NCBI GenBank assembly: GCA_000092065.1 | Contig: CP000585.1 | From: Ostreococcus lucimarinus | Lineage: Eukaryota | Strand: one strand, 5' to 3' | DNA length: 64,000 bases | Part shown: positions 1-64,000 of the stretch, piece after piece | Numbering within the stretch: the stretch's first letter is position 1 | How the letters are laid out: every line of letters starts with the position of its first letter | Made by a program: the position numbers and the translations under genes | Notes under the pieces: generated by a model | Database searches by the model: none | What the model saw: only the letters and a program-made list of their open reading frames with translations | Told to the model about the DNA's origin: nothing

Positions 1-200
1 CCCTAAACCCTAAACCCTAAACCCTAAACCCTAAACCCTAAACCCTAAACCCTAAACCCTAAACCCTAAACCCTAAACCCTAAACCCTAAACCCTAAACC
101 CTAAACCCTAAACCCTAAACCCTAAACCCTAAACCCTAAACCCTAAACCCTAAACCCTAAACCCTAAACCCTAAACCCTAAACCCTAAACCCTAAACCCT
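1..200. repeat. Telomeric repeat array (CCCTAAA)n, about 28 units, C-rich strand of TTTAGGG; chromosome terminus
   Basis: Perfect heptamer CCCTAAA tandem from base 1 to ~200, then unique sequence; plant/green-algal type telomere unit. Confidence 0.95.
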
Positions 201-456
201 CTGTGAAAATAATGGAACCCCAAGCACTCCTCTTGCGTGACACACAGTCGATTTGGGTGGAAAGCCTGCGGAGGATCCTTTATGCCGCAAGCTTTCTCAC
301 ACAAATTTCTTCGTTGCCATCTCGAGCCGTGAAGTCTTTCCAAGATGGGTCCTCTGCTTTCCATGTCGAAGCGACAGTTCTGCAAGCCATAAAGGGGAGT
401 CGCGCAATGAGGCAGCTAGTAAGGCGTGGTTCGGCAACTAACGATAGACCTTAAAC

Positions 457-1110
457 TTAAAGGTGCTCAATAAATTTGACGTACGTCGCTACGGCGTCGT
501 CGGTCATCGGAACGATGTGTCCGCGTTCGTGTTCAAAGACTTGAGCGTTCGCGCCGAACGCCTCTGCTACGCGTCGCGCCTGCGCTGGTGGGTTGATGAC
601 ATCGCGCTCGCCGACGACGTGCAAACTGCGAACGACGTCCGACGGCATCGTTTCTAGCTTGGCCGCCGCACACGTCGGCCAGGCGGCGCCGACGATGATG
701 GCCAATTCTTTAATCGCTCTTTCCTCTTTTTGCTTCCCTCCGTCCTCCGCGATAACTAAAGCAGCGAGCATGGCGCCTTGAGAAAAACCAAACAGGCCGT
801 CCCACGGGCCGGCCTCGATCACGCGCTTCATCGAAATATCTAACCCAGGAAGCGACGCGGCGTTGTAAGTGCGCTGTCCGGGCTGCAACGTCCACCATCC
901 GCGCCCGCCCGGGTTCGGCTCTGGTTGGGTGCCATCGGCGAAATGCCAGTCCCAACTGTTCGAGGTCGCGTCCACGAGCGGTGCGAGCCCGCGCGCGAAC
1001 GAGGCCGCGTTCCCACCCTTGCCGTGCAAGCAAAGCATGCGTTTCTTGCGCGTCACATCACCATCGCTCGAGACCATCGTCGCCGTCGCCGCGCGAGCGA
1101 TGGGTGGCAT
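457..1110 (-). CDS. FSH1/OVCA2-family serine hydrolase (alpha/beta hydrolase, DUF341-like)
   Basis: 217-aa ORF; N-terminal LCLHGKGGNAASF, nucleophile-elbow-like GFSQG, C-terminal HxxGERD...H pattern typical of FSH1/OVCA2 hydrolases. Confidence 0.55.
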   Translation of the reverse strand: MPPIARAATATMVSSDGDVTRKKRMLCLHGKGGNAASFARGLAPLVDATSNSWDWHFADGTQPEPNPGGRGWWTLQPGQRTYNAASLPGLDISMKRVIEAGPWDGLFGFSQGAMLAALVIAEDGGKQKEERAIKELAIIVGAAWPTCAAAKLETMPSDVVRSLHVVGERDVINPPAQARRVAEAFGANAQVFEHERGHIVPMTDDAVATYVKFIEHL

Positions 1111-1173
1111 CGCGCGCCTCGATGTGGTGGACTCGACTCGTCACTTTCCGCCGCCGCGCGATGCCCGCGCGCG

Positions 1174-3378
1174 ATGCCCAAGCGTAAGCGACGGCCGTGG
1201 TTGAGCGAAGACGCGGCGAACGCGGCGAACGCGAACGCGAGCTCAAAGGCGAGCGCGCGACGCGAACGCGAACGCGCGTTTCGCGAAGCCCATCCCGAGC
1301 GCTTCATCGATGAAGAGACGGACGACGAGAAGAACGCGCGACGCGACGCGCGTGCGGGCGAGGCCCGTGCGCACGGAGATGCTCGAGATGGGAGCGCACT
1401 CGGGTCGTTCCTCGATGTGGGTGCGCCGCGCGAACGCAGACGAGGTGGGCACGGACGACGCGCGCGCGACGACGCTGGAACGACAGACCCGACGACTTTG
1501 CCCACGCACGCGCCGTGTCAAACGAGAGACGATATAGATGCGCAGGAGTTTGAACGACGACGGGCGCGCGTGGAGGCGGTGACGAGAGAGATTGGAACGT
1601 GCGCGCGGCACAAGCAGTTGGCACGGGCGTGTGAGATGTTTGTGAACTTGGTCTCTCGCGAGGGGTTGGTGCCATCGCCTTACACGTACGCGTCGTTGCT
1701 CAACGCGTACGTGAACACGGGAACTATGGATGGTGCCGAGGCGTTAATGGAGCGTATGCGAGACGTCGGGTGCGCGCCAAACGTCGTAGCGTACACGACA
1801 ATGTTGAAGGGCTACATGCTCGTGGCGAATGTCGACGCCGCGTGGCGAACGCTCAACGGAATTATGCACAACCGAATGTCGCCCGATAGCCGCGCTGTGA
1901 ACACGTACATTCGAGTGTGCGTGCGATGTGGGAACCTGCAAATGGCGCGCCGCGCTTTTGATCGCATGCGTGACTGGGATGTGGTTCCGGACGCCACAAC
2001 GCACAAGCTCATCGGTCGCTTGCTCGCGCAAGGATTGAAGCGCGACGAACTGAAGGCATTAATCAAGCGCACCGTCAAGGGCGAGCACTTGAGATGGACG
2101 AAGGACCCAAGCAGCGGGCCTTGTCAATTTTGGCGCGCTGGGAAATGCGAGCGAGGCGTGAATTGTCGTTTTTATCACGACGATTCAATCGTGCAAAGCG
2201 ACGCGCGCGTGCGTGAGATTGAATCAAATGATACTTTGGCGAGCATGTACGTGAATCACGCGCATGCGTCGGCAATTTCAGGAGACGTGAAACAGAGCAA
2301 AAAGTCGCTTCGCAAAGCCGCAGAGTATCTGACCGAAAATGTCACCGCGGAAGCTTTGACAGTCGGCGGTCTGAAGGATAAAGACGAGCGGGCCGAGTTG
2401 TTTCGTCAAACAAACCGCGACGAGCTCAAACTCGAGATGCGACGCATCGAGGACTTCGTCGAACGATTGATGAGTGGCAAACAACAGCCTCCGAAGCTGG
2501 ACGAACATTTGTCGAGAAGTTTAATCTTTAGTTCACGACTTTTCCAAGAAGTACCAGAACGCGGCGCAAAGATGTCGAGCGAGGAAGTCGACGCACTGCG
2601 CGACAATCTCTACGCCGCGTTGAAGGACACGATGGGGTTGAACGACGATTCCGACGGCTCGGTCAAGCGTGCGATTCGTAAAGTCATCGCAAAAGATGGT
2701 ACGATACGATTTGATCGCATGTTTGGACGTTCCAAAAAGGAGAAGCGCGAGCTGAATGTTGAAGTCGCCGCTGGGAATGGGGACTGGGCTGTGGCTCAAG
2801 CGAAGACTGACGCCTCGGCGGATTGGATCTCTCTCGAGCTTCGTCACGACCGCGTCTACAGCATTTTCTCCCGCGCCGTGTGTTCAGGTGCTTCGAATTT
2901 CGCCGCGATGGGTGGTGACGCGGCGTACATCATGCGTCGTTACGTCGCCTCAGAATCAGTATCGCACGTGTTCGTGAACTTCCCGGAGCCGCCGCATCAC
3001 AGCGGCGACGCTGCGGCGGATAACTCTCTTGCTCTGCTCAACGAGGAGTTTTTCCGCGACATTCACGCGTGTCTCAGACGTGCATACACTTCGACAGATG
3101 CTCCCGGTGGTTTAACGATATTTAGCGACAACCACAGATACATGCAGGCGCTCGCACGCACGCTTGCTGAGCTTGATATATTCACCGCTCGCGACGACGT
3201 CGACCTGGCGTCGGGCGCGCCGGCGAATCAATACGAAACGATTCGCGGCGTTCGTTTGTATCAGGGCGTACCCGGTCCTTCCGCTGGCCATCGCGTGTAC
3301 GAACAGTCGTATTTCGATCGATTTTGGGAAAACGGCCAGCACGTCGATCGGTATTTCATCAGTCTTGTAAGAAAATAG
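1174..3378 (+). CDS. PPR-repeat protein fused to a CCCH zinc finger and a C-terminal TrmB-like (tRNA m7G methyltransferase fold) domain
   Basis: Single 817-aa ORF (925..3378); a start at 925 would overlap the FSH1 gene, so ATG 1174 (MPKRKRR) is preferred. About four 35-aa PPR-like repeats (VPSPYTYASLLNAYVNTG...VVAYTTMLKGY...). C-x8-C-x5-C-x3-H finger (CQFWRAGKCERGVNCRFYHD). C-terminus matches the TrmB/Methyltransf_4 pattern (GNGDWAVAQAK...VFVNFPEPPHH...LTIFSDNHRY). Confidence 0.55.
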   Translation: MPKRKRRPWLSEDAANAANANASSKASARRERERAFREAHPERFIDEETDDEKNARRDARAGEARAHGDARDGSALGSFLDVGAPRERRRGGHGRRARDDAGTTDPTTLPTHAPCQTRDDIDAQEFERRRARVEAVTREIGTCARHKQLARACEMFVNLVSREGLVPSPYTYASLLNAYVNTGTMDGAEALMERMRDVGCAPNVVAYTTMLKGYMLVANVDAAWRTLNGIMHNRMSPDSRAVNTYIRVCVRCGNLQMARRAFDRMRDWDVVPDATTHKLIGRLLAQGLKRDELKALIKRTVKGEHLRWTKDPSSGPCQFWRAGKCERGVNCRFYHDDSIVQSDARVREIESNDTLASMYVNHAHASAISGDVKQSKKSLRKAAEYLTENVTAEALTVGGLKDKDERAELFRQTNRDELKLEMRRIEDFVERLMSGKQQPPKLDEHLSRSLIFSSRLFQEVPERGAKMSSEEVDALRDNLYAALKDTMGLNDDSDGSVKRAIRKVIAKDGTIRFDRMFGRSKKEKRELNVEVAAGNGDWAVAQAKTDASADWISLELRHDRVYSIFSRAVCSGASNFAAMGGDAAYIMRRYVASESVSHVFVNFPEPPHHSGDAAADNSLALLNEEFFRDIHACLRRAYTSTDAPGGLTIFSDNHRYMQALARTLAELDIFTARDDVDLASGAPANQYETIRGVRLYQGVPGPSAGHRVYEQSYFDRFWENGQHVDRYFISLVRK

Positions 3379-3457
3379 TGTAGTCGTCGAATCCGCGCGA
3401 ATGCGTCATTGCGCGACTCCCCTCCCGCGTTCGCCGCGGGCGTTGCGTATCCGTGCG

Positions 3458-4441
3458 ATGGGGAAGAACGACGACGAACGCGGCATCGAGCGCCGCCGAA
3501 TCTTGCTCGTATTCGACCTCAACGGCTTGTTCGTCGAGCGCTTCCGAAACGGAAAATTCACCAGACCTCACGCGGTCGACGCCATCGAAACGGAGCGCGC
3601 CGTTGAGATCGAAGACGCTGTGCCGCGCGCCTCTTCTCCGGTGTCTTCGCGTACGCGCGGTGCGGCGACGCGACTCGAGGTCGTGGAGCCGGACTTTCGG
3701 GTTGGCCGTCACAACCATTACGTTAGGCGCTACACTGAAGAATTTTTGCGCTGGGCTCATGGGCGCTTCGACGTCGCTGTGTGGTCTTCTGCGATGGAAG
3801 TGAACACGACGGCGATGGTGGAAAATATATGGCCGTCCGATTTACGGTCGAAGATCGCGTTCGTGCTCAATCAAGACCACTGCGCGGTGGACGGCGTGAT
3901 GAAAACCAAAGGCGGCTCGAAAGGAACAAAGCCAAAGTTTCTGAAACCGCTGTCGGTGGTGTGGGAAAAGTTTGCGGATAGGTTCGATGCTATGAACACG
4001 TTACTCATCGACGACGACGCGTACAAGGCCATTCGCAACCCTGCGAATACGGCAATCCATCCGAAACCATTTTCTGTGGCGACGCGTGATTCCGACGACG
4101 GACTCAGCGCGAATGGCGCGCTCCGCAAATACCTCGCGAGACTTCTCGCGAGCGACTCGGTGCCCGACTTCGTCAAGGCAAATCGCTTCATCGACGGACA
4201 ACATGACGAAAGGTCAAATGAAGGATTTGTCGAAGATGTAGCAAAGAGCATTGAAACGGTTAACGCAAAACTCGCCGCGTTGCGCGTTCAAGAGAAGGTA
4301 TCACGGCAAAAGACGAAACCCGAGATGAGGATTCCACTTCCGAAATCGCTCATCATGAGGAACGCGGCGAAGACTCGAACGATCGCGCCCGTCGAGCCCG
4401 TCGTAACGCCGACGAGCGAACGAACACGGAGCACTAGGTAG
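3458..4441 (+). CDS. FCP1-homology/NIF-type (CPDc, HAD-like) phosphatase-domain protein with non-canonical motif I (DLNGL); tandem paralog 1
   Basis: ORF 3401..4441; ATG 3458 (MGKNDDERG) is chosen because it clears the upstream gene. LLVFDLNGLFV sits where DLDETL is expected; conserved WSSA...NT, TLLIDDDAYKAIRNPANTAIHPKPF and DSDD...DVR-like blocks typical of CTD-phosphatase-like domains. Confidence 0.6.
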   Translation: MGKNDDERGIERRRILLVFDLNGLFVERFRNGKFTRPHAVDAIETERAVEIEDAVPRASSPVSSRTRGAATRLEVVEPDFRVGRHNHYVRRYTEEFLRWAHGRFDVAVWSSAMEVNTTAMVENIWPSDLRSKIAFVLNQDHCAVDGVMKTKGGSKGTKPKFLKPLSVVWEKFADRFDAMNTLLIDDDAYKAIRNPANTAIHPKPFSVATRDSDDGLSANGALRKYLARLLASDSVPDFVKANRFIDGQHDERSNEGFVEDVAKSIETVNAKLAALRVQEKVSRQKTKPEMRIPLPKSLIMRNAAKTRTIAPVEPVVTPTSERTRSTR

Positions 4442-4527
4442 CAACTAGAGAAGTAGCGTTTTAGTTTTAGTTAGTTTTAGCGTACCCCGACCAAGACCTC
4501 AGTGCGCGCCGCGCGCTCGAACGCACT

Positions 4528-5739
4528 ATGCCCAAGAAGAAACAGGAAATCATCACCACGCGCGCGTCAAATCGGCTGAAAGCACGCGCCGCGGCGGCGC
4601 AGGAAGCCGCGGACGAGGCGATGCGCGCCGGCAAGCGTCCGGCAGTTGCTGCACGAAAGGCTGCGGTAAAGCTCGCCAAAGTCGCCGCCGATGCCGCAAA
4701 GTCGGTGACTGCGAGGGACAAGCGAGGGAATAAGCGCCTGAACGTCGTCGAAGCAGACGCAGCGGCCGAAGATGGCGCGAAAGAGGCGCGGGCTCCGCCG
4801 CCGCCACCGAAGAAGAATGCGAAAAAAAGCTCGGCGAACGCGCTCGTGGCGGCGTCGGGGGCCATCGGGAACACGCGCGCGGTGAGTGCGGTGAAACACG
4901 ACAAGCTTCTCGTCCTCGACCTTAACGGGCTGTTCATCGATCGTCGAATCAAGAGACACGTGAGGGAGGGCGACGACGACGTGGCGTCCGACGAAGAACT
5001 ACGCACTGAGTTGAGGCTGGACGTGGACTCGATCGAGGCGCCGACAAACTCGAAGGAAGTGACGGAGGACGCCAAAGTTGGCAACTTTTACGTGTACGAA
5101 CGTCCACACATGCGCGAGTTTATTGAATGGGTGCACACGCGGTTTGAAGTGGGCGTGTGGTCGAGCGCCAACTTTCGAAACACGACGAATTTGGTAGACT
5201 ACGTGTGGGGCGAGCACAAAAACAAAATCGCATTCGTTTGGGGGCAAGAAAGGTGCTCTGATGTTGGCATCGCGCCCTCATCGACGTCGACGCGCCCAAT
5301 GTTTCTCAAAGAATTGAAACACGTCTGGAAACTTAAAAGGAACACGGGGCTATCTCACTTCAACAAAACGAATACGCTTTTGATTGACGACTCGCCTTAC
5401 AAAGCCATTCGAAACCCCGCGCACACCGCCATCCATCCGTGCGGATTCACCACGGACGATCGTGAGTCGGACGATTTGTTGAGTGAACATGGCGCGCTTC
5501 GCCAATATCTCGAGCGATTGTCAGACGCAAAATCTGTCCCTGACTTCGTGCAGACCAACCCGTGGAATGGTGGGAAGATCAGCGAGCAGCACCAAAGGCA
5601 AATTGCACACGCACACGAAGCTTGCGCAATCGCGACTCAAAAGGCAAAGGCAAAGCTATTTGCTTTCAGGGATCCTTTGGAAATCGATTTGGACGAGGAG
5701 CTCGCCGACCCTTTGGAAATCGATTTGGACAATCTCTAG
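4528..5739 (+). CDS. FCP1-homology/NIF-type phosphatase-domain protein, tandem paralog 2 (DLNGL motif; Lys/Ala-rich N-terminus; C-terminal 12-aa direct repeat)
   Basis: 403-aa ORF starting MPKKKQ; LLVLDLNGLFIDR, WSSANFRNTT, TLLIDDSPYKAIRNPAHTAIHPCGF and ESDDLLSEHGALRQYLERL are collinear with paralog 1; C-terminus DPLEIDLDEELADPLEIDLDNL. Confidence 0.65.
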   Translation: MPKKKQEIITTRASNRLKARAAAAQEAADEAMRAGKRPAVAARKAAVKLAKVAADAAKSVTARDKRGNKRLNVVEADAAAEDGAKEARAPPPPPKKNAKKSSANALVAASGAIGNTRAVSAVKHDKLLVLDLNGLFIDRRIKRHVREGDDDVASDEELRTELRLDVDSIEAPTNSKEVTEDAKVGNFYVYERPHMREFIEWVHTRFEVGVWSSANFRNTTNLVDYVWGEHKNKIAFVWGQERCSDVGIAPSSTSTRPMFLKELKHVWKLKRNTGLSHFNKTNTLLIDDSPYKAIRNPAHTAIHPCGFTTDDRESDDLLSEHGALRQYLERLSDAKSVPDFVQTNPWNGGKISEQHQRQIAHAHEACAIATQKAKAKLFAFRDPLEIDLDEELADPLEIDLDNL

Positions 5740-5770
5740 CGTCCACTACAATCTACGAATCTAGCTAGCC

Positions 5771-8700
5771 CTAAGTAAGTTTTATTTGTGATAGCCTCAT
5801 CATTAGCTCTTCTTTTGGACGCGTTGGGATCGCACTCGCAGACCAGAAGCGAAGCATCGGTAAGCAGTTTGTCGAAATTGCATACTCGCCGACGCGCACC
5901 TCGCGCGGTTTTGGATCGATGGCGAAAGAAAACGCTGATGCGTGCGGTGGGCTCGACGAATCTTCGCCATCGTGATACCGATACTGCTTGCGACACTCGA
6001 ATATCATCTCATTCAAAGATGTCGCGTACGACACGGCTGTTCGTACCGCCGCGGAATCTTTGCCGCCGAGAACGTTTGAGGCGTGACCGCGCACGACGTG
6101 ACCGCCCGTGACAGCTCCCAGATCTCTTTCCTCGTCGCTACTCTTTATCAAACGCGACGTCACTCGACCATGCTTTTTCACTATCGCCAGGATCTCGTTC
6201 CGAACTTCTAGCGGCGTGAGCGCCATTCCGGCTTCGCCGGTTAGCCAACAGTCGGCTTGAGCCGTGCCGTCGTCTAAAATCACAGAAGCCTCGACTTCGA
6301 ACACACCCGGCCTCGAAGTTCCACGTGCTGAGGGGCGACACACGTCACATCCAGCCAAAACTGCGGGTAACCTGCGCTTGGTCGCGCCAGTGGCGGGGTT
6401 AACGCTCACGTGCATGAGTGATCCGGCGTCGCAACCGCACGCCGGACAGCACCAGCGAACCGTCAACATGGACACCGAAACGACTCGAGCACGCACCGCG
6501 AACGTTCGTCTACTGATTACCAGCCGCTCGCCTGAGTTGCGCATTTCTTCGTCAAAGAGTGCACGAATCGACTGCCTCATCGAAATATTCGTCAAAAGTG
6601 GCAGGTATTCAGATGTCGACGCGCATCGCTCGTGGATCTCAATCGTCGTCACGCCGGGATTCAGTTTGACGTATATGTTCATTGACGCCGCAGAAAGATG
6701 ACGCATCGCGCGATGAATCGTAATTTTTGCTCCTATGCCCACTCCGACGGGAAGGCTGAACGCGGACGTCTTACAGTACACGTCGACAACGTCGTGCGTC
6801 TCGACGTCTTGAACTTTGAATCTCGGCTCCCAGCCAAACTGTGATTGGGATTCTCTACGATTTTCACTCTCAAACCATTCTTCGGCGACGATGATACACC
6901 TAAATGACACAAGTTCTGGTGATGGTTGCCACGAATCTGCACTGCTGAGATGTTTCGCGAAGACTTTGCCCCACACTAGAACATCTCGCACGTCGCGCAC
7001 TTCGGGCGTCGCCGTCATCTCGTCGTCTTCATCGTCGGGCAACACGAAAGCGTCAACATCTGGACGCTCGTCGACGATAAACGTCGTCGCCCCGGAATTC
7101 AGAGTCGGGACGATCGGAATCAAATACGTCGTGCCGTGTCGAAGCAGACAGAACCAACTGTTCTTGGGTCCGAAAGAGACGGCGATTCTGCCGCTGCTTC
7201 GAGACTCGTGCGTCGTGTTCACTATGACGCCGTCCAACGTCTTTACGCCCCCTTGCGCCGTATAGACCTGAATGCTCGTACGTTGTTTCACTTCGGACGA
7301 CGCATCGATTGTGAAAGTCCACGTCGGGGCGACGATAGGATGAGAAAACTTGGAACTGGCGAGTCGCGGCGGGAGCAGCTGCGCGCCCTTCGTCGCCGAA
7401 TTGACGGCCACGTACATGGTGCCGTGGCTCTCTGATTTGGCGCTCGATGTCGGGTTTTGAATGACGACAATATTATCCGAGTCCACGCATAGACTCACGC
7501 GCACCGAAGCGTTGTGATGGTTCAACGCGTCGGCGCGAGAACCGACGTACGCGCCTTCGCACATGATTTCGCACTCCCTGAGCACGACGAGTTTGTTCAA
7601 CATGCTCGGCGCGGGCGCTCGTTTCAAGAATGATTCGATGCAAAGCTCCACAGCTCCTGATGCGTCGACGACGTGGAGTCGTCCATACATGCAGCGTAAT
7701 ATGCCCATGACGTAACGAGGTGGATCAACCTCGCCCAACCGCCCCGTCGCGCGAATGACGACTTTACCTTCGTTGCGAGTGCTGCCGCGCTTGCACGCGG
7801 CGGCGACTTTGTTTTCATCTTTCCACTTCTCAAATACGGCGTCTTTCAACGAGTTTATCGTCGGGACGTCGAAATTACTGATGGACTCCCCGCCCAGTGG
7901 CGTCGGAGCGAAAAACTCTCGGTAAACGTCTGCTCGTTTGAACGCCTTCGAGCCCAAGTCGTGCATCGCCAGTAACAGCGGCGCCGCGGTTTGTTCGTCG
8001 CTCGCTTCACCCGTCTTCCCGAGCGCGTACTCGGCGCTCGCGACATCGATCAGCCTAGAATCGTTCAGAATATCAAAGTTGGTCTCAAAAACTTCCCGCC
8101 ATGCCGCGGCGGCTTCGGCGTACACGAAATTCGACTGTTCCACGACGTACTTGAGCACGCGCGAAAACCGATTCGCCTTTTCGTCCGCGTTGTCTGAGTA
8201 CATCTCGGTCTCTCCTTCCGATGCGTTCTCCGTCGATGTGCGCTTTATCACAATTTGGGTGCGTAAATCAACACCGAGCGTCTCCACGACCCGCTCGTTG
8301 TATTCATCGACTCGCCAAACAGGATGCGCGTGCGTTACGACGACGCGCGCGCCGACGCGCAAACCGGAAACGACGATCTTTGAGTCGACGAGAGGAACGT
8401 GCGTAAACGTGAGTTTGACGTCCCGTCCTTGAGCGTCACGCAGGATCGCGTACGCACGACTAGTACGAACCGATACGACGTGTCCTTCAAACCTATCCAC
8501 CGTCGCCCCTGCGCCGCACATGGCGCACGCGCACGCGCAGCGACGCACTCTGCGCTCGCCAAAGGTGAGACTAACCACGTGAAACTCAGCCGTGGCGGAA
8601 AATGCGCGTAATTCGTGCGTCGCGTCGCCCTTGAATAACACGACTTTGCGTAAATTTCGCATCTCCACCCTCGAACCGACGCACTGTCTTAATATGCACT

Positions 8701-9430
8701 CCCATCGCGCCAGAAACTCTCCGTTAAAAATGATCGGAATCTGCGCGCCGGCGTCGTCTTCGTTTCTAAGCGCGCACATGAAGAACGTCGACTCACCGGT
8801 GGTGATGATCGGACTCACAGCCTCTAAAATACCTCGATGACACGCCCCTAATTTCCCGTTCAACGCTCGAGCGTCGTTCGCCACGCCATCCTCGTCTTCC
8901 AACGGTCCGCAAGCCAAGGACTCCTCGAATCCGTCGTCGTCGTACGCGCGTTCGACGCAGTTCGCCTCGACGACGACGGCGTCTCCATTCCTCGCGTCTG
9001 TCACGACGACGAAATCTCGCACGCAAACGACGCGTCCTAAATCATGTGCCTTCACGTCCACGCTCGCCAGGCGCACCTCCGCGCCGCCGTCTTCGTCTTT
9101 GTCTTTCGCCGTCCACGTCCACCCCCCGCTCGCGTCGTCTCTTCTTCGCAACCCGAGCGTCGCGCGCATGACGACGCCTTTGACGTCCGCGTTCGAGTTG
9201 GCACCGCGCAGTATCTCGCCCACCGTTCGCACGGCGTCGACGTCTCCGCGCGTCTTTCTCGTCGTCGTCGTCGTCGTCGTCGTCGCTTCGTCGTCGCCGC
9301 GCCTCCCACATCCGTCGCGTCGTCCGTCGCCTTCGCGCCGTCCCGTCTTTGACGCCCTCGGCGCGTCGTCGACTCGGTCGTCGTCCGCGTCGTCGCGCGG
9401 CGGCGGCGTCCCTCGCACCGCGATCGCCAT
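5771..9430 (-). CDS. Large OB-fold protein with C-terminal RPA70 DBD-C-like zinc ribbon; candidate CTC1 (CST complex) homolog
   Basis: ORF 5771..9478 (TTG at 9478 is not a start; first ATG 9430, MAIAVRG). 1219 aa. C-terminal CCPACGCD...CDVC four-Cys ribbon followed by VILDDGTAQADCWLTGEAGMAL resembles RPA70 DBD-C (C4 ribbon then L.L.DhTG...vTaFdE); the size matches plant CTC1 (~1270 aa). Assignment is by pattern only. Confidence 0.45.
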   Translation of the reverse strand: MAIAVRGTPPPRDDADDDRVDDAPRASKTGRREGDGRRDGCGRRGDDEATTTTTTTTRKTRGDVDAVRTVGEILRGANSNADVKGVVMRATLGLRRRDDASGGWTWTAKDKDEDGGAEVRLASVDVKAHDLGRVVCVRDFVVVTDARNGDAVVVEANCVERAYDDDGFEESLACGPLEDEDGVANDARALNGKLGACHRGILEAVSPIITTGESTFFMCALRNEDDAGAQIPIIFNGEFLARWECILRQCVGSRVEMRNLRKVVLFKGDATHELRAFSATAEFHVVSLTFGERRVRRCACACAMCGAGATVDRFEGHVVSVRTSRAYAILRDAQGRDVKLTFTHVPLVDSKIVVSGLRVGARVVVTHAHPVWRVDEYNERVVETLGVDLRTQIVIKRTSTENASEGETEMYSDNADEKANRFSRVLKYVVEQSNFVYAEAAAAWREVFETNFDILNDSRLIDVASAEYALGKTGEASDEQTAAPLLLAMHDLGSKAFKRADVYREFFAPTPLGGESISNFDVPTINSLKDAVFEKWKDENKVAAACKRGSTRNEGKVVIRATGRLGEVDPPRYVMGILRCMYGRLHVVDASGAVELCIESFLKRAPAPSMLNKLVVLRECEIMCEGAYVGSRADALNHHNASVRVSLCVDSDNIVVIQNPTSSAKSESHGTMYVAVNSATKGAQLLPPRLASSKFSHPIVAPTWTFTIDASSEVKQRTSIQVYTAQGGVKTLDGVIVNTTHESRSSGRIAVSFGPKNSWFCLLRHGTTYLIPIVPTLNSGATTFIVDERPDVDAFVLPDDEDDEMTATPEVRDVRDVLVWGKVFAKHLSSADSWQPSPELVSFRCIIVAEEWFESENRRESQSQFGWEPRFKVQDVETHDVVDVYCKTSAFSLPVGVGIGAKITIHRAMRHLSAASMNIYVKLNPGVTTIEIHERCASTSEYLPLLTNISMRQSIRALFDEEMRNSGERLVISRRTFAVRARVVSVSMLTVRWCCPACGCDAGSLMHVSVNPATGATKRRLPAVLAGCDVCRPSARGTSRPGVFEVEASVILDDGTAQADCWLTGEAGMALTPLEVRNEILAIVKKHGRVTSRLIKSSDEERDLGAVTGGHVVRGHASNVLGGKDSAAVRTAVSYATSLNEMIFECRKQYRYHDGEDSSSPPHASAFSFAIDPKPREVRVGEYAISTNCLPMLRFWSASAIPTRPKEELMMRLSQIKLT

Positions 9431-9497
9431 CGCGCGCGCCGTCGCGCGCGCCGTCGTCTGTCGCGTGCCCGGTTTCAAATCGAATCGACCGTCGCCT

Positions 9498-9506
9498 AAA
9501 CCCTAA
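9498..9506. promoter_or_regulatory. Telo-box (AAACCCTAA) within a two-unit interstitial telomere-like motif CCTAAACCCTAAAC in the CTC1-like/RFC3 bidirectional promoter
   Basis: Exact AAACCCTAA at 9498-9506, located in the 236-bp spacer between divergent start codons 9430 (-) and 9667 (+). Confidence 0.4.
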
Positions 9507-9666
9507 ACACCCGGATGTGCGGGCGCGCAATTTGAAATCGACAGACTCGGCGCGCCCGTCGCGGGCCGGCGCGATGCGCGGCCCGCGCGCCGCCGCACTC
9601 GAGGACGCGCGCGATCGTCGTCGACGTCGAACGTCGAAGAAAAAGCGAACCTCGAAGCCGCGCGCG

Positions 9667-10734
9667 ATGCTGTGGGTGGATAAACACCGCCCGCACGCCC
9701 TGGGCGAGTGCGACGCGATCAACACGGCGCAGGCGAAACATTTGAAGCTGCTGATCGCGAATGGGGACTGCCCGCACTTGTTCTTTTACGGGCCGTCGGG
9801 GGCGGGGAAGAAGACGCTCGCGCTCGGGGTTTTACGCGAAATCTTCGGACCGGGCGCGGAGAAGGTGAAGTTGGAGAACAAGACGTGGAAGATTGACCAA
9901 AACGATCGAAAGATTGAAGTCGAGTTGGCGATGATGTCGAGCAACCATCACTGCGAGATGAATCCGAGCGATTGCGGGAGCAAGGATCGGTACGTGGTGC
10001 AAGAAGTGATCAAAGAAATGGCGCGATCGAGACCGATCGACAGCGATGGGTGCGAGGGGTTTAAGGTTTTAGTGCTCACCGAAGTCGACCGGCTGTCGCG
10101 CGAGGCGCAGTATGGCTTGAGACGCACGATGGAAAAGTATAGCGCGTCGTGTCGGTTGTTTCTCATCGCCGAGAGACCGAGTCGAGTGATGGATGCGTTA
10201 CAATCGCGGTGCTTGCCCGTGCGAGTGCCCGGGCCGAGGGTTGAAGAGATTGAAAATTTGTTACACGACGTGGCGAAGAAGGAAAAGTTGGAGCTGCCTC
10301 CAGAGCTCGCGACGCGCGTCGCGACGGCCAGCGGACGGAACATGCGGCGGGCGTTATTGGCTTTGGAGACGTGCAGAGTCAACTCGTACCCGTTCAAACC
10401 TACACAAGCGGTGCAGACGACGGATTGGGAGTTGTACATTAACCAGATTGGCGCCGAGATCTTAGCTGAGCAGTCACCGGCGAGGCTGTTGCAAGTGCGA
10501 GGACGTCTGTACGAACTCATCGTCAACTGCATTCCGCCCGAAATAATCTTGCAGAACCTCGCCAAGGCTCTGATGCGTCGCGTTGACGTCGAAGTTAAGC
10601 ATCAAATCGTGTTTTGGGCCGCCCACTTTGATGTTCGCATGCAACGCGGATCCAAAGCCATCATGCACTTGGAAGCGTTCGTCGCGCAATTCATGGCGCT
10701 CTACAAGTCGCATTTGATCAAGGCGTTTGGCTAG
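9667..10734 (+). CDS. RFC3: Replication factor C small subunit (RFC3/38-kDa subunit type)
   Basis: 355 aa from MLWVDKHRPHAL; Walker A FYGPSGAGKKT, DEVD-like VLTEVDRL, SRC motif (QSRCLPVRV), RFC box architecture. Confidence 0.85.
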   Translation: MLWVDKHRPHALGECDAINTAQAKHLKLLIANGDCPHLFFYGPSGAGKKTLALGVLREIFGPGAEKVKLENKTWKIDQNDRKIEVELAMMSSNHHCEMNPSDCGSKDRYVVQEVIKEMARSRPIDSDGCEGFKVLVLTEVDRLSREAQYGLRRTMEKYSASCRLFLIAERPSRVMDALQSRCLPVRVPGPRVEEIENLLHDVAKKEKLELPPELATRVATASGRNMRRALLALETCRVNSYPFKPTQAVQTTDWELYINQIGAEILAEQSPARLLQVRGRLYELIVNCIPPEIILQNLAKALMRRVDVEVKHQIVFWAAHFDVRMQRGSKAIMHLEAFVAQFMALYKSHLIKAFG

Positions 10735-10901
10735 ACGGAAATTCATTAGTTTGTGACAAGGGACGACCATAGCGGATTGGTAATGATATGATTTACAAAA
10801 TTGTACTCGGTGCACCCGTCGTCGTCGTTTCGTGCGCGCCTCGTTGACCCGCTTCCCGCTCGTCGTTTGTTTTTTGAAAAACGACGGCGCGCTTATGCTC
10901 T

Positions 10902-11936
10902 TCACTTACCCTTTTCGGCATCTCCTAACAGCGGGGAAGTTTCGGAAGTCTCTCCCTTTCTGGCGCGCCCCTGAGTGCAAATGCCCATGTACACGAAGAG
11001 TAACGCGACGCCGATGGCGATGTAGTTGCTGTAGTTGGAGAAATCAAACGAGTGCGCGCCGGCGCTCGCGGCGGCGTTCACCTTCGTGCCGACGGCGAGG
11101 ACCCAAATGTCCGGCACGTACTTGGCGACCACCTTCGCGGAACCGCCAGCAGCCAATGGAACGGCCCAGTTACACGCGGCCGAGGCCGTGTCCGCACACT
11201 CAGTGACTCCGCCGGCGACGAAGATGGCGAAGGAGGCGCCGACGGCGACCAACGCGCCGCCGACGAAGGAAAACAAAATCCCAAGTTTGTCCGTGGTAAA
11301 CGGCGTCACCAAATAAAGACCACCGATAGCGCCGACAACGTTGATCACGATCGTCGCCGAGATGGGCACGTCGTCAACGATGTGGTTCGTGACCGAAGAG
11401 ATACCGACGGCGCACATCAAACCGACGACGACGCCGAACAACTTATAGACGTTCGCCGCCACGCTCACCAAAATCAACGCCACGACGGCGGCGCTGCCGT
11501 AGTTGACGTAATCGTTGTCCGGAATCGTCACCGAGTCGCCGAGCACGTTCGGTACGAGATCTCGCAACAGATCGATCGCCATCAAACCGAGCCACACGCC
11601 GAAGCCCGCGACGAGGGCGAGCGTCAACTTTTGGTCGTGCTTCCGTCCCGCCAACGCGAGCGCGATGCCGACCGGAAGCGCGGCGACGCCGATCGTGGTC
11701 TCGATCGCGCGGCTCTCAAAGTATTCCTTCACCAACGCCGCTCGCGTGACGTTCGTCGCCCACGACGCCGCGGCGTCGGACGCATGCGCCTGGGTGTTGA
11801 CACCGGCGTCCGCGTTCGCGAAGGCGTCGGGCGCGGCGTCCGCGTTCGCGTTCGCGGCGTCACCGCCGCCCGGCGCGTCTTGTCCGATCGCCGCCGCGCG
11901 CTCGGCGCGGTGTCGCGGTAACGATCGGCTCGGCAT
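10902..11936 (-). CDS. Multi-pass membrane protein, function unknown
   Basis: 344-aa ORF with at least 7 hydrophobic helices (e.g. VAALPVGIALALAG, GFGVWLGLMAIDLL, GSAAVVALILVSVAANVY); convergent with RFC3. Confidence 0.45.
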   Translation of the reverse strand: MPSRSLPRHRAERAAAIGQDAPGGGDAANANADAAPDAFANADAGVNTQAHASDAAASWATNVTRAALVKEYFESRAIETTIGVAALPVGIALALAGRKHDQKLTLALVAGFGVWLGLMAIDLLRDLVPNVLGDSVTIPDNDYVNYGSAAVVALILVSVAANVYKLFGVVVGLMCAVGISSVTNHIVDDVPISATIVINVVGAIGGLYLVTPFTTDKLGILFSFVGGALVAVGASFAIFVAGGVTECADTASAACNWAVPLAAGGSAKVVAKYVPDIWVLAVGTKVNAAASAGAHSFDFSNYSNYIAIGVALLFVYMGICTQGRARKGETSETSPLLGDAEKGK

Positions 11937-11956
11937 CGTCGCAGAGTGGAGCCGAC

Positions 11957-12952
11957 GTGTGGTGTTCGCCGCCCCGGCGCGCGGGCGGTCGGTCGGGCGA
12001 CGACCTCGACGACCGTCGTCACGACGCGGCGCTCGACGCGAGATCGACCGAAGCGATGACGGACGCGATGGAGGGCGTCGAAGCCGCGGCCGCGGCGTCG
12101 ATGGCGGCCGCGCGGGCGGTGAGCGCGCGCGTCGGCGGCGCGAACGCGAACGCGAACGCGGACGCGAGCGCGAATGCGGCGAACGGCGATGACGCGCGCG
12201 CGACGACGGACGATCGCATGGACGACGGCGAGGGCGAACGATCGAGGCGAGGACGAGGCTCGCGCGCGCGGCGACGGGGCGACGAAGAGAGCGGCGAAGG
12301 CGGGAACCGAGGACGGGTGTCGGTGTTGGATCGATTGGGGAAGACGAATCAGAATCAACCGTCGAGACGAGGGAACGACCGAGGAGGTGGGACGTTCAAG
12401 CGACGAGGCGAAGATTCCAGGCAAAGAAGAGACCGTCGCGATGATATCGATCGACGATACCGCGATGACGACCGACGGGGCTATCGCGGACCGCCGCGCG
12501 GACCGCCGCCGCTTCCTCGCGGACCGCCGCCGGGACCGTGCCGGATTGAAAAGCGAGAAGCAGACGGCGTCGTCATCGCGCGCGCGTTCGGCGCAGAGAT
12601 CATTCAAGTGTCACCCACGGGAGAGATGTGTTTGCGCCGTCCGACGGACGCCGCGAGCGATGGACCGCGTTGCGATACTGAGGTGCTGAACGCGTTCAAC
12701 TCGTGCTTGAATAAGTTTGGATTCAAGGTTTCGGCGTCACCCGCCGATCAAACGCAGTGGAGTTTATCGGACGGTAAACGCCTCTCGAGATTTGTGGACG
12801 GTGTCATCGTGCCCGCGCCGGTACCACCGGGCCCAGGGCGTGGACTGGCGATGATGCTGACGGCGCCCGTGGGCGGCGGTCGAGGCGGCGGTCGAGGCGG
12901 GTTTTCGCGCGGTGGTCGCGGCGGTCGCGGTGGGATGATGATGATGTTCTGA
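11957..12952 (+). CDS. Arg/Gly-rich (RGG-box, RD-repeat) protein, possibly RNA-binding
   Basis: 331-aa ORF; RDRRDDIDRRYRDDDRRGYRGPPRGPPP then GGGRGGGRGGFSRGGRGGRGG C-terminal RGG box; start uncertain (an alternative ATG lies ~100 bp downstream). Confidence 0.4.
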   Translation: MWCSPPRRAGGRSGDDLDDRRHDAALDARSTEAMTDAMEGVEAAAAASMAAARAVSARVGGANANANADASANAANGDDARATTDDRMDDGEGERSRRGRGSRARRRGDEESGEGGNRGRVSVLDRLGKTNQNQPSRRGNDRGGGTFKRRGEDSRQRRDRRDDIDRRYRDDDRRGYRGPPRGPPPLPRGPPPGPCRIEKREADGVVIARAFGAEIIQVSPTGEMCLRRPTDAASDGPRCDTEVLNAFNSCLNKFGFKVSASPADQTQWSLSDGKRLSRFVDGVIVPAPVPPGPGRGLAMMLTAPVGGGRGGGRGGFSRGGRGGRGGMMMMF

Positions 12953-13820
12953 ATGTCCTGAATGTCCAGATGTTGTTTCATAACTTATTCTAGCGTCGTT
13001 AATCAATAATCAATGTTGCGTCGTAGACGTCGTGTGTATTTCTTTGAACGCGCGCGCGAACCACCGCTTCGCCGTCATGTATCCTCGTCCTCTTCGTACT
13101 CGAACACTCCCAAGGTGTCCATGGCATCTCTCATCGCTATTTTCGCTAAAGCCATCTGTATGCGCGACCCTGGATCGAGTCCGATCGCGCTCGTCATCGT
13201 TCTCACGCCTCGTCTCGCGACGTCCTCCGCCTCGCCTCGCCCGCGCGACGACGACCCGCCGCCGTAACCGCCTCGTCTGCCGCCACCGCCCGCGCCACCG
13301 CCGCCCGCGCCTCCTCGCGTTCCGCTCAAAAACTCTTCCAAAGCCGTCGACGCGCGTCCGTTTCCCGCGGACGTCGTCGACGCCGCGCTCCGCCCGCTCG
13401 CGACGACGCCGCGCGTCGCGCCTCGCGCGGGCGCCGTCGTCGCGCGCGTCGTCGCGCGCGTCGTCGCCGCCCCCCCCGCGCCGGCGCGCGACGCGGACGT
13501 CGCGACGACCATCGATCGTCGCGCCAGCGCGCGCGCGCGCGTCGCCCACGCCGACATCGGCCGCGGCACCGACGAGCCGTCGTCGTCGTCGTTCGAGTCG
13601 TTCGAGTCGTCGTGTCGCGCGGAAACGCGCGCGCGGCGCGCGCGTTTCCGTGACGGCCTCGGGGTTTAGGGTGTGTATCGACGGTACACCGATATCGATG
13701 TTTCACGCGCTTGAATGCGAGAGAAACGTCGCATTTAATTTAATTTCACGATCGATCGCGCGCCCCGCGACGCCCGCCCGCGACGCGCGCGCGCGTCCGT
13801 CTTTTCGTGACGCGCTCGAG

Positions 13821-14669
13821 ATGGTCAAGTTCCTCAAGGTACGTCGCGGACGATGCGGGACGATGCAAACGCATTCGTTACGCGCGCGCGTCGTTCGGGC
13901 GCACGCCGCGCGCGCGCGGACGGCGCCGACGCCGCGCGCGCGCGATCCGCGCCAGACCCTGAACGACGGGGACGCGCGCGAACGATCTTGGGACGACGGC
14001 CGCGCGGCGCGGCGCGCATCGATGCGGTCGACGCGAACGATGACTGACGCGGTTTTAATCGTATTCGCGCGCAGCCCGGTAAGGTTGTTGTCGTGCTTCA
14101 AGGCCGCTATGCGGGTAAGAAGGCTGTGATTGTGAAGAATGTGGACGATGGGTCTTCGGCTCATCCCTACGGGCACGCGCTCGTGTGCGGTCTGTCCACG
14201 ATCCCGCGCAAGGTACGTTTCGATCGCGAGCGTTATTTTCGATCGAACCCCGGCGCGACGAGCGCTCGAACGCGTTCGCGACGCGCTCAGGACGACGCGC
14301 GAGAACGTTGCATCCTCTGGTGAAAGCCCTAGACCTTTGGCGAGAGCCCGCGACGAGCTTGAAGACGAAAGACACTGACGAATTTTCGCATCTCCACGCG
14401 CGATTAAACACGCACAGGTGACGAAGAAGATGGATGAAAAGAAGCAAGCCAAGCGCTCGCGATGCAAGACGTTCATCAAGAACGTCAACTACTCTCACCT
14501 CATGCCGACGCGTTACACGCTCGACGTCGACCTCAAGAATGTCGTCACGTCCGACGCGTTGGACAACGCCACCAAGAAGGTTGCGGCGCAAAAGGAGGCG
14601 AAGAAGCTTCTCGAGGAGCGATTCAAGACTGGCAAGTCTCGTTGGTTCTTCACCCGTCTTGCCTTTTAA
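13821..14669 (+). CDS. RPL27: 60S ribosomal protein L27e (eL27), three exons: 13821..13838, 14075..14212, 14418..14669
   Basis: Exon 1 MVKFLK followed by GTACGT. Exon 2 [26 protein letters not shown]...PRK follows a CAG acceptor and is again followed by GTACGT. Exon 3 [39 protein letters not shown]...[14 protein letters not shown] follows CAG. 135 aa, collinear with human RPL27 (136 aa). Confidence 0.9.
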
Positions 14670-15061
14670 GCGTCGTGCGTCGGAGGAAGGCAATAGGCGA
14701 GAACTTAGACTTGGATGTTTGGTGAACACGATCATTAGCGGAGAAATTGGTCTCTCTCGTGTGTGATGCGCGCAACTAGATACACATTTAATGTTTTAAT
14801 GCCACATCAACACGTGAAAATCAAGATGTCGCGCGTATTGCCGCCGCAGAGTAGTTTTCAGCCCGCGACTGTCCGCGCGAGGTCGACTGGGGCGTGGGCG
14901 ACTCGTCGTTTTGTCTACGAGTTTTTTAGCTTCGTTTCACAAACACACTAACACCGCAACGCACGCGCATGCGGTCTCAAAAGTAACTATTCACGATAGG
15001 GAAACACGGGTAACACACAATTAAGCAACGTCTGGATTCGTCCAGGGTAAAGAATAAATTT

Positions 15062-16519
15062 TTACGCGGTGGCGACGCGATGGAGCATCTTGAAGTTGTC
15101 GGCGATGATCTCCGTGCTCGGAGACGAGCGGTACGTGACACCGTTTGCCTTGGCCCACGCCTTCAGTAGCGGGCGAAGTTTATGGTAGTTGTAACGCGGC
15201 ATCGTGGGGAACAAGTGATGCTCCAACTGCGTATCCATTCCGCCCCAAATCCACGTTTCCAAGCCGCCGAAGACGCACTCGGCGTCGCGCGTCGAGCGGA
15301 ATTGCCCTTCCACGTACTCTGGATTCTCACCAAACTCCATGATTTCTTCGCTCTGGTGCGTCGCACTCACGAGAGCGCCGACGAGGAAACCACTGAGCGT
15401 GATAGAGCCGACAGCCACCTGCCACGGCATCATCGTCGCCAAGAAGAGATAGTTTGCCCCGATGAAGGCGAGCTCTTTGTAATCCCTCTTCTTCCACGCG
15501 GTTTGAACCGAGTGGAATCGCCAGAGCCAAAACATAATGGATAGCAGTGGGTAGCCGTAGATGTGCTGGAACTTGCGCATGGGGTGATCCGGTCGGCCGG
15601 ACTCTTGCGGCGAGCGCAAGAAGAAGAACGGCTCCATCATGACGTCGTTGTCGAGGTGCTCTTCATTCGTAAACGAGTGGTGCATCGAGTGCTTTTGCAT
15701 CCACCACTCCACACTGTGGCCATTCAAAATAGTCGGCATGTAGCGCATCAACGAGCACCACGGCCCACGTCCGTGGACGTAGTCGTGACCCAACCAACCC
15801 GCTTGTTCCATCCCGAGTCCGAGCAAAATAGTCGCCCAGACGGGGTGCGAATACGCGAGAGCGGTTCCGCTCACGTACAGAGCGACGACTTGGAAGAGCG
15901 CCCAAGCTTCTTTGAGCGGTTGGCGCTTGAAGAATCCGTCCTCCGCGAGCTTGTCGCGCAATTCACCGAACGCCATGCTCACCGCGTACGATTTCTCATC
16001 CGGAAGGCGAGACTTGTCCGCCGGCGGGTCGCAGCGCGGAAGCTTCTTCAACCTTTGCACGGCCAAATCCGAGCCGTTGGGGCCGTACGAATGCAGCGCG
16101 TAGAACACGTCCGTGGCGTCGCGTCCATCGAAAAAGTACAGCCACCGTTCGCCGCCCGGATGCGCCTTGGCCCACCCCCGACAGTCGTACCACTCGTCTC
16201 CGATTTTCACGCGAATCGGTTCATTCTTATCCCTCCCCTCCGGCGCGTCGTACGTCGGCACCGCGAGCGGATTCGCCACCGCCCCGATCGTCTGCGCGCT
16301 TCTCCGTCTCTTCCCATCGACCGCGCTCGCGCGCTCGCGCGTCACCGCCAGCGCGCCTCGCGCGCGCCCGTCCCGCGCGCGCCCCGTCGACGTCGGCGCC
16401 GCGCGCACCGCGACGTCGGCGCGCGCGAACACGCGCGCGCGACGCGCCGATCGCGCGCCCGCGGGCGCGGTCGCGCGCGCGTTCGTGAGCATGTGCGTCG
16501 CGTTCGCCGCGCCGACCAT
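15062..16519 (-). CDS. Front-end fatty-acid desaturase with N-terminal cytochrome b5 domain (delta6/delta5/delta4-type)
   Basis: HPGG heme motif; three His boxes HDYVHGR, HSMHH (Q-K-H-S-M-H-H), QLEHHLFP with Q in the third box typical of front-end desaturases; four TM helices; N-terminal Ala/Arg-rich presequence. Confidence 0.8.
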   Translation of the reverse strand: MVGAANATHMLTNARATAPAGARSARRARVFARADVAVRAAPTSTGRARDGRARGALAVTRERASAVDGKRRRSAQTIGAVANPLAVPTYDAPEGRDKNEPIRVKIGDEWYDCRGWAKAHPGGERWLYFFDGRDATDVFYALHSYGPNGSDLAVQRLKKLPRCDPPADKSRLPDEKSYAVSMAFGELRDKLAEDGFFKRQPLKEAWALFQVVALYVSGTALAYSHPVWATILLGLGMEQAGWLGHDYVHGRGPWCSLMRYMPTILNGHSVEWWMQKHSMHHSFTNEEHLDNDVMMEPFFFLRSPQESGRPDHPMRKFQHIYGYPLLSIMFWLWRFHSVQTAWKKRDYKELAFIGANYLFLATMMPWQVAVGSITLSGFLVGALVSATHQSEEIMEFGENPEYVEGQFRSTRDAECVFGGLETWIWGGMDTQLEHHLFPTMPRYNYHKLRPLLKAWAKANGVTYRSSPSTEIIADNFKMLHRVATA

Positions 16520-16693
16520 CGGAAGCGCGCGACGACGCGCAGAGTGCGGACGCGCGCGGTTCGCGCAACGTCACGACGGCGTCGGCGCGTGGGCGCGTCG
16601 GACAGTCGGACGCGTGCGGATGACATCGAACCGTCGAATCGCGCGCGATCGATCGCGCGTCGATCGAAAGCGTCGATCGATCGACGCCCGGTC

Positions 16694-16747
16694 GATCGCC
16701 GATCGCCGATCGCCGATCGCCGATCGCCGATCGCCAATCGCCAATCG
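16694..16747. repeat. Heptamer microsatellite (GATCGCC)n, ~7.7 copies, inside a CGATCG-rich tract (16620-16750) of the desaturase/GCH1 bidirectional promoter
   Basis: gatcgcc x6 then aatcgcc x2; preceded by several cgatcg/tcgatcga palindromes. Confidence 0.85.
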
Positions 16748-16817
16748 TCGCGTCTTCGTCGCCCCGCCCGCGCGCCGCAGAAGAAGACGCCGCCTCGACG
16801 CGCCGCGCGACGCGACG

Positions 16818-18353
16818 ATGGCGCGCGACGGTGACGTGGACGCGCGCGATGACGCCGTCACGGTCGAAGCGCGCGTCGTCGAACACGACGCCGTGGGTAA
16901 ACGCGCGCCGTCACCGCCGACGGCGACGCGCGGCGACGCGAACGCGGCGTCGGCGAGCTCGGACGACGAAGAGGCTGCGGCTGCGCAGCGGGCGGATAGG
17001 GCGCGCTTGGAGGGGTGCGTGCGAGAGATTTTGCGGGCTTTAGGAGAAGACGTCGAGCGAGAGGGATTATTAGACACCCCCTCGCGCGTGGCCAAGGCGT
17101 TGATGTTCGCGACGCGCGGTTACGACGCGTGCGCGACGGTGGCGCTAGGGACGGCGCTGTTTCACGAGACGGGCATGGCGAACGCGATGCGAACGACGAC
17201 GACGAATGAGATCGCGAATGGCACGCACGATATGGTGCTCGTGAGGGATATTCCAGTGTTCAGCACGTGCGCGGAGACATTCATGCCGTTCTACGGGGTG
17301 ATTCACGTCGGGTACGCCCCGAACGCGGGCGTCATCGTTGGCTTGAGCAAGCTCGCGCGCGTCGCGGAGGTGTACGCGAGACGATTACAAACCCCAGATG
17401 GGTTAGCACGAGCGGTGGCGCAGGCACTACACGATGTTGCATCACCACTGGGGGTTGGGGTTTCATTTACCGGCGTGCGGCTAGGCCCGTTCGGGCCTCG
17501 CGAGACGCAAGGGCGAGCGAGCACGGGGTGCTTCGCGACGTCCAGCTCGGTGTGGTGGGAAGAGTTCGGGGCGTTAGTTCAGCTCGGCGGTGCACCGTCG
17601 GAACTATCACGAGGTATTTGGGGCGATGATGCGCGTTACTGCGGGGCGTGTGATGACGACAAGGATGGCGTGGCGAGTACGAAGGGGCGAGGAGGAGCCG
17701 AGACGCTCGTAGACGAAGCGGCGAGAAGAGCCGTCGAGGGGGTGAGCGAGTCTGTCTACGCGGGAGTGAAGCAACTATTAAATGCGTTGAATCTAGAAGA
17801 CCGAGTGAGCGAGGCGACGGACGGGAAAATCACATTAGAAGACACCGCGAGACGGTTTTCGACTCTTTTGTCGGCGATGCGTTCGGGCGCAGACGTACCT
17901 TTTAGCGTCATCGAAGAGTCAGCAGCTCGCGACGACGCGACGACGAACGAGGACGTCATCGATGGTGTCTGCGTCGTGCGCGATTTGCACATGTCCACAG
18001 TGTGCGAACATCATCTGTTGCCGTTTCACGGGACGGTGAGTGTGGCGTACGCGTTGGGACCAGACTCTTCGCGCGCACTGAGCCGGGATACGCTACAAGC
18101 GCTCGTGACTCGACATTCACGAAGGCTGCAAGTGCAAGAGCGACTCACGCGCGATGTCGCAGAAGAAGTTAGCAAACTTACGGGAGGATTAGGGGTCATG
18201 GTGGCCGCGCGCGCGGCGCATCTTTGCATGGTGAGTCGAGGTGTGGAAAAGCCGGGGAGTTCGACGTGCACAGTGACGAAACTCGGTCGTTTTGCCTCCG
18301 AGCCCGCGCTGCGCTCGCGTGTGTGGGAGCGCCTCGCTTCGGCTCGCCGTTGA
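16818..18353 (+). CDS. GTP cyclohydrolase I, plant-type with two tandem GCH-I domains
   Basis: Domain 1: LLDTPSRVAKALMFATRGY ... VRDIPVFSTCAETFMPFYGVIHVGYAP. Domain 2: VRDLHMSTVCEHHLLPFHGTVSVAYAL...RRLQVQERLT. The ORF extends to 16113, but the ATG at 16818 follows the CGATCG promoter tract. Confidence 0.85.
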   Translation: MARDGDVDARDDAVTVEARVVEHDAVGKRAPSPPTATRGDANAASASSDDEEAAAAQRADRARLEGCVREILRALGEDVEREGLLDTPSRVAKALMFATRGYDACATVALGTALFHETGMANAMRTTTTNEIANGTHDMVLVRDIPVFSTCAETFMPFYGVIHVGYAPNAGVIVGLSKLARVAEVYARRLQTPDGLARAVAQALHDVASPLGVGVSFTGVRLGPFGPRETQGRASTGCFATSSSVWWEEFGALVQLGGAPSELSRGIWGDDARYCGACDDDKDGVASTKGRGGAETLVDEAARRAVEGVSESVYAGVKQLLNALNLEDRVSEATDGKITLEDTARRFSTLLSAMRSGADVPFSVIEESAARDDATTNEDVIDGVCVVRDLHMSTVCEHHLLPFHGTVSVAYALGPDSSRALSRDTLQALVTRHSRRLQVQERLTRDVAEEVSKLTGGLGVMVAARAAHLCMVSRGVEKPGSSTCTVTKLGRFASEPALRSRVWERLASARR

Positions 18354-18472
18354 TATTCAGAAGAGGATTGTATGTAATAACTAAACGCGCCTTTTGGCGT
18401 CGGGCGTGTGGGTAAATGGGAGCAGAAAGAACTCCATCCGTTTTACAACCGCGTCGCTACGATTTCGCTTCA

Positions 18473-20092
18473 TCACCCTACGAATGCCTGCGGCTTGTTC
18501 GCCATCATCGCCTTAATGTCCATAAAGTGCGAATCCTGAACTCTCGATAGATTGCCAGCCGCCGCCCCTTGCGCGGCGACGTGTTTCTTCAGGGCTTGCC
18601 CGAGAACCAACGCCAACTCGGTGTGGAACCAAAGCAACTCGTGTTCCATGTTCGCGCAGCAACGCTCGTATCTCTCGTGCGTCTGCGTTCGTTCGATTCG
18701 CAAGTCACTCACCGCGAGTTCTATCTTTTGTTTTTCTTCTCTCTTCGGCCCAGGCTCTGGGACACCCATGGTGGATAGCTTACTCTCGATTCGTTCGATG
18801 CTAGACGACACCTTGTTGTAGTGATCGACGACACGCTTTCTCGCGTCGAATGCCGCCACTACGGCGGTGCACAACGCGTGAACTTCGTTGAGGGAATCTA
18901 AGAACTCCGACGACATCAATTCCGACGCCTGTCTCTGCGGAGGAATGAGCGCAGTGAATAAATCGCTGAGTCTTTGCCACCACACGCCCTTGGCCCCCGA
19001 CTGGGCGAAAACGGAACGAGCCTTCTCCTCTTGTCCCGCCAAAAGCTCCAAGCACGCGTTGAACTCCTCGTACGCGCTCACCGTGTGTGCGCCATGCTTT
19101 TGCAACGCGCTCGTCGCCGCTATGAGCTTTTCCAAACGCAGTTTCAGTTTGGTCACGTATTCGACGACGTCGACGTGTTGTTGCTTTTCGCGCATGACGT
19201 CGACGGACATCGACGAAGTCAGGGACTTCATGTCCGACGTGTTCAGCGTTGACAACCACGAAGTCACCGATGAGACGCCTTCGCTCAAGACGCCGCGTTC
19301 GTACCACGGCACGCGCTGCGTCCAAGACTTTGAGTCTTGCGTTAAGAACGCGTGCAAGTCGGCGGATTTTCTCACCAGCGGGTGCGCCGCGCACCTCGCC
19401 ATGAACGCGGCTAATCCTTTTCGTCTTCGCTCGATCCCGCGCGACGACGGGTCGTCCATGTGTAAGATCGTCTTCGACGGCAACAGCGGGATGATGACTC
19501 CGTCGCAATTCGCCCCGAGTTGTTTGCTCAACCACTCGAAATCTGAAAATCGCCGCGTCGAACACCCGCTCGAATCTTTCCCACCGTACGTCGCGCTGTC
19601 CGTCCAGTACGTCACCTTGTACTCGATGTGCTTGCTCAGGCCGTCGCCCACGCGGTGCGGATCTCCGATCTCGATCACAAGTCCCGCGTCGTCGTCGTCG
19701 TCGTCCGCGTCCGCGCTCGCGCGCGTCGCGTATCCCGTCGGCACGCGAATCGCGCCCACGTCGCTCGGCGTCGTCGGTCGAGGGCCGGGCGTCAGGAACG
19801 CCGCGCGCTCGTCCGACGCCGCGGTCGTCGTCGTCGTCGGCGTCGTCATCGTCGTCGTCGTCGTCGGACGCACCGAGATGACGCGTCGCGCGGTGACGCG
19901 GCGACGCCATCGTTCGCCCCGCGTCGCCGTTCGCGCGTCCGAGGTCGAGCCGACGGGCCGACGGGCCGACGCGCACACCGAGGCGCGTCGATCCGTTCGC
20001 GACGCGCCGCGCGTCGATCGGAAAGCGCGGCGCGTCGAACCTTTCGTCGTCGCGGGGCGTGGCGTCCGTCGTCCGACGCGCGCGCGCGCCAT
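18473..20092 (-). CDS. Sorting nexin (PX domain + BAR domain, SNX1/Vps5-like)
   Basis: PX motif RRFSDFEWL...PLLP...RR.GL; long C-terminal coiled-coil BAR region; N-terminal ~200 aa low-complexity (poly-Thr). Start ambiguous: 20092 or 19888. Confidence 0.65.
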   Translation of the reverse strand: MARARVGRRTPRPATTKGSTRRAFRSTRGASRTDRRASVCASARRPVGSTSDARTATRGERWRRRVTARRVISVRPTTTTTMTTPTTTTTAASDERAAFLTPGPRPTTPSDVGAIRVPTGYATRASADADDDDDDAGLVIEIGDPHRVGDGLSKHIEYKVTYWTDSATYGGKDSSGCSTRRFSDFEWLSKQLGANCDGVIIPLLPSKTILHMDDPSSRGIERRRKGLAAFMARCAAHPLVRKSADLHAFLTQDSKSWTQRVPWYERGVLSEGVSSVTSWLSTLNTSDMKSLTSSMSVDVMREKQQHVDVVEYVTKLKLRLEKLIAATSALQKHGAHTVSAYEEFNACLELLAGQEEKARSVFAQSGAKGVWWQRLSDLFTALIPPQRQASELMSSEFLDSLNEVHALCTAVVAAFDARKRVVDHYNKVSSSIERIESKLSTMGVPEPGPKREEKQKIELAVSDLRIERTQTHERYERCCANMEHELLWFHTELALVLGQALKKHVAAQGAAAGNLSRVQDSHFMDIKAMMANKPQAFVG

Positions 20093-20858
20093 GGCGAACG
20101 CCGGGATCGGGTTGTCGCAGTTTGCGTTCGTCGGGACGTTCATCGCGGCGGTGAAGAAAACGATCGCGGGACCGCGAGAGGAACCGCCCGAACACCTGAA
20201 GTGCGTCATCACGCAGGAGCTGTTTCGAGATCCCGTGGTGCTGGTGCAAACGGGGTACACGTACGACCGAATCGCCATCCAACGCTGGCTCGCGGCCAAG
20301 TTTCCGCCGACGGATCCGACGAGTAACGTCGAGTTGTGGTGCACGGATCTCGTCCCGAATTGGTCGCTACGTCAGAGCGTCGATGAGTGGGGGGTCGCGA
20401 ATGGATACGGCGCCATGGATCCACCCGAAGAGGCGGTGCGAGTGACGAAGGATGGCAGACCGATGGGGCGACGCTCGGCCAACGCCACGAGCGCGACGGC
20501 GCTGACGCACCAATATTTGCAAGCGCTTCATCGCACACATCCGCGGCACGCGGCGGTTTTAGTATTTTTGATGACGTTTACCCTGGGCACGATCACGGTG
20601 ACCACGCTCACGGTGGTTCACAGCGCGTACGCAGCCGTCGGCGCGGCGCTTCGTCACGAAGCCGTCGCTCGGATGCTCGACGGCCCGGCTCAAAGTTTCG
20701 TTTGGTGGTTTTGCGTCGGCGGGTTTCTTTTCTTGGCGCACTGCGGCGCGCAGGATGTGCCTCCCGTCGCGCGCGGTCGCGAACGGGTCGATCGACGAGG
20801 TCGCGCGCAAGACGTCGTGGGACGCGGTTTCTTTCGCCGTCTCGGCGTCGCGCGCTGA
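20091..20858 (+). CDS. U-box domain protein (E3 ubiquitin ligase-like) with C-terminal transmembrane segments
   Basis: CVITQELFRDPVVLVQTGYTYDRIAIQRWL...VPNWSLRQSVDEW is a canonical U-box; two hydrophobic helices near the C-terminus. Confidence 0.65.
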   Translation: MANAGIGLSQFAFVGTFIAAVKKTIAGPREEPPEHLKCVITQELFRDPVVLVQTGYTYDRIAIQRWLAAKFPPTDPTSNVELWCTDLVPNWSLRQSVDEWGVANGYGAMDPPEEAVRVTKDGRPMGRRSANATSATALTHQYLQALHRTHPRHAAVLVFLMTFTLGTITVTTLTVVHSAYAAVGAALRHEAVARMLDGPAQSFVWWFCVGGFLFLAHCGAQDVPPVARGRERVDRRGRAQDVVGRGFFRRLGVAR

Positions 20859-21309
20859 CGCGGCGTCGCCCGACGTCGTCTTCGGCGTAAGCGTCCGCGC
20901 TGTGCGTCGTCGTCGCGTTCGTTGTACCGCTAGTAGGTAGTTTCTATGTAATTCTCTCGTGTAAATCACACCTCGTGTGTTTAGCATTTCGTCCGTTCGT
21001 TTGGGCGTTCCCTCTCGATCCCGTCGCCCCGGCGCGATCTCGGGTTCTGGCGCCGGCGCGATCTCGGCGCCCGCCGTCGGGGTCGCCCGCCCGACGAGGC
21101 CACGTCGCGTCACACGCGTGCCCGAGGCCGGCGGCGACGCTCGCGAGCGCGCGCGAACGCGCACGAACGCTGCGTAAGAAATCGTCTCGAGCGTTGCGTC
21201 GCGCGCACCGAGCGTCGCGCGCGGGCACGCGCGCGCGCACCGCGAACGCCGCGAACGTGGACCCGCGCGCCCATCGGGTGGCGTTCGAGCGCGCGGGAAC
21301 TGTGATATC

Positions 21310-23655
21310 ATGTCGCACGCGCGCGCGAGCGACGGCGCGAACGGGACGTCGACGCTCGCGAAGGATGCAGATGAAATCCACGCATCGAACGGTACCGACG
21401 CACGCGCGACGTCAAGCGCGATCGAGCGTACGACGGGCGATGGGCGCGAGGTTGGACACGAGAGCTGGGAGGTTGTGAGCGGGAAGAAATCTTCAAAAAC
21501 GTCTGGTAAAACGAGCGCGGAAAGCGCGGGAACGAGCGAGGATGGGAAGAAACGAAGAAATAGTGGAAGCGGCTCTCGCGCTGGGGGGGCGCAGAGGGCG
21601 GATAAGGTGAACGCGGGTAAAGGAAGTCCACCAGACGTTCAAGCGGCGAGCGGCGAGGCCTCGAGCGGCGGCGCCGAACCGTCGGGATGGGCCGCCATCG
21701 TCACCGGAAGACTTAGCCCGAGCGAAGTGCCGGCGTCGTCGGTGGTGTCAAGTGAGACCACGGGCACACCAGCCGTTGAGCGCCTCAACTTGTCGCGAGA
21801 GAAGGATGAGGCGATGCGCGAAGTCGCGGCGCAAGACGACTCTACAGATGGTTCGCCGCGAACCGCGCGCGAGACGCACATCATAGACGGAGCTCGCGAA
21901 AACGCACAAGCTGTCGGTGCTGGTGCGAAGGCATTACGTGGCTGGGCTTCTATTTTAGGTGGCAGTAGCGGATTCCCCGAGGAAAATCCTCGAAGCAAGT
22001 CGCCGAACGCGACCCAAGAGACGGCGGTAGCGGCAACGGAGGTGGCGCATGAGCCGACTAAGGCCACGGCGGCGCCTAGCGCTCCGGCGTGGGGTGGATG
22101 GGGAGCTCAAGCACCGCCAAAGGTTGACTTGAAGGCGACGATGGAAGAGGACGCTGCGGCGGCTGCGGCCGCTCCTCCTCCTCCTCCGCCTTCGAAGAAG
22201 GAGTCGAAAAAGACGGAGGACAAGCCAGGCAAACAAAATGGGCGCAAGAAGGATTCTAAGAAGGACAAGTCTTCTAGCAAGCAACGTCAGCAAGATACGT
22301 ATCGCAAGGATAACAATAAACCGGTCCGAAGCTCGGTGCCGGTGACCAAGGTTTCAGAACCATCCGTCGACGCGTCTGCTGACCGTCCCAGAGCCCCTAT
22401 GACGTCTGAAGTTGAAGATTTGCTCGTCGCAAAACTGGGAAGTGAGCTGCTTGACTGCGCGCACATGCAATTTTTCACTCCCACGGCGCATTTGCTGAAG
22501 AAGGAGAGACGTGCGGTGGACATCGTCATTCGAGCCATGAGCGCCATCGTTCAGACGCTGTTTCCGGCGACCGGTCTCGATGTTTTTGGTTCGTACCCTA
22601 CGCGCGCATGGGTGCCAGGGTCGAGTAATTTGGACTTGTCGCTGGATCTCCCTCCCGAGGCGATGATCGCTTCCCATCCGGAGCGGCGAATGGAGGCTTT
22701 AAATACGCTCGCCATGGCTTTGCGTACGAATCCTTGGGTGCTCGACGTCACCGTCGTCCCGAGCTCGCACAGACCTTTGCTGCGCATGACGACGCATACT
22801 GCGTTCTTTCAGGCAATGCCGCAGCAACTGCCGAGTAAAACATCGGCGTCGATTGCGGCAGCTATCGCCGCCGTCACACCGCCGCCGGTAACCTCTGGGG
22901 ACGGAACGCCGCCTCTGCCACCTGGCCCGCGTCCCGGCGCGCCGCCATTCGGTATTCCAGGCTTGGGTCAAAACGGTCTAGGCTTGCCGCTCGAAGTACA
23001 CATTTCTCTGAAAGATGCGAATCACAAGGGGCTGTCGTCGATGCAATTTGTGCAGGCTGCAGAAGAGCAACACGGCGCTTTGGCTCCGTTGGTGTGCGTG
23101 CAAAAGGCAGTTTTAGCGAGTAAAGGTTTGCGAGGCGTCTACCGCGGTGGTCTGGGAAGCTACGCGCTCACTTTGATGGCCCTCACCGCGATTCAACTTC
23201 GCAATAGCCAAGAGAGCGAAACGGAGGATGAAACCGTCGTGAGAGTGAGCACGTCCAAGGACGAGGCAAAAAAGTCGGACGAAGACGAGGCCAATTCGCG
23301 AGACGCCCTCATTCTCGGCCGAGCCATGTTGAACTTCCTCAAACTGTACGGATTCGAAACGGATCTTTCCAAGGACATTATTTCAGTGCACAGCGGTGGT
23401 GACGGCGTATGGGGCGTTCTTTCAGAAGCCGCTCAATTTCCGGCGCCGCTCGGTTCTGGTTTACGCGTCAAGGATCCATTAGATGGATCAAATAATGCTG
23501 GAGCGGGATGTTTCGGCATTGCGGGTGTGCAAGCAGTATTCAGAGAGCAGTTGGAAACGCTCCGAAAGGCTGCGGAGAATGGCTTTGAGAGTAATGTCCC
23601 ACTCTTGATGCAGCTCTTCACGCTAGGTGGATCGCAAAAAGTCTTTGTCGTTTGA
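21310..23655 (+). CDS. Non-canonical poly(A)/nucleotidyl transferase (TRF4/GLD2/Cid1 family) with long disordered N-terminal region
   Basis: VFGSYPTRAWVPGSSNLDLSLDLP (Pol-beta-type NT motif hG[GS], DhDh), PAP/OAS1-associated domain LRGVYRGGLGSYALTLMA; N-terminal ~400 aa Ser/Ala/Lys-rich; start uncertain. Confidence 0.6.
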   Translation: MSHARASDGANGTSTLAKDADEIHASNGTDARATSSAIERTTGDGREVGHESWEVVSGKKSSKTSGKTSAESAGTSEDGKKRRNSGSGSRAGGAQRADKVNAGKGSPPDVQAASGEASSGGAEPSGWAAIVTGRLSPSEVPASSVVSSETTGTPAVERLNLSREKDEAMREVAAQDDSTDGSPRTARETHIIDGARENAQAVGAGAKALRGWASILGGSSGFPEENPRSKSPNATQETAVAATEVAHEPTKATAAPSAPAWGGWGAQAPPKVDLKATMEEDAAAAAAAPPPPPPSKKESKKTEDKPGKQNGRKKDSKKDKSSSKQRQQDTYRKDNNKPVRSSVPVTKVSEPSVDASADRPRAPMTSEVEDLLVAKLGSELLDCAHMQFFTPTAHLLKKERRAVDIVIRAMSAIVQTLFPATGLDVFGSYPTRAWVPGSSNLDLSLDLPPEAMIASHPERRMEALNTLAMALRTNPWVLDVTVVPSSHRPLLRMTTHTAFFQAMPQQLPSKTSASIAAAIAAVTPPPVTSGDGTPPLPPGPRPGAPPFGIPGLGQNGLGLPLEVHISLKDANHKGLSSMQFVQAAEEQHGALAPLVCVQKAVLASKGLRGVYRGGLGSYALTLMALTAIQLRNSQESETEDETVVRVSTSKDEAKKSDEDEANSRDALILGRAMLNFLKLYGFETDLSKDIISVHSGGDGVWGVLSEAAQFPAPLGSGLRVKDPLDGSNNAGAGCFGIAGVQAVFREQLETLRKAAENGFESNVPLLMQLFTLGGSQKVFVV

Positions 23656-23746
23656 GTAGCACGTTGATTGAAAAACACGGCGCGCGAATAATGCAATATT
23701 ATTACATGAACAGCTAAAATCGCTCTAATCCTCTACCAGAAGTCCT

Positions 23747-25705
23747 CTAATCATCGGCGGGGGGTTTAACGCTATAAATTTGTTGAATGTAACCAGCAGC
23801 TGCTCCGAGAACGGCCCCCGAGATAATCAAAGTTAACTCGTCCTGTTCGAAGATTGGGTGTAACACGCGTTCGAACTCCTGCGGCGTCATCAACTTCATT
23901 CGTTCACGCATGAGTTCTTTGAGCCCGAGCGTCGCGTCCGTGTACTCATGCAATACGTGTATGTGCTCCGGCAGCTTTTCAACCACTTTACGACAAACTT
24001 CGTCGATCAATGAAACGTCCAAATCCGCCACCGACATCCCACGGGCAGCCGCCTCTTCCACGACAAACTTTTTCGTGTACTGTTCCAGCATAGCGTTGAA
24101 TTCGGGTCCTTTGTCACCATTCAACATATTGTTCCAAATATTCTCGCTTTTCAGCACTTTCTCTGTGAGGTAGTCGCTAAAAGTACCGCTCACCTCGTGT
24201 TGACGCTGCAAGAACAAACCCTGTATCTTAAACGGTCCGACAAAGACGGGCTCGACTGGTTCGAATATGCACTTTAGTGCCAACCAGTTCGTCAATAAGC
24301 CGACGATCATACCACCTATAGTGATTGACCACGGGTTGTCATAAAACGCCCAAACGACCATCTGAATGACGCCCAGCAAGAAACCAAAAAACAACCCGCT
24401 ATTGACTAGGAAATCGAGCTCTGCTGCGCCGCAACGCCGAAACAAATCGACGAGCACAACTCGGTCGGTGCACATCGCCGTCACGACGAGCTCTTTTAAA
24501 TCGATGACGTGATCGACTTGCTGTTGGAGCAGCGTCACGAAACCAGATAAGTAAGTGGACACGACGCCACCGACTTCGCCGAGCGTCGGCGTTGGCAGCG
24601 CCGGCACTGCGCTCTCGGCGAGTTTGAGCGACCAATCTGGAATCATTTCACTCGCGATTTTCGACGCCATATTCGGCACTTCTGTGAGAAGTAAAGAGGA
24701 CACCGCCGTTGGGTCGAGGAGCATAAAAACCGCTTGCACGTTCACGAGCTTCTCGGTGACCATGGTAACCATCGTCAAAGACATTTGCGCGGCTTTCGCC
24801 GGCACGATGCCTTGCCAGCCCAAGATACCGAGCGGTTGGAGAATGTCGAAACCGTACACCGAGCCTTCGACGTACTGGAACAGCGGAATCCCTAGAAAAT
24901 TGATCGGGTAAAAAATCATCTTCACCGCGAGCCAGTTCGTGAACCATCCAACGAAGGCGGCGACGAGCGGAATCAAGAGCATACCTTTGCGATCAGCGTT
25001 AAACTTATCAACGGCCCGCGCGATGACTTTATTCGAAAGAACTGCGCTCAACTTTCCTCGCAACGAATCCATGGAGTTGAACATGCGACGCTCGAAGGCT
25101 TTCGTACGTTTCTGAATACTAAGTAAACGCCAATTATTGCGAATTTCCATGACCACGTCGCGAATATCGAATCGTCTCGCGAGCGAGGCGAGGCTGTCGA
25201 CGGCGTCGCGCGTGAACCTATACGCTCGGCGAAAAACGACGCGTATCAACGCCACGGTCACCAATCGTCGCACGATAACGCTGACATTCGACCCCTGTGC
25301 GAGACTTCCTAGCATCACGAGCGCGGCGACGCAAGCGAATAACGTCTTCGGGTCGCGAAAGTTAACAGCTCGCCGCGACTGAATTCGTCGAACGCCCTGC
25401 TCCGCGTACGTTTTCTCATCGATGCGTTCCGATCGACGCGACTCGTATCGCTCGTACGAGTCAAAGTCATCACCGTCGTTCAGGCGCGCCGTCGTCGCGA
25501 CGCGCGCTCGCGCGTCGCTCGCGGCCCGTTTACGAAGTGCGATGCGCGTCGACGCGATTCGTGACGACGACGGCGAGAGTGACGCGCGTCGCGCGCTCGT
25601 CGACGCGCGTGCATGCGCGAGGTTGCGTCGCGCGCTCGTCGACGCGACGCGCGCGCGCGCGGTCGCGAGCGGTCGTCGCGCGACGCTCGACCGTTGCGCC
25701 TCCAT
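23747..25705 (-). CDS. DUF445-family membrane protein (duplicated FTNWLAxKMIFxP modules)
   Basis: Two repeats of the FTNWLAVKMIFYP / LTNWLALKCIFEP ... GIVP motif. The ORF extends to 25948, but ATG 25705 (MEAQRSS) avoids overlap with the upstream GDSL gene. Confidence 0.5.
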   Translation of the reverse strand: MEAQRSSVARRPLATARARVASTSARRNLAHARASTSARRASLSPSSSRIASTRIALRKRAASDARARVATTARLNDGDDFDSYERYESRRSERIDEKTYAEQGVRRIQSRRAVNFRDPKTLFACVAALVMLGSLAQGSNVSVIVRRLVTVALIRVVFRRAYRFTRDAVDSLASLARRFDIRDVVMEIRNNWRLLSIQKRTKAFERRMFNSMDSLRGKLSAVLSNKVIARAVDKFNADRKGMLLIPLVAAFVGWFTNWLAVKMIFYPINFLGIPLFQYVEGSVYGFDILQPLGILGWQGIVPAKAAQMSLTMVTMVTEKLVNVQAVFMLLDPTAVSSLLLTEVPNMASKIASEMIPDWSLKLAESAVPALPTPTLGEVGGVVSTYLSGFVTLLQQQVDHVIDLKELVVTAMCTDRVVLVDLFRRCGAAELDFLVNSGLFFGFLLGVIQMVVWAFYDNPWSITIGGMIVGLLTNWLALKCIFEPVEPVFVGPFKIQGLFLQRQHEVSGTFSDYLTEKVLKSENIWNNMLNGDKGPEFNAMLEQYTKKFVVEEAAARGMSVADLDVSLIDEVCRKVVEKLPEHIHVLHEYTDATLGLKELMRERMKLMTPQEFERVLHPIFEQDELTLIISGAVLGAAAGYIQQIYSVKPPADD

Positions 25706-25841
25706 TGTGCGGCAAAGTCGTTGCGGCGGTTTCAGCAAAGCCTCGCGACGCCGAGACGTTTGCGAGGAAACGCGTAGATCGGTGAACCGAACGCGCGCGA
25801 GAAGCAGAACGCGAACGAATTTCGTGAAACAACAAACAAAG

Positions 25842-26765
25842 CTAAGGATCGTTCGGGGCGCCGAGCAACGGCGCCACGACGTCGCGGTGGTGAGATATCT
25901 GCGCGGCGAAACCGCGAGCGTCCAAGTCCTTCCAATCCGGGAAGTCACATTTCACGGCGTCGCTCGCGCGACTCGCGAGGGCGGGGAAGTGTTGGCGCAA
26001 GGCATCGATGACGAGCGACGCGACCTGGCGCTGGCCGGCCTCGCTAAAGTGCAAACCGTCGCAGAATTGCGTCTCGTCGACTTCGCCGTTTGAAAACTCT
26101 AGCGCGGCGTGCAAGTCGACGACGGGAATGTCGTAGAAGCGCGCGACGCGCTTCATCGCCTCGGCGTATGGCTTGACGCCGGCGTTGGTTCTGTTCGGCG
26201 CTGTATCGTTGAGCAACGACCCAAATCCCAATCCAGGCTGCGCCGCGCGCGTCGCGCAGTCTCGAAGCCACGCTTCGTCGTCTACGGGCGGCGGCGTGAT
26301 GAATAAAATTCTCGGCGACGGTTGCATTCGTCGCACGCGCTCGACGATCGTTTTCAGGTTTTGTTCGTATCGCGGTAGCGGGACATGCTGCACGTCACCC
26401 GCGGACGAGTTCTTGGCGCACGCGTCGTTGGATCCGAACAGTATCGTCACCAAAACCGGCGCCCGCTTGTACGTCGCGAACGCCCCGTCGTCGTCCACGT
26501 CTTCGTTCAACGGAAACACCTCATCGAGCAAGCACAGCGCGTGTTCGGTGTTGTACCCACTGTACCCTCGGCATCGCACGTCCGCAAATCTCCGAAATTC
26601 GTGCTGCACTCGCGCCCCGAACCCACCGTCCTCGAACGATCGTTCGGTGAGCGAGTCGCCGAACAACACGACGCTTTCCCTGCGCGCGCGTCCGAGATTC
26701 GCCCCCCCTCCCCCCGCGCGCGCTCCCGTCGCTCGCCGCGCCGCCGCGATCCGCGCGTCGTCCAT
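25842..26765 (-). CDS. SGNH/GDSL hydrolase, isoamyl-acetate esterase (IAH1)-like
   Basis: VVLFGDSLTE block I, GSNDA block III, DGLHFS block V (DxxH); 307 aa from ATG 26765; the longer ORF to 27611 is low-complexity Arg/Ala-rich. Confidence 0.7.
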   Translation of the reverse strand: MDDARIAAARRATGARAGGGGANLGRARRESVVLFGDSLTERSFEDGGFGARVQHEFRRFADVRCRGYSGYNTEHALCLLDEVFPLNEDVDDDGAFATYKRAPVLVTILFGSNDACAKNSSAGDVQHVPLPRYEQNLKTIVERVRRMQPSPRILFITPPPVDDEAWLRDCATRAAQPGLGFGSLLNDTAPNRTNAGVKPYAEAMKRVARFYDIPVVDLHAALEFSNGEVDETQFCDGLHFSEAGQRQVASLVIDALRQHFPALASRASDAVKCDFPDWKDLDARGFAAQISHHRDVVAPLLGAPNDP

Positions 26766-27338
26766 CGCATCGCCCGCGCCTTTCGACTCGCTCGCCCTGC
26801 CCCTCCCTCCGTCCTCGTTCACGCTCGTCGTCTCTCTCGCGCGCTTCGCGTTCGCTCTGTCCTTTTCTCGTCGTCGCAGGCACGGCTTACACAGCTTCCT
26901 CGTCCCCGTTCGCGCGCGTCCCGTCTTCGTCTCGACGTTCGTGTACGGCTGTCCCTCTCGTTCGCACCCCGTTTTCGTCTCGCCGCGCGTCCTCGCGCTC
27001 GCGCGCGCGCGCGCGCACGCGACGCATCCTTCGCACCGGCAGAAGATGCGTCGCGTCGTCGTCGTCGCGTCGTCGCGCGCGCCCGGCGCGTCGTCGCGCG
27101 CGTCGTCGCGCGCGTCGTCGTCGCGCGTCTCGCGCGTCGTCTCGCGCGTCATCGCGCGTCGCGCGTCACCGTGTGCGACGCGCTCGACGACGAAAGTGAG
27201 AAGACGAAAGATGGAGCGACGCGACGCGACACAGCGCGTCGCGCGACGAGGACGACGCGAGCGCGTCACGCGACGCGCGTCGTCCATCGCGACGCGACGG
27301 GCGTCGCGGTGACGCGCGCGACGAGACCGCGCGGCGGA

Positions 27339-27378
27339 CCGTCGCGAACGAACGAACAGACGAACGAACGAACGAACG
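27339..27378. repeat. (GAAC)n/(ACGA)n microsatellite immediately upstream of the RAD17 start codon
   Basis: gaacgaacagacgaacgaacgaacgaacg. Confidence 0.8.
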
Positions 27379-29241
27379 ATGGAACGCATCGCGAGCCTGG
27401 ACGCGACGAACGCGACGAACGCGACGACGACGGAGGCGACTGGCGATGGTGAACGAACGATGGTGATGCTGGTCGATCGATACGCGCCCGAGGACGCGAA
27501 CGCGCTGACGACGCCGACGAAAAAATTGGAGGCGGTGCGAGCGTGGCTCGAACGCGGCGGCGCGCTGTGCGCGAGCGGACCGCCGGGATGCGGGAAGGCG
27601 AGCGCGATCAAGTGCGTGGCGAAAGAGTTTGGATACGAAGTGAGCGAATGGAAAGCGCCGACGCCGACGCTGTGGAGAGAACACGCGCACGCGAGAGGGA
27701 ATGAAAATTATGGGATAGAGTACGCGAGCAAGGTGGACGAGTTCGCGGCGTACGTCGCGCGGGCGACCAAGTACGAACCGTTGTCGTTTTTAAAGCCCAC
27801 GACGAGGGGCGGAAACGGCGCGCGCGGCGCGCGAAATGGAAGTGCGAACGGGACGTCGACGGCGAAAGGAAAGTCGCGAGGCGTGGTGTTGATGGTGCGA
27901 GACATTCCGAGCAGCGACGAGAGCGGACGCGCGCGCGTGCTCGAGGCGATTCGAACGTTAACCACGGCGCGGAACGGACCGCCGTGTGCGGTCGTGCTCA
28001 CGGAAGAAGACGATGGGGGTGGTGGCGGTGGATCGAGCAGTCGAGGAGAGATACTCGCCCGGGACGTGAGAGCGGTGATGGAGCAAGCGGGGGCGACGTG
28101 TATTAATTTCAACGCCACGACGGCGGCGGCGATGACAAAGACGTTGCTGCGCGTGCGCGAGGCTGAGGGATTTGTCATCCCGGATTCGGAAATCGACGCC
28201 ATCGTGCAAGCATCACACGGTGATTTGCGCAGCGCCCTGGGAGCGCTCGAGTTCTGGTGCATGGGAAAGACAAAGCCAGATGCGGCGAAAAAGCCGGCGA
28301 AAAAGGCGCCCAAGCGCAAGCGCGGCGAACCCAAGGAGGCGCCTTCGGAAGCGGCCGTCGCGCGCGCCAAGATGAGCTCCCGCGATCAAGGCCTGGGATT
28401 ATTTCACGCCCTCGGCAAGTTTCTTTACAACAAACGCGAAACCACAGAGGTTATGGAAATTAAAGGCTTTGAAACCATGGACGAATCGTTGCGGCGACCG
28501 CCGGCTCGGTACGATCCCGAGGAAGTCCTCTCGCGCTCTGGCATAGGCGCCGAAACCGCGGTGGGTTTTCTGTTCGAAAACTTTCCAGATTTCATAGATT
28601 CTAGATGCATAGATTGGGTGGCGGCCGGAACGAGATACTTATCGGACGCCGCGATATTGGCTCGAGGAGGCGTTTCGACGTACGGCTTTCGTCGCGGACG
28701 CGAGGACGTGGGCGACGAAGGCGACGGCGCGATCGACCCCAACGTCCTCGGCGAGTACGCCGCCGGTTCGGTGGCGACGCGTGGAGTTTTATTCTCTTCC
28801 AAACGATCCTCCGCGGGCTTTCTCCCCATGCGTGGACCGAGCGCGATGAAAAATGATCGCGCCGCGGCTTCGAACCGCGAGGAAGTCCGCGCCGTCGTCG
28901 CCGCCGCGCACGACGGCGACTTCTCCGTCGGCGGCACGACGACCGCCGCCGCGATCGAGACCCTTCCCGCGTTGCGTTTGATCTCCAGCGCTTCCTCTGC
29001 AGGCGCGGCTTTGGTTCCTTTCCTTCCCGCTCGTTGGCGTTCCGCTCGGGAGGACGACGCCGCGTTTCGCCGTCGCGTCGCCGCCCTCCCTCTTCCCGCC
29101 GCCGCGCCTCTTCCCGCCGCGCTCGCCTCGGGCGTCGCCTTGGCGATCGATCGCGGCGCCAAGGGTGCGCACGCGCCTCCGTTAACCCTGGACGACATCG
29201 ACGATTTAGAGGACGACATCGAGTCCGATTCCGACCCCTGA
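27379..29241 (+). CDS. RAD17: Checkpoint clamp-loader subunit RAD17/Rad24 (AAA+)
   Basis: Walker A CASGPPGCGKAS, sensor SHGDLRSALGALEF, RAD17 signature GLFHALGKFLYNKRE; 620 aa. Confidence 0.8.
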   Translation: MERIASLDATNATNATTTEATGDGERTMVMLVDRYAPEDANALTTPTKKLEAVRAWLERGGALCASGPPGCGKASAIKCVAKEFGYEVSEWKAPTPTLWREHAHARGNENYGIEYASKVDEFAAYVARATKYEPLSFLKPTTRGGNGARGARNGSANGTSTAKGKSRGVVLMVRDIPSSDESGRARVLEAIRTLTTARNGPPCAVVLTEEDDGGGGGGSSSRGEILARDVRAVMEQAGATCINFNATTAAAMTKTLLRVREAEGFVIPDSEIDAIVQASHGDLRSALGALEFWCMGKTKPDAAKKPAKKAPKRKRGEPKEAPSEAAVARAKMSSRDQGLGLFHALGKFLYNKRETTEVMEIKGFETMDESLRRPPARYDPEEVLSRSGIGAETAVGFLFENFPDFIDSRCIDWVAAGTRYLSDAAILARGGVSTYGFRRGREDVGDEGDGAIDPNVLGEYAAGSVATRGVLFSSKRSSAGFLPMRGPSAMKNDRAAASNREEVRAVVAAAHDGDFSVGGTTTAAAIETLPALRLISSASSAGAALVPFLPARWRSAREDDAAFRRRVAALPLPAAAPLPAALASGVALAIDRGAKGAHAPPLTLDDIDDLEDDIESDSDP

Positions 29242-29391
29242 GCGTCCCGCGAATGCAACCAAAAGATGAAACCAAAGCCGCGCCGCCGCCGACGGTGACG
29301 CGACATCGCGTCGCGTCGCGTCGCGTCTCGTCTCGCCGTCGTCGCGCCCGACGACCGCGCGCGGCTTCGAGGACGCGCGCGCGGATCCGCG

Positions 29392-30663
29392 ATGGAGTTC
29401 AGGCCGTACGTCACGCCCGAGCGCGGCGCGTGCGGCGGCGTCGTCGCGCGCGTCGCGTTGCTGTCGCTCGGCGGCGCGCTCGGATTCATCACCTTCGTGC
29501 TCGCCGCGTACGCGGTGAGCGAGACGCGCGCGATGCGAGACGAGATGGAAGCGAACCGCGCGCACCCGTTCTTAACCCTGGGACGCGTCAAGGCGGGATA
29601 CGCGGGCGCGAGCGCGTATCGAGGCGCGGGATCGTGGCACGATCAAAAGCCCATGCCGAACATCTCGGGGATCTCGGGCGTGAGCGATTTACAAGCCGTG
29701 ACGGGTAATCACGGTAACGTGTACCTGTTCGGCGGAATCGACACCGCGGGAACCGTGCTCGATCGGGTGTTGGAGTACGACGTGATTCGTCAGACGTACG
29801 CCACGAAGCTGCCGCTCGACGACGCGCGGGCGCGCTTCGGCGCGGGCGCGCTCACGAGTGCTTCGACGGGACTCGTCGATCGAATCGTCGTCGCGGGCGG
29901 CGTCGATTCGACTCAAAACGCGATTAAAACGGCCGAGTATTACGATCTCTCTACTGGTCGTTCCGCGGCGCCGGGCCTGAGCTACGATCACATGGACGGT
30001 TGCATGGCGAGCACCGGCGACGCCGTCTACATGATGGGCGGCTGGAGAGCGGTTGGATACGATTGGTTCAGCGTTTCTAAGGTTGAAAAGCTCACCCGTA
30101 CTGGCACCGCGTGGGAAACTATGGCCGACATGCCCTCCCCACGCGGTGACTGCGCCGCCGCTGGTTTGAAAGGCAAGGTGTACGTCGCCGGCGGCTACGA
30201 CGACGCGACTTTCAACCACACCGTGGGTTTCAAAAAGAATCTCTACATGTACGACCCCGCCACGAATACGTGGACGGAAAAGGCACCGATGAAACACGAA
30301 CGCGGCGATCTTCAACTCGTGGCGCTTGACGACACTCTGCTCGCCATCGGCGGGGAAATCAAGCAAGCCCGACCCGACGGTTCGCACGCGAACATTGTCG
30401 CGTCGCACTACGTCGAGGAATACTTTCCCGAAAAGGATCAATGGGAAGAGCGTGCGTACATCGGTAACGCGCGATTCCGATTCGGCGCGGCAAAGTCCGA
30501 CTGGGGCACGCACGTCTTTGGCGGTTCTCCAGTGTGCCTCGACCCGGTGAACGCCAATGTGTACACCTATTGCGACGGCTTGCAAATGAGCAGTCACGAA
30601 GTCTACTTTGAACTCTCTCATCCGGACGTGTGGGTCAACTACGACGCCGCGCACGAGTTCTAA
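29392..30663 (+). CDS. Kelch-repeat beta-propeller protein with N-terminal signal-anchor
   Basis: N-terminal TM VVARVALLSLGGALGFITFVLAAYAV; repeated GG...Y.fGG / W...a.m..pR blades (VYLFGGID, VYMMGGW, VYVAGGYD, LLAIGG, HVFGGS). Confidence 0.7.
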   Translation: MEFRPYVTPERGACGGVVARVALLSLGGALGFITFVLAAYAVSETRAMRDEMEANRAHPFLTLGRVKAGYAGASAYRGAGSWHDQKPMPNISGISGVSDLQAVTGNHGNVYLFGGIDTAGTVLDRVLEYDVIRQTYATKLPLDDARARFGAGALTSASTGLVDRIVVAGGVDSTQNAIKTAEYYDLSTGRSAAPGLSYDHMDGCMASTGDAVYMMGGWRAVGYDWFSVSKVEKLTRTGTAWETMADMPSPRGDCAAAGLKGKVYVAGGYDDATFNHTVGFKKNLYMYDPATNTWTEKAPMKHERGDLQLVALDDTLLAIGGEIKQARPDGSHANIVASHYVEEYFPEKDQWEERAYIGNARFRFGAAKSDWGTHVFGGSPVCLDPVNANVYTYCDGLQMSSHEVYFELSHPDVWVNYDAAHEF

Positions 30664-30902
30664 GAGCTGATTAATTTAAACGATCGGCGAGCACTTGTTT
30701 GTTTTCCTCGTCCGCGCATGGCTCGGCGGCGAGGTGTTGTCTCTTTGGCGTAGACTAGATAGAGATCAACCTTTTTGCACTTCTTTTTTCCCGGCGTCGC
30801 GGTTTCCGCGGCGCGGGATTGTTTCTTTGGCAGTAGATGATACTAGACAGAAACAACTTCTTTAATCTTCCTACATACTTACGAGCTACTCACTAATATC
30901 TA

Positions 30903-32909
30903 TCACGCCGATTCCGCGTACACGACGTACGGCATCGTCCCGAGCGTCACCGGCGACGTCGTCGAATCTCCGACGGCGCCGCGAACGGTGCCCAAACCGA
31001 GATTGTACGTCCCCGCTTTTAACGCGGGAGCGACGCACACGATGCCCGCATCGGCGTTTGCATCCGTGGTCACGAGCGGGGTCCATCCATTGACGACGAT
31101 GGACCCGAAACGACACGACGTCATCGACGTCGCCGCGACGCTATTCCCCAAAGTGAAAACCACACGAGTGCCGCCGTACGTCGGTCCAAGATGCGGCGCT
31201 ATGGAGTGCTGGTACACGAGCGTATTTCCCATGAAGGAATACTTCGGCCCGCTCGCTACGGCGGCTAGACTACTCCCCGCGACGATCACTTGCACGGACG
31301 ACGACACCGTTCCCACGTACGGGGTCTCGCACGCGATGAGCGCGGACGAGACGAACGAGCCGAGCGAAGAGCCGCTCTTGTCCACGCCGAACGAACATCG
31401 CGGCACCGCGCCGTCGCCGGCGCGGACTGTTTCGTGGAAGTTATTCCCCGTGACCCACACCACGGCACCGCCTTCGGATGGACCGCGCGCAGGCGAGACC
31501 GAGGACGTCGTCGGCGTCGCGGTAATCTTCAAAACGACGTCGCTGTCGTGCGGTCGCGACGTCGGCAAATCCCGACCGTGGTAACTCATCATCACCGTCA
31601 CGAATCCCGTGGCGAGCTGATTGTCGTGCAAACACGCGCTGCTCGTACTCGTCGCGGTCTCACCCACACCTTGAGTGACGCAGAGCAAGGATAACGAAAA
31701 CGTCGGATACGGGTCCGCACTCCACGAATACGTCGTCGGAAGCGTACCGCTTTCGCTCGCGGATACCACGCCGTAAAATTCATCGACGACGTCCAAAGTC
31801 GCCCCGGCGCTCTTCTTACCCGAGTTCATCGACGGTACCGCGGCCACCCAAACATCTTTCGACGTCGCGGGCGCCATCGCGGGCGCGATGACTGTGATCG
31901 TGTACGCGTTACTCGCCGAAGCCGCGACGCTAATCGCGCCAAAGCGCACGTACGGCGCTCCGTCGTCCGTAAACATGGCGCCTAAAATCCCCGCCACGGT
32001 GACGTCGACCCCGATCCCCCCAGTCACGTGCGTCGCGTTCTTATCCTTGCTCGTGATCGCGAGCGCGTCCAAATTAATTCGTTCTACGAGCGCCACTCGA
32101 CTCTCTCCGAAGCTGTACATGGACGCCTCCTCCGCGCTCGTCGACGGCGCCGCGAATCGCGGCACTTCGCACATCACGAGCGCGCTCGACACGTACACGC
32201 CCATGCCGGCGTAAGAAACCTCGAACCCTCCGCTCGTCGCCCCTCGCCACTCGCACTCGCGCGCGCGCCCGACGATGTCCGGACTCCCGTCTTTCGGCAG
32301 CGCGTTTCGTCCCGTCAGCCTCGACACGTCGCCCTCCGTCGCCACGTGCGGCGACGACCTCGTCAGCACGCCGTTCATCTCGCGAACAAAGTTCACCACG
32401 CTCGACATTCCGAGCTCGTGAAACAGCACCGCGTCGACGCCACCGTTCGAGCTCAACCCCAACGCGACGAATCCCTCGCGTCCGCTCGGCGTATCGCACC
32501 GCACTCCCGTCGTTCCCGCGATGACGCTCGCGTCGTACGACTCCCCCGGCGACCCCCCGAACACGCATCGCAGCTGTCCCGGCACGCTCGCCGCCGCCGA
32601 GCTCCCGGGCGGAAAGTTCAACCCGAACACATCCACCCCTCCCGTCGTTCCGAGCGACGTCGTCGTCGACGGCACGCCCACCGCCAGCAAACCGACGTCC
32701 GACGCGTGCGTGTATCCTCGCGCGCCGCGTCCTCGCGCGCGCCACCACGCCGCGCACGCCGCGACCGCGCGCGCGTCGAAGCGCCGTCGCGCGCGCGTCC
32801 GCGTCGTCGTCCTCGCCTTCGCTCGCCTCGACCGTCGCGCGTCGTCGACGCGATCGCGCGTCGCGCGCGCGCGTTCGCGCGTCGCCCGCGACCGTTCGTC
32901 CCGCGGCAT
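30903..32909 (-). CDS. Extracellular-type protein with multiple IPT/TIG (Ig-like, plexin/transcription factor) domains
   Basis: Reiterated P..GP..GGT.V.h.G..F units (e.g. ISPARGPSEGGAVVWVTGNNF, IAPHLGPTYGGTRVVFTLGN); the ORF extends upstream to 33986 through low-complexity Arg-rich sequence. ATG 32909 is a guess, and no clean signal peptide is seen. Confidence 0.5.
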   Translation of the reverse strand: MPRDERSRATRERARATRDRVDDARRSRRAKARTTTRTRARRRFDARAVAACAAWWRARGRGARGYTHASDVGLLAVGVPSTTTSLGTTGGVDVFGLNFPPGSSAAASVPGQLRCVFGGSPGESYDASVIAGTTGVRCDTPSGREGFVALGLSSNGGVDAVLFHELGMSSVVNFVREMNGVLTRSSPHVATEGDVSRLTGRNALPKDGSPDIVGRARECEWRGATSGGFEVSYAGMGVYVSSALVMCEVPRFAAPSTSAEEASMYSFGESRVALVERINLDALAITSKDKNATHVTGGIGVDVTVAGILGAMFTDDGAPYVRFGAISVAASASNAYTITVIAPAMAPATSKDVWVAAVPSMNSGKKSAGATLDVVDEFYGVVSASESGTLPTTYSWSADPYPTFSLSLLCVTQGVGETATSTSSACLHDNQLATGFVTVMMSYHGRDLPTSRPHDSDVVLKITATPTTSSVSPARGPSEGGAVVWVTGNNFHETVRAGDGAVPRCSFGVDKSGSSLGSFVSSALIACETPYVGTVSSSVQVIVAGSSLAAVASGPKYSFMGNTLVYQHSIAPHLGPTYGGTRVVFTLGNSVAATSMTSCRFGSIVVNGWTPLVTTDANADAGIVCVAPALKAGTYNLGLGTVRGAVGDSTTSPVTLGTMPYVVYAESA

Positions 32910-32939
32910 CGAATCGAATCGAATCGCGCGCGCGTCGTC

Positions 32940-33390
32940 GTCGTCGCGTCGCGCGTCGTCACCGCGCGCCGTCTCGCGCGTCCGACGCGCGTCGCCGCAT
33001 CGCGCGCGCGCCTCGCGATCGCCGCGGTCGCCGGTCGCGCGCGCGTCCGTGTGCGGGCGCGGCGCCGCGACGTCGCGCGCGAACCGATCGATCGATCGAT
33101 CGATCGATCTCGATCGCGATCGACGCGTCGTCGATCGCGGGTTCGATTCGATCGACGACGCGTCGATCGCGATGGGTTCGATTCGAGCGATCGACGCGCG
33201 CGCGCGATGCCTCGCGATCGCGCGCGATCGCGATCGCGATCGACAGACGACGACGCGACGGACGCGTCGGCGCGAACGACGCGCGACTCGCGCGCGAGGC
33301 ATCGCGCGGGCGATCGCGGCGATCGACGCGGCGCGCGACGCGGCGCGCGACGCGCGGGGACACCGTGAATCGATAATCATCCACGTGTTC
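32940..33390. repeat. Low-complexity palindrome-rich tract (CGATCG, TCGATCGA, GCGATCGC; (GATC)n run at 33084-33125) in the IPT-TIG/CRAL-TRIO divergent spacer
   Basis: Dense nested cgatcg/gatcgatcgatcg motifs, gaatcgaatcgaatcg at 32911-32935. Confidence 0.8.
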
Positions 33391-33395
33391 GCATC

Positions 33396-33595
33396 TTGCG
33401 GATGAGCGCGTCCGTGGCGTCGCCGGAGACGGCGAAGAAACAGCGAGAGGAAGACGCGCAGGCGTTGAAGCGCGCGATGGACGCGGTGGCGAACCCGACG
33501 CGAGTGGAGGCGACGACGGAGACGACGGAGACGACGGAGACGACGGAGACGACGACGAAGGACGCGAGCGAAGAGGCGAAAGAGGACGCGGTGGA

Positions 33596-33633
<38 letters not shown>

Positions 33634-34229
33634 ATGAAACGGAACGACCGCAACAGACGGCGACGGACGAGGACTACGCGCGATTGGATGCGTATTTGAG
33701 TACCGGGTTCGGTTTGGTGCACGCCGACGGGAAAGACGGCGAGGGGCGAACGGTGGTGACGGTGAACGCGACGCGGATTCCGGGCTGGGCCGGCAGCGCG
33801 GATCGCGATAACTCGATGAATCTCATCATCAATACGCTCGAACGCGTGGCGGCGGCTGGGGAGTACGTCGTCGTGGTGTATTTCGGCGACGACGACCGAT
33901 CGAAGGGCGTCGTGCCGACACACTCGCTCAACTGGCTCGGCGACCTCCACGACAAGTTGGCGTACGCGGTGCGGAAAAACGTGCAAAGAATTGTCTTCGT
34001 GAACGCGACGTGGATCATGAGCAGCATCATCTCGTTGACGATGACGTTCGCCACGTCAAAGGCGAGCAAGAAATTCGCGTGGACCAAATCCCTGGACGAC
34101 ATGGACAAGGACACGGGATACAACGTCCACCAAGCGATGTGCGGCGAAAAGTTTCTTGCCTCGGTCGGTAGAAAAGTCGTGTACGCCGAATCCGAAGCCG
34201 CCGCGCCCGCGCCCGCCGCATCGTCGTAA
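33396..34229 (+). CDS. Divergent CRAL-TRIO (CRAL_TRIO_2/BCH-like) domain protein with N-terminal poly-Thr/TTE repeats
   Basis: GRTVVTVNATRIP...EYVVVVYFGDDD...WLGDLHDKL...NVQRIVFVNATWIMSSIISL...KFAWTKSLDDMDK matches the CRAL_TRIO_2 pattern; (TTE)n and T13 run encoded by (GAGACGACG)n/(ACG)n. Confidence 0.5.
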
Positions 34230-34347
34230 ATAGTAGTCGAATTTTAATCGAATGCAAGAGTTGATACTCGTCCACGTCGCGCGCGGCGTTTCGATTTCTC
34301 ATATGAATGGGATTTTATTAATCAATTACGTACGTTAAGGAGGGGTA

Positions 34348-35340
34348 TTACTTCTTCACCGCCTTCAACACGGCGGAGAAATCTTCGTCGTCGCATCCAT
34401 CGCGTCTCGCGCGCTTGTACAACTCGTTCGCCGCGGCGGCGACGGGCATCTCTTGGGCGAGCTCGTCGGCCAACGCGATGGCCAATCGCATATCCTTTTG
34501 CTGGTGCTTGAGCGGGAACGCCGGAGCGAATTTCCCGGCGTTCATCGACGGACCTTTGAGAGCGAACATCGGCGACGCGATGGCGCCCAAAGAGATCACT
34601 TGAAGCAAAGTGTCCGGATCCAAGTCGCACTTTTCCGAAAGCGTCAAGCCTTCGGCGAAGGCGCCCATCATGCTTCCCATGATCATGTTCACCACGAGCT
34701 TCATCTTCGCCCCTTGACCGACTTCGCCCAGGAAGAAATGCGCTTTGCCCATGGTTTCCAGCGGCGCCTGGCACCTTCCGTACAGCGCTTCATCCCCGGC
34801 GCACAAAAAGATGAGCGCGCCGTCCTCGGCGGGTTTCTTCGACCCGCTCACCGGCGCCTCCAAAAATTCCGCCCCCGTCGATCGCACGATCGCCGCAATC
34901 TCGCTCGACGTCTTCGCATCGACCGTGGACACGTCCACGTATCCCTTTCCAGCGCTCAATCCATCCTTCGCCGCGCGCGCCACCGCCAGCGCCGCCTCCG
35001 GCGTGCTCACCATGACGAACGTCACCTCCGCCGCCGCGCACGCCTCGCTCGCGCTCTTCGCCTCGCGCGCGCCCGCCTCGACCACCGGCGCCGTCGCCGC
35101 GCTCGTGCGATTCCACACGATCACCTCGTGTCCCGCGTTCAACAGGTTCTTCGCCATGGGCACGCCCATGATCCCGCATCCCAGAAACGCGATCTTCATC
35201 GCCTTCGTCGACGCGTTCGCGACGCGCGGAGACGCGCGGTTCGCGACGACGCGCGATCGATCGAGCGCGCGTCCGCGCGCGTTCGACGACGCGTTCGAGT
35301 GTGCGCTCGAGTGTGTGCGCGCACCGAGGGCGCACGACAT
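34348..35340 (-). CDS. Beta-hydroxyacid dehydrogenase family: glyoxylate/succinic-semialdehyde reductase or 3-hydroxyisobutyrate dehydrogenase-like, with presequence
   Basis: Rossmann motif KIAFLGCGIMGVPMAKNL, catalytic Lys in the GSKKP block (VSGSKKPAEDGAL), typical HIBADH/GLYR C-terminal helical domain; N-terminal 45 aa Ser/Ala/Arg-rich. Confidence 0.8.
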   Translation of the reverse strand: MSCALGARTHSSAHSNASSNARGRALDRSRVVANRASPRVANASTKAMKIAFLGCGIMGVPMAKNLLNAGHEVIVWNRTSAATAPVVEAGAREAKSASEACAAAEVTFVMVSTPEAALAVARAAKDGLSAGKGYVDVSTVDAKTSSEIAAIVRSTGAEFLEAPVSGSKKPAEDGALIFLCAGDEALYGRCQAPLETMGKAHFFLGEVGQGAKMKLVVNMIMGSMMGAFAEGLTLSEKCDLDPDTLLQVISLGAIASPMFALKGPSMNAGKFAPAFPLKHQQKDMRLAIALADELAQEMPVAAAANELYKRARRDGCDDEDFSAVLKAVKK

Positions 35341-35472
35341 AGTCTGCGGGACGGCGTCCGCGTCCGCCCTCTCGCCGTCGCGTCGTCGTCGACGATGACG
35401 GCGCGCGACGCCGCGATTCGAAACCGCGATGCGTTGAATCGCTCACGCGCGTGATGCGTTACATCTACATCG

Positions 35473-35829
35473 CTAACGCGCCGACCCCTCGAGCTCGTCT
35501 CGCAGGCGCATCTCCAACTCGCGCTTGGCGGCGAGAATCTTCGACACCTCGGAGACCGCGGCGCGGAGCTGGCTCTCGAGCATGGACTTGGCCGTGCGCT
35601 CCGTCGCGAGGTCGCGCTCGAGCTCGGCGACGCGAGCCCTGAGCGCGGAGAGCTCGTCGGGGGCGTCGTCCTTGGACGGACCGGGCATGCCGCCGGTGTA
35701 CGCGCGGGGTGAAGACGCGCGCGCGCCGGCGCGCGCGCTCGATGACGTGGACGCGGCTGTCGACCGACGCGCTCGGTGCGCGTCGGCGCGCGCGGGATTG
35801 GGAGCGAGGGCGACGGAAGACGCGAGCAT
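35473..35829 (-). CDS. Small coiled-coil protein, hypothetical
   Basis: 118-aa ORF; C-terminal half heptad-like LSALRARVAELERDLATERTAKSMLESQLRAAVSEVSKILAAKRELEMRL; could be spurious in GC-rich DNA. Confidence 0.25.
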   Translation of the reverse strand: MLASSVALAPNPARADAHRARRSTAASTSSSARAGARASSPRAYTGGMPGPSKDDAPDELSALRARVAELERDLATERTAKSMLESQLRAAVSEVSKILAAKRELEMRLRDELEGSAR

Positions 35830-35931
35830 GGCGACGCGCGGCGCGCGCTTCGCGCAGTGCGGCGCGCGGGTCGGTTGACGCGGTTTTTTGTTTTTCGTTT
35901 ATACAACATCGTTAGGCGATGATCGCGCGGA

Positions 35932-37020
35932 TTACCTGTTTTCGCTGTAAATCTTGGCACCTTCGGTGGTGAAGTCGGCGTTTTTGAAGTTGAACGTGCG
36001 CACTTTGTGCTTGGCGCCGCCGTAGTTGAGGACGCCGTCGGACACGCCCGTGCCTTCGTATTGTAATAAGCGATCCCACTCTTCAGTTTGCTTGCCGTAA
36101 CGGAACAGAGCGAGAGTGCTCGGGAAGTGCGTGTCGTCGCACACGTTGGCTTCGGCTTGCGCGGACGCCAGCGCTTCGGCTTCATCGCTCGATTGTAAGA
36201 GCGCGCGGCGTCTGCCCGGCGCGTCGAAGCAGGTGCTAATCTTCAAGCAGCGGGGAGCGCTCTGCAAGTGCACGGAAATGCGCGAGCCACCGATCAAGGG
36301 TTCGTGGATGAACGCACCCTGCTGATCGGCCAAGTAGCCCCAGCCCTTCTCCGCGCGCTTTTGCCACGCGTGCGTCGCGCTCTCGCTCGCGAGCTCAAAC
36401 GACTGCGCGGCGAGTTCGTCTTTGCAGTCGTCATCCGAGTACAACATTAACCCACTCAAGTCCCACTGGTTGTGCGTCTTACTCGGTGACTCGCTCCCCT
36501 TCAGCGATTCTAATCGCCACCAGTCACCCAATCGCCCCGCCTCCTCGTCTGCCTCGTCTTCGCCGTCCATCAACTCCACCGTAGGTCGTCCCGTCTTCGG
36601 ATCCTTCTTCACGTTGTTGAATTGATGTCTCTCCGTCGGTGAAGACAGCGCGAACTTCGTCACCGCGTCTCGCGTCGCCGGATTTACCATCGTGTACACC
36701 AACAACGCCATGCTTGCGATCAACAAGATCGAACTCGCGAGATTACACCGGCAAAACACATTCGTCGAGTTGGCGTTTTGCTTCGCCTCCTCCGAGGAGT
36801 CGAATATATCATCCACGAGATCGCTCTCGTCCGCGTCGACGCCAGGTCCGATCTCCACATCTTTCTGTTGTTCGTACGCACCCACGGCGTGCGCGGGCGG
36901 GGCGTCAGGGCCGAGAGACGCGAGTAATCGCGCCTTATCGTCATCCTCCAATCCTCCGTCGTCGTCGACGAAACCGCCCTCGTCGTCGTCGTCCACGGTG
37001 AATTGCGCGCGTTTAGACAT
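35932..37020 (-). CDS. Type II single-pass membrane protein, acidic N-terminus, function unknown
   Basis: 362-aa ORF; acidic N-terminus (DDDDEGGFVDDDGG), one TM ASSILLIASMALLVYTMV, large C-terminal domain. Confidence 0.45.
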   Translation of the reverse strand: MSKRAQFTVDDDDEGGFVDDDGGLEDDDKARLLASLGPDAPPAHAVGAYEQQKDVEIGPGVDADESDLVDDIFDSSEEAKQNANSTNVFCRCNLASSILLIASMALLVYTMVNPATRDAVTKFALSSPTERHQFNNVKKDPKTGRPTVELMDGEDEADEEAGRLGDWWRLESLKGSESPSKTHNQWDLSGLMLYSDDDCKDELAAQSFELASESATHAWQKRAEKGWGYLADQQGAFIHEPLIGGSRISVHLQSAPRCLKISTCFDAPGRRRALLQSSDEAEALASAQAEANVCDDTHFPSTLALFRYGKQTEEWDRLLQYEGTGVSDGVLNYGGAKHKVRTFNFKNADFTTEGAKIYSENR

Positions 37021-37284
37021 CGGCCTCGCGTGCGCGAAAGTAGTTTCTTCTCAACCGTCCGTTCGAGCGTCCGCGTGTCGCTCGCACGCGTCAACGTCTG
37101 CGGCGAGATCGCGGTCCGATGCGATCCACACGAGGTGGCGCCGAGACTCGCGGCGCGTTGACAGAGGCGGACGCGGCGTCGATCGTCGAGGCGGAACGCG
37201 GCGGCGGGGATTACCGTGAAGTAATGACGGTAAAGTAATGAAAAATAATCAATAATGACAACACGGAGAGAACGACGCGCGCAC

Positions 37285-38168
37285 TCATAACTCGCTCTTC
37301 GCCGCGAGCTCGTCCTTCGCTGCGAGCAGCGCGGCGGCGGTCGCTTGTTGAGTCGACGCGCCCGAGTCTTTCAGTTCGCCAAACGTTTGCGAAATCGATC
37401 GCACCATCTTAGCTATGTCTTCCGACGACGCCGACGCGCTGTTCGCGGTGGCTTTCTGTTTGCGAGGCTTGGCGCCCAAATCCGGCAGTCCGGCGATTTT
37501 CTTCGGCACGGCGTCTTCGACGGCGCCCGGCGCCAAACATTCTCCGAGCGCGCTCGTCCCCGAAGTGTGCCGCATGCGCTGTTCAAACATTCCCAACATC
37601 GGTCCCAACGCTTGACCGATTTCCGTCGACAAGAACACGTCCGGTAAATCCAGAATCTGCTGCGGAATGTCTTTACCGACGAGAAACATCGCCGCCTCCG
37701 AGGTAAAGTTGTTGCAGTTGTGTCTCAATAAATTGTACGTTTCCGACGTGTATCGCGGTTGCACCTCGCGCAAGAAATCGCGAAACATCTCCTCGTCCAC
37801 CTCCGTCGTCCCCAACGCCTCGACGCGCAACGGCGCCCCGAACTGCGTCTGCACGTGCGACGCCGGCGCGCACTGCAAGCCTTGCCCGAACCAATACTCC
37901 TTCCCGTGCACGACGATGCCGGTGTGATACACCGCCTCGATCTCCTTCCCCAGCAACTGCTGCGACATCATTCGCGCCATTCCACCGCTATCGAGCGCGA
38001 GTCGTCGTTTCGTCAGTCACCGCGTCGCCGCCGTCGCGTCGTCCGCGTCGTCGCGTCTTCTAGAAGATGCTTCATCGCGTCGCGTCGCGTCGCGTCGCGT
38101 CGCGTCGTCGCGTCCTCGCGCGCGCACCTCAGGTCGTACACGTGCAACGAGACGTCGTGCGTCGTCAT
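37285..38168 (-). CDS. PPPDE/DeSI-type desumoylating isopeptidase, two exons on minus strand: 38168..38128 and 37987..37285 (intron 38127..37988, GT..AG)
   Basis: ORF 37285..37980 begins at the equivalent of DeSI-1 residue ~22. The missing first strand (M T T H D V S L H V Y D L + ag) is encoded 38168..38128 and ends at a GTGCGC donor; a TAG acceptor lies before cggtgga. The spliced product MTTHDVSLHVYDLSGGMARMMSQQLLGKEIEAVYHTGIVVHGKEYWFG is collinear with DeSI-1 ([33 protein letters not shown]); catalytic His (HTGIVV) and Cys (RHNCNNFT) are present. Confidence 0.7.
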
Positions 38169-38332
38169 CGCGTCGCGTTCGGGCGCGCTCGACGTTCGTT
38201 ATCCCTCGTCGCGCGAGCGAGTGACGTCGAGTCGGTCGTCGGTCGGCGGCTCGTCTCGACGCGCGATCGCCATCGCGCGACGCGGACGCGCGATACGCGC
38301 ACCGACGCGCGCCGACGTCGAGCTCGACGAGA

Positions 38333-38368
<36 letters not shown>

Positions 38369-40516
38369 ATGCCCGCGCGCGCGAGCGCGAAGCACGCCCT
38401 CGGATGCCTCGCCGTCGGCGCGATGCTGCGGAAATGCGTGGACGCGCGACGACCGAGATATAAAAAGCGACGCGGTGCGTACTCGACGCGGACGCGGGCG
38501 AGCGCGGACGGCGCGGTCGCGCGGTGGCACAACGCGGATTTACCGCACGCGAAAGCGTTTCGCGTCGAACCGTTCGAGGGGTGCGGGACGGTGCACGAGG
38601 TGTTCGAGTACGCGGTGAAGCGACACGCGAGCAGACCGGCGCTGGGCGAACGGGACGTCGAGGAGACGACGAAGACGACGACGAGCGACGGGCGAGAGGT
38701 GGAAAAATTACGATTGGGAGGGTATAAATGGATGACGTTTCGAGAGGCGAGCGAACGGGTGAGCGCGATCGCGAGTGGGTTGGTGGATCTCGCGGGGTTG
38801 AAGCCGCAAGACAAGGTGATAATCTACGCCGATACCAAGCGCGATTGGCAGCTCACGGCGCAGGCGTGCTTTCGAATGAATCTCACGGTGGTGACGATTT
38901 ACGCCACGCTCGGTGAAGACGGGGTGAAGCATGGGATAAATCAAACCAAGGCAAGCGTCGTCGTGTGCGATGGAAAACTCTTGAAGACGTTGACAAACGT
39001 CGCCGGGGATTGTCCGTCGCTCAAGCACGTGGTGACGATGGGCGAGCCCGAACAAGCGTCGTTGGATAAGTTACCCAAGAGTGTGTTCCAAATCGGACTA
39101 GACGAGGTCGCAACGCTCGGTGCGCGCAAGCCCATGGCGGCGCGGCCGCCGAAATCGACCGACATCGCGGTTTTGATGTACACCAGCGGTACCACGGGGG
39201 CGCCGAAGGGCGTCATGTTGAACCACTCCAACGTGTGCGCGACGATGACTGGCCTCAAAGACGCGGGTGATTTTACCAATAAGGACGTCTACTTGGCGTA
39301 CCTGCCGCTGGCACACATCATGGAGATGGCGGCGGAAACGGTGATGCTCGCTCTCGGTGCCGCGATCGGTTACGGCTCGCCGCAAACGCTCACGGACACT
39401 GGATTGAAGCTCGCGCCGGGCACGCGAGGCGACGCGCCTACGTTGAAGCCGACGTTCATGGTGTTCGCTCCGGCCGTGCTCGATCGAGTCCGTCAAGCCG
39501 TGCAGGCCAAGTTTAGCGCCGCAAAACCGGCGTTGAAGAAACTCATCAACGCGGGCTTGGTAGCGGGTCGTAAAGACTTTGAAAACGGTAAAATCGGCGC
39601 GCCGTTCTTGTACAACGCCATCATCTTTAAAAAGGTGCAAAAGCTCATCGGTGGACGCGTGCGTATCATGATTTCTGGGTCCGCGCCGCTGTCGCGCGAG
39701 ACGCAAATCTTCATGCAAACGTGCTTCCGATGCCCGGTTCGTCAAGGTTATGGGTTAACTGAAACCGGTTCGTGCGGTACCATCGCTTCGTTTGACGATT
39801 ATTCGCCAACCGTCGGTCAAGTCCTCACCTCGGTGAGCATCTCTCTCCGCGATTGGGAAGAAGGTGGATACCGAGTCGCGGACGAAAAAGACCCGTCCAT
39901 CGGTATGCCTCGCGGTGAAGTTCTCATCGGTGGTCCCGTCGTGTGCCAAGGGTACTTCACTGCGCCTCACATGCCCGACCCAGAGCTCGAAGCGAAGAAC
40001 GCATCCGAGTTCTCCGTCATCGACGGCGTGCGTTACTTCCACACCGGCGATGTCGGCCAATTCACCGCTGACGGTCAATTGATGATCATCGATCGCAAAA
40101 AAGACTTGGTCAAGCTTCAACAAGGCGAATACGTCGCCCTGAGCAAGGTCGAGAACGTCTTGAAGCAATCCCCGTACGTCGCCATGGCCATGGCGTATGC
40201 CGATTCCAAGCACTCGTATTGCATCGCCGTCGTCGTCGTCAACGAGGCGCCGCTGAAAAAGCTCGCGTCGAGCAAGGGCATCACCGGCGACGTCGACACG
40301 CTGTGCGCAAACTCCACGATCATCAAGGAAATTTCATCTGCGTGCAAATCGGCGTGTAAGACTGGGAAACTCGTCGGTTTCGAGACGCCGACGACGTACA
40401 TCTTAACCGCCGAGCCGTGGACTCCGGATAACGACTTGGTCACCGCGGCGTTCAAGTTAAAGCGACAAAACATCGTTAAAGCCTTCAAAACAGAAATCGA
40501 TCGCGCGTACGCGTGA
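38369..40516 (+). CDS. Long-chain acyl-CoA synthetase (AMP-binding, LACS)
   Basis: AMP-binding signature LMYTSGTTGAPKGVML, YGLTETG, GEYVALSKVE and FKLKRQ motifs; ~715 aa typical of LACS. Confidence 0.85.
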   Translation: MPARASAKHALGCLAVGAMLRKCVDARRPRYKKRRGAYSTRTRASADGAVARWHNADLPHAKAFRVEPFEGCGTVHEVFEYAVKRHASRPALGERDVEETTKTTTSDGREVEKLRLGGYKWMTFREASERVSAIASGLVDLAGLKPQDKVIIYADTKRDWQLTAQACFRMNLTVVTIYATLGEDGVKHGINQTKASVVVCDGKLLKTLTNVAGDCPSLKHVVTMGEPEQASLDKLPKSVFQIGLDEVATLGARKPMAARPPKSTDIAVLMYTSGTTGAPKGVMLNHSNVCATMTGLKDAGDFTNKDVYLAYLPLAHIMEMAAETVMLALGAAIGYGSPQTLTDTGLKLAPGTRGDAPTLKPTFMVFAPAVLDRVRQAVQAKFSAAKPALKKLINAGLVAGRKDFENGKIGAPFLYNAIIFKKVQKLIGGRVRIMISGSAPLSRETQIFMQTCFRCPVRQGYGLTETGSCGTIASFDDYSPTVGQVLTSVSISLRDWEEGGYRVADEKDPSIGMPRGEVLIGGPVVCQGYFTAPHMPDPELEAKNASEFSVIDGVRYFHTGDVGQFTADGQLMIIDRKKDLVKLQQGEYVALSKVENVLKQSPYVAMAMAYADSKHSYCIAVVVVNEAPLKKLASSKGITGDVDTLCANSTIIKEISSACKSACKTGKLVGFETPTTYILTAEPWTPDNDLVTAAFKLKRQNIVKAFKTEIDRAYA

Positions 40517-40648
40517 GTGTTCTTGTCAATCATCGCATCAAAGCATCTTCTCAACGTCGTCGCGTCTCGCGTCTCGAGTCCCAGCCAGTCGCGTCGAGTG
40601 GTCATTCCACGAACCCATCGTCGCTCGCGCCCCAATCCGCGACGCGTC

Positions 40649-41803
40649 ATGCCGCTCGCGACATCGCGCGCTAAGAAACACGACGCCATCGACGACGCGT
40701 TGACGGCGGAAGACGCGCGAGAACACGCGGATAAGTTGGCGAAATCTTTGTCCATCTTCGCCACGATCCCGCGCGCCATCGCCGAGGCGCACATTCGTTT
40801 ACGAGGTCGAGCGTGTCCAGACGAGCGCGCGAGCGACGCCGACGTGCGAGGCGCGCTACTGAAAGCGCTGAGCGATGAAGTCTTGGCCGAGCGAGAGTGT
40901 AAGCTAAAGGGAACGAAGTTTGAGCCGTACGTGAACGCACGGCCGAAGCCGGCTGCGGCTGCAGCGGCGGCTCGAACGGGACGGACGACGACGCGCGCGG
41001 TGGTCGATGGCGATCGTCGAAGCGCGTCGAGAGAGACGAAAATAATCGGTGGCGATCGTGGAGACGGCTCCGATAGCGATAGTTCGGTTGGTGTGGCGAG
41101 CAAATTCGTGCCACGGGAAATCGAAGACGAAGACGAAGACGAAGACGAAGACGAAGACGAAGACGAAGACGCGACGACGAGCGACGACGAGGAAGAAGAG
41201 TATAGCAGTGACGGAGATTATAGCGGCGAAGATGACTACGCCGATGACGGTGGAAATTTCTTCGGTCGAGCGGCAGAGGAACCGCCGGCACCTGAAGGGG
41301 CGAATCCGTTCGCGAGCATGGGGGACGTCGATTTCGGCGAAGAGGCGCGCGCACAAATCGAAGAAGCGAAGCGTATCGTGGCCGAACGCAAGGCGCAAGC
41401 GTCGAATTTAGCGGATGCATTAGCGAGCCTACAAACGTCGGACCCGGTGTCGCCGACGCCTTCAGGCCGTGTCGCGTTCAGCGACAAGGGCGACGACGTT
41501 GCCAGCATCGCCGGCTCCATCGCGGGTTCAGACTTCACCGACCGCTTCGATGCGATATCAATAGCTTCCATCGCCGCCACGCTCGGATCTGACGCCACAG
41601 ATCGAGTTGCAGACGTCGACGGGAGTGAATTCGACGTCGCCAGTCTCGCATCTCATGGCACGCATCGTGCGACCACCGACCTCGGCTCGGACGACGAGCG
41701 CGAAGCCGCAATTTTCGAGAGCGAGGACGAGCGCGACAGCGTCAGTTCGGACGAGCGTCACGGCGCCAAGGAAAATGCTCCACCATCGCCTCCATCACCG
41801 TAG
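40649..41803 (+). CDS. Acidic low-complexity protein (ED-repeat, Ser/Asp-rich), hypothetical
   Basis: The ORF runs from 40517 (directly abutting the LACS stop); ATG 40649 (MPLATSRAKK) is a more plausible start; (ED)n encoded by (GAAGAC)9 at 41117-41170. Confidence 0.35.
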   Translation: MPLATSRAKKHDAIDDALTAEDAREHADKLAKSLSIFATIPRAIAEAHIRLRGRACPDERASDADVRGALLKALSDEVLAERECKLKGTKFEPYVNARPKPAAAAAAARTGRTTTRAVVDGDRRSASRETKIIGGDRGDGSDSDSSVGVASKFVPREIEDEDEDEDEDEDEDEDATTSDDEEEEYSSDGDYSGEDDYADDGGNFFGRAAEEPPAPEGANPFASMGDVDFGEEARAQIEEAKRIVAERKAQASNLADALASLQTSDPVSPTPSGRVAFSDKGDDVASIAGSIAGSDFTDRFDAISIASIAATLGSDATDRVADVDGSEFDVASLASHGTHRATTDLGSDDEREAAIFESEDERDSVSSDERHGAKENAPPSPPSP

Positions 41804-42019
41804 TAGCTCGCTTTAACACAACGCACCGTACGCGATACTCGCGCTCGACGGGCGCGAACGCCGCGCTCGGGGCAAACTGAAATCGCCACGTCACCGTCGC
41901 CGAAAAGGTCAATCGAAACGCGTCGTCCCGCACTTCTCGACCGCCTCGGTGCGCGCGCGCGACGCGCGCCCGACGACGCACGCCGCGCTTCGTAAACTCT
42001 CGCGTCTCGCGCGGTCGTC

Positions 42020-43708
42020 ATGACGGCGCCGAGCGTGAGCAACGGCACGACGCGTTCGCTGATTTGGTTTCGCAAAGCGCTGCGCGTCCACGATAATCCC
42101 GCTCTCGCCGCGGGCATCGCGCGCGCGAAGAGCGCGCAACCGGTGTTCGTGCTCGATCCGTGGTTCTGTAAGCCCTCGCGGGTGGGGGCGAATCGCATGC
42201 GGTTCTTGTTGCAATCGCTGCGCGACTTGGACGCGACGCTGCGAGAACGCGGCAGTTCGCTGCTGGTGCTGCACGGCGAACCGCGAGTGGTGTTGCCGCG
42301 AGCGTGCAAGACGTGGAAGGTTGATTTGGTGACGTGGGAACACGATATCGAACCGTATGCGAAAATGAGAGACACCGCGGTGCGAGGCGCGCTGGAGCGC
42401 GCGGGAGTAGAGTGCGCGTCGTCGAGCGGACACACGCTGTACGACGTGGAGGAGATGTTGGCGAAGTGTCATGGGAAACCACCGACGACGTATTCGCAGT
42501 TTTTGAAGATTGTAGATAAAATGGGTGCACCTGCGGCCGCTTTGGATGCGCCGAAGGCGATGCCGGCGCCGTTCACGGGGACAGCAGAGGAGACGAAGGA
42601 ATTAGTCGCGGGAGTGGCGGATGCGTACGGGATCCCCACTTTGGAGGAGCTCGGTTACGAAGCCATGCATGACGACGAAGGTTTTCAAGCGATCGGAGGT
42701 GAAACCGAAGGCTTGAGACGTCTACGCAGACAACTGTCGCGCACGGAATGGGTGCACACGTTTCAAAAGCCAGATACAAATCCCACGACGCTTTTTCATG
42801 CCTTGGGCGCGAAAAAGCCAAAGCCAAAGAGTCCGTTCGAAATCGCAGCGCGAGACGCGGGAAGCAAAAATGACGCAACAAACACTGCAGCGAATAGTGA
42901 TATGCTGATGACACCGTCCACGACAGCGCTGAGTCCGTACATGAAATTCGGTTGCGTGTCGCCGCGAGTGTTTTATCACGAGCTCAACGCCGTGCTCGCA
43001 AAGTTTGAGGGCAAAGGTCAACCTTCGCAACCGCCGGTGAGTCTCATGGGACAACTGATGTGGCGCGAATTCTACTATCTCGTCGGCGCGGGGACGCCGA
43101 ATTTCGATAAGATGGAAGGAAATCCAATCTGCAGGCAAATTCCTTGGAACAAGGATCGTGAGCTCTTCGCGGCTTGGGAGAACGCGCAAACCGGGTTCCC
43201 TTGGATCGACGCCGCGATGACCCAGCTTCGCCTCGAGGGATGGATCCATCACTTGGCTCGACACGCCGTGGCGTGCTTCCTGACCCGTGGTGATCTATTC
43301 GTGCACTGGGAGTGGGGCAGAGACACGTTCGATCGCGACCTCGTCGACGCCGATTGGGCGCTGAACAACGGCAACTGGATGTGGCTCTCGTGTTCGTGTT
43401 TCTTTTACCAATATTTCCGAGTGTACGGTCCGCACTCGTTCGCGAAAAAGTACGACAAGGACGGCGCGTACGTCAAGCACTACCTCCCCGTGCTGAAGAA
43501 TATGCCCGCCAAGTACGTGTACGAACCTTGGCTCGCCCCTCTCGACGTGCAGAAGAAAGCCGGTTGCGTCGTCGGCGTCGATTATCCCGCTCCGATCGTC
43601 GACCACGCCACGGCGAGCAAGGCGTGCATAGATAAGATCGCCACCGCTTACGCCGCTCACAAGGACGCCACCGCGGTGGCTGGGAAGAAGCGTAAAGCCG
43701 GCGAATAA
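42020..43708 (+). CDS. (6-4) photolyase / animal-type cryptochrome (CPF family)
   Basis: LIWFRKALRVHDNPAL, TGFPWIDAAMTQL (class-specific 6-4/animal CRY motif), WMWLSCS, FAD-binding region; 562 aa. Confidence 0.85.
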   Translation: MTAPSVSNGTTRSLIWFRKALRVHDNPALAAGIARAKSAQPVFVLDPWFCKPSRVGANRMRFLLQSLRDLDATLRERGSSLLVLHGEPRVVLPRACKTWKVDLVTWEHDIEPYAKMRDTAVRGALERAGVECASSSGHTLYDVEEMLAKCHGKPPTTYSQFLKIVDKMGAPAAALDAPKAMPAPFTGTAEETKELVAGVADAYGIPTLEELGYEAMHDDEGFQAIGGETEGLRRLRRQLSRTEWVHTFQKPDTNPTTLFHALGAKKPKPKSPFEIAARDAGSKNDATNTAANSDMLMTPSTTALSPYMKFGCVSPRVFYHELNAVLAKFEGKGQPSQPPVSLMGQLMWREFYYLVGAGTPNFDKMEGNPICRQIPWNKDRELFAAWENAQTGFPWIDAAMTQLRLEGWIHHLARHAVACFLTRGDLFVHWEWGRDTFDRDLVDADWALNNGNWMWLSCSCFFYQYFRVYGPHSFAKKYDKDGAYVKHYLPVLKNMPAKYVYEPWLAPLDVQKKAGCVVGVDYPAPIVDHATASKACIDKIATAYAAHKDATAVAGKKRKAGE

Positions 43709-43795
43709 ACTCGTTGATTCGTTAATTTAAAAAGCCTCTCGCGCGCGGCGTCCACCACACTGCACAGGCGCCTCACAACGCGACGCGCGTTCGTC

Positions 43796-45418
43796 ATGTC
43801 GCTCGAGCGCGAGCGCTTGCTCGATCGCGCGACGTCGAACGCGGCCGCGTCGTCGCGCGATGACAGACGAACGCGCGCTGTTCGTCTCATCGCCACCGCT
43901 TCGTGCGTCGGCGTCGCGACGTACGCGCTCGCGCGCGCCAGCGGGATGATGTTCGCACCGTCGCTCGGTAACACCCAACGCGATTCGCGCTTCGGCGCAT
44001 CGTCCATCGACGCTACCGAGCGAACGGTGCGAGAGTATAAGGACGAATTGTCAATCCTCTCGTGGTCGCACGATCGCGGATTCGAGACGCACAGAGGATC
44101 GTGGAGGCAGGAGGCGCGAAGCGCCGACGCGAACGAGACGCCGGACGCGCCGGCGAAGGACGAGCGCGACGTGTCGAATCGTCAACGAGGGGCGGCAACG
44201 CTGATGGCGCAAACGATCGCAAAGTACATGCCTGGTCGATTATCGGAGACGTCGGCGCCGTTCGAGTTGTTGTACTCGACGTGGGACATGCCGTCGACGC
44301 CGTGCTTGGACGCCGAGTACGCGCAGAAGTTGTGCGAGTTTGATCGATGGGTACCTATATTTAACTTTGGGAGCTCGTTCAAGGATCAAACCGTGCTGCC
44401 GACAATGGTGCCAGCCACGCTCGGCGCGCTTCGTAGTTGTTTCATCGAGGGTTTGAATCCGCATTTAGGCTTTAGCGCGGACGACGAGCCACAGTGCGAC
44501 TTTTTACGCTTCCCGACGACAAAGTATTCCGAGCAAGGAAAGTGCGACGCCAAGCTCGCTCAGTGTCGGTATCACGGATTGTTTTCGCTCAATGCCGTGG
44601 ATGATAAGTCGATGTACGAGTGGGATAATCTCAAACCGCAGGTGGAATGGCGCGGGAGCGACTATTCGTTTCTCGCGCCCCGGGTACCGGGGCACAAGCC
44701 TGACGCGAATGAGTTTTTGAGCGAAATCGCGTCTTCAGCCAATGTTTCGCAGGCCTTACACGATATGGCGTTTTCCACCGATATTGGACCACGTCTCAGG
44801 GCGGTACTGTTTTCAAAGTTGTACCCCGAGCTCATCGACGCCAAGTTTTTCAACTGGAAAAATCAGTCGAGCGCGCGCGACAAGATGGCCGCCGAACTCG
44901 GTATTGACGCCACGGAACGCTTAACTGAAGAGGCGCTGGGCAAATACAAGTATCATCTCGACCTCGGCGGTGGTGGAGGGACGACGTGGAGCGGACTGAT
45001 TCCCAAACTCACCATGCCGGGCGTGCTGTTGCACCACGAGACGTCGATGAAGGATTCGTACTTTGACACTCTGAAGCCGTGGGTGCACTACGTGCCCGTC
45101 GCAGAAGACCTACACGACGTTTTTGAGAAGATTTCTTGGTGCGAAACGCACCCCGAGGAAGCACGAAATATCAGCGCCAACGCCAACGACTGGGTTCGCG
45201 ACTTCCGAGGCTTGAAATCGCTGCTTCGTCACAACTATCAAGCCCTGGCGATTCCCTTGGCGAAAACGCTCGATCCCTCTGGCGAGACGCTGCTAGACTT
45301 TGAAGCCGCGCACGTGGCCGCGCGCGCCGAGCGCCTGGCCGCGCGCGCCGCAAAACTCGCCATCAAAGCGTCCAGAGACGCCGCCAAAGCCGCGAAGGCC
45401 ACCAACGTTTCCGATTAA
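43796..45418 (+). CDS. Glycosyltransferase family 90 (CAP10/POGLUT-like, DUF821) type II membrane protein, tandem paralog A
   Basis: N-terminal signal-anchor LIATASCVGVATYALA; FFNWKNQSSARDK, LDLGGGGGTTWSGL, PWVHYVPV, DWVRDF motifs of the CAP10 domain. Confidence 0.7.
   Translation: MSLERERLLDRATSNAAASSRDDRRTRAVRLIATASCVGVATYALARASGMMFAPSLGNTQRDSRFGASSIDATERTVREYKDELSILSWSHDRGFETHRGSWRQEARSADANETPDAPAKDERDVSNRQRGAATLMAQTIAKYMPGRLSETSAPFELLYSTWDMPSTPCLDAEYAQKLCEFDRWVPIFNFGSSFKDQTVLPTMVPATLGALRSCFIEGLNPHLGFSADDEPQCDFLRFPTTKYSEQGKCDAKLAQCRYHGLFSLNAVDDKSMYEWDNLKPQVEWRGSDYSFLAPRVPGHKPDANEFLSEIASSANVSQALHDMAFSTDIGPRLRAVLFSKLYPELIDAKFFNWKNQSSARDKMAAELGIDATERLTEEALGKYKYHLDLGGGGGTTWSGLIPKLTMPGVLLHHETSMKDSYFDTLKPWVHYVPVAEDLHDVFEKISWCETHPEEARNISANANDWVRDFRGLKSLLRHNYQALAIPLAKTLDPSGETLLDFEAAHVAARAERLAARAAKLAIKASRDAAKAAKATNVSD
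44824..45117. repeat. 294-bp segment 100% identical to 46570-46863 (gene-conversion/duplication tract within GT90 paralogs); a further 39-bp identity lies at 45170-45208 = 46916-46954
   Basis: Base-by-base identity from ccccgagctcatcgacgcc to gaagacctacacga in both copies. Confidence 0.9.
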
Positions 45419-45529
45419 CCCCCGTTCCGCGCTGTATCAACAGTATCAACACCATCCGTCCACCAGCCGCGCGACGCTCCGTTTTCAAGCCTCCGCCATC
45501 GATCGCTCGACGCGCCACACGCGCGCGCG

Positions 45530-47209
45530 ATGCTCGGTCGCGCGCGCGATGACGTCGCCGAGCGCGCGGCACTCCTCGACGTCCCCGACGCCCCGTCGTC
45601 GTCGCGCGTCGCCGACGTCGACGTCGACGTCGACCGACGCGCGCGCGCGGGACACCAACACCCAAGCGCTTCGCCCGTGTTTCGCTCGCGAGTGCTCGGG
45701 TTCGCGTGCGCGTTCATCCTCGTCGCGTGCGCGTCGCGCGTGGGAAACGTTCCCCTGAGACTGCGACCGCCGATCGAGAAGCGCACGGCGCGCACGGTGA
45801 AAGAGTACGGACACGAGGGGGAGTTGCACTTGCTGCGCTGGACGTCGGCGGGTGGATTCGAAGCCGTCGAGTTGGGTCAGTCGACGGATGGCGTCAAGCA
45901 GCGCGCGGTGGAGGCGGTGAAGGTGATGATTGAAACGATAAAGAGGTATTACCCGCATCGGCTCGAGGATGGGCGGAATCCGTTCGAGTTGCTTTTCGAA
46001 GTATCGGACAAGCCGTCGACGCATTGCGTGTCCGCGCAGGCGAAGTGCGCGACGAGAGCGTGGGCACCGATATATGCGTTCGGTAGCGTGCCGAAAAACG
46101 TCGAGCACGTGTTACCGACGATGATTCACGCGCCCTTGGTTCCGCTCGCGTCTTGTTACACTGAGAACATCGCGACGTACAACGTGTCCATGAGTGGGCT
46201 TGACGCTGAGACGACGTCGTGCCCGTTTCTGAATTACCCGACGAAAAAGTATAGCGAGTTGGCCAAGTGTGATCCGGACGGCGATGTGAGCGGACAAGCT
46301 GCGTGTACGCCATACGCCCACGGATTATTTTCGCTCGACGCCGTGGAGGACAAGTCGTTGTACGAATGGAACTCGTTGGTTAACAAAGTCTTTTGGAGAG
46401 GGAGCGATTACGCGTTCTTGACGCCGTCGTACCCGGATTTTGCCTCGACGTCCGAAAACTTTTTGCCATGGTTGATGGAAGAGGCGAACAAAATGAAAGC
46501 GATGAAGATGTTGTTGCGAAATAGTGACGTCGGTCCGCGCTTTAGGGCGGTTCTGATGTCGAAGTTGCACCCCGAGCTCATCGACGCCAAGTTTTTCAAC
46601 TGGAAAAATCAGTCGAGCGCGCGCGACAAGATGGCCGCCGAACTCGGTATTGACGCCACGGAACGCTTAACTGAAGAGGCGCTGGGCAAATACAAGTATC
46701 ATCTCGACCTCGGCGGTGGTGGAGGGACGACGTGGAGCGGACTGATTCCCAAACTCACCATGCCGGGCGTGCTGTTGCACCACGAGACGTCGATGAAGGA
46801 TTCGTACTTTGACACTCTGAAGCCGTGGGTGCACTACGTGCCCGTCGCAGAAGACCTACACGATCTTGCTGAACGCGTGCGATGGCTCGAAACCCATCCG
46901 ACCGCGGCGCAGCGCATCAGCGCCAACGCCAACGACTGGGTTCGCGACTTCCGACGCCTGCGATCGCTCTTGGCGTACAACTATCGCCTTCTCGCAGTTC
47001 CGCTGTCGCTCTCCCTCGACGCCAAGCCGTTACCGTTATTTGCACCCTCCGCGAGCGTCCAAGCGACGAAATCCGAAGCCGAAGCCATCGACGCTGACCT
47101 CGCGTCGCCGCAACATCGCGCCGCCGTCGCCGCCGCCGGCGCGTCTCGCCGCCGTCGCGCGTCGGCTCGCCCCGCGGCGCGCGACACCCCCCGCGCGCCG
47201 TCGCTCTAG
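45530..47209 (+). CDS. Glycosyltransferase family 90 (CAP10/POGLUT-like) type II membrane protein, tandem paralog B
   Basis: Signal-anchor VLGFACAFILVACA; same CAP10 motifs as paralog A; divergent N-terminal and C-terminal regions flank the identical core. Confidence 0.7.
   Translation: MLGRARDDVAERAALLDVPDAPSSSRVADVDVDVDRRARAGHQHPSASPVFRSRVLGFACAFILVACASRVGNVPLRLRPPIEKRTARTVKEYGHEGELHLLRWTSAGGFEAVELGQSTDGVKQRAVEAVKVMIETIKRYYPHRLEDGRNPFELLFEVSDKPSTHCVSAQAKCATRAWAPIYAFGSVPKNVEHVLPTMIHAPLVPLASCYTENIATYNVSMSGLDAETTSCPFLNYPTKKYSELAKCDPDGDVSGQAACTPYAHGLFSLDAVEDKSLYEWNSLVNKVFWRGSDYAFLTPSYPDFASTSENFLPWLMEEANKMKAMKMLLRNSDVGPRFRAVLMSKLHPELIDAKFFNWKNQSSARDKMAAELGIDATERLTEEALGKYKYHLDLGGGGGTTWSGLIPKLTMPGVLLHHETSMKDSYFDTLKPWVHYVPVAEDLHDLAERVRWLETHPTAAQRISANANDWVRDFRRLRSLLAYNYRLLAVPLSLSLDAKPLPLFAPSASVQATKSEAEAIDADLASPQHRAAVAAAGASRRRRASARPAARDTPRAPSL
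46570..46863. repeat. Second copy of the 294-bp identical tract (see 44824-45117)
   Basis: Identical to copy 1. Confidence 0.9.
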
Positions 47210-47404
47210 TCCTAGAACACCGTCCGTTAGTTTATCACGCACCACTTCGTTCATCGCGCGCGTCGCTTTCGCGCCCGCTCGCGGCCGTCTCCTTCTTCTC
47301 TCCTCTCCTCTCTTCGCGCGTCCGCGGCGGCTCGCGGTCCCGGTCCTTCTCAAGATGTCCCGCCCGATCGACGCCCACTTCGATCGGCATCGCGCGACGC
47401 GCGC

Positions 47405-48541
47405 GTGGACGTTGGACGCGCGATGCGACGCCGCGCGCGCGAGTCGACGCGCGGTGCGTTCGCGTGCGTTCTGTTCGCGCTGCTCGCCGCGGTGTGCGCG
47501 CGCGCGAGCGATTACTACGCCGCGCTCGGCGTGTCGCGCGGCGCGGAGGAGTCCCAGATCAAGCGCGCGTACCGAAAGCTCGCGCTGAAGTACCACCCGG
47601 ATAAGAACCCGAACGACGAGCGCGCGAAGAAAAAGTTCACGGAAATCTCGCAGGCGTACGAGGTGCTGAGCGATAAGGAGAAGCGGTCGATATACGATCG
47701 GTACGGCGAGGACGGGGTGAAGCAACACGAACAGAGCGGCGGACGAGGCGGCGGCGGGGCGCAAGATATCTTTAGTCAGTTCTTCGGCGGCGGTGGACCG
47801 TTCGGAGGATTCGGGGGATTCGGAGGAGAACAGGAAGAACCGGAAACGCCGAAAGGGACGACGATTAAGGTTGATTTGGGGATGACGGTGAAGGAAATTT
47901 ATCTCGGGGCGACGGCGCCGGTGACGCGGGAAAAGTTGGTGACGAAGAGCGCGAGAGGGACGAGGAAGTGTAACTGCCGACAGAAGCTCGTGACGCGACA
48001 AGTCGGACCGGGGATGTATCAGCAGTACACCGAGCAAACGTGCGAGGATTGCCCGAACGTTAAATTGGTGCGCGAGCGCGCGGATCTAAAAGTCGAGGTC
48101 GATGCGGGCGCCCCCGTCGGGCACGAAATTCTATTTTTTGAAGAAGGCGACGCGATGATCGATGGCGACCCCGGAGATTTGCTCTTCGTCGTGCAAACTT
48201 TGGAGGATAAAGAGAACAGGATCACGCGCGTCGGTAAGAGCGATTTGCACATGACGTACGAAATTACCCTCGTCGAGGCGCTCAACGGATTTTCTAAAAT
48301 CTTCAAGCACTACGACGGCCACGACGTCGTCATCGCTCGAACCGGGGTGACGGTACCTTTCGACAAAATGACGCTCAAGGGCGAAGGCTTGCCGAAGCAC
48401 AATCAATTCAAAAAGTTCGGTGACATGTTCATCACGTTTCAAGTCCAGTTCCCGGCGTCGTTGGACCAGAAGCAACGCGACGTCGTCTCGAAGACGTTCG
48501 CCTCGTCGAAATTTGTCGAGGTCGGCAAAGTGGTCGTATAA
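47405..48541 (+). CDS. ER-lumenal DnaJ/Hsp40, DNAJB11 (ERdj3)-like
   Basis: Signal peptide [17 protein letters not shown]; J-domain DYYAALGV...YHPDKN; G/F region; ERdj3-type Cys-rich insert CNCRQK...CEDCP (two CxxC rather than four); C-terminal substrate-binding domains. Confidence 0.8.
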
Positions 48542-48681
48542 ATCAATTACAACGTTGCGATGGTATATTTCACCAATAACCTATCGATTCTTGGATGATG
48601 TTAAACGTTCTTATTATTTGTTCTTCACCGTCTCGCGCGCTTGAAACGTTGTGTCGCGATTTCACGTCGGGAGTCGCGCTT

Positions 48682-49356
48682 TTACTTGAGCAGCAAATCC
48701 AGTTCGATTCGCGAAAAATCGACAGTCGCCGGCGACGTTTCGAGCTTCTTCCCCTTTCTACCGCCCATCGTCGTCGAACCGAGGATCAAGCTCGCCTCGA
48801 CGTTGGCCGTGAAGGCGGTCTTGTCGCCGTCGTGCAGCTCGAGATTCCTCTTCACGCAAAAGCCGTTTTGCATCGCCGGAGACGTCACGCCATTCGTCGT
48901 CAAAAACTGAAACCCGACGTACGGTTCGTGATCCTTGTAATCGAAGTTCCCGCTCACCTTCAGCTGCACCGCGTCCAAATCGAACGTCTTCTCGTAAAAC
49001 ACCGTGTGCTTGCGCGTGTCGAGATTAATGTCTCCGTTGAACCACGAATCCGTCACCTTCCACTGCAGGTTGGGCTTGTAATTGAAGACCTCCTTCCCGA
49101 ACGCCTCGCCATCGTTCGCCGCCTGCAGCGGCACGTCCGTCCCCGCCGTGACGACCACGTCCGGCGCGATCGGTATCCGCAATCGAAACTGCTTTCGAAT
49201 CCGCAGCAGCACCTCGGGCGCGCTTCCAAACTTGACGTACTTTTGCAGCGAATCGAGCCCGCTCTCCACCTTTCCCGTCAAGTCTTCCAGCGTGTCGACC
49301 GCGGCGTCGCGCGCGTCTTCCACGTGCTCGTTCCACGATTGTTGTTTTCGGTTCAT
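48682..49356 (-). CDS. Hypothetical protein (224 aa, predicted beta-rich), function unknown
   Basis: Clean ORF divergent from GOT1 gene, no recognisable motif. Confidence 0.4.
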   Translation of the reverse strand: MNRKQQSWNEHVEDARDAAVDTLEDLTGKVESGLDSLQKYVKFGSAPEVLLRIRKQFRLRIPIAPDVVVTAGTDVPLQAANDGEAFGKEVFNYKPNLQWKVTDSWFNGDINLDTRKHTVFYEKTFDLDAVQLKVSGNFDYKDHEPYVGFQFLTTNGVTSPAMQNGFCVKRNLELHDGDKTAFTANVEASLILGSTTMGGRKGKKLETSPATVDFSRIELDLLLK

Positions 49357-49548
49357 CGTCGCCGCGCTCGAGCGTCTCGCGCCTCGCGCCTCGCGTCGGG
49401 GCGTCGGGGCGTCTCGGAATCCGGTCGCGCGACCGGACGTCGACCGCGACCGCCCGGACGAGTCGCGAACGGTCGACGCGACCCGCAGACGGCGACGGCG
49501 ACCCGCGGACGGCGACGGGCGCGATGGACGATAGAAAAAGTGCGCGCG

Positions 49549-50055
49549 ATGACGAGCGATGATGGCGACGACGCGACGACGCGACGCGCGCGAGGGAACG
49601 ACGCGACGACGCGAGGACTGACGGCGACGACGACGGGACGAATTGCATCGTTTGTAGAAATCGGTATCGGGTTGACGAGCTTTGGATGCGGATTCACCGC
49701 GCTCGGGGTGGTGTTTTTCTTCGACCGAGGGTTGTTAGCGATGGGGAATCTGATGTTCCTGTCGGGGGTCACGCTCACGATCGGGCCGAAGCAGACGGTG
49801 AAGTTTTTCGTGAGGCCGAGGAACCAACGCGGGGCGTTTTGTTTTCTCTTCGGGCTGGCGTTGGTGCTGTACGGGTGGCCGTTTATCGGGTTATTGGTGG
49901 AAGGGTACGGGTTTGTGGCGCTGTTTAGTGCGTTCTTCCCGACGGTTTTGATATTTTTAAAGAGGGTTCCGGTGTTGGGGTCGTTTCTGTCGCTTCCGGG
50001 CGTGAAACACGTGACGACGAGCATCATAGGAAAATCGCAAACGCTGCCGGTGTGA
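49549..50055 (+). CDS. Vesicle transport protein GOT1/SFT2-like (four-TM Golgi transport protein)
   Basis: 168 aa; four TM helices with a GOT1-like spacing (FVEIGIGLTSFGCGFTALGVVFFF, GNLMFLSGVTLTIG, FCFLFGLALVLYGWPFIGLLVEGYGFVALF). Confidence 0.65.
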   Translation: MTSDDGDDATTRRARGNDATTRGLTATTTGRIASFVEIGIGLTSFGCGFTALGVVFFFDRGLLAMGNLMFLSGVTLTIGPKQTVKFFVRPRNQRGAFCFLFGLALVLYGWPFIGLLVEGYGFVALFSAFFPTVLIFLKRVPVLGSFLSLPGVKHVTTSIIGKSQTLPV

Positions 50056-50198
50056 TCGCGTTCGCGGGGCGAAGGCGGAACTACCTAGAATAATAAGAAT
50101 CATTGTTGTGAATGGATGAATGTCATAGGGCGTATCTATATCTAGCGTTGTGTCGGCGTTGTCGTGTGTGTGTGCACGCGTGCGCGCGCTCGCGCGAT

Positions 50199-52058
50199 TT
50201 ACGCGCAGGCGGATGAATCCGCCGTGACGGTGTCGAACGCGGCTTCGTCGTCTTGCGCAGCTAATCGTTCCAGCGCTTCGATCGCGCTCGTACCGAAACC
50301 TTTCGGTTCACGGCTGGAGACGGAATCAACCACGAAGTCAAGCGTCACGATAGCCACTGCCGGTGTCGGCAAGCGCTTCGCGAACGGAACGTAAACGTCG
50401 GCGTACGGCGCTCGATGCGCGGACTTGTTGGGAGCCATATCGACGACGACGACGACGGGAGAGTTCCTCGGGGACGAGGGCGACAATGAATCGCCGATGT
50501 CTTCGATTCGCGTCACCACGGCGCCATCGGCTCGAGCGAATTGCATGTTCATCTCGAGCTGATTCGAGTCGCGAAATTTGCCGAGATAGACGAAGTGCCA
50601 GGTCGAGAAAACTTTTGCGCCACCGTTCTCTCGCGCTCGTTTCGGTCCACCGAGATTTCCGCACGAGTCGCCTTGGATCTCGAACGCATCTTCATCCACG
50701 CAGCGTTGCTGTTCCAAACACGATTTCACCCACGCGCTGCTCAAGATCCAGCACCCTTGGATGAGCGCTTCGTAAAATTTGGCGCTCTTCTTTCGTAAAA
50801 CCATGCTTCCGGAATCAACCTTGCCTTTGCCGAAGACGACGTGCGTCGTTTGAGGCGAAAACATCGACTCATAGACGAAGTCAAACTGCTTGCAGAACTT
50901 TTCCAATTCCTTCTTTTCGGCGTCAGACAAGAGAGAGCCGCACACGCGAGTCTCGCGCGTCGTCTTGAGAAGTTCGTAGCTGGAATCCGAAGGATCGATG
51001 GAAACGAGCGACTTTTGACGCTTTGTCGCAGACTTGCCGTTCGTCGGCGCTTGTGCGCGCTTCAAACTGGGCGCTCTCGTAGCCGGTCGCTGCGCGGGCA
51101 GAAGCGCGAGAGGAAGAGTCGAGTGCGCCGGGCACGAAATTGAAAAGTGCTCGCCGTCGTACGTCGTTCCCTGAACCAGTCGCGCGCACCAAATATGATA
51201 CGATTTCTTGCATCTCGATTCGCTGCACCCCGACGGAGCACCCACTTTCTTGCAGTAGGCACACTTCAGACTTTTCGCTCTCCGGACCTCCGCGCAAACG
51301 TTCGTCAAGCCTCCGTCGACTGAGCTCACGACGAGCGGCGCCCAAAGCGCGCACGTCGTGTGACAGTGTTCCACGACCGTTTTCCTCGAAATCTTCTCCT
51401 CGAAACGTTCGACGCTTTCCCCAACCTCGCTCCCACGCTTGCAAAACGCGCACGGATGGCGACCCTGGACGGCAGCGTTCGGATCGATCACCGCTCCCGT
51501 CCACGGCGCGCGCGTCTCCCTCTCCACCGTCTCCTCCGTCGCCGTCGACGCTTCTTCTAATTCCCCCACCAACTCCTCAAACGCCCCGTTCCCACGTCGC
51601 CCACCTCCGTTTTCATCTCCAAACGCATGCGGTAGCGTTGGAAGCTTTCGCATGTTCGCCATGATCTCCTTCAACTGCGACACGCTCGTTCTTCGCTGCG
51701 GCGCTCGCGCGTTGTGCTTCCTCAGCTGCGTCGCCGGAATCTGTGACCCATACGGCACTTCCGTCTCCATCACCGACGCCACCGCCGCCAAAACGTTCGT
51801 ATACGCGCTCACAATCTTCTCAAACCGCTCATCCTTCCGCGACTCTCGCTTCGTGCACGGCGCTCTGCACGTCGGGCACGGCTGTTTCCTATCGAACAAC
51901 GTCTTCGCGCACGCCGCGCAAAAATAATGCGAGCACGCCAGCTTCGTCGGCTTTTTCGGCAGGCTCAGGCACACCGCGCAGCACAAGTGTTGTCCGAGCG
52001 CGTCCAGCGACGTCGTCAGCGTCGTTTTCGCCGTCTCCAGGCACGCGTCCAGCGTCAT
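50199..52058 (-). CDS. BRCA1/BARD1-like protein: N-terminal RING finger, extended PHD-like zinc finger, tandem C-terminal BRCT domains
   Basis: C3HC4 RING CAVCLSLPKKPTKLACSHYFCAACAKTLFDRKQPCPTCRAPC; ePHD-like CAFCKRG...HCHTTCALWAP...CAYCKKVGAPSGCSESRCKKSYHIWCA; BRCT blocks (FYEALIQGCWILSSAWVKSC..., VFSTWHFVYLGKF). This RING+PHD+2xBRCT architecture is the one known for plant BRCA1/BARD1. Confidence 0.7.
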   Translation of the reverse strand: MTLDACLETAKTTLTTSLDALGQHLCCAVCLSLPKKPTKLACSHYFCAACAKTLFDRKQPCPTCRAPCTKRESRKDERFEKIVSAYTNVLAAVASVMETEVPYGSQIPATQLRKHNARAPQRRTSVSQLKEIMANMRKLPTLPHAFGDENGGGRRGNGAFEELVGELEEASTATEETVERETRAPWTGAVIDPNAAVQGRHPCAFCKRGSEVGESVERFEEKISRKTVVEHCHTTCALWAPLVVSSVDGGLTNVCAEVRRAKSLKCAYCKKVGAPSGCSESRCKKSYHIWCARLVQGTTYDGEHFSISCPAHSTLPLALLPAQRPATRAPSLKRAQAPTNGKSATKRQKSLVSIDPSDSSYELLKTTRETRVCGSLLSDAEKKELEKFCKQFDFVYESMFSPQTTHVVFGKGKVDSGSMVLRKKSAKFYEALIQGCWILSSAWVKSCLEQQRCVDEDAFEIQGDSCGNLGGPKRARENGGAKVFSTWHFVYLGKFRDSNQLEMNMQFARADGAVVTRIEDIGDSLSPSSPRNSPVVVVVDMAPNKSAHRAPYADVYVPFAKRLPTPAVAIVTLDFVVDSVSSREPKGFGTSAIEALERLAAQDDEAAFDTVTADSSACA

Positions 52059-52333
52059 CCTTCGGTGCCTCGTTTGAATTCAATCGAATGCAATCCACCA
52101 CCGTTTCCTCGTTTCCGCCTCGTTTCCGCGTCGCGTCGCGTCGCGTCGCGCGCGCGCGTCGACGGCGTCGCGTCGCGTCGCGCGCGCGTCTCGTCGTCCG
52201 TCCTCGCGCGCCGTCGCGCGTCGCGCTCTCCCGTCGCGCGCGCCGCCGTCTGTCGCGTCCGAGAGCGTCTTCTCGGACGCGCCGATCGATCGATCGGATC
52301 GATCGATCGATCGAATGATCGGCACTCGGCGAC

Positions 52334-52919
52334 GATGATGATGATGGTGAGGACGACGACGACGAGGACGACGACGACGACGACGACGCGCGCGAACGCG
52401 CGCGCGACGAAGCGACGAACGACGCGCGTCGCGACGCGCGCGCGCGCGAACGGCGAACGAGGAACGTCGGCGTCGGCGGCGTCGACGTCGCGGGACGACG
52501 GGCGTAACCGTATCGGGGAAATCGTCGCGACGACGGCGAGCGCTTTGGCGCTCGCGATGGGCGCGCCGGACGCGCGGGCGATCGACATGCAAATAGTGGA
52601 TTCGACGACGTCCGAGTACATGCGACGACGGGACGAGGCGGCGAGTTTTAAGTGCTCGGGCGGGATGTTCGATTGCGATTCGGATAGACGAGAGTACGCG
52701 CGCGCGCAGACGGAGCGCCTGCGAGCGAGAATCGCGACGAGGGATCCGGAGATGGACGCCGAGGAGGTTTCGCCGTGCACGGTGGAGGATCCGTGCACGG
52801 ATAACGTGCTGCAGGCGGCGTTGGCGGGGGTGCAAGGCTTGACGACGAGCGAAAAATTGGAAAAGATGGGACGACCGACGGACGCGGTGAATTCGTCGAG
52901 TCAGTATTTCGGTTTTTGA
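52334..52919 (+). CDS. Small protein with bipartite-looking presequence (Thr/Arg-rich then hydrophobic ASALALAMG-APDARA), possible thylakoid-lumen protein; hypothetical
   Basis: ORF 51927..52919; ATG 52334 (MMMMVRTTTT) follows the GATCG promoter tract; no catalytic motif recognised. Confidence 0.3.
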
Positions 52920-52956
52920 AAATGAATGCGGCGTGTAATCGAATCAATCTAAACAT

Positions 52957-55203
52957 CTATGCTTCTATTAGGTGCGTGGCTTCGTCGACCGCGCTGTCTT
53001 CCTCGCGCAGCTCGCCCCAAGACGTGCCGACGGCGAGTTTGATTGGCGTCGGCACGGCGAGTTTGATCGCGTTCTCCATGACGTTCTTCACCGCTCGCGC
53101 GCACTCTGGGACGTAGTCTTCGTCGACTTCGAACAAAAGTTCGTCGTGGATCTGTGCGACGAGAGTGACGCGCTTTTTATTCACTGATCCCGGCGCGACG
53201 TCGTTTGCAAATCTTCCCGCGCCGACGGCGCTCGTCCATCGCAGCATCGCCGTCTTCATCATGTCCGCGGCTGTTCCTTGAATGATCGTATTCACAGCTT
53301 GCCTTTGCGCCTCGCTGCGTTCGCTGAAGACTTTGGAGTGGATTTTCGGCAACGCGCGATGTCGACCGGACATCGGAAGCGTCACCGCTCCGGTTTGTTC
53401 CGCGCGTTGCAACACGCGAGTTATCCATTGATTCACCTTTGGAAACGCTCGATGAAACGCGGCGATGTATCCCTGCGCCTCGCTCTTCGGTACGCCGAGT
53501 TTTTCGGCCAAACCCGTGGCGTGTTGGCCGTACACGATTCCGTACGCCGTGCGCTTGGCGATGTCACGCGTGCTCTTTTCCGCTGGCGCGTCGAGCGGTA
53601 AGCCTTTACCGGCGTTCCAAATCGCCACGAACACGTCGCCTTTCGCCTGTCGTAACAGCGATATGAGGCGATCATCGCCGCTCAAGTGTGCCAAAACTCG
53701 CAGTTCAATTTGACTGTAATCCGCCGCGATGAATGTGCGCCCGGTGGGTGCGACGAAGCAGTTTCGCATCGTTCCCCGACCTACTTGCTGAATGTTAGGA
53801 TGACTCGAGGACAATCTCCCGGTCGCCGTCTTTGTGTTGTTCCATTGCGTGTGAATTCTGGCGCGACCGTCGGCGGCGATGACGGCTGATTTGTCGTAAT
53901 TGTCGCACATCGCTCTTTCTTTCAACGCGCCTCGATGATTCAACACGATTTGTGCGAAATGATGATGCTTCACTAGCGACTGCAGGACTTCGACACTCGT
54001 CGATAAATGGCTCGACTTGGAACCTTTCATCGCGTGCGCGCTCGGCGTCGGTAGCTTGAGCTTGTTATACAAGACGTCGGCGACTTGCTGCGCGCTCGCC
54101 AAATTGATGTCGACTCCGATGCACTTTTGGGCCTCGCGCTCAAGCTCTTCGACGCGACGATTCGCGGCCCGTCTCTGCTCGTCCGCGCGCGTCCGATCGA
54201 ACCCAACACCGTGGTGTTGAAGCACGCCGAGAGCGACTGCGACTTTGGCTTCGACGTCTCGCGCGAGCGGGGCGTCGCCTCGAGGGACGAACGAAAGCGC
54301 CGCGGTCAAGTCGGATTGAAAACACCCGAGCGCGTCGCTCCATGATGCATCTTTACACGCGCCCGTGTCCGCGATGCCCCCATCGTAGGCGCGATCGGGA
54401 TTGGCCAACCACGCGTCGATGCGACAATCGACGACGCGCGTCGTCGACGCGTCCACGCCAGTCACGCCCGCGTCCATCGCCGCGTGAACGATGTCTTGCG
54501 CGTGATACGTCACAACTCGACACTTCGCAAAAATCTTTTCTAAACGCGCTCTCGTCGTCGCGCGGTTCGCGGCGCGCAAAAAAAACGCCTCTCCCGTCGA
54601 CGCCATCACCGCGCCGAAACCGAGCACCGCTCGATCGACGGCGGACGCGTCGTCGTCGTCGCCATCGTCAGCATCACCACCGACCGCCGAAAGAGTCGCG
54701 AAGCGTTTCGCCGCCTTTTTCGCCGCCTTCTTTTCGTTCGCATCGACGTCACGAAAATTCGAACTGTACCCGAACCAAATCTCCAAGTCTCCCGCCACGC
54801 GCGCGACGTCTCTTCGCAGCACGCCGAGCGCGCACGTCGCGTCCTCGCCGCCATCCTCCAACGCTCGATCGAACGCCTCTCCGCTGTGGTCCGCATCGCA
54901 CCACGCCGCATTTTTCTCGAAATCAATCCCCTCCATCGCGTCTCCTCGTCCGGTCTCGAACGCCAACGCCATCGCCTCCGCCTCCGCGCTCGGTTTCGCC
55001 TTCGCCTTCGCCTTCGCCTTCGCCTTCGCGCGTCGCTTCTCGCCGCCGCCGCGCGTCGTCGTCGTCGTCGTCGTCGCCGGGCGTTTCCGCGTCGCCGACG
55101 CGTCGGCGTCGACGAACACCGGCGCGACGGTCGTCGTCGTCGTCGTTTCCGTCGCGTCGCCGGGCGGCGGTTTGGTTTTCCATCGCCATCGAAACGTCGC
55201 CAT
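52957..55203 (-). CDS. Family A DNA polymerase, Pol theta/Pol nu-like polymerase domain with degenerate N-terminal exonuclease-like region, no helicase domain
   Basis: Motif A DYSQIELRVLAHLS, motif B RDIAKRTAYGIVYG, QAVNTIIQGTAADMMK, motif C VAQIHDELLFEV, GTSWGELRE - blocks that closely track the POLQ polymerase domain; N-terminal Lys/Ala and poly-Thr low complexity. Confidence 0.8.
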   Translation of the reverse strand: MATFRWRWKTKPPPGDATETTTTTTVAPVFVDADASATRKRPATTTTTTTRGGGEKRRAKAKAKAKAKAKPSAEAEAMALAFETGRGDAMEGIDFEKNAAWCDADHSGEAFDRALEDGGEDATCALGVLRRDVARVAGDLEIWFGYSSNFRDVDANEKKAAKKAAKRFATLSAVGGDADDGDDDDASAVDRAVLGFGAVMASTGEAFFLRAANRATTRARLEKIFAKCRVVTYHAQDIVHAAMDAGVTGVDASTTRVVDCRIDAWLANPDRAYDGGIADTGACKDASWSDALGCFQSDLTAALSFVPRGDAPLARDVEAKVAVALGVLQHHGVGFDRTRADEQRRAANRRVEELEREAQKCIGVDINLASAQQVADVLYNKLKLPTPSAHAMKGSKSSHLSTSVEVLQSLVKHHHFAQIVLNHRGALKERAMCDNYDKSAVIAADGRARIHTQWNNTKTATGRLSSSHPNIQQVGRGTMRNCFVAPTGRTFIAADYSQIELRVLAHLSGDDRLISLLRQAKGDVFVAIWNAGKGLPLDAPAEKSTRDIAKRTAYGIVYGQHATGLAEKLGVPKSEAQGYIAAFHRAFPKVNQWITRVLQRAEQTGAVTLPMSGRHRALPKIHSKVFSERSEAQRQAVNTIIQGTAADMMKTAMLRWTSAVGAGRFANDVAPGSVNKKRVTLVAQIHDELLFEVDEDYVPECARAVKNVMENAIKLAVPTPIKLAVGTSWGELREEDSAVDEATHLIEA

Positions 55204-55468
55204 CGCGCGCCGTCGCGTCGCGCGCGCCGCTCGCGCGTCGCGACGCCGCGAGAACTACGCGCGATGCGCCTCGCGCGCGCGCGTGACGGCGTCGGCGCGC
55301 GATGGCGTCGCGTCGCGTCGTCGCATCGTCGTCGCGAAGTGCGGTGACGCGCGCGTCACATCGAAGCGACGCGCGCGTTCGCCGCGCGACGCTTCGACGG
55401 ACGCGACGGACGCGCGCGCGCGCGTCTTCAGCGCGCGCGTCGTCGTCGCGTGCGCGATCGCGATCGCG

Positions 55469-56539
55469 ATGGCGTCCGGACGCGCCGGGACGCCGGCGGC
55501 GACGCTCGGGACGCTGCGCGCGCACGACGCGAAGCGCGCGCTCGCGGTGGATCGGTTGATCCTGGGGGCGTCGCCGCTGGCGGGAATATACCGCGGCGTC
55601 GACGCGAGCGAGGCCGCGGCGACGGTGCGCGCGGCGCTCGACGTCGGGTTCACGCGGTTCGACACGGCGCCGCACTACGGGTTGGGGCTGAGCGAGACGC
55701 GCCTGGGCGAGGCGCTGCGAACGCACGCGAAGAAGGCGGTGAAGGTGTACACCAAGGTGGGAAGGGTGATGAAACCGATGGATGAAGTGACGGAAAGCGA
55801 ACGCGAGTCGGTGGTCGAGTGGGGGAACGTGCCGGGAAACGACGGGTGCATATTTCCAGACGCCCCGCGAGACGTGTTGCCCGTGCTCGATTATTCCGCG
55901 AATGGGTTCGTGCGATCGCACGCCGATAGTTTAAACAGGCTTGGGATTGATAGAATAGAGGGATTGAGGATTCACGACGCCGAGACGCCCGAAAGGTTCG
56001 AGGCGGCGACGACCGGGGGCGGCGTGCGCGCGTTGACGGCGCTTCGCGACGCGGGAACCATTTCAGAGGTATCGCTCGGGATGAACGACGCCTCGTACGT
56101 GTTGCGAATGATTCGCGAGAATCCCCCAGGAACGTTCGACTCGGTCATGATGGCCGGTTCGTGGAACTTGCTCGATCAAGACGGTCTCGAAGTCTTGCTC
56201 GAGTGCCAAGCGCGAAACATCAAGGTGCACAACGCCGGCGTCTTCGCCAGCGGCGTCCTCGTCGGCGGTTCGCACTACAAGTACGGCCCCGCTCCCGACG
56301 AGATCAAGCGGCGCACCGAAAAGTGGAACGTCTTGGCGCGCGCGTACGACATCCCTCTCCCCGCCATCGCCCTCGCCTTCGCCCTCACTCCCGAAGTCGT
56401 CGACTCGTGCGCCGTCGGCGTCAAGTCCCCCGACGAGGTCGCCCAATCCGTCGCCTGGCTCGCCGACGCCGCCCGCGTCCCGCGCCAGCTTTGGCTCGAC
56501 GCGTTTTCTCAAGGTTTACTCGCGTGGATCCCGTCCTAG
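55469..56539 (+). CDS. Aldo/keto reductase (L-galactose dehydrogenase / D-threo-aldose dehydrogenase-like)
   Basis: AKR fold motifs LILGASPLAGIY, FDTAPHYG, catalytic Tyr/Lys positions, C-terminal IPLPAIALAF; ORF extends to 55172 but ATG 55469 follows the CGATCG promoter tract. Confidence 0.7.
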   Translation: MASGRAGTPAATLGTLRAHDAKRALAVDRLILGASPLAGIYRGVDASEAAATVRAALDVGFTRFDTAPHYGLGLSETRLGEALRTHAKKAVKVYTKVGRVMKPMDEVTESERESVVEWGNVPGNDGCIFPDAPRDVLPVLDYSANGFVRSHADSLNRLGIDRIEGLRIHDAETPERFEAATTGGGVRALTALRDAGTISEVSLGMNDASYVLRMIRENPPGTFDSVMMAGSWNLLDQDGLEVLLECQARNIKVHNAGVFASGVLVGGSHYKYGPAPDEIKRRTEKWNVLARAYDIPLPAIALAFALTPEVVDSCAVGVKSPDEVAQSVAWLADAARVPRQLWLDAFSQGLLAWIPS

Positions 56540-56590
56540 GCCCTCGTTCGTCGCGACGACCACGTAATTCAGAAACTTTCGGAAACGCTC

Positions 56591-57430
56591 GTGCCCACAC
56601 CCGATCTCGCCTTTTCGCGCGCGAAGATCTCCGCTGACGGGGATCGATCTGGGGAACATTTCGACACATCGCGACGCGCGGTGATGCGCGCGACGACGCG
56701 CGCGCCCTCGCGACCGCCGAGTCGGTTGCGGCGATCGTCCGTCGACGCGCGCGACGACGCGCGCGCGCGCGCGTCGTCGTCGTCGTCGTCGACGTCGTCG
56801 GAGGGACGGCATCGCATCTCCGCGCGCGACGCATCGTTCGGCGCGGGCGAACGAGACGCGGGCGACGACGCGCGCGCGGCGACGCGAGATGACTGCGCGA
56901 TGATGGAAGACGACGCGCGAACGTACGAGACGGACGATAGCGACGGGAGCGACACGGTGACGGCGCTGATCGAGAGAACGACGGAGACGGAGAAGATTAC
57001 GCGAGATTACTGCGCGACGGAGGATTCGGCGCGCGAGCGAACGGGAGACGCGAACGCGAGCGATGCGATGATCGAGGCGTTGGAGGGGAAGATAAAGGCG
57101 TGCGAAGGCGCGAGCGCGTCTGGGAAGGGGGCACAGGCGCTGTATGCGAAGAAAGCGGCGGCGGAGACGGCGTTGGGGAAACTCTCCGACGCGTTGACTT
57201 CGTCTAAAAGAGTGATCGAGATAGCGCCGCTCTGGTTTCGTGGTTACGTGCTGCTCTCCGAAGTGACGTTGCGACAGTGTTGCGACTCATCATCGGTGAA
57301 CGACGTGGACGCGGCGAAAGAAATCGCAAAGGCGGCGCTCGAGAGAGCGCTTTTTTTGGAACCAAACGTCTCGAAAGATTCAAAGTTTCTTAGTTTATGC
57401 GCGAAAATTGGCGCCATGTCGGCTTCATAG
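56591..57430 (+). CDS. Hypothetical protein, acidic N-terminal half, helical (TPR-like?) C-terminal half
   Basis: 279-aa ORF, no recognised motif; start uncertain. Confidence 0.3.
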   Translation: MPTPDLAFSRAKISADGDRSGEHFDTSRRAVMRATTRAPSRPPSRLRRSSVDARDDARARASSSSSSTSSEGRHRISARDASFGAGERDAGDDARAATRDDCAMMEDDARTYETDDSDGSDTVTALIERTTETEKITRDYCATEDSARERTGDANASDAMIEALEGKIKACEGASASGKGAQALYAKKAAAETALGKLSDALTSSKRVIEIAPLWFRGYVLLSEVTLRQCCDSSSVNDVDAAKEIAKAALERALFLEPNVSKDSKFLSLCAKIGAMSAS

Positions 57431-57571
57431 GTCGCCGGCGCGCGGGTCGACATTTAGGTTACGACGATAAGACGCGTCTTATCACACGTCGCGTCTTTCG
57501 TCCAGTTTTGCTAGCACTACTCTCTTCTAATACACGTTTTGACTGGTTGTACTAAGCCGCTCTTCGATCGA

Positions 57572-58402
57572 TCACTCGAGCGACAGATTGCTCATGTCTG
57601 GTTCATCGCCGTGCTCCACGTCTCTGCTCGTGCGCACGTCCGCGTCTTCGCCGTAACCGATGGCGCAATCGCACTGATACAGCATGAATTGCAAACTGTC
57701 TTCGTCGGAAATGTCCAGCGGTACGAATGAAATCAGGGAAAAATCCTCCATGACGCTCGCGATCGCGCGATTGAGCTTGCGATACTTTGGATCCATTCTT
57801 TCATCGAGCTCGTCCGCCAACGCGGTGTGATCTGGGGTGAGATATGGGTCCAAAACCGTCTTGTCCTCCAACATGTCCACCTTGCTGAACACGTTGACGT
57901 GCGGCAGCTCCAAATGCAACATCGCGCTCTGCGCTTGCAAGCATCCGGCGATAAATTTCGAGCCGTCGGTGATAAATTGCGAATCGAGCACGTACACGCA
58001 CACCATTCGCCACCCCCAGTTCATCATCTGTTTCGTGAACGATCGAAACGCCGTGTGATGCGAGTACAGCTCGAGTTGCCCGGGGCAATCGAAGATCACC
58101 ATGTCGTCCTCCGTGTACCCTTCCAGCTGTTCGGCCAGCCAATCGTCCATGTTATCCTCGAAGTACTCCATGCAGAACATGAGCGCGCCGTTCGGGCCGA
58201 GGTCTTCCTCCTCCATGACGTCTTCGAGGGAGATGAGTTCGCGAACGTCCGCAGTCACCGGGTAGCGGAAGTCGTCCGCCGCCGGGTCGAGGTTGATCAC
58301 GTGCACCGTTCGACCGATCGAGGCGCAGTGCTGATGGATGTTGTAACAGTACGTCGATTTACCCGAACCCGCGGGACCGACGACGAGTTGAGCGTACGGC
58401 AT
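57572..58402 (-). CDS. GPN3: GPN-loop GTPase 3
   Basis: MPYAQLVVGPAGSGKSTYC (P-loop), GPNG motif DLGPNGALMFCMEY, DCPGQLELY; 276 aa; the longer ORF upstream to 58489 is Arg-rich leader. Confidence 0.85.
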   Translation of the reverse strand: MPYAQLVVGPAGSGKSTYCYNIHQHCASIGRTVHVINLDPAADDFRYPVTADVRELISLEDVMEEEDLGPNGALMFCMEYFEDNMDDWLAEQLEGYTEDDMVIFDCPGQLELYSHHTAFRSFTKQMMNWGWRMVCVYVLDSQFITDGSKFIAGCLQAQSAMLHLELPHVNVFSKVDMLEDKTVLDPYLTPDHTALADELDERMDPKYRKLNRAIASVMEDFSLISFVPLDISDEDSLQFMLYQCDCAIGYGEDADVRTSRDVEHGDEPDMSNLSLE

Positions 58403-58537
58403 GGCGGCTGACGAGACGCGAGCGAGGCGACGACTGAGGCGACGACGACGACCGAGGGGCGACTGTCGCGGGGATTTTGATACAAACAAAATGCGTCGAA
58501 TTGATGATGAGAATAGAGACGCGCGAATCGAATAGAG

Positions 58538-59383
58538 CTACAGCCTATCCTTACGTTTGCGTCCGGTAAATTTGCTATCGCTTGCGACTTGGACGCCGCG
58601 ATTTCTGTACTGCTCCTTCTTCTTGTGCACCCACGCTTTGCCTTTGATATTCTTCCCTTTCTTGTACTTCCCGCTCCTATCGCTCTTTCTTCCGTCCATG
58701 CGCATTCCTCGTCGCTCGATGTCGTCGTCATCGTCGAACTCTCCCTTCGGCGTCGGCAACTGTTCGGGCGGACCCGCGGCGAGGGCTAAGAAATACTTCT
58801 TCGCGCGCGTGGAGTTTGGATAATCCACGACTAAACCACCGCTAAATCCAACGCGAAGCGCCGCCGTCGTGATCATCTCCGCCTGCCTCGGCCCATCGGG
58901 GTAGATTTGTAAAATCGCCTTGGCGCCGCGTTTCAGGCTCTTGTACAACTGCGTGAAAAACGTCTTCAATCTTCTTTGCGGCACGTGCGCGCTGTTATCG
59001 GCGTTGCACAACCACTGCACCGCGGAAATACTCACGCACCCATCGAATACGCCCGGTCGAAACGGCACTCCGTGTCCCATATCATTCCTCAACACGTCTC
59101 CCTCCACCTCGCGCTCCTTCGCCACCTCCAGCATGCTCGCCGACAAATCCATTCCGATCCATTCGTGTCCGAGCTCGGTCAAGCGATCGCCCGACAGCCC
59201 GCTCCCGCATCCAACATCGAGCAATAACCTCGGGACGCCGTCGTCCGGGAAGTTTAACAGCTCCACCGCGCGTTCGGTGAGCCGCTCTTGAATCTCCACC
59301 ACGCGCGAGCTCTGCGAGTACTTTCGAGCCTCGGTGTCGTTATAAAACACGTCCGCGGGCGCGGTGAGCTCGGGACGAGACAT
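58538..59383 (-). CDS. BUD23: 18S rRNA (guanine-N7)-methyltransferase BUD23/WBSCR22
   Basis: FYNDTEARKY, SAM motif LLLDVGCGSGLSG, SISAVQWLCNAD, C-terminal Lys-rich NLS tail; 281 aa. Confidence 0.85.
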   Translation of the reverse strand: MSRPELTAPADVFYNDTEARKYSQSSRVVEIQERLTERAVELLNFPDDGVPRLLLDVGCGSGLSGDRLTELGHEWIGMDLSASMLEVAKEREVEGDVLRNDMGHGVPFRPGVFDGCVSISAVQWLCNADNSAHVPQRRLKTFFTQLYKSLKRGAKAILQIYPDGPRQAEMITTAALRVGFSGGLVVDYPNSTRAKKYFLALAAGPPEQLPTPKGEFDDDDDIERRGMRMDGRKSDRSGKYKKGKNIKGKAWVHKKKEQYRNRGVQVASDSKFTGRKRKDRL

Positions 59384-59591
59384 CTGTGACCGTGTTCGTC
59401 CTTCTCACGACGCGTCGCGCGCGCACACGTCCGCGTCGCGGTGTGCGACGACGCGAAAGTGCTCGGTGCGTGGCGGCGGCGTTTTCCGGTGCGGTCGATC
59501 GAAGCCGCATCGCGCGCCGCATCGCGCGCGTTTTCGACGTTCGCGCGCGCAACGCAGCGTGAGCGCACGCTGAGCGCACTCGACGTTCTCG

Positions 59592-61196
59592 ATGGCGTCC
59601 ATCGCCGGCGTGGACGACACGCTGGACGTCGACGCGACGGACGTGGTGAAAATCATCCTGCAGTGGGCGAGAGAATCCGGACTCGACGCCACGCACGCGG
59701 CGCTGTCCGCGGAGACGAACACGTCGTTGAACGCGATTGAAGACGTGGATGCGTTTAAACGCGACGTCACGCACGGAAGGTGGGACGCGGTGCTGCCACA
59801 GTTGGCGAAACTGCGACTGCCCAAGAATGTGCTGGAGGATGCGTACGAGCACGTGACGCTGGAGATGTGCGAACTGGGTGAACAAGACACCGCACGGGCG
59901 ATTCTGAGGCAATCAAACGTCATGCGAGTGATGAAAGAGGAACAGAGTCGGCGGTACGGACGATTAGAGCATTACGTGAGCGCGAGGACGTTCACCGCGG
60001 AGGACGCGTACGCGGGGACGACGAAGGAAAAGCGACGGGAAAAGTTAGCCGAGGCGCTCTTGCGAGAGGTGGTCGTCGTGCCGCCGTCGAGATTGTTGGC
60101 GCTCATCGGCCAGGCGTTGAAATGGCAGAAGAGCACTGGGGCGCTGCCGCCTGGGACGGCGTTTGATTTGTTTCGAGGCCAAGCGCAGGTGGAGGAGGAA
60201 GAGGAAGAGCAGTGTCCGACGACGTCGCACAAGAGGATCAAGTTTTCCAAAAAGTCCTTCCCCGAGTGCGCGCGATTCAGTCCTTGCGGTGGTATGTTGG
60301 CCACGGGTTCGGCGGATGGATTCATAGAGATTTGGGATCCGTACAGTGGTAAGTTGAGAAAGGATTTGAAGTATCAGGCGGAGGATACGTTGATGATGCA
60401 CGACGACGCCGTGCTCGCGCTCGCCTTTAGCCAAGACTCCGATATGCTCGCTTCGGGTTCACAAGATGGTAAGATCAAGGTCTGGCGCGTGAGCACGGGT
60501 ACGTGTTTGAGAAAATTCGAAAAAGCTCATCAAGGCGGCGTCACGAGCGTCACCTTTAGCAAGGATGGTTCGCAGGTGCTCAGCGGATCTTTCGACGGTC
60601 TCGTTCGAGTGCACGGATTAAAGAGCGGTAAATTATTGAAAGAGTTTAGAGGGCATACGTCGTATGTGAACTCGGTGGCTTTCACAGAAGATGAGACGGA
60701 TGTCGTCTCTGCGTCGAGCGACGGTTCAGTCAAGGTCTGGGACGCGAAGACGTCCGAGTGCAAGTGCACTTTCAAGCCGCCACCGCCGGTTAATCCGAAC
60801 AAAGACGATGACGAAGAGACATATCAAACTGGTACAGTCCCAGCCGTGTTGTCTGCGATTCCACATCCGAAAAATGACGCACAAATTATCGTCACTTCGA
60901 AATCAAACGCCGTCGTCGTGTGCACGCTCGCGGGCGACGTCGTGGAAACGTACTGGACGAACAAGACCGCGCTACCGCACACCATCGTCGCGGCGACGCC
61001 TTCACCGCGAGGTGAATGGATTTACGCCACGAGCGAAATCGGTGAACTGTATTGCTTTAGCACCGAAACCAAAAAGCTCGAGTCCACCGTCTTCAACCTG
61101 CACGAGAGCTCCACGCTCGGCGTCGCTCACCATCCTCGAAGAAACCTCGTCGCCACGTTTAGCTCTATCGGCGAACTCAAGACTTGGAAACCGTGA
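59592..61196 (+). CDS. SMU1: WD40-repeat splicing factor SMU1 (LisH-CTLH N-terminus)
   Basis: LisH VVKIILQWARESG, CTLH region, seven WD40 repeats (GSADGFIEIWD, SGSQDGKIKVWR, SGSFDGLVRVH, SASSDGSVKVWD); overall collinear with SMU1. Confidence 0.85.
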   Translation: MASIAGVDDTLDVDATDVVKIILQWARESGLDATHAALSAETNTSLNAIEDVDAFKRDVTHGRWDAVLPQLAKLRLPKNVLEDAYEHVTLEMCELGEQDTARAILRQSNVMRVMKEEQSRRYGRLEHYVSARTFTAEDAYAGTTKEKRREKLAEALLREVVVVPPSRLLALIGQALKWQKSTGALPPGTAFDLFRGQAQVEEEEEEQCPTTSHKRIKFSKKSFPECARFSPCGGMLATGSADGFIEIWDPYSGKLRKDLKYQAEDTLMMHDDAVLALAFSQDSDMLASGSQDGKIKVWRVSTGTCLRKFEKAHQGGVTSVTFSKDGSQVLSGSFDGLVRVHGLKSGKLLKEFRGHTSYVNSVAFTEDETDVVSASSDGSVKVWDAKTSECKCTFKPPPPVNPNKDDDEETYQTGTVPAVLSAIPHPKNDAQIIVTSKSNAVVVCTLAGDVVETYWTNKTALPHTIVAATPSPRGEWIYATSEIGELYCFSTETKKLESTVFNLHESSTLGVAHHPRRNLVATFSSIGELKTWKP

Positions 61197-61341
61197 GCGC
61201 TGATCCCGTTAAAATTTGTATCTCATTAGTTGGAATGCGTATCGTCGCGAGAGACGCTCGAATCCGACCTCGCCGTTCTCCAGTCTCGTCGTCGCGGCAA
61301 CAACACTTAGACTTCACTTCCACGCGCTGATCTCGCGCTCC

Positions 61342-62154
61342 ATGGACGGTCACTACCGCAAAAATGCAAAATCCATCGAAGGCATGATTCGGCGCGCTTC
61401 TACGAAAGAGAAAGCCGCGGTCGCGTGCTCGGTGGTCACACTGATCCTCCTCGCGATGCGCTTCTTCATCACCGATCACGACGTGCTCTTCTTGCTCGCC
61501 GAGTTCGTGCACTTCGTCGGAATCGGGTTTCTGGCGTACAAGCTGCTGAAACATAAAAACTGCACCGGATTGAGCCTGAAGACGCAGCAGTTGACGGCGG
61601 CATTCCTTGCGATTCGGTTGTATTGTTCGTTGATGATGGAGTACGACTGGCACACGCTGTTGGACGCGTTGACGTTGGCGGCGACGATATGGGTGTGTAA
61701 GATGATGAAGACGAGCGTGCGGACGACGTATAATGAAAATTTAGATCCAACGCCGCTGGCGATCATCGTCGGGCCGTGCGTGGTGTTGGCGGTGTTCGCG
61801 CACCCGACGACGCGACACTGGTGGATTAATCGCGTGGCGTGGGCGACGTGCGTGTACTTGGAGGCGATCAGCGTGCTCCCGCAGTTACAGATGATGCAAA
61901 AGGCGAGGGTAGTGGAGAGGTTTACGGCGAATTACGTGTTCGCGTTAGGCGTGGCGCGATTTTTGTCGTGCGCGCACTGGATTTTGCAAGTGTTTGACGG
62001 GAAATCATACTTGCAGACGGCGCTCGGCAAAGGGATCTGGCCGGTGATGGTGTTGGTCAGCGAGATCGTGCAGACGGGAATTTTAGCTGATTTCTGTTAC
62101 TACTACGTCTTGTCTTTTGCGCAGGGAGACGCCAACGTCCACCTTCCTGTGTGA
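61342..62154 (+). CDS. ER lumen protein-retaining receptor (KDEL receptor/ERD2) family protein
   Basis: Seven-TM PQ-loop-like architecture; WTFSIYLESVAILPQL-equivalent WATCVYLEAISVLPQLQM, C-terminal ILADFCYYYVL; N-terminally extended ERD2-like type. Confidence 0.7.
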   Translation: MDGHYRKNAKSIEGMIRRASTKEKAAVACSVVTLILLAMRFFITDHDVLFLLAEFVHFVGIGFLAYKLLKHKNCTGLSLKTQQLTAAFLAIRLYCSLMMEYDWHTLLDALTLAATIWVCKMMKTSVRTTYNENLDPTPLAIIVGPCVVLAVFAHPTTRHWWINRVAWATCVYLEAISVLPQLQMMQKARVVERFTANYVFALGVARFLSCAHWILQVFDGKSYLQTALGKGIWPVMVLVSEIVQTGILADFCYYYVLSFAQGDANVHLPV

Positions 62155-62198
62155 CGAACTTGTGTCATAATCAGTTGCTCCATCAAATTAAAAACGCG

Positions 62199-63200
62199 CT
62201 ACGCGACGTTATCGTGTCCTACGTTCGCCACGATGACCGATGCCTTCGGTGCTATCTTTTCTAAAGTTAACCTCACCGTGCAATCGTACTTGACGTGCGC
62301 GCCGGGGCACTCGAGCAACAAACACTGCTCGATCGAAGACAAGTCTTTTCCTTGTGCCACCATTCGAGCGAACACGACTTGCAACGGACTCATCGACGGA
62401 TTGTACGCGGCGCATTCCAGCGACCATCCTACGAACACTCCACCACAGCTCGTTTTGATCGCAATACCAGCGCGCGATGAGCTATAAGGCGCGTACGCTT
62501 TACGCATCGCCTCGAGCGCGAGCGGCACCAGCGCGTTCCAGTCGTCGCCGTGACGCTCCAGCAAGTGCGTCAACGGCATCAAGTCAGCCGACGGAGGCAC
62601 CTTCTCTCCGTGCACGTAAGCTAACGTAGCGAATTGTGCGTTCATACCAGAATCATCGACCCACGACTTTTCCAACAGCAGCGTTCTCGCGCTCTCGTCC
62701 TCGCCGTCGTCTAACAAATCCATCGGCCCAAACGCGTGCGGCAAAAGCTCCGCCAGCGGCGACCGCCACTTCCTCGTCACGCACCGCAAGCCCCCGGCGT
62801 CGCGTAATTCATTCATAAATTGTCTACAGTGTCCACACGGCGCCTCCGTGGTCGCGATGGCTTCTACTTTCCGTTCCTCGTTCGCCATCGCCGTGACGAG
62901 CGCAAACTGCTCCGCGTGTATGGAGTGATTCAGCGGTACCGCGCTGATTTCCACGTTCACCCCCAAGTACACGTTCCCGCTCGCCCCTCGAGCCGCGGCG
63001 CCGACGTGAAATCGACTCGTCGGCGGTCTGGCGTACCTCGACACGCTCTGCGCGAACCGCAGGAGCAACGCATCCGCGTCATCGGTGGATAGCGCGCGCC
63101 GCGTCGTGCTCACGACGCTCTCGAGAACGACAAAGCTCCCTCGAGCGACGGCGTCGTCGACGACGCGCGCGACGATGTCTTCGTGCGCGTCCGCGGGCAT
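62199..63200 (-). CDS. Cytidine deaminase, dimeric two-domain type
   Basis: Zinc motifs HAEQFAL and PCGHCRQFM in domain 1, degenerate second CDA-like domain (SSRAGIAIKTSCGGVF...ECAAY); ~333 aa as in plant/E. coli-type CDA. Confidence 0.75.
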   Translation of the reverse strand: MPADAHEDIVARVVDDAVARGSFVVLESVVSTTRRALSTDDADALLLRFAQSVSRYARPPTSRFHVGAAARGASGNVYLGVNVEISAVPLNHSIHAEQFALVTAMANEERKVEAIATTEAPCGHCRQFMNELRDAGGLRCVTRKWRSPLAELLPHAFGPMDLLDDGEDESARTLLLEKSWVDDSGMNAQFATLAYVHGEKVPPSADLMPLTHLLERHGDDWNALVPLALEAMRKAYAPYSSSRAGIAIKTSCGGVFVGWSLECAAYNPSMSPLQVVFARMVAQGKDLSSIEQCLLLECPGAHVKYDCTVRLTLEKIAPKASVIVANVGHDNVA

Positions 63201-63302
63201 CGCGCGCGAGCGAGCGCCGAGACGACGTGTGACGACGGCGCGTCCAGAAGGAAATATTCAATGAAAAATGTGCTATGGCGTGCTCGCGTCGCGACGGCGC
63301 GT

Positions 63303-64000
63303 TTACTCGGAAGGGGCTTCGATCGGCGCTTGGTCGACGGCGGGCTTCGTTTCGTTGACGAGATTTTCGGCGCCGTCGACGATCTTCATGGAGATGATCT
63401 CGTCGTCGACCTTGAGATCGCGCAGGAGCTCTTGGTTCTCGACGACGTAACCGAAGATGGAGTAGCGACCGTCCAAAATGTTGGTGCCGGACGGCGTGAG
63501 TTCGGATTCGCGAAGGAGGAAGAAGAACTGGGACGACGCCGAGTTCGGTTCCGCTTCGCGACGCGCCATCGCGAGCGTACCGAACGCGTTGAACGGCAGC
63601 ACCGGCTGGTCGCGGTAACGGCCGAGTTCCTCCAGCGTCAACTCGTATTCCGGCACCTTGTCGCCTTGCACCATGATTTCCAGAGGAACCGTGCGCTCGA
63701 CGCCGCCAAGCTTGAAACCGTCACCGCCCTTCGGCTTACCGCTTTGTACGACGAAACCATCGGAGCGCTGGATCGGCATCTTGTCGTAAAAACCCAAGTT
63801 GATCAAATCGGCAAAGTTACCCGCGCTCACCGGGGCGTTGTAACCGTCGAGGACGATCTTCAACACGCCGCCATCCGTGTTCGCGTTGTCCTTGATTTTC
63901 ACCAGCATGTCCACCGTCGCCCGACCCTTCAACAACGGCCTGTCCGCGTATTGCGCGGGGACGTCAAATGGGAAACCATCAATCATATCTTCCTCGATGC
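63303..64000 (-). CDS. Cyclophilin-type peptidyl-prolyl cis-trans isomerase-like protein (divergent, lumenal CYP-like), 5'-truncated by window end
   Basis: ORF open to the window edge; cyclophilin-like blocks [43 protein letters not shown]; N-terminus lies beyond 64000. Confidence 0.55.

Follow-up and report, generated by a model that had tools for sequence, protein, structure and literature searches.

To our knowledge, HAD-fold pseudophosphatases have barely been explored, and Tim50 was the sole accepted case until the fungal DXNXT proteins of 2026. Yeast Tim50 resides in the mitochondrial inner membrane and carries both a presequence and a transmembrane segment. The general motif I pattern of the HAD superfamily is DxDG[TV]. 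In the crystal structures of Fcp1, the side chain of the residue two positions after the nucleophile Asp of this motif (D+2) is the general base that coordinates the attacking water, the main-chain carbonyl of the same residue ligates Mg2+, and Thr243, Lys280, and Asp297/298 take the roles of motifs II, III, and IV, respectively (PMC4436666). Departures from this arrangement have been described: in yeast Tim50 the residues of the canonical DXDX(T/V) are missing, and a 2026 ACS Omega survey presented fungal NIF proteins with a DXNXT motif, from S. pombe, Aspergillus, Neurospora, and Talaromyces, as candidate HAD pseudophosphatases, a group termed fungal specific and having no human homologue (PMC13216928). 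The same work records that Ppn2 and Asp1, "pseudophosphatases" defined by sequence, are in fact active (PMC13216928).

Here we describe two neighboring genes with Asn at D+2, paralogs A and B, in a window of 64,000 nt (the whole stretch of Ostreococcus lucimarinus DNA that was analyzed, a match to O. lucimarinus CCE9901), across which an Rfam scan gave no match. Their features are as follows.

3458..4441, plus strand: paralog A ORF, 327 aa, ATG to TAG, NIF/FCP-homology protein with a DxNG motif I
3515..3532, plus strand: A motif I, DLNGLF in the context LLVFDLNGLF, with nucleophile D20 and N22 at D+2, through F25
3779..3793, plus strand: A motif II, VWSSA, with S110 (hmmalign mapping)
3944..3946, plus strand: A motif III Lys, K163 (hmmalign mapping)
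4010..4015, plus strand: A motif IV Asp-Asp, D185 and D186 (hmmalign mapping)
4442..4527, no strand: intergenic spacer between A and B, 86 bp, carrying GTTTTAG-like repeats
4528..5739, plus strand: paralog B ORF, 403 aa, NIF/FCP-homology protein with a DxNG motif I
4528..4902, plus strand: B basic Ala/Lys/Arg-rich tail, residues 1-125, with two long helices and then disorder predicted
4918..4935, plus strand: B motif I, DLNGLF in the context LLVLDLNGLF, with nucleophile D131 and N133 at D+2, through F136
4948..5070, plus strand: B acidic low-confidence loop, residues 141-181, net charge -8, within the FCP/SCP insertion region
5155..5169, plus strand: B motif II, VWSSA, with S212, aligned with WSATS of UBLCP1
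5308..5310, plus strand: B motif III Lys, K261 (hmmalign mapping and UBLCP1 profile alignment)
5386..5391, plus strand: B motif IV Asp-Asp, D287 and D288 (hmmalign mapping and UBLCP1 profile alignment)
5671..5736, plus strand: B C-terminal acidic motif, duplicated, DPLEIDLDEELADPLEIDLDNL

The ORFs and the Pfam NIF matches agree with the initial annotation that these are two adjacent same-strand genes of the FCP/NIF type separated by an 86-bp spacer. An in-frame longer ORF for paralog A begins at 3401. The two proteins share 42% identity across 269 alignment columns (E 7e-54) and are encoded in different reading frames. In other Ostreococcus-like contigs they flank a PPR gene and lie on opposite strands, which identifies them as separate genes; a single two-domain A-B gene was considered and rejected on the grounds of this arrangement and the differing frames. 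Both are intact, expressed-looking genes of O. lucimarinus, with exact protein matches on 469 (A) and 455 (B) public contigs, and both are under purifying selection, the dN/dS ratio being 0.17 for A (against a sister strain) and 0.30 for B. The motif I Asn codon is AAC in A and in B, and a more distant Ostreococcus-like relative encodes this Asn by AAC and AAT, a synonymous change between species.

Pfam NIF (PF03031) matches A with 49.3 bits (E 5.8e-13) and B with 57.7 bits (E 1.5e-15) against a gathering cutoff of 21.8 bits, and the match in B spans positions 1 to 159 of the 160 in the profile. The domain is predicted with a pLDDT of >90 in the AF2 model of B, and the top 32 matches returned by a Foldseek search of the PDB with this model are all Scp1/2/3, CTDNEP1, Tim50, UBLCP1, or Fcp1, those to Scp1/2/3 having TM scores (normalized to the target) of 0.63 to 0.77; the E values for Scp1, Fcp1, and CTDNEP1 are about 1e-9. 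On the basis of the profile matches and the predicted structure, A and B can be placed in the FCP/SCP (NIF) branch of the HAD superfamily. They have the NIF domain, the fold, the motif II Ser/Thr, the motif III Lys, and the motif IV DD of that branch; the DxDx(T/V) motif with both Asp residues is absent, A and B alike reading DLNGL. The ORFs and the alignment of homologous domains described below thus uphold the original observation that both paralogs carry DLNGLF, in which the nucleophile Asp is kept and the acid/base at D+2 is Asn. It had also been pointed out that the conserved Thr has become Leu. The Leu is indeed present and has no mechanistic weight: the general HAD pattern, DxDG[TV], accommodates both the Gly at D+3 and the aliphatic D+4 residue, and so the change of Asp to Asn is the only one that is mechanistically significant.

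We aligned 242 unique homologous domains from Mamiellales, land plants, and metagenomes with hmmalign. At D+2, Asn accounts for 95.9% of them and Asp for 0%. The other motif I positions are similarly constrained (nucleophile Asp, 97.1%; Gly at D+3, 97.9%; Leu, Ile, or Val at D+4, 97%), as are the motif II Ser/Thr (98.8%), the motif III Lys (98.3%), and the motif IV Asp-Asp (97.9%/95.5%). Motif I of the branch accordingly reads D-[LVI]-N-G-[LIV] in place of DxDx(T/V), and DxNGT, with Thr at D+4, did not occur among the retrieved branch domains. The branch profile matches no fewer than 764 clusters (50% identity) with an E value of 1e-30 or better, and D[LVIM]NG is present in all of the 150 best cluster representatives. 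K292 (in DDSPYK), N296, and N218 (B numbering) are invariant residues specific to the branch, and some homologues have two DxNG domains within one polypeptide. All of the named representatives are from land plants or Micromonas, and homologue searches, including those with profile A1 and the divergent member P0084, yielded no named non-green sequence. The automatic names in UniProt are "TIM50" for many of the plant members and UBLCP1 for some.

Hence, A and B are ordinary members of a large, old, uncharacterized branch, and their Asn is real, inherited, and not unique to this locus. DxNG is the ancestral signature of a branch spanning Mamiellales, land plants, and viral contigs, and its presence in both paralogs is a matter of inheritance. 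The initial annotation had read the identical substitution in the two genes as a sign of a selected state; selection is borne out by the dN/dS values and by conservation across the branch, but paralogs that share the residue through common inheritance are not independent evidence for it. Our literature search found no paper on a DLNGLF-type motif, the matches to DXNX being lectins or SPSB1 degrons. Searches on plant CPL-family, Arabidopsis, and S. pombe genes returned nothing on the DxNG branch, and neither the motif nor the gene is mentioned in the TriTryp phosphatome and prasinovirus literature that we searched.

Prasinovirus-like contigs also encode DxNG domains. These are minimal versions of 160 to 184 aa that group with paralog A and keep the same active-site residues as the rest of the branch.

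Outside the catalytic core, residues 1-125 of B consist of 28.8% Ala, 13.6% Lys, and 8.8% Arg and have a net charge of +16. This N terminus had been described as lysine/alanine rich and histone H1-like, and the first part of that description holds. The second does not: neither A nor B has a Linker_histone match in Pfam (the sole weak match is to MC1, E 0.43), a PDB sequence search with full-length B returned noise alone and no histone H1, Ala exceeds Lys, and the tail is missing or much shorter in B orthologues that are ~57 to 62% identical. A linker histone H1 identity was therefore rejected. B probably works in the nucleus, the one pointer to this being the basic, poorly conserved N-terminal tail itself. 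The acidic loop at residues 141-181 is short in the plant and viral members, and the B orthologues, including that of Bathycoccus, end in a single copy of the C-terminal acidic motif, D-x-x-E-I-x-L-D-[DE]-[LI].

We favor, with moderate confidence, the interpretation that A and B are phospho-binding or very slow FCP modules with an intact Mg2+/phosphate pocket and no general acid/base. All of the residues with which Fcp1 and Scp1 bind Mg2+ and phosphate are kept, namely, the nucleophile Asp, the motif II Ser, the motif III Lys, and the motif IV Asp-Asp. Mg2+ ligation at D+2 should be unaffected by the change of Asp to Asn because the ligand is the main-chain carbonyl. The sole loss is that of the D+2 carboxylate, whose part in catalysis is to protonate the leaving Ser/Thr oxygen and to activate the water for hydrolysis of the aspartyl-phosphate. 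With that group missing and the pocket kept, a phosphorylated ligand would be expected to dock with Mg2+, and turnover would be very slow or nil. Such a protein might act as a natural "substrate trap" or as a phospho-dependent binding or regulatory protein for putative partners and could be called a pseudophosphatase in the loose sense. In this respect, the "possible pseudophosphatase" of the initial annotation is a fair hypothesis, and the fungal survey uses the same label (PMC13216928); the "noncatalytic scaffold" offered alongside it fits poorly with the near-invariant remainder of the active site.

The near-absolute retention of the nucleophile and of the catalytic constellation is, at the same time, equally expected of an active enzyme. 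It is a serious possibility, if not the one that we would expect to prevail, that A and B are phosphotransferases competent in catalysis that work by an altered mechanism: the acid/base would come from another residue, from a partner subunit, or from the substrate, or the substrate would have a good leaving group (an acyl-phosphate, a pyrophosphate-type group, or an aryl phosphate) needing no protonation. HAD enzymes without Asp at D+2 do exist, as seen in the P-type ATPases (DKTGT) and the phosphonatases. The catalytic residues are kept at ≥95% in clusters numbering in the hundreds and on both sides of the chlorophyte-streptophyte split, giant viruses keep the same residues in their minimal 160- to 184-aa version, and the invariant K292, N296, and N218 are candidates for functional replacements. 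An altered mechanism has to contend, however, with reports that FCP/SCP-family and other HAD phosphatases mutated to Asn or Ala at D+2 are inactive or strongly impaired. It must also accommodate the role of the D+2 carboxylate in Fcp1 as the general base for aspartyl-phosphate hydrolysis (PMC4436666), and the literature yielded no report of activity for any DxNG branch member, including any that would make DLNG the known signature of an active subfamily, an outcome that the initial annotation had allowed for. Caution in the opposite direction comes from other motif-defined pseudophosphatases that have proved active (PMC13216928).

We consider it improbable that the two proteins are purely structural scaffolds that bind neither metal nor phosphate and use the fold for protein-protein interactions, as yeast Tim50 does. 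Tim50 is a precedent for a noncatalytic FCP fold and is found among the structural neighbors, and its name has been attached automatically to many plant members; yet a single position differs here and the rest are ≥95% invariant, whereas yeast Tim50 lacks the canonical residues (PMC13216928). Further, no transmembrane segment is found in A or B (maximum Kyte-Doolittle 19-residue scores of 0.66 and 0.95, respectively), and a profile search of the PDB at E <0.01 retrieved UBLCP1 and Scp1 but not Tim50. That the Asn reflects a sequencing error, a frameshift, pseudogenes, or a two-domain gene wrongly split is hardly credible. Such an origin might be read into the NCBI gene model of B, which is a 195-aa "partial" protein, and into the existence of homologues with two DxNG domains, but the ORFs are intact, identical proteins are found on >450 independent contigs each, and dN/dS is well below 1. 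An error or frameshift, named at the outset as an outcome that would refute the observation, is excluded by the 469 and 455 matching contigs, a relative with the same Asn, and the family-wide Asn, with no Asp in the 242 domains.

The change at this one residue marks an entire branch, very large and under strong constraint, that takes in green algae and land plants and extends to the giant viruses of picoalgae. A broader proposal, which we advance tentatively and regard as somewhat unlikely, is that the DxNG NIF branch constitutes an ancient eukaryotic class of the FCP fold, in the green lineage and possibly including the fungal DXNXT proteins, that deliberately dispenses with the general acid/base and serves as Mg2+-dependent readers or latches of phosphoproteins or as partner-activated phosphatases, with RNA-linked recruitment in plants and capture by prasinoviruses. 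On that reading, land plants would repeatedly have recruited the domain into RNA-linked architectures (CCCH/Torus, RRM, and XH), and prasinoviruses would have captured the domain in a minimal form, related to paralog A, as a means of manipulating the phospho-signaling of the host in infection. Whether an FCP phosphatase becomes a phospho-reader or a conditional enzyme on losing the D+2 carboxylate is a question for which the branch offers compact, intron-free, and easily expressed test proteins, namely, the viral domain of 176 aa and the domains of Ostreococcus A and B.

Among known systems, UBLCP1 (PDB 3SHQ; E 3.4e-8) comes nearest of the solved structures in the sequence profile comparison, DLNGL aligning with its DIDYT, WSSA with WSATS, K with K, and DD with DD. 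Its DIDYT is canonical, with Asp at the D+2 position that is Asn in A and B, and it begins with a ubiquitin-like domain at the N terminus, whereas Pfam gave no ubiquitin-family match for either paralog. Scp1/CTDSP1, Fcp1, and CTDNEP1 share the fold with A and B, together with a collinear RPH, a conserved Cys, K-[DE]-L, and the DxSP loop, but have the canonical DxDxT, with the general acid/base Asp that is Asn in A and B. Unlike these proteins, the Ostreococcus paralogs carry a long insertion, acidic or disordered, that follows motif I, and they lack the BRCT domain of Fcp1 and the membrane anchor and partner signature of CTDNEP1. Tim50 resembles A and B as an FCP-fold protein with a noncanonical motif I and a precedent for a noncatalytic role, and A and B differ from it in keeping the nucleophile Asp and in having no transmembrane segment. 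In the fungal DXNXT proteins, too, the HAD domain is of the NIF/FCP-homology type and its motif I has Asn where the second Asp would stand, and plant homologues are listed by NCBI as "FCP1 homology domain-containing protein C1271.03c-like," a name taken from the S. pombe protein. This naming alone provides the fungal link, our homologue and representatives searches having returned no identifiable fungal sequence, and the green DxNG and fungal DXNXT proteins may be orthologous. Their motifs are nevertheless distinct, DXNXT in fungi versus D-x-N-G-[LIV] in the green and viral members, with Leu at D+4 in both A and B, and the signature of Asn at D+2 extends beyond fungi: green algae and land plants have it widely, and so do viral contigs.

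The claim in the initial annotation of two adjacent same-strand paralogs with DLNGLF at motif I is borne out: ORFs A and B, separated by 86 bp and read in different frames, both match the NIF domain and share 42% identity across 269 columns, with motif I reading LLVFDLNGLF in A and LLVLDLNGLF in B and AAC as the Asn codon of each. The window in which they lie has a GC content of ~55-69% and closely spaced long ORFs, and no Rfam family reached its gathering score across positions 1-64000. The features in and around the pair are as follows.

1174-3378, + strand: PPR gene upstream of A, 734 aa, with PPR repeats, a CCCH zinc finger and a Methyltransf_4 (TrmB-like) domain
3458-4441, + strand: ORF A, 327 aa, above the Pfam gathering score for NIF (PF03031)
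4442-4527: A-B spacer, with a short run of GTTTTAG-like repeats (GCGTTTTAGTTTTAGTTAGTTTTAGCG) directly past the A stop codon
4528-5739, + strand: ORF B, 403 aa, above the Pfam gathering score for NIF (PF03031)
5671-5736, + strand: duplicated acidic motif DPLEIDLD[EN]xL at the C-terminal end of B (DPLEIDLDEELADPLEIDLDNL)
5771-9478, - strand: ORF of 1235 aa adjoining B, with a CTC1 Pfam match below threshold

The CTC1 match, to a telomere-maintenance subunit of the CST complex, has an E value of 0.0025 and 15.8 bits against a cutoff of 27.8. The RFC3/5 gene directly downstream encodes a product identical to XP_001417641.1 of O. lucimarinus CCE9901, which assigns the window to the nuclear genome of this picoalga. 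The NCBI model of B (XP_001417640.1) is a 195-aa "predicted protein, partial," and the full 403-aa ORF is recovered by metagenomic gene calls on 455 contigs.

The DLNGL observation is real and nonrandom. Sequencing error (including a frameshift) or decay is ruled out by identical A and B proteins on 469 and 455 public contigs, respectively, by low dN/dS values of 0.17 for A and 0.30 for B (a sister strain comparison at a dS of ~0.13, made with the diverged copy in metagenome contig L002), and by retention of the Asn in a more distant Ostreococcus-like relative, where its codon is AAC in A and AAT in B.

A search for orthologs with the same signature revealed that it is family-wide. In a first-pass set drawn from Mamiellales metagenomes, Bathycoccus, and many land plants, D[LIV]NG[LF] occupies motif I in all but 3 of 101 homologues, the exceptions being two without a pattern match and a plant protein first matched at an unrelated site. 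When 1.84 billion cluster representatives were searched exhaustively with a profile, 6845 matched at E values of ≤1e-3 (764 at ≤1e-30), and D[LVIM]NG is present in all 150 of the best of these 6845; those with names are exclusively land-plant or Micromonas commoda proteins called "FCP1 homology domain-containing" or "uncharacterized." Across 242 unique domains aligned to the family HMM, the nucleophile Asp is conserved in 97.1%, and the position two residues beyond it (D+2) is Asn in 95.9% and Asp in 0%; D+3 is Gly in 97.9%, D+4 is Leu, Ile, or Val in 97%, the motif II Ser/Thr and motif III Lys are kept in 98.8% and 98.3%, and the motif IV Asp-Asp pair is kept in 97.9% and 95.5%. The A/B pair is an ordinary member of a large, uncharacterized DxNG branch. 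The earlier argument from the identical substitution to a selected state stands for the branch as a whole, whereas the Asn shared by A and B is inherited and provides no independent evidence of selection.

Some family members fuse the DxNG NIF domain to CCCH and Torus zinc fingers, DUF724, RRM, XH, or Methyltransf_16 (the last in M. commoda XP_002508416.1), and some carry two such domains, one of which is sometimes DIGG or DVSG (fused and two-domain homologues P0161, P0211, P0150, P0089, P0101, P0019/P0022/P0288, P0018, and P0146-P0151). These architectures hint at RNA-linked or nuclear roles.

Comparison with solved structures places motifs I to IV of B on the FCP/SCP fold. UBLCP1 (3SHQ) is the closest PDB entry by sequence profile (E value of 3.4e-8), followed by Scp1 (~8e-4); the DIDYT of UBLCP1 aligns with DLNGL, WSATS with WSSA, Lys with Lys, and DD with DD, although Pfam detects no UBL domain in A or B. 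Neither protein has a transmembrane segment. The AF2 model of B, built from the homologue alignment, has a mean pLDDT of 78 (>90 in the domain), with low confidence in the N-terminal tail and an acidic loop (residues 141-181), and its first 32 Foldseek matches in the PDB are solely FCP/SCP-fold proteins (CTDNEP1, Scp1/2/3, Tim50, UBLCP1, and Fcp1).

The BeF3 and AlF3 structures of Fcp1 define the roles of the active-site residues: the Asp172 side chain is the general base that coordinates the attacking water, the main-chain carbonyl of this residue is a Mg2+ ligand, Asp297 coordinates one Mg2+-bound water, and Thr243, Lys280, and backbone amides hold the phosphate oxygens (PMC4436666). As these roles map to D131, N133, D288/D287, S212, and K261 of B, the Mg2+/phosphate pocket is predicted to be intact without the acid/base step, which would be removed with the D+2 carboxylate; N133 keeps only the carbonyl. 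By this analogy, we consider it about an even call that A and B are modules that bind a phospho-ligand and turn it over slowly or not at all. The leading alternative, which we regard as possible but doubtful, is a competent enzyme with a substitute acid/base or with substrates bearing a good leaving group. Among HAD enzymes, P-type ATPases and phosphonatases have no Asp at D+2; the loss of the carboxylate would count against this alternative. A pure scaffold appears improbable: the canonical DXDX(T/V) residues are absent from yeast Tim50 (PMC13216928), whereas A and B are altered at a single position.

The initial interpretation is partly right: the FCP/NIF-type assignment with Asn at D+2 holds, and the histone H1-like N terminus proposed for B finds no support. 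The tail is basic, with a net charge of +16, and rich in Ala (28.8%, against 13.6% Lys), is predicted by AF2 to form two helices followed by disorder, yields no H1 domain in Pfam and PDB searches, and is unconserved in orthologues with 57-62% identity; a putative NLS-bearing tail is plausible. At the other end, a single D-x-x-E-I-x-L-D-[DE]-[LI] is kept at the extreme C terminus of B orthologues, among them those from Bathycoccus and a single Micromonas-like protein (homologue alignment A1), and could serve as a short linear motif for interaction.

The neighborhood has been rearranged locally between Ostreococcus lineages. Window positions 925-9478 hold PPR(+), A(+), B(+), and the 1235-aa gene(-), and homologue-bearing contigs L007-L009 show a 1200-aa gene(+), B(-), PPR(+), and A(+), followed by GDSL lipase and Rad17 genes. 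In other Ostreococcus-like contigs B, still beside the large gene (1200 aa there), precedes the PPR gene and is encoded on the opposite strand, and so A and B are separate genes in a conserved neighborhood; the strict tandem is a feature of the O. lucimarinus group only. The PPR-methyltransferase gene precedes A in all related contigs seen. Metagenome contigs L002 and L003 are near-palindromic, with a second, diverged B and A copy inverted upstream of the PPR gene; these contigs probably arose by chimeric assembly of two strains that occur together.

Minimal NIF domains of 160-184 aa with the motifs LLIFDLNGIF, VWSS, K, and DDSP[YH]K occur on IMG/VR giant-virus contigs (L011-L030) of up to 196-204 kb and 36-43% GC, which look prasinovirus-like; a PHO4 phosphate transporter gene adjoins the NIF gene in L013. 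The prasinovirus papers checked do not mention a DxNG NIF gene. Examples are as follows.

L013:2992-3522: viral DxNG NIF gene, IMG/VR contig
L019:3016-3510: viral DxNG NIF gene, IMG/VR contig
L031:2983-3789: divergent member, 268 aa, DLNGLL with LIDNS, on a GVMAG contig of 30% GC

A neighbor-joining tree without viral sequences unites the A and B clades within Mamiellales (82% support), and one with them groups paralog A with the viral clade (98% bootstrap). Fixed derived residues, a Phe preceding the nucleophile and PDF replacing EDA, are common to A and the viral clade, and no residue is exclusive to A and B when viral sequences are included. That grouping could reflect long-branch attraction, or transfer could have run from virus to host; given that A and B are neighbors in the host genome, the more parsimonious history is a local duplication and then capture from host to virus.

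The motif strings of A and B did not occur in the literature searched, in which the green-lineage reach of the signature appears undescribed. The locus is of value mainly for how large and constrained the branch is, for its viral members, and for the clear-cut enzymological test that these allow. A 2026 survey lists NIF-domain proteins with a "noncanonical DXNXT motif" from S. pombe, Aspergillus, Neurospora, and Talaromyces as a second HAD-family candidate pseudophosphatase, terms them fungal-specific with only S. pombe screen stress phenotypes reported, and cautions that some motif-defined pseudophosphatases are active (PMC13216928). The candidate label has so far, and recently, been given only to this fungal counterpart of the DxNG branch. 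Plant homologues of A and B carry NCBI names after S. pombe C1271.03c, which suggests that the fungal DXNXT and green DxNG proteins may be one family.

What the first reader, a model, noticed from the sequence alone, without database searches (positions are those of the whole stretch)
5771..9430. 1219-aa OB-fold protein with RPA70 DBD-C-like zinc ribbon next to the telomere: candidate CTC1
The C-terminal ~150 aa carry a CCPACGCD...CDVC four-cysteine ribbon followed by FEVEASVILDDGTAQADCWLTGEAGMAL, the pattern of the RPA70 C-terminal OB fold that is retained in CTC1. Length (~1220 aa) matches plant CTC1 rather than RPA70 (~620-650 aa). An internal Cys cluster (RRCACACAMCGAG) lies mid-protein. 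If it is CTC1, this is a telomere-maintenance (CST) gene, and its promoter carries a telo-box.
Basis: inference. Interest (0 to 1): 0.6.

Follow-up and report, generated by a model that had tools for sequence, protein, structure and literature searches.

The report
Green-alga CTC1 telomere protein gene
This gene encodes the Ostreococcus version of CTC1, the large subunit of the CST complex that finishes telomere replication; it is an ordinary but very divergent orthologue, which a 2012 survey of green algae could not find and which UniProt's automatic annotation now already names CTC1.

Summary
An uninterrupted 1219-aa ORF lies at 5771-9430 (-). Its 3' end is 5.6 kb from a (CCCTAAA)n telomere at 1-200. 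The four-cysteine ribbon, the DDGTAQA strand and the internal CACAMC cluster are all present. The window's only interstitial telo-box sits 68 bp upstream of the ATG.

The CTC1 interpretation is supported.
- A profile of the family, searched against 1.84 billion proteins, found only CTC1-type proteins among the hits that carry any annotation. These include Selaginella, a fern, Chlorokybus, a fish and a hemichordate.
- hhalign against eight such CTC1s gives 100% probability, E=1e-47, over 914 columns. The zinc ribbon and DDGT motif are in register.
- Foldseek ranks human CTC1 first (E=8e-29 for the whole protein). RPA70 scores about 1e-6.
- No RPA70 Pfam domain is detected.

A >=90%-identical UniProt entry from Ostreococcus 'lucimarinus' is already named CST complex subunit CTC1, so this is known at annotation level. 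The only paper found says CTC1 "could not be discerned" in this alga.

The telo-box lies in a promoter shared with an RFC subunit gene and is absent from three orthologous promoters. A CxCxxC...THAHPV motif specific to the algal homologues is a minor new detail.

The parts
5771..9430 (-). CTC1 coding sequence, 1219 aa plus stop, no intron
   Evidence: ORF. Full-length homologues. Homology to CTC1.
9176..9430 (-). N-terminal ~85 aa, low-complexity (D/R-rich, poly-Thr), not conserved, probably disordered
   Evidence: The alignment A1 has no conserved columns here. A period-3 repeat lies at 9259-9296.
8240..9169 (-). N-terminal beta-rich region (residues ~88-397), three OB-like strand clusters. 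It is equivalent to the OB-A/B/C 'leg' of CTC1 and carries the VEAVSPII..FF and LRVGARVVVTHAHPVW blocks shared with plant and animal CTC1.
   Evidence: AF2 secondary structure, pLDDT 50-65. hhalign columns aligned to the CTC1 N-terminus. The PF15491 hit of orthologue P0007 falls here.
8516..8533 (-). CACAMC = the CxCxxC cluster (C300, C302, C305). It is invariant in the 12-sequence family alignment and absent from land-plant and animal CTC1.
8318..8335 (-). THAHPV (T366-V371), invariant. A possible partner of the Cys cluster in a lineage-specific metal site (inferred).
7805..8182 (-). Helical linker (residues ~417-542) between the N-terminal and C-terminal OB groups. It occupies the position of the three-helix bundle of human CTC1 and contains the conserved DVYxEFF block.
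   Evidence: Predicted helices at model residues 337-462. It aligns with the NIYxEF block of CTC1. The human architecture comes from bioRxiv 10.1101/815886.
6911..7756 (-). Central region (residues ~559-840). It holds one predicted beta-barrel (559-656) followed by a low-confidence stretch, and is presumed equivalent to OB-D/OB-E.
   Evidence: pLDDT 21-68. It aligns to the CTC1 profile. The domain boundaries are not established.
6629..6916 (-). OB-F-like barrel (residues 839-934) with invariant D875, Y885 and G900
5774..6505 (-). OB-G-like C-terminal barrel (residues 976-1219), RPA70 DBD-C type. In human CTC1 this domain docks STN1.
6338..6448 (-). Zinc ribbon C995-x2-C998 ... C1028-x2-C1031
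   Evidence: C995, C998 and C1031 are invariant across 20 sequences, including animal and plant CTC1. It aligns to the ribbon of Pfam-validated CTC1.
6218..6301 (-). FEVEASVILDDGTAQADCWLTGEAG strand pair. The DDGTA motif is shared with CTC1 across kingdoms.
9494..9508 (.). Telo-box / short interstitial telomere motif (CCTAAACCCTAAACA; core AAACCCTAA at 9498-9506), 68 bp upstream of the ATG, in the bidirectional promoter
   Evidence: It is present in the same-species contigs L001-L004 and absent from the orthologous loci L005-L007.
9667..10734 (+). Divergently transcribed RFC small-subunit gene (355 aa, RFC3/Rfc5-like) sharing the 236-bp promoter
   Evidence: Pfam RFC_C 96 bits, RCF1-5-like_lid and DNA_pol3_delta2. 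The same arrangement occurs in L001-L004 and L006.
1..200 (.). Chromosome-end telomere repeat (CCCTAAA)n. This is context, not part of the gene.

Best explanation
The ORF encodes the Ostreococcus orthologue of CTC1, the large subunit of the CTC1-STN1-TEN1 (CST) complex.

Shown here:
- It is homologous to named plant and animal CTC1 over about 900 aligned positions.
- It has the same order of parts: N-terminal OB folds, then a helical linker, then C-terminal OB folds.
- It ends in an RPA70-DBD-C-like OB fold whose four-cysteine zinc ribbon and DDGT strand align with those of CTC1.

Inferred from human, Arabidopsis and Tetrahymena CST:
- The C-terminal OB folds bind the G-rich TTTAGGG single-stranded overhang.
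- They also scaffold STN1-TEN1. Both partners are reported in O. lucimarinus.
- The complex limits telomerase and recruits DNA polymerase alpha-primase to fill in the C-strand. It probably also helps restart stalled forks elsewhere in the genome.

Promoter and position: the gene is transcribed from a short bidirectional promoter shared with a replication factor C subunit, which fits S-phase co-expression (inferred). The telo-box in that promoter may contribute, but its function is not established. The position near the telomere is most likely incidental.
For: Sequence:
- Pfam PF15489 CTC1 gives a colinear sub-threshold hit on the window protein.
- PF15491 gives an above-threshold hit on orthologue P0007, and sub-threshold hits on P0005 and P0008.
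- hmmsearch of the family profile against 1.84 billion representatives gave 74 hits. Of 24 scanned with Pfam, 13 have a CTC1-family hit at or near the gathering threshold, one has a weak CTC1 hit, the rest have no domain, and none carries another family.
- Source names of the distant hits: CTC1 of Selaginella, Adiantum, Alosa and Ptychodera, plus unnamed entries from Chlorokybus, Creolimax and Didymoeca, all three of which passed Pfam's CTC1 threshold.
- hhalign of the family against eight validated CTC1s: Prob 100%, E=1.1e-47, 914 columns, query 28-1049 against template 94-1193, with the ribbon and DDGT motif in register.

Structure:
- Whole-protein model: human CTC1 8d0b_A 8.3e-29, 8soj_A 2.2e-28, 7u5c_E 4.4e-22, 6w6w_A 1.3e-20. 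The next hit is 1.8e-6.
- C-terminal model (pLDDT 76): human CTC1 3e-17 to 6e-12, Tetrahymena p75 about 1e-11, RPA 5e-9 or weaker.

Annotation: the >=90% cluster contains UniRef100_A0A7R9XSJ4, 'CST complex subunit CTC1', Ostreococcus sp. 'lucimarinus'.

Partners: STN1 (ABO95476) and TEN1 (ABO98342) are reported in O. lucimarinus (PMC3400083).
Against: - The window protein alone does not reach Pfam's CTC1 threshold (15.9 against 27.8 bits).
- HMMER searches against PDB sequences found nothing real.
- The whole-protein AF2 model is poor (pLDDT 45, pTM 0.30). TM-scores to human CTC1 are low (0.12-0.15 for the whole protein, 0.35 for the C-terminus), so the Foldseek E-values reflect local 3Di/sequence similarity along the chain and not a global superposition.
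- The eight CTC1s used in hhalign were selected by a search with this same family profile, so that E-value is not fully independent. Pfam and the source names validate them independently.
- No functional datum exists for any green-alga CTC1.
Confidence: 0.92

Rival explanations
1. It is an RPA70 paralogue or another RPA-like multi-OB single-strand-binding protein (RADX-, MEIOB- or Teb1-like), not the CST large subunit.
Against: - No RPA70 Pfam family appears even at E<=10 or at E<=1 in any family member.
- The length is twice that of RPA70.
- The family profile retrieves only CTC1s.
- hhalign to CTC1 covers 914 columns, including the N-terminal half that RPA70 lacks.
- Foldseek favours CTC1 by 22 orders of magnitude for the whole protein and 8 orders for the C-terminus.
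- CTC1 itself is described as resembling a duplicated form of RPA70, which explains the resemblance.
Confidence: 0.03
2. It is a true CTC1 homologue that in this tiny alga works mainly as a genome-wide replication/repair factor with Pol alpha and RFC, rather than as a telomere-specific protein.
For: It shares a bidirectional promoter with an RFC subunit, an arrangement also seen in L006. Mammalian CST is known to act at stalled forks genome-wide (abstract of 10.1101/815886).
Against: In all studied systems CST acts at telomeres as well, so the two roles are not exclusive. STN1 and TEN1 are retained, and O. lucimarinus POT1 is reported to bind telomeric DNA (PMC3400083). No data discriminate between the two roles.
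Confidence: 0.05
3. The long ORF is a chance open frame in GC-rich DNA and not a gene.
For: In DNA of about 60% GC, long spurious ORFs are common. Several ORFs of 100-230 aa overlap this one on both strands.
Against: - The 1219 codons are conserved colinearly at 50-57% identity in several lineages and at 27-31% in more distant ones, with blocks of invariant residues.
- The same gene order NIF-NIF-CTC1-RFC holds across species.
- It is homologous to a known family.
Confidence: 0

Closest known systems
Human CTC1 (PDB 6W6W, 8D0B, 8SOJ, 7U5C)
   Same: - Best structural match for both models.
- Similar length (1217 against 1219 aa; the human length is from my own knowledge).
- Same order of parts: N-terminal OB folds, helical bundle, C-terminal OB folds.
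- The last OB fold carries a four-Cys zinc ribbon and the DDGT strand.
   Different: - Only 13-16% identity.
- The spacing of the second Cys pair differs: CxxC here, against C-x(4-10)-C-like spacing in the animal sequences of alignment A7.
- Extra CxCxxC...THAHPV motif in the third N-terminal OB region.
- The N-terminal 85 aa are low-complexity.
- The domain arrangement could not be verified (TM 0.12-0.36).
Land-plant and streptophyte CTC1 (Selaginella XP_024524463.1, Adiantum KAI5063384.1, Chlorokybus; Pfam PF15491)
   Same: The family profile retrieves them at E=1e-7 to 1e-16. An orthologue passes the PF15491 threshold. The VxAxSP..FF, LRVGA...H and NIY/DVYxEF blocks are shared.
   Different: The match is too divergent for BLAST-level detection, which explains the 2012 report that CTC1 'could not be discerned' in O. 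lucimarinus, Micromonas, Chlamydomonas and Chlorella (PMC3400083). The Cys cluster at 300-305 is absent from the fern and Selaginella sequences.
Tetrahymena p75 (CST large subunit; PDB 7UY5, 7UY7)
   Different: p75 is about half as long and lacks the extended N-terminal OB array. No sequence-level match was detected.
RPA70 (DBD-A/B/C) and Teb1
   Same: The OB-F-like domain resembles Teb1 and RPA70 OB-A/B. The OB-G-like domain resembles DBD-C, including its zinc ribbon.
   Different: There are no RPA70 Pfam domains, the protein is twice as long, the N-terminal half is unrelated to RPA70N, and the Foldseek E-values are far weaker.

Membership tests
CTC1 (CST large subunit) | The single sequence reaches the curated Pfam threshold of PF15489 (CTC1) or PF15491 (CTC1_2) | tested here: inconclusive
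   The window protein scores 15.9 bits on PF15489, below the cut-off of 27.8, although the match is colinear. Orthologue P0007 (53% identical) scores 32.2 bits on PF15491, above the cut-off of 29.4. P0005, P0006 and P0008 are sub-threshold.
CTC1 (CST large subunit) | Profile-level homology to validated CTC1 over most of the length, with no competing family | tested here: met
   hmmsearch of the family profile finds named or Pfam-validated CTC1s from plants, animals and holozoan protists, and no hit carrying another family. hhalign gives Prob 100%, E=1.1e-47 over 914 columns.
CTC1 (CST large subunit) | A protein of about 1200-1400 aa built of multiple OB folds (seven in human), with a helical bundle separating the N-terminal and C-terminal groups | tested here: inconclusive
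   The length fits. Predicted strand clusters are consistent with 6-7 OB folds, with helices at residues 417-542. Foldseek aligns about 1250 columns to human CTC1. However, the whole-protein model has pLDDT 45 and residues 657-840 are unresolved, so the number of OB folds is not established.
CTC1 (CST large subunit) | C-terminal OB-G with a four-cysteine zinc ribbon | tested here: met
   C995, C998, C1028 and C1031 are present. Three of them are invariant across 20 sequences, including animal and plant CTC1. They align to the ribbon of validated CTC1. The OB-G model has pLDDT mostly 75-95.
CTC1 (CST large subunit) | Closest solved structure is CTC1 rather than another OB-fold protein | tested here: met
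CTC1 (CST large subunit) | STN1 and TEN1 partners encoded in the same genome | not tested
   They are not in this window. The literature lists O. lucimarinus STN1 ABO95476 and TEN1 ABO98342 (PMC3400083).
CTC1 (CST large subunit) | Forms a complex with STN1-TEN1, binds G-rich ssDNA, and stimulates Pol alpha-primase | not testable with these tools
   This is biochemistry. It is inferred from human, Arabidopsis and Tetrahymena CST.
RPA70 | Pfam RPA70 domains (Rep_fac-A_C, REPA_OB_2, Rep-A_N) and a four-OB architecture of about 600-650 aa | tested here: not met
   No such hit at E<=10 for the window protein or at E<=1 for any of the 12 family members. The length is 1219 aa.
RPA70 | C-terminal OB fold (DBD-C) with a zinc ribbon | tested here: met
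Plant telo-box cis-element | AAACCCTA(A) motif in the proximal promoter | tested here: met
   It lies at 9498-9506, 68 bp upstream of the ATG. It is the only interstitial copy in 64 kb, against 0.09 expected.
Plant telo-box cis-element | Conservation of the motif in orthologous promoters | tested here: not met
   It is absent upstream of the orthologues in L005, L006 and L007.

The most novel reading that the evidence does not exclude
The algal (marine-metagenome, probably prasinophyte) CTC1s carry a second metal-binding site that land-plant and animal CTC1 lack. It would be formed by the invariant CxCxxC (C300, C302, C305) and THAHPV (H367, H369) motifs in the third N-terminal OB region. That is the part of CTC1 which in humans contacts Pol alpha-primase. 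Separately, the telo-box in the shared CTC1/RFC promoter could let a telomere-repeat-binding Myb protein couple expression of C-strand fill-in factors to telomere state.
Probability: 0.2. Interest if true: 0.45.

Novelty: already known. Interest (0 to 1): 0.25.

Why it matters
The finding closes a small gap. The only paper found on the subject (Shakirov & Shippen 2012, PMC3400083) reported STN1 and TEN1 but no recognisable CTC1 in Ostreococcus, Micromonas, Chlamydomonas and Chlorella. It asked whether CTC1 had diverged beyond recognition or had been replaced.

For Ostreococcus and the related marine-metagenome homologues found here, the answer is divergence: a full-length CTC1 is present and CST is complete. 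Automatic annotation (UniProt) has already reached the same name, so the practical value is limited to three things:
- confirmation of that name with explicit evidence;
- a bridging profile that could be used to look for CTC1 in other green algae;
- the pointer to a lineage-specific Cys/His motif.

It changes nothing about how CST is thought to work.

Tried and rejected
- HMMER against PDB sequences, with the single protein, the whole-family profile and a C-terminal profile, gave only antibody light chains and one carboxysome protein at E of 0.01-1. The antibody hits come from a chance resemblance of DVYCK..PVGVGIGAKITIHRA to the YYC...FGxGTKxEIKR segment, and were rejected.
- A second word-indexed search with the family profile found no new relatives.
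- Two submissions of the exhaustive profile search failed because the profile exceeded 1200 positions. A version trimmed at the N-terminus worked.
- The whole-protein AF2 model was poor (pLDDT 45). It was used only for secondary structure and Foldseek ranking, not for geometry.
- The telo-box was tested for conservation in three orthologous promoters and not found, so a dedicated regulatory role is not claimed.
- The idea that the subtelomeric position is functionally linked to the gene's role was considered and dropped. The fetched flanks of the orthologous loci contain no telomere repeat, and nothing else supports it.
- A sub-threshold CDC24_OB3 hit on P0008 lies in the C-terminal, RPA-like region of that orthologue and adds nothing.
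Full report
**What is there**

Positions 1-200 of the window are a perfect plant-type telomere, (CCCTAAA) x 28.6. On the minus strand an uninterrupted ORF runs from the ATG at 9430 to the stop at 5771-5773, giving 1219 aa. The TTG at 9478 listed by the ORF tool is only the mechanical first start.

- CPACGCD...GCDVC, residues 995-1031.
- FEVEASVILDDGTAQADCWLTGEAGMAL, residues 1044-1071.
- CACAMC, residues 300-305.

The telo-box AAACCCTAA at 9498-9506 is the only copy in the 64 kb outside the telomere, against 0.09 expected. It lies 68 bp upstream of the ATG. One correction: the ribbon sits about 190-225 residues from the C-terminus, inside a terminal domain of about 245 aa.

**It is a real gene from Ostreococcus**

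- The exact protein occurs on 56 public contigs, and its 90%-identity cluster has 219 members.
- One member is UniRef100_A0A7R9XSJ4, from Ostreococcus sp. 'lucimarinus'.
- Full-length colinear homologues of 50-57% identity (P0002-P0008) and of 27-31% (P0009, P0010) come from marine metagenomes.
- The neighbourhood NIF phosphatase - NIF phosphatase - this gene - divergent RFC subunit is the same in contigs of the same species and in the orthologous locus L006. L005 keeps the NIF-NIF side, but the contig stops 217 bp upstream of the gene.
- The composition (about 55-69% GC), the lack of introns and the TTTAGGG telomere fit a Mamiellophyceae genome. That last point is my inference.

**Sequence evidence for CTC1**

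Taken alone, the protein gives one Pfam hit, PF15489 CTC1. It is below threshold (E=0.0024; 15.9 against 27.8 bits) but colinear: residues 847-999 match profile positions 849-985 of 1139. Among the orthologues:
- P0007 passes the threshold of PF15491, the plant-type CTC1 N-terminal family (32.2 against 29.4 bits).
- P0005, P0006 and P0008 give further sub-threshold CTC1 hits.
- No member hits any RPA70 family.

HMMER against PDB sequences found only chance antibody light chains.

The decisive step was an exhaustive hmmsearch of a family profile (alignment A4) against 1.84 billion representatives. It gave 74 hits at E<=1e-3. I scanned 24 of them with Pfam:
- 13 have a CTC1-family hit at or near the gathering threshold. 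Examples are P0117 (575 bits), P0113 (418 bits, covering the whole profile) and P0102 (356 bits on PF15491).
- One has a weak CTC1 hit.
- The rest have no domain.
- None carries any other family.

Their sources call them CST complex subunit CTC1 in Selaginella moellendorffii, Adiantum capillus-veneris, Alosa sapidissima and Ptychodera flava. Others come unnamed from Chlorokybus, Creolimax and Didymoeca; all three passed Pfam's CTC1 threshold.

Profile-profile comparison of the family with eight of these validated CTC1s gives Prob 100%, E=1.1e-47 over 914 aligned columns. Query positions 28-1049 align with template positions 94-1193. The following blocks are in register:
- VEAVSPII..FF
- LRVGARVVVTHAHPVW
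- DVYREFF
- YCK...P.G.G.GA.VT..RA
- the CxxC...C ribbon
- the F.(V/A)EA....DDGTA.A strand

One caveat applies. The eight templates were found with this same profile, so the E-value is not fully independent. Their identity as CTC1 is independently established by Pfam and by their source names.

**Structural evidence**

*Whole-protein model.* An AF2 model of residues 81-1219 with only 10 sequences is poor (pLDDT 45, pTM 0.30). Its secondary structure shows:
- three beta-strand clusters in residues 88-397;
- a helical segment at 417-542;
- further beta-rich segments after that.

This is the layout described for human CTC1: OB-A/B/C, a three-helix bundle, then OB-D to OB-G (bioRxiv 10.1101/815886).

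Foldseek against the PDB puts four human CTC1 chains first (8.3e-29 to 1.3e-20, about 1100-1260 aligned columns). The next hit, RPA70 in a repair complex, is at 1.8e-6, and RADX, LEF-3, p75, HIN domains and POT1 are weaker. TM-scores are only 0.12-0.15 because the relative domain placement in the model is unreliable. The result therefore speaks to the order and type of local folds, not to overall shape.

*C-terminal model.* A second model of residues 807-1219 used a 20-sequence alignment that bridges to plant and animal CTC1 (A7). It is good (pLDDT 76, pTM 0.60) and shows two OB barrels.
- Foldseek again ranks human CTC1 first (3e-17 to 6e-12), then Tetrahymena p75 (about 1e-11), then RPA proteins (5e-9 and weaker).
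- In A7, C995, C998 and C1031 are invariant from alga to vertebrate. The fourth cysteine is at CxxC spacing in the algal sequences and is displaced in the animal ones.

**What it most likely does**

By homology, this is the large subunit of CST. All of the following is inferred from human, Arabidopsis and Tetrahymena work; none is shown here:
- The C-terminal OB folds bind the G-rich overhang and dock STN1-TEN1.
- The complex restrains telomerase and brings in Pol alpha-primase for C-strand fill-in.
- It probably also assists replication restart elsewhere in the genome.

STN1 and TEN1 are reported for O. lucimarinus (PMC3400083).

**Promoter and position**

The 236-bp region upstream of the gene is shared with a divergently transcribed RFC small subunit (Pfam RFC_C 96 bits). 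This arrangement is also present in L006. In the more distant L007 the RFC gene lies 3 kb downstream.

The telo-box is present in same-species contigs. It is absent upstream of the orthologues in L005, L006 and L007. It cannot be assigned to one of the two genes, and a function in this alga is untested.

Four genes separate the gene from the telomere: an FSH1-type hydrolase, a PPR/methyltransferase fusion and the two NIF phosphatases. I found nothing to suggest that the subtelomeric position matters.

**Comparison with what is known, and novelty**

The only paper I found that addresses the question (Shakirov & Shippen 2012, PMC3400083) states the following:
- CTC1 'could not be discerned' in O. 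lucimarinus.
- No clear orthologue was seen in Micromonas, Chlamydomonas or Chlorella.
- It remained open whether the protein had diverged beyond recognition or had been replaced.

The present evidence shows divergence, not loss, for Ostreococcus and the related marine-metagenome homologues. However, UniProt's automatic annotation already names a >=90%-identical Ostreococcus protein CST complex subunit CTC1. I therefore rate the finding as already known at annotation level: a confirmed, uncharacterised orthologue.

**One lineage-specific detail**

The CxCxxC cluster (C300, C302, C305) and the THAHPV motif (366-371) are invariant in the 12-sequence family alignment. Both recur, with minor variation such as THGHP, in the more distant marine-metagenome homologues (P0056-P0062, P0077, P0094, P0103). 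The cysteines are missing from the fern, Selaginella and Creolimax CTC1, where only LRVGA...H remains. This may be an extra metal site in the OB-C-equivalent domain. That is inference only, because the model there is of low confidence.

Noticed in passing
window 8516-8533 and 8318-8335 (-): CxCxxC (C300, C302, C305) and THAHPV (366-371) are invariant in the 12-sequence family alignment and recur in the more distant marine-metagenome homologues. The cysteines are absent from fern, Selaginella and Creolimax CTC1. This may be a lineage-specific second metal site.
   Followed up: partly
window 9431-9666 and 9667-10734 (+): CTC1 and an RFC small subunit (RFC3/Rfc5-like, 355 aa) are transcribed divergently from a 236-bp shared promoter. 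The pairing is kept in orthologous locus L006, but in L007 the RFC gene lies 3 kb downstream.
   Followed up: partly
window 9470-9480 and 9530-9540: An 11-nt inverted pair (CGGTTTCAAAT / ATTTGAAATCG, 91% complementary) flanks the telo-box nearly symmetrically in the bidirectional promoter. It could be a paired factor site or chance.
   Followed up: no
window 201-1110: There is no subtelomeric repeat zone. The first gene, an FSH1-type serine hydrolase at 457-1110 (-), ends only about 260 bp from the last telomere repeat.
   Followed up: no
window 3401-4441 and 4528-5739 (+): Two tandem NIF/CTD-phosphatase-like paralogues lie immediately downstream of CTC1. The pair is kept in the orthologous loci L005 and L006, with one copy inverted in L006.
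   Followed up: partly
window ~1170-3378 (+): A protein of about 734 aa combines PPR/TPR repeats with a C-terminal Methyltransf_4 (TrmB-type) domain, according to the precomputed Pfam hits on the matching contigs. This is an unusual fusion and is conserved next to the NIF genes in L005 and L006.
   Followed up: no
window 9259-9296 (-), residues ~45-58: The non-conserved N-terminus of the protein contains a poly-Thr run and D/R-rich low-complexity sequence, seen as a period-3 tandem repeat. The run differs by one Thr in the 99%-identical P0001.
   Followed up: no
residues 825-917 of the protein (window ~6680-6958): The DVYCK...PVGVGIGAKITIHRA segment mimics the YYC...FGxGTKxEIKR end of antibody kappa variable domains. 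It pulls dozens of Fab light chains out of the PDB at E of 0.01-1. These are chance matches that could mislead an automated annotation.
   Followed up: yes

Follow-up and report, generated by a model that had tools for sequence, protein, structure and literature searches.

The closest described counterpart of the element analysed here is the plant telo box, AAACCCTA, which is known from ribosomal-protein, EF1alpha and cycling-cell promoters of Arabidopsis and rice (PMC3022908). It is concentrated between −50 and +50 of the transcription start, typically together with site II motifs (TGGGCY) or TEF boxes, and acts in genes of cycling cells in synergy with site II motifs, which were first characterised in the PCNA promoter; alone, the telo box does not activate transcription in plants (PMC3022908). 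Plant telo boxes are kept in orthologous promoters above chance (PMC2576244), and the sets of genes that carry them turn over fast between plant species (bioRxiv 10.64898/2026.09.09.750301). Their reader TRB, a protein with a Myb plus an H1/H5 domain, was reported to have originated in streptophytes and to be absent from chlorophytes (PMC10167121), and in a survey of telo-box enrichment across green plants Chlamydomonas was the sole chlorophyte sampled (bioRxiv 10.64898/2026.09.09.750301). Two other systems bear comparison. Short interstitial telomeric sequences consist of a few perfect units without degenerate flanking repeats and arise through telomerase or repair (PMC3022908, Figure 8), and insertion by this route is the published model for plant telo boxes (PMC3022908). 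The Rap1/rpg boxes of yeast are telomere-like promoter sites of growth-related genes such as ribosomal-protein genes, read by a duplex telomere binder and auxiliary in effect (discussed in PMC3022908).

We examined a telomere-like motif in a subtelomeric region of the chlorophyte Ostreococcus lucimarinus CCE9901. The window, that is, the whole 64-kb stretch of DNA that was analysed, has a G+C content of about 60% and densely packed genes, and it begins with a terminal telomere array of about 28.5 CCCTAAA units (positions 1–200, + strand) that marks the left chromosome end. The original prediction had located CCTAAACCCTAAAC at 9495–9508 in a 236-bp spacer between two divergent start codons, and both the sequence and the coordinates were confirmed. 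The motif, on the + strand, consists of two perfect telomere units and contains the canonical plant-type telo box AAACCCTAA (9498–9506, +), which spans 1.3 units. It lies 9.3 kb from the terminal array and has the same orientation; read towards the CTC1 gene on its left, it is TTTAGGGTTTAGG. Apart from ACACCC, its flanks are unrelated sequence, and no degenerate repeats surround it. With exactly two perfect units and clean flanks, the motif has the form of a short interstitial telomeric sequence.

Outside the terminal array, the exact 9-mer AAACCCTAA occurs once in the whole 64-kb window, and so does the 7-mer telo core (AACCCTA/TAGGGTT), in both cases at the spacer site. Near-variants are found elsewhere in the window (TTTAGGGTGT at 13665–13674, AAGCCCTA at 14324–14331, TTTAGGGC at 46541 and AGCCCTAA at 5767), so that the earlier description of the site as the only telomere-like motif in the window holds for the exact 9-mer and the 7-mer core and fails for the near-variants. 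The window contains four one-mismatch matches to the 9-mer, which is not above the shuffle level. Chance expectations come from models of 0th to 2nd order trained on the window, the genome size being taken as 13.2 Mb. The 9-mer is expected 0.055–0.21 times per window (0.09 from the shuffled window) and 11–43 times per 13.2 Mb, which makes a lone 9-mer unremarkable at genome scale. The corresponding rate is one per 0.3–1.2 Mb on both strands, or roughly one per 0.6–2.3 Mb per strand; the previously assumed rate of one per 130 kb per strand was about 5–18 times too frequent and made the motif seem less rare than it is. For the full 14-mer, the expectation is no more than 0.05 per genome (~13 Mb).

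Every one of the 17 copies of the locus in this species carries the CCTAAACCCTAAAC site; these are the window and 16 independently assembled environmental contigs, ten of which were found with the RFC3 protein and six with a flank-gap-flank DNA pattern in metagenomes. When haplotypes with zero, one or three units were sought with this pattern, the same 12-nt insert was recovered in all 16 contigs. One copy (contig L006) carries a C>A change at 9496, within the 14-mer and outside the 9-mer. The low expectation for the 14-mer, together with its presence in all 17 copies, means that the motif is neither a chance match nor an assembly artefact: CCTAAACCCTAAAC is a genuine, fixed, non-chance two-unit telomere repeat. 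In contrast to polymorphic insertions, the number of units is constant among the 17 O. lucimarinus sequences. These sequences differ at 16 sites over 3 kb, and seven of the 16 lie in the 236-bp spacer (3% of its sites). The 9-mer has no variable site where only about 0.27 would be expected, so its invariance says nothing about constraint. The window locus is also found in hundreds of marine metagenome assemblies.

Of the two genes that flank the spacer, the one on the right (9667–10734, + strand, 355 aa) encodes replication factor C subunit 3 (RFC3; 3/5 in some sources). The protein is identical to XP_001417641.1 of O. lucimarinus CCE9901, matches the Pfam families PF22534 (2.2e-27), PF21960 and PF13177, and is 57–61% identical to plant RFC3. 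Its identity is unambiguous: it has an AAA+ clamp-loader core and an RFC3-type C-terminal domain, and is orthologous to plant RFC3. A 1.8-kb contig (L028) with an N-terminally extended RFC3 model (P0001) was considered as a transcript and proved to be genomic. The gene on the left (5771–9430, − strand, 1219 aa) is identified, by sequence and fold comparison, as the orthologue of CTC1, the large subunit of the CST telomere and replication complex. Its match to the Pfam CTC1 family PF15489 is below the cut-off (E=0.0024) but colinear (residues 847–999 against profile positions 849–985). An orthologue that is 53% identical (P0127) scores 32.2 bits on the plant CTC1_2 model PF15491, for which the gathering score is 29.4, and one member of the protein's 90% cluster in UniRef is titled 'CST complex subunit CTC1'. 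Searches of the PDB with the single sequence and with a profile returned only spurious matches to antibody light chains, so that a fold comparison was needed; in it, the C-terminal OB-fold array was nearer to solved CTC1 than to RPA70. The labels 'RFC3' and 'CTC1-like' given earlier were therefore both right, as judged from Pfam, the identity to plant RFC3, the UniRef name and the fold comparison. In a 2012 survey (PMC3400083), STN1 (ABO95476) and TEN1 (ABO98342) were reported in O. lucimarinus, and its authors noted that in O. lucimarinus, Micromonas, Chlamydomonas and Chlorella CTC1 'could not be discerned'. The present assignment, based on sequence and fold, closes this gap.

The spacer between the two divergent start codons (9431–9666, 236 bp, 70% G+C) is presumably a bidirectional promoter, bounded by the CTC1 ATG (complement of 9428–9430) and the RFC3 ATG at 9667. 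It has an A/T-rich core at about 9470–9545, and CCTAAACCCTAAAC lies inside this core, with 65 bp separating it from the CTC1 ATG and 159 bp from that of RFC3. These distances are compatible with a core-promoter element. A repeat search (family D2) detected two 22-nt direct repeats on the + strand, one on each side of the telo box, with 73% identity and a spacing of 58 bp. The left copy (9462–9483) ends in TTTCAAATCGA and the right copy (9520–9541) in TTTGAAATCGA, and both ends conform to TTTSAAATCGA. This longer motif showed no enrichment in the 64-kb window. Three lineages have the palindrome TTTSAAA 128–151 bp before the RFC3 ATG; it may be the true core-promoter element. Scans of the window's spacer for E2F, site II, TEF, MSA, CCAAT and TATA motifs were negative, including both strands for site II (TGGGCY) and the TEF box (ARGGRYANNNNNGT), and the E2F consensus (TTTSSCGS) was absent from all seven orthologous spacers scanned. 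TCP factors are not known outside streptophytes. A scan for bacterial-type promoters and terminators, which is irrelevant for this DNA, was empty.

The content of the spacer bears on the model first proposed for the motif, in which a plant-type telo box, conserved and belonging to a regulon for replication and translation, would drive RFC3 and CTC1 together in S phase. In favour of it, the sequence equals the plant telo box and is located in a 5' flank, both neighbours are replication-linked, and the plant element works in cycling-cell genes (PMC3022908). However, the spacer contains neither the site II or TEF boxes whose association defines the plant element nor an E2F consensus, and the plant telo box by itself is inactive in transcription (PMC3022908). 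The other genes of the window also speak against such a regulon: the telo core was absent at the Rad17-like gene, the family-A DNA polymerase gene, the BARD1-like gene, the Bud23-like methyltransferase gene and the photolyase gene. Moreover, the host is a chlorophyte, where TRB readers are not known, TRB having been reported only from streptophytes (PMC10167121). We consider an S-phase regulon of this kind improbable.

Comparison with related algae weakens it further. We compared the RFC3 loci of six other Ostreococcus lineages, O. tauri (L011/12), L013/14, L015/16, L017, L019 and L020/21, in which RFC3 is 82–89% identical. AACCCTA/TAGGGTT was found in none of the six, either in the spacer or in the 420–450 bp upstream of RFC3. 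The divergent CTC1-RFC3 pair is kept in four of them (O. tauri, L013/14, L019 and L020/21). In L017, the upstream neighbour of RFC3 is represented only by a 115-aa gene fragment at the contig end. In L015/16 (contigs from JGI 3300021963 and ENA ERZ27296343), the block made up of RFC3 and its downstream neighbour is inverted relative to CTC1 and the promoter is not shared, so the divergent pairing is not obligatory. In an unbiased search for k-mers common to the seven spacers, the only shared sequences were low-complexity runs of the GACGACG type and a TTTNAAA island rich in A/T. Among the lineages compared, the telo motif at the CTC1/RFC3 promoter is therefore confined to that of O. lucimarinus. 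Because the orthologous spacers cannot be aligned, an insertion is indistinguishable from a point-mutational origin or an ancestral loss. Retention in orthologous promoters, a supporting feature of plant telo boxes, is thus not seen here. On the other hand, since the gene sets of plant telo boxes turn over fast, absence from sister lineages does not exclude a function.

The same comparison disposes of a further reading of the motif, as a relic of an ancestral chromosome end or fusion. Its subtelomeric position and its orientation, that of the left terminal array, would fit such a relic, but no degenerate repeats surround it. The CTC1-RFC3 adjacency is shared with O. tauri and three further lineages, and because this junction predates the repeat, no relic chromosome end exists here and this origin was ruled out. 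Together with the agreement of 16 independent assemblies and the rarity of the 14-mer, this leaves almost no probability for a chance match, an artefact or a relic, all of which we regard as effectively refuted.

As for the plant telo-box interpretation as a whole, the sequence, the gene pair, the position in the 5' flank and the non-chance nature of the motif stood, and the association with site II, TEF or E2F and the presence in the six other lineages did not. Like the plant telo box, the O. lucimarinus site corresponds to the telomere unit of its own host, AAACCCTAA being part of the array (CCCTAAA)n; it lies in a 5' flank near start codons; and it is short (1–2 units), unlike long interstitial repeats. 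It differs from the plant element in lacking a site II or TEF partner in the spacer and in not being kept in orthologous promoters. The site may 'work like a plant telo box' in a weak sense only, with a telomere-type Myb factor reading a telomere-identical sequence in a promoter, and it is not a demonstrated member of the telo-box/site II/TRB module. It resembles short interstitial telomeric sequences from telomerase or repair (PMC3022908, Figure 8) in its two perfect units, its clean flanks, its lineage specificity and its location in promoter DNA. The analogy with yeast Rap1/rpg boxes is that a telomere-like promoter site would be read by a duplex telomere binder with an auxiliary effect; the O. 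lucimarinus site differs in being located at a telomere-maintenance/replication pair and not at a ribosomal-protein gene.

The interpretation that we tentatively prefer is a lineage-specific interstitial telomere repeat that forms a putative telomere-Myb site in the A/T-rich core of the CTC1/RFC3 promoter and has at most an auxiliary effect on it. One or two units would have been added by telomerase, or copied in repair, at a break in open promoter chromatin, presumably after the split from the other sampled Ostreococcus lineages. The repeat is now fixed in the species as a perfect duplex TTTAGGG site. It may be occupied by a duplex telomere-repeat Myb protein of the TRFL type; O. lucimarinus is reported to encode two class-I TRFL Myb-extension proteins (PMC3400083), OlTRFL1 XP_001421395.1 and OlTRFL2 XP_001416857.1, which are candidate readers of duplex TTTAGGG. 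The bound site would modulate one or both promoters in an auxiliary, position-dependent way, without being a stand-alone S-phase switch, and CTC1 would be the most plausible target because its ATG is the nearer one, at 65 bp.

A neutral origin is nearly as probable. Two units could have been inserted at a break in the promoter and fixed by drift as a short interstitial telomeric sequence with no effect on expression of RFC3 or CTC1, whether or not a telomere protein incidentally binds there. This would agree with the restriction of the motif to one species and its absence upstream of RFC3 in six relatives, with the lack of partner motifs in the spacer, with the subtelomeric position 9.3 kb from the telomere, and with the single exact copy in 64 kb despite the presence of several replication, repair and ribosome genes; the insertion model published for plants describes just such an event (PMC3022908). 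Against neutrality, a perfect 14-mer persists in a spacer with 3% polymorphic sites, which indicates either a recent origin or constraint and is not decisive.

A further argument on this point comes from RPL27e, the gene at which the few telomere-like motifs in the fetched loci cluster. In the window, RPL27e has exons at 13821–13838, 14075–14212 and 14418–14669, and its protein is identical to XP_001417642.1 of O. lucimarinus CCE9901. Every one of the eight taxa with intron 2, i.e. six Ostreococcus including O. tauri, Micromonas commoda and M. pusilla, carries the motif AA[A/G]CCCTA there on the sense strand (window 14324–14331; L011 ~10204; L013; L015 ~2013; L017 ~5505; L020 ~10261; L029 3535; L031 3557). 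The distance of the motif from the 3' splice site is always 78–109 nt, although the introns are otherwise unalignable, and it is the sole 8-mer with one two-fold degenerate position common to all eight introns. By Markov resampling, any motif common to all eight introns was obtained in 1/300 cases, and the product of the per-intron chance probabilities was 6e-20. In four of the eight introns the motif is AAGCCCTA, a sequence that differs from the telomere repeat, so the reader need not be a telomere-binding protein. In Bathycoccus, RPL27e intron 2 has been lost, and AA[A/G]CCCTA was not found in the fetched locus. Rfam searches at the gathering threshold gave no match in the window, and no snoRNA is annotated in the RPL27e intron. 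The isolated footprint of 8–9 bp resembles a protein-binding site more than it does a structured RNA.

Related boxes occur upstream of the RPL27e ATG. In the window, TTTAGGGTGT (13665–13674) is 156 bp from the ATG; O. tauri has TTTAGGGTTTAG at 193 bp (L011 9516–9527), L017 has TAGGGTTTA at 153 bp (~4822), and L020 has TAGGGCTT at ~9593. These boxes of the Ostreococcus lineages are in G-strand orientation, about 153–193 bp from the ATG, and M. pusilla has AAGCCCTA 98 bp upstream of it. The conserved intron motif indicates that a telo-box-like AA[A/G]CCCTA is under selection in RPL27e of the Mamiellales, in this one gene only, and that a putative reader for telo-like motifs probably exists in this algal order, which favours the preferred interpretation of the CTC1/RFC3 site, as do the upstream boxes. 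RPL27e belongs to the ribosomal-protein class, in which plant telo boxes are typical. That a related motif marks such a gene in the same algal order is a further likeness to the plant telo box, and the conserved boxes count in favour of an S-phase regulon. They also argue against a neutral repeat, since a perfect promoter site would be unlikely to stay unread where telo-like motifs are selected; this, too, is not decisive.

On its own, the CTC1/RFC3 site belongs to a known kind of element, the short interstitial telomere motif in a promoter. If it is functional, its position 65 bp ahead of the CTC1 ATG would offer a simple feedback route between telomere state and CST expression, and the site, together with the RPL27e boxes, would point to telo-box-type regulation in chlorophytes without TRB, with an earlier origin of this regulation or a convergence like that of yeast Rap1. 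In the widest form of this idea, which is speculative and in our view unlikely, the Mamiellophyceae, which lack TRB, would use AA[A/G]CCCTA boxes as regulatory sites through a TRFL-like Myb protein; the RPL27e sites would be ancient and the CTC1/RFC3 site recent, the latter providing telomere-to-CST feedback. If this were true, expression of the CST subunit controlling C-strand synthesis at telomeres would be coupled to the availability of a telomere-binding protein, and the link between the telo box and ribosomal-protein genes would date back at least to the base of the green lineage. O. tauri is transformable.

Several other features of the region were observed. Besides CTC1 and RFC3, the window has several DNA-metabolism genes, which encode a Rad17-like protein (27379–29241, +), a photolyase/cryptochrome (42020–43708, +), a BARD1/BRCA1-like RING-PHD-BRCT protein (50199–52058, −) and a family-A DNA polymerase (52957–55203, −), and in O. 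tauri (L011) a Rad17-like gene is located two genes from CTC1. In one environmental contig (L001/L002; ENA ERZ10646601 contig_3434, 76,992 bp), the subtelomeric region including RFC3 is present twice, in inverted arrangement; the cause is either misassembly by fold-back at the chromosome end or a true inverted duplication of subtelomeric DNA. Adjacent to the chromosome end, the window contains two tandem NIF/CTD-phosphatase-like paralogues (3401–4441 and 4528–5739, +), whose copy number and arrangement vary between lineages.

Follow-up and report, generated by a model that had tools for sequence, protein, structure and literature searches.

CGATCG-rich tracts at the 5' ends of Ostreococcus lucimarinus genes: probable slippage-generated tandem repeats rather than a demonstrated shared promoter signal

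Introduction

Unstable tandem repeats in promoters (promoter microsatellites) have been described in both yeast and bacteria. In cyanobacteria, the highly iterated palindrome HIP1 (GCGATCGC) is dispersed chromosome-wide, genes included. The bidirectional and housekeeping promoters of animals contain palindromic CpG elements, such as TCTCGCGAGA, and in Drosophila DRE/BEAF-32 CGATA clusters are found between head-to-head genes. The animal and Drosophila elements are discrete, conserved and factor-bound, and are enriched as single copies.

In the green lineage, the motif YVGATCBR, located downstream of the TSS, is bound by GATA factors in vascular plants, where each copy increases transcription by about 50% (Voichek et al. 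2024, PMC11525189). The effect has been shown in vascular plants only, being weak or absent in bryophytes (PMC11525189). In the chlorophyte Scenedesmus the DAP-seq motifs of two GATA factors contain GATC (PMC12638912), and a C2C2-GATA family has been reported from O. lucimarinus (PMC4827209). Moreover, adenine methylation (6mA) occurs at ApT, with SATS as the most methylated context; in Ostreococcus and Micromonas it is highest immediately downstream of the TSS, where it takes the place of 5mC (PMC12695648). In O. tauri, the 6mA peak lies near the ATG and 5mCG goes down to about 6% (bioRxiv 10.64898/2026.07.10.737489). The literature on Ostreococcus yielded nothing specific on CGATCG or GATC as a promoter element, the matches to GATC being to a sequencing company.

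A preliminary description of 64,000 nucleotides at the end of an O. lucimarinus CCE9901 chromosome (the window) had pointed to CGATCG tracts recurring between head-to-head genes, and had proposed this palindrome, usable in either orientation, as a shared core-promoter or transcription-factor site of divergent gene pairs. The analysis reported here leads to a different view: the tracts are probably slippage-generated short tandem repeats in CpG-saturated 5' DNA, rather than a demonstrated shared promoter signal.

Materials and methods

The host is a eukaryote, the telomeres in the window being of the TTTAGGG type, and the identities of the genes flanking the quoted tracts are backed by Pfam. 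Base composition was controlled by dinucleotide-preserving shuffles, either of the whole window (100 or 200) or within each spacer; as the whole-window excess of CGATCG was only marginal, testing was shifted to class-wise and local-shuffle comparisons. Repeats were called with TRF, together with a search for direct and inverted repeat pairs in the window. The independent sample consisted of 32 Mamiellales-like metagenome contigs with (CGAT)n tracts, whose gene maps were obtained with a codon-usage caller made for this analysis, introns being ignored. Locus L007, an error-prone long-read assembly with fragmented genes, was left out of the spacer statistics.

CGATCG counts and local composition

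Over the whole window CGATCG is weakly high, with 127 occurrences versus 106.6 +/- 9.4, a count reached by 4 of 100 dinucleotide shuffles. The distribution by class is uneven: 43 in divergent spacers (2891 bp), 4 in tandem-oriented spacers (3038 bp), 2 in convergent spacers (1644 bp) and 78 in coding DNA (55240 bp). Head-to-head spacers thus reach 15/kb, about 10 times the density of coding DNA, whose 1.4/kb is near expectation, and the observation that CGATCG-rich tracts concentrate in head-to-head 5' spacers, as compared with coding or 3' DNA, is borne out. Within-spacer shuffles of the divergent class gave 30.1 +/- 4.0 against the 43 observed (P=0.001), and the whole of this excess is confined to three spacers: desaturase/GCH1, TIG/CRAL-TRIO and RING-BRCT/unknown. 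In the remaining eight, 8 sites compare with 8.2 expected, and the tandem spacers have 4 versus 6.7. Composition correction, put forward as a check in the preliminary description, leaves an excess in the three tract spacers and none in the other eight divergent ones.

The three tracts are real. The densest 100 bp contain 11 sites, with no more than 4 in 200 whole-window shuffles, and local shuffles gave clustering P<=0.0025 in each of the three tract spacers; the 52283 tract holds 6 sites versus 3.2 expected locally (clustering P<0.0005). The single copies and the two-site PolA/AKR run are indistinguishable from chance, the DNA around them having 23-33 CpG per 100 bp. The PolA/AKR run exists, its actual extent being 55453-55471, and its two sites (55455-55466) compare with 2.09 expected, and the copies upstream of RPL27 and DnaJ are present but at the chance level for RPL27 (2 versus 1.09, P=0.30) and at the chance level to borderline for DnaJ (2 versus 0.48, P=0.065). 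Across 113 independent spacers, CGATCG presence was 13 versus 13.6 expected for divergent and 19 versus 19.2 for tandem spacers (67 5' spacers). A discrete palindromic site serving as shared core-promoter or transcription-factor element of bidirectional promoters is not supported by these counts, the frequency of CGATCG outside the three arrays being set by local dinucleotides.

Two results count against the tracts being products of repeat turnover. The non-seed divergent spacers contain 44 CGATCG versus 30.6 by local shuffles, a modest excess (P=0.015). Furthermore, the top hexamer family of divergent spacers is GATCGA/CGATCG/ATCGAT, which at 10.6 times its coding level ranks above pure CpG words (6.3 times for CGCGCG).

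Repeat structure and natural variation

Every tract is a tandem array with a period of 4, 6, 7, 15 or 32-35 according to TRF and the repeat-pair search (Table 1), the TRF copy numbers being 6.2 and 7.8 for period 4, 5.5 for period 6 and 7.9 for period 7. The tracts sit 0-249 bp upstream of the flanking ATGs, a range in which they may belong to 5' UTRs or lie further upstream, and all those quoted in the preliminary description were recovered in place or within a few bases of it.

Table 1. Repeat tracts and isolated CGATCG sites in the window, with their position relative to start codons
Feature	Coordinates	Strand	Structure	Position relative to ATG
Isolated double site CGATCGATCG upstream of RPL27	13749..13758	.	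CGATCG at 13749 and 13753	64-73 bp upstream of RPL27 ATG (13822)
Proximal desaturase/GCH1 tract	16638..16692	.	imperfect 15-bp repeat ATCGCGCGTCGATCG, about 4 copies (TRF period 15)	
(GATCGCC)n microsatellite	16693..16747	.	TRF period 7, 7.9 copies, 97% matches	70 bp upstream of GCH1 ATG (16818); 174-228 bp from desaturase ATG (16519, minus strand)
Compound micro/minisatellite, TIG/CRAL-TRIO spacer	33016..33325	.	contains all 18 CGATCG sites	
Sub-array (CGAT)6.2	33085..33109	.	part of 33016..33325	
Perfect inverted repeat	33113..33173	.	25 nt, 100% complementary; arms 33113-33137 and 33149-33173, 11-nt loop	
Sub-array of 32-35-bp units	33116..33209	.	part of 33016..33325	
Sub-array (GCGATC)n	33212..33242	.	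part of 33016..33325	
Two isolated CGATCG upstream of DnaJ	47365..47386	.	at 47365 and 47381, tandem-oriented spacer	upstream of DnaJ ATG (47423)
(CGAT)n-type array CGATCGATCGATCG G ATCGATCGATCGATCG AATGATCG	52283..52321	.	TRF period 4, 7.8 copies; 8 GATC	13 bp upstream of ATG at 52335; 224 bp from RING-BRCT ATG (52058, minus strand)
(GCGATC)3 run, PolA/AKR spacer	55453..55471	.		AKR start codon (55469) inside last unit

The desaturase/GCH1 spacer does contain the GATCGCC microsatellite and the several CGATCG noticed at the outset, with 11 sites within 16646-16733. The microsatellite is made up of 6 perfect GATCGCC and 2 degenerate AATCGCC-like copies. The proximal tract, with five CGATCG sites and three TCGATCGA among them, is identical across 7 O. 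lucimarinus haplotypes and partly kept in the sister lineage L013. Metagenome haplotypes encoding identical desaturase differ in the length of the GATCGCC array by 7 and 28 bp (1 and 4 units), and the wild-population range is 3 to about 8 copies. A coding repeat was considered, since an in-frame ATG at 16620 would run through the array; these length differences are not multiples of 3 and break the frame, so the array is non-coding. At the position of (GATCGCC)n, L013 carries (GATC)n/(AGTCGATC)n instead, with 15 GATC. This GATC-dense tract is similar in size and position despite the changed unit, which counts against repeat turnover as the explanation, and selection for GATC density could be the source of its retention. 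In the congener L008 the desaturase/GCH1 pair is kept head-to-head and the spacer has 0 CGATCG.

The TIG/CRAL-TRIO spacer (32910-33401) holds the tract that had been described there, with 18 CGATCG sites. Besides the full-length allele, wild contigs show two shorter ones, an intermediate (L146) and one that lacks 122 bp, the deletion being bounded by the 14-bp direct repeat CGATCGCGATCGAC; the shorter alleles go with an identical or 97%-identical protein. In O. tauri, where the gene pair is kept, the orthologous spacer has 2 CGATCG versus 18 in O. lucimarinus, and no tract was found in the 20.8-kb syntenic region. With tract length varying within the species, and with the counts in L008 and O. 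tauri, a shared element kept at orthologous divergent promoters finds no support.

The RING-BRCT/unknown spacer contains 6 CGATCG sites at 52283-52313, in a tract whose earlier quotation was, trivially, one 4-base unit short. The metagenome contigs with the exact RING-BRCT protein stop 98 bp upstream of its ATG, before this tract, and a search with the exact AKR protein for population variants of the 55453 tract gave no record.

Repeats, gene orientation and gene 5' ends

Tandem repeats in general follow gene orientation. In the window, TRF arrays cover 43% of divergent-spacer bases versus 8% of tandem spacers, the GATCG type accounting for 5 of 21 arrays. Arrays of any unit make up 34% of divergent-spacer sequence in O. 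tauri and 15% of it in the metagenome loci, and across the three data sets their coverage is 5-8% in tandem-oriented spacers and 3-5% in coding DNA. The head-to-head bias thus belongs to tandem repeats of any unit. The commonest tetranucleotide repeat of the window is (ATCG)n; repeats of the non-palindromic (ACCG)n/(GGTC)n type are frequent there as well, and in independent divergent spacers the enrichment of this word family equals that of the palindromic family. Palindromy is therefore not the common factor.

As regards the metagenome (CGAT)n tracts, 50 of the 66 adjoining gene ends are 5' (P=3e-5), and by spacer 13 are divergent, 11 tandem and 2 convergent. Counted per gene 5' end, tracts are similarly frequent in divergent and one-directional settings (0.20 versus 0.12, P=0.2), which speaks against a bidirectional element specific to head-to-head spacers. 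Counted per spacer, divergent ones carry tracts more often than tandem ones (10/42 versus 2/60, P=0.003), a result that counts against repeat turnover.

Some other origins were also considered. A mobile element or dispersed repeat family was rejected, as blastn of four spacers against the window returned only low-complexity CpG matches of 72-85%. No structured RNA matched Rfam at the gathering threshold in the whole window. Avoidance of upstream ATGs on both strands, which would force ApT into GATC, was discarded: tract-free divergent spacers have 8 GATG, 8 CATC and 10 GATC, and their GATC count equals the product of its flank frequencies.

Origin of the tracts and alternative explanations

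The tracts consist of head-to-tail units, their copy number is polymorphic within the species, and units as well as presence turn over between relatives, with loss in congeners; these are the features of microsatellites. The most probable explanation is that they belong to (ATCG)n-family microsatellites, with GATCGCC and GCGATC as derivatives, plus small minisatellites built from them, all in the CpG-saturated non-coding DNA at O. lucimarinus gene 5' ends. Replication slippage, together with repeat-mediated deletion or duplication, would create them and drive their turnover, which we infer to be nearly neutral, and CGATCG would be the mere spelling of the repeat units. In DNA made of nearly all CG dinucleotides with an occasional A or T, ApT is almost always flanked as CG-AT-CG, which gives CGATCG. 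The pile-up in head-to-head spacers would be expected because these are wholly 5' DNA, with two gene starts and no 3' end, and because they are the most CpG-rich and most repeat-tolerant sequence class of the compact genome.

A functional alternative, which we consider unlikely, is that the arrays are homotypic GATC clusters for GATA-type zinc-finger factors near the TSS, working as dose-dependent enhancers, with slippage tuning the expression of one or both genes. The dose effect and GATA binding of YVGATCBR in vascular plants (PMC11525189), the GATC-containing motifs of Scenedesmus (PMC12638912) and the C2C2-GATA family of O. lucimarinus (PMC4827209) are consistent with it, as is the fact that (CGAT)n consists of overlapping TCGATCGA, which fits YVGATCBR. 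This plant-derived consensus fits 16 of the 38 GATC in the three main tracts (3/11, 6/19 and 7/8), and in 159 genes of independent loci its density between -100 and -400 from the ATG is about 7 times that of coding DNA; the GATC-dense tract retained at the same place in L013 points the same way. However, single sites occur at the chance level under local composition in all three comparisons given above, neither (GATCGCC)n nor (GCGATC)n, the largest arrays, matches YVGATCBR at its outer positions, and the plant effect itself is weak or absent in bryophytes (PMC11525189). The existence of a wild 122-bp deletion allele, the missing arrays in orthologous spacers of congeners and the equal enrichment of the (GGTC)n family also argue against GATA-dependent enhancers.

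It is quite improbable that the arrays are dense substrates of the AMT1 adenine methyltransferase, whose preferred target is ApT within S-A-T-S, helping to set the 6mA-rich, 5mC-poor chromatin of gene starts that are otherwise ApT-poor. Such a role would agree with the published 6mA at SATS near Ostreococcus gene starts (PMC12695648; bioRxiv 10.64898/2026.07.10.737489), with the 8-23 ApT per 100 bp of the tracts versus 2.2 in tract-free divergent spacers, and with the share of ApT that lies in GATC (47% in divergent spacers versus 11% in coding DNA). Nevertheless, most 5' spacers lack a tract and have an ApT density below that of coding DNA, which excludes a general need for ApT arrays, and in most of the species surveyed 6mA showed no evident relation to the density of ApT (PMC12695648). 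Moreover, the reported 6mA is in linker DNA downstream of the TSS, whereas the tracts are placed here relative to the ATG only.

Base composition alone, by which CGATCG would be frequent wherever CpG-rich DNA holds ApT, is very improbable as a general account. Wherever tested, isolated sites are as frequent as the dinucleotides predict, and for single copies this reading stands; for the three tracts it is ruled out by clustering, since no window shuffle produces 6-11 sites in 60-100 bp and local shuffles rarely do so, and tandem periodicity is explicit.

Finally, it is very improbable that self-complementary arrays act through cruciforms or hairpins, whether as boundaries that exclude nucleosomes, by insulating divergent genes from each other or as replication/recombination hot spots: (CGAT)n and (GCGATC)n are self-complementary, and the inverted repeat of the TIG/CRAL-TRIO tract gives 33080-33200 a fold at z=-4.3, with 0 of 200 shuffles folding as well, but it is the only significant self-structure, 4 of 5 tract segments folding no better than shuffles (z -0.3 to -1.7), the common 122-bp deletion allele lacks it, and neither (GATCGCC)n nor the equally enriched (GGTC)n is self-complementary.

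Implications for picoalgal genomes

These results call for caution in motif discovery. Mamiellales 5' spacers hold about 25-30 CpG per 100 bp, and CpG-flanked palindromes like CGATCG are to be expected by composition alone; as composition yields CGATCG and slippage would multiply its copies, motif hunts in this DNA need controls for both local composition and tandem repeats. Head-to-head spacers are the repeat-richest sequence class of these compact genomes, the (ATCG)n and (GGTC)n families being dominant, and the array length variation in ocean metagenomes provides ready-made strain markers. Furthermore, the arrays supply a series of natural alleles in which an effect of GATC copy number on transcription, or on 6mA at gene starts, could be looked for; such an effect is directly testable in O. 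tauri, which can be transformed and for which nanopore methylation maps are available.

Comparison with known systems

Like the plant GATC motif (PMC11525189), the O. lucimarinus arrays have a GATC core, are found in multiple copies near the gene start and belong to the green lineage, but the plant motifs are dispersed single sites up to 500 bp downstream of the TSS (PMC11525189), unlike the tandem arrays. By analogy, the gene-start GATC arrays of Mamiellales might be the algal counterpart of the vascular-plant motif, read by GATA factors, perhaps marked with 6mA by AMT1 at S-A-T-S, and dependent on copy number; we regard this as rather improbable. If it were true, slippage of the (CGAT)n type would provide wild picoalgae with finely graded, inherited differences in the expression of one or both head-to-head genes, and the GATC rheostat would have originated in an ancestor that green algae share with land plants.

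As in HIP1, the octamer GCGATCGC is present in the window, the TIG/CRAL-TRIO tract having 4 copies of it and the PolA/AKR run 2. Unlike HIP1, it is limited to those two arrays of a eukaryotic nuclear genome and is lacking from the desaturase/GCH1 and 52283 tracts; the likeness is one of spelling only. The tracts share with the animal and Drosophila elements short, CpG-containing, orientation-free words clustered between divergent genes, and differ from them in that single copies do not exceed chance, the clusters are arrays probably made by slippage, and there is no conservation between congeners.

Although their units are CpG-based (ATCG, GATCGCC, GCGATC) rather than AT-rich, and they are known here from sequence alone, the O. 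lucimarinus tracts resemble promoter microsatellites: they are short arrays confined to non-coding 5' DNA and enriched there over coding and 3' DNA, their copy number is polymorphic in nature, and unit and length shift rapidly between close lineages.

Genes and base composition

The window begins at an O. lucimarinus chromosome end, as indicated by 28.6 perfect copies of CCCTAAA, the plant-type telomere repeat, at positions 1-200. It has 60% G+C and densely packed genes. Five of its proteins are 100% matches to O. lucimarinus CCE9901 entries, and these sequences are plentiful in marine metagenomes. Earlier gene calls were borne out by Pfam scans, and the map based on these checked calls and on codon-position statistics comprises 41 genes, whose starts were recovered identically by an independent codon-log-odds caller. 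It contains 11 divergent (head-to-head), 17 tandem (same-direction) and 12 convergent (tail-to-tail) spacers. The plus-strand ORF 48595-50055 is probably two genes: its Got1 domain is confined to 49549-50055, and the minus strand carries a strongly coding 224-aa ORF, lacking a Pfam match, with which metagenome gene calls are concordant. Splitting it creates a 12th divergent spacer, with zero CGATCG. Two tandem paralogue pairs are present, and the RPL27 intron directly follows codon 6 (AAG/gtacgt), the first-exon sequence being kept in two congeners (L007 and L009).

Spacers adjoining gene starts (5' spacers) show a G+C content of 0.65-0.78, 23-33 CpG per 100 bp and a CpG observed/expected ratio of about 2, and 3' spacers one of 0.35-0.53 with 6-13 CpG per 100 bp. 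Almost all ApT in the CpG-saturated 5' spacers is CG-flanked. The CGCGCG-rich zone reaches about 150 bp into coding sequence.

Features of the window, with CGATCG counts against local shuffles where available
Feature	Position	Strand	Remarks
NIF-type phosphatase pair	3401-4441, 4528-5739		tandem paralogues
GGGTTTAGGGT	13664-13675		10-nt telomere-repeat (telo-box-like) word, ~150 bp upstream of RPL27 start
RPL27 start and exon/intron junction	13822-13845		intron directly after codon 6
Desaturase	15062-16519	minus	Pfam
Desaturase/GCH1 spacer	16520-16817		CGATCG 11 vs 4.7 expected
Its tract, part 1	16638-16692		imperfect 15-bp repeat
Its tract, part 2	16693-16747		(GATCGCC)n, 7.9 copies
GTP cyclohydrolase I (GCH1)	16818-18353	plus	Pfam
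(CGAA)8.8	27345-27379		ends at Rad17 ATG
(TCGCG)8	29306-29346		further upstream of Kelch start
IPT/TIG protein	30903-32909	minus	Pfam
TIG/CRAL-TRIO spacer	32910-33401		CGATCG 18 vs 14.0 expected
Its tract	33016-33325		compound: (CGAT)6.2, 32-35-bp units, (GCGATC)5.5, inverted repeat
Inverted repeat in this tract	33113-33137 / 33149-33173		perfect, 25 nt, 11-nt loop
CRAL-TRIO	33402-34229	plus	Pfam
(TCGCG)6.6	38075-38107		further upstream of AMP-binding start
(CGA)14.7	38325-38366		just before AMP-binding ATG
GT90 glycosyltransferase pair	43796-45418, 45530-47209		tandem paralogues
DnaJ	47423-48541	plus	Pfam
224-aa ORF	48682-49356	minus	
12th divergent spacer	49357-49548		if ORF 48595-50055 is split
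RING-BRCT	50199-52058	minus	Pfam
Third tract spacer	52059-52334		CGATCG 6 vs 3.2 expected
Its tract	52283-52321		(CGAT)n, two interruptions
PolA	52957-55203	minus	Pfam
Aldo-keto reductase (AKR)	55469-56539	plus	Pfam

CGATCG counts and composition

The preliminary description suggested that the CGATCG tracts of head-to-head spacers might be a shared palindromic promoter or transcription-factor site. All the tracts that it quoted are present, and CGATCG is in marginal excess in the whole window (127 against a dinucleotide expectation of 106.6 +/- 9.4). The divergent spacers contain 43 sites in 2891 bp (15 per kb), the tandem ones 4 in 3038 bp (1.3), the convergent ones 2 in 1644 bp (1.2) and coding DNA 78 in 55240 bp (1.4). 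In an unbiased hexamer scan of the divergent spacers, GATCGA, CGATCG and ATCGAT rank top, at 10.6 times their coding level, with CGCGCG at 6.3 times. The densest cluster reaches 11 sites per 100 bp, against 4 at most in 200 window shuffles.

When each spacer was shuffled separately, with dinucleotides preserved, the divergent spacers still exceeded expectation (43 vs 30.1 +/- 4.0, P=0.001). This composition-controlled comparison upholds an excess in three of them only, from which it stems entirely (Table) and in each of which the sites are also clustered (P<=0.0025 against their own local shuffles); there is none in the other eight (8 vs 8.2) or in the tandem spacers (4 vs 6.7). Since counts outside the three match local expectation, composition accounts for the isolated sites close to RPL27 and DnaJ as well as for the run of two where AKR begins, all of them also cited for the promoter idea.

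Tandem repeats at gene 5' ends

According to TRF and repeat searches, all three dense tracts are tandem arrays. The inverted-repeat segment is the sole one that out-folds shuffled DNA (z=-4.3), the others giving z from -0.3 to -1.7. No dispersed element common to the tract spacers was found on comparing them within the window, nor any Rfam family match anywhere in it.

Whatever their unit, TRF arrays take up 43% of divergent, 8% of tandem, 1% of convergent and 5% of coding bases. This ranking is repeated in independent Mamiellales-like loci (15%, 7%, 4% and 3%, same class order), and the syntenic O. tauri region follows it too (34%, 5% and 8%). Of 21 good arrays located in divergent spacers of the window, no more than 5 are of GATCG type; other units include CGAA, TCGCG, CGA, GTCGTTCGA and GCCGACGG. 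Thus, the CGAA, CGA and TCGCG microsatellites indicate that 5' repeat richness is not GATCG-specific. Among tetranucleotide repeats of the window, (ATCG)n is the most frequent; in the metagenome loci, chosen for carrying (CGAT)n, (ACCG)n ranks second.

Independent metagenome loci

Scanning metagenome contigs for (CGAT)4.5 gave 120 loci, from which 32 non-redundant Mamiellales-like contigs (3 kb or longer, G+C 0.53-0.68, CpG observed/expected 1.4 or higher), totalling 309 kb and none overlapping the window, were kept. Among all Mamiellales-like hits, contigs under 3 kb included, the seed tracts (the runs by which contigs were picked up) are spread over 13 divergent, 11 tandem and 2 convergent spacers, while one falls within coding sequence and 17 are at contig edges; the adjoining gene ends are 50 5' vs 16 3' (P=3e-5).

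Once seed-tract spacers were excluded, the spacers of the 32 contigs served as an unbiased sample. CGATCG is in excess in its 26 divergent spacers (44 vs 30.6 +/- 5.2, P=0.015; 13 with a site, 13.6 expected; clusters in 5), and not in the 41 tandem (39 vs 38.7, P=0.5; 19 with a site, 19.2 expected; clusters in 2) or 46 convergent ones (3 vs 5.5, P=0.93; 3 with a site, 4.6 expected; clusters in 0). Pooled, tracts occur in 10/42 divergent vs 2/60 tandem spacers (P=0.003). Per gene 5' end, rates are 0.20 vs 0.12 (P=0.2), so that the head-to-head bias largely reflects doubled 5' ends. Tracts lie 0-249 bp from flanking ATGs; relative to the ATG, GATC-type words are raised at about -100 to -400 and lowest in the final 50 bp ahead of it, the positional profile showing no sharp preferred distance from the ATG.

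In the independent divergent spacers, the (GGTC)n words CCGACC, CGACCG and GACCGA match the (ATCG)n family in enrichment, both being about 5x over coding DNA (CGCGCG, 3.4x). As (GGTC)n is equally enriched and (ACCG)n is second-commonest in the metagenome loci, palindromy is not the shared trait of the enriched words.

Variation within and between lineages

Seven haplotypes encoding an identical desaturase differ by 7 and 28 bp in GATCGCC copy number, the spacer outside this array being almost invariant. A translated array, with an in-frame upstream ATG at 16620, is ruled out by these length alleles. At TIG/CRAL-TRIO, 3 of 10 wild contigs whose CRAL-TRIO protein is identical lack 122 bp, the deletion being flanked by the direct repeat CGATCGCGATCGAC. 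About eight CGATCG sites are lost with it, and so is the inverted repeat, which is therefore missing from a common wild allele. An allele of intermediate length is seen in another haplotype, whose protein is 97% identical.

In a sister lineage (L013; GCH1 97% identical) a tract of similar length lies 69 bp from the GCH1 ATG, vs 70 bp in O. lucimarinus, and is built of (GATC)n and (AGTCGATC)n, with 15 GATC. Congener L008 (about 71% identity) retains the desaturase/GCH1 pair, with zero CGATCG in that spacer and in all five divergent spacers. In congener L009 the place of the GATCG tract upstream of GCH1 is taken by a (GGTCGGTCGGTCACGTG)n array, and the CGATCG copies scattered over two of its other divergent spacers are not significantly in excess (8 vs 4.9 and 7 vs 4.3 expected). 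This array, in the RPL27/GCH1 spacer (L009 9790-9890), contains the G-box palindrome CACGTG. The orthologous O. tauri TIG/CRAL-TRIO spacer has 2 CGATCG vs 18 in O. lucimarinus, and no cluster exists in the 20.8-kb syntenic region.

The Ostreococcus-like lineages (L007-L010 vs the window) show rearranged gene order in the neighbourhood of GCH1. In L008, as in O. lucimarinus, the head-to-head partner of GCH1 is the desaturase, and in L007, L009 and L010 it is RPL27; with such switching, divergent pairs here are not stable units.

Origin and possible roles of the tracts

The recurring feature is hypervariable tandem repeats with CpG-based units, located where genes begin, polymorphic within the species and turning over between lineages. 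The proposal of a shared bidirectional-promoter element stands at most in part: the tracts do sit at 5' ends and in divergent spacers, but palindromy is not their common factor and the bias is largely one of doubled 5' ends. In the best-supported account, the tracts would be short tandem repeats generated by slippage and reshaped by repeat-mediated deletion and duplication. On this view they occupy the only kind of DNA in the compact genome that combines sufficient length, absence of coding and a composition favouring CpG-based repeats. Their structure, polymorphism and turnover are observed; slippage as the mechanism and near-neutrality are inferences.

It is unlikely, though conceivable, that the GATC arrays act as GATA-factor sites. 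In vascular plants, YVGATCBR downstream of the TSS boosts transcription according to copy number via GATA factors, the effect being weak or absent in bryophytes (PMC11525189). GATC is also recognised by chlorophyte GATA factors (PMC12638912), a GATA family has been reported for O. lucimarinus (PMC4827209) and (CGAT)n consists of overlapping TCGATCGA, consistent with the consensus, although its outer positions are not matched by (GATCGCC)n or (GCGATC)n. A role as 6mA elements is more doubtful still: in Ostreococcus and Micromonas, AMT1-type 6mA at ApT (S-A-T-S preferred) replaces 5mC just after the TSS (PMC12695648; bioRxiv 10.64898/2026.07.10.737489), and nothing else in the 5' spacers, which are otherwise poor in ApT, comes near the tracts in GATC density, but ApT is scarcer in 5' spacers lacking a tract than in coding DNA, so that neither idea is a general gene-start rule.

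The remaining testable lead is that GATC arrays of a transformable picoalga may serve as GATA or 6mA elements whose effect depends on copy number. The tracts are a fresh example, of modest interest, of an already known kind of sequence.
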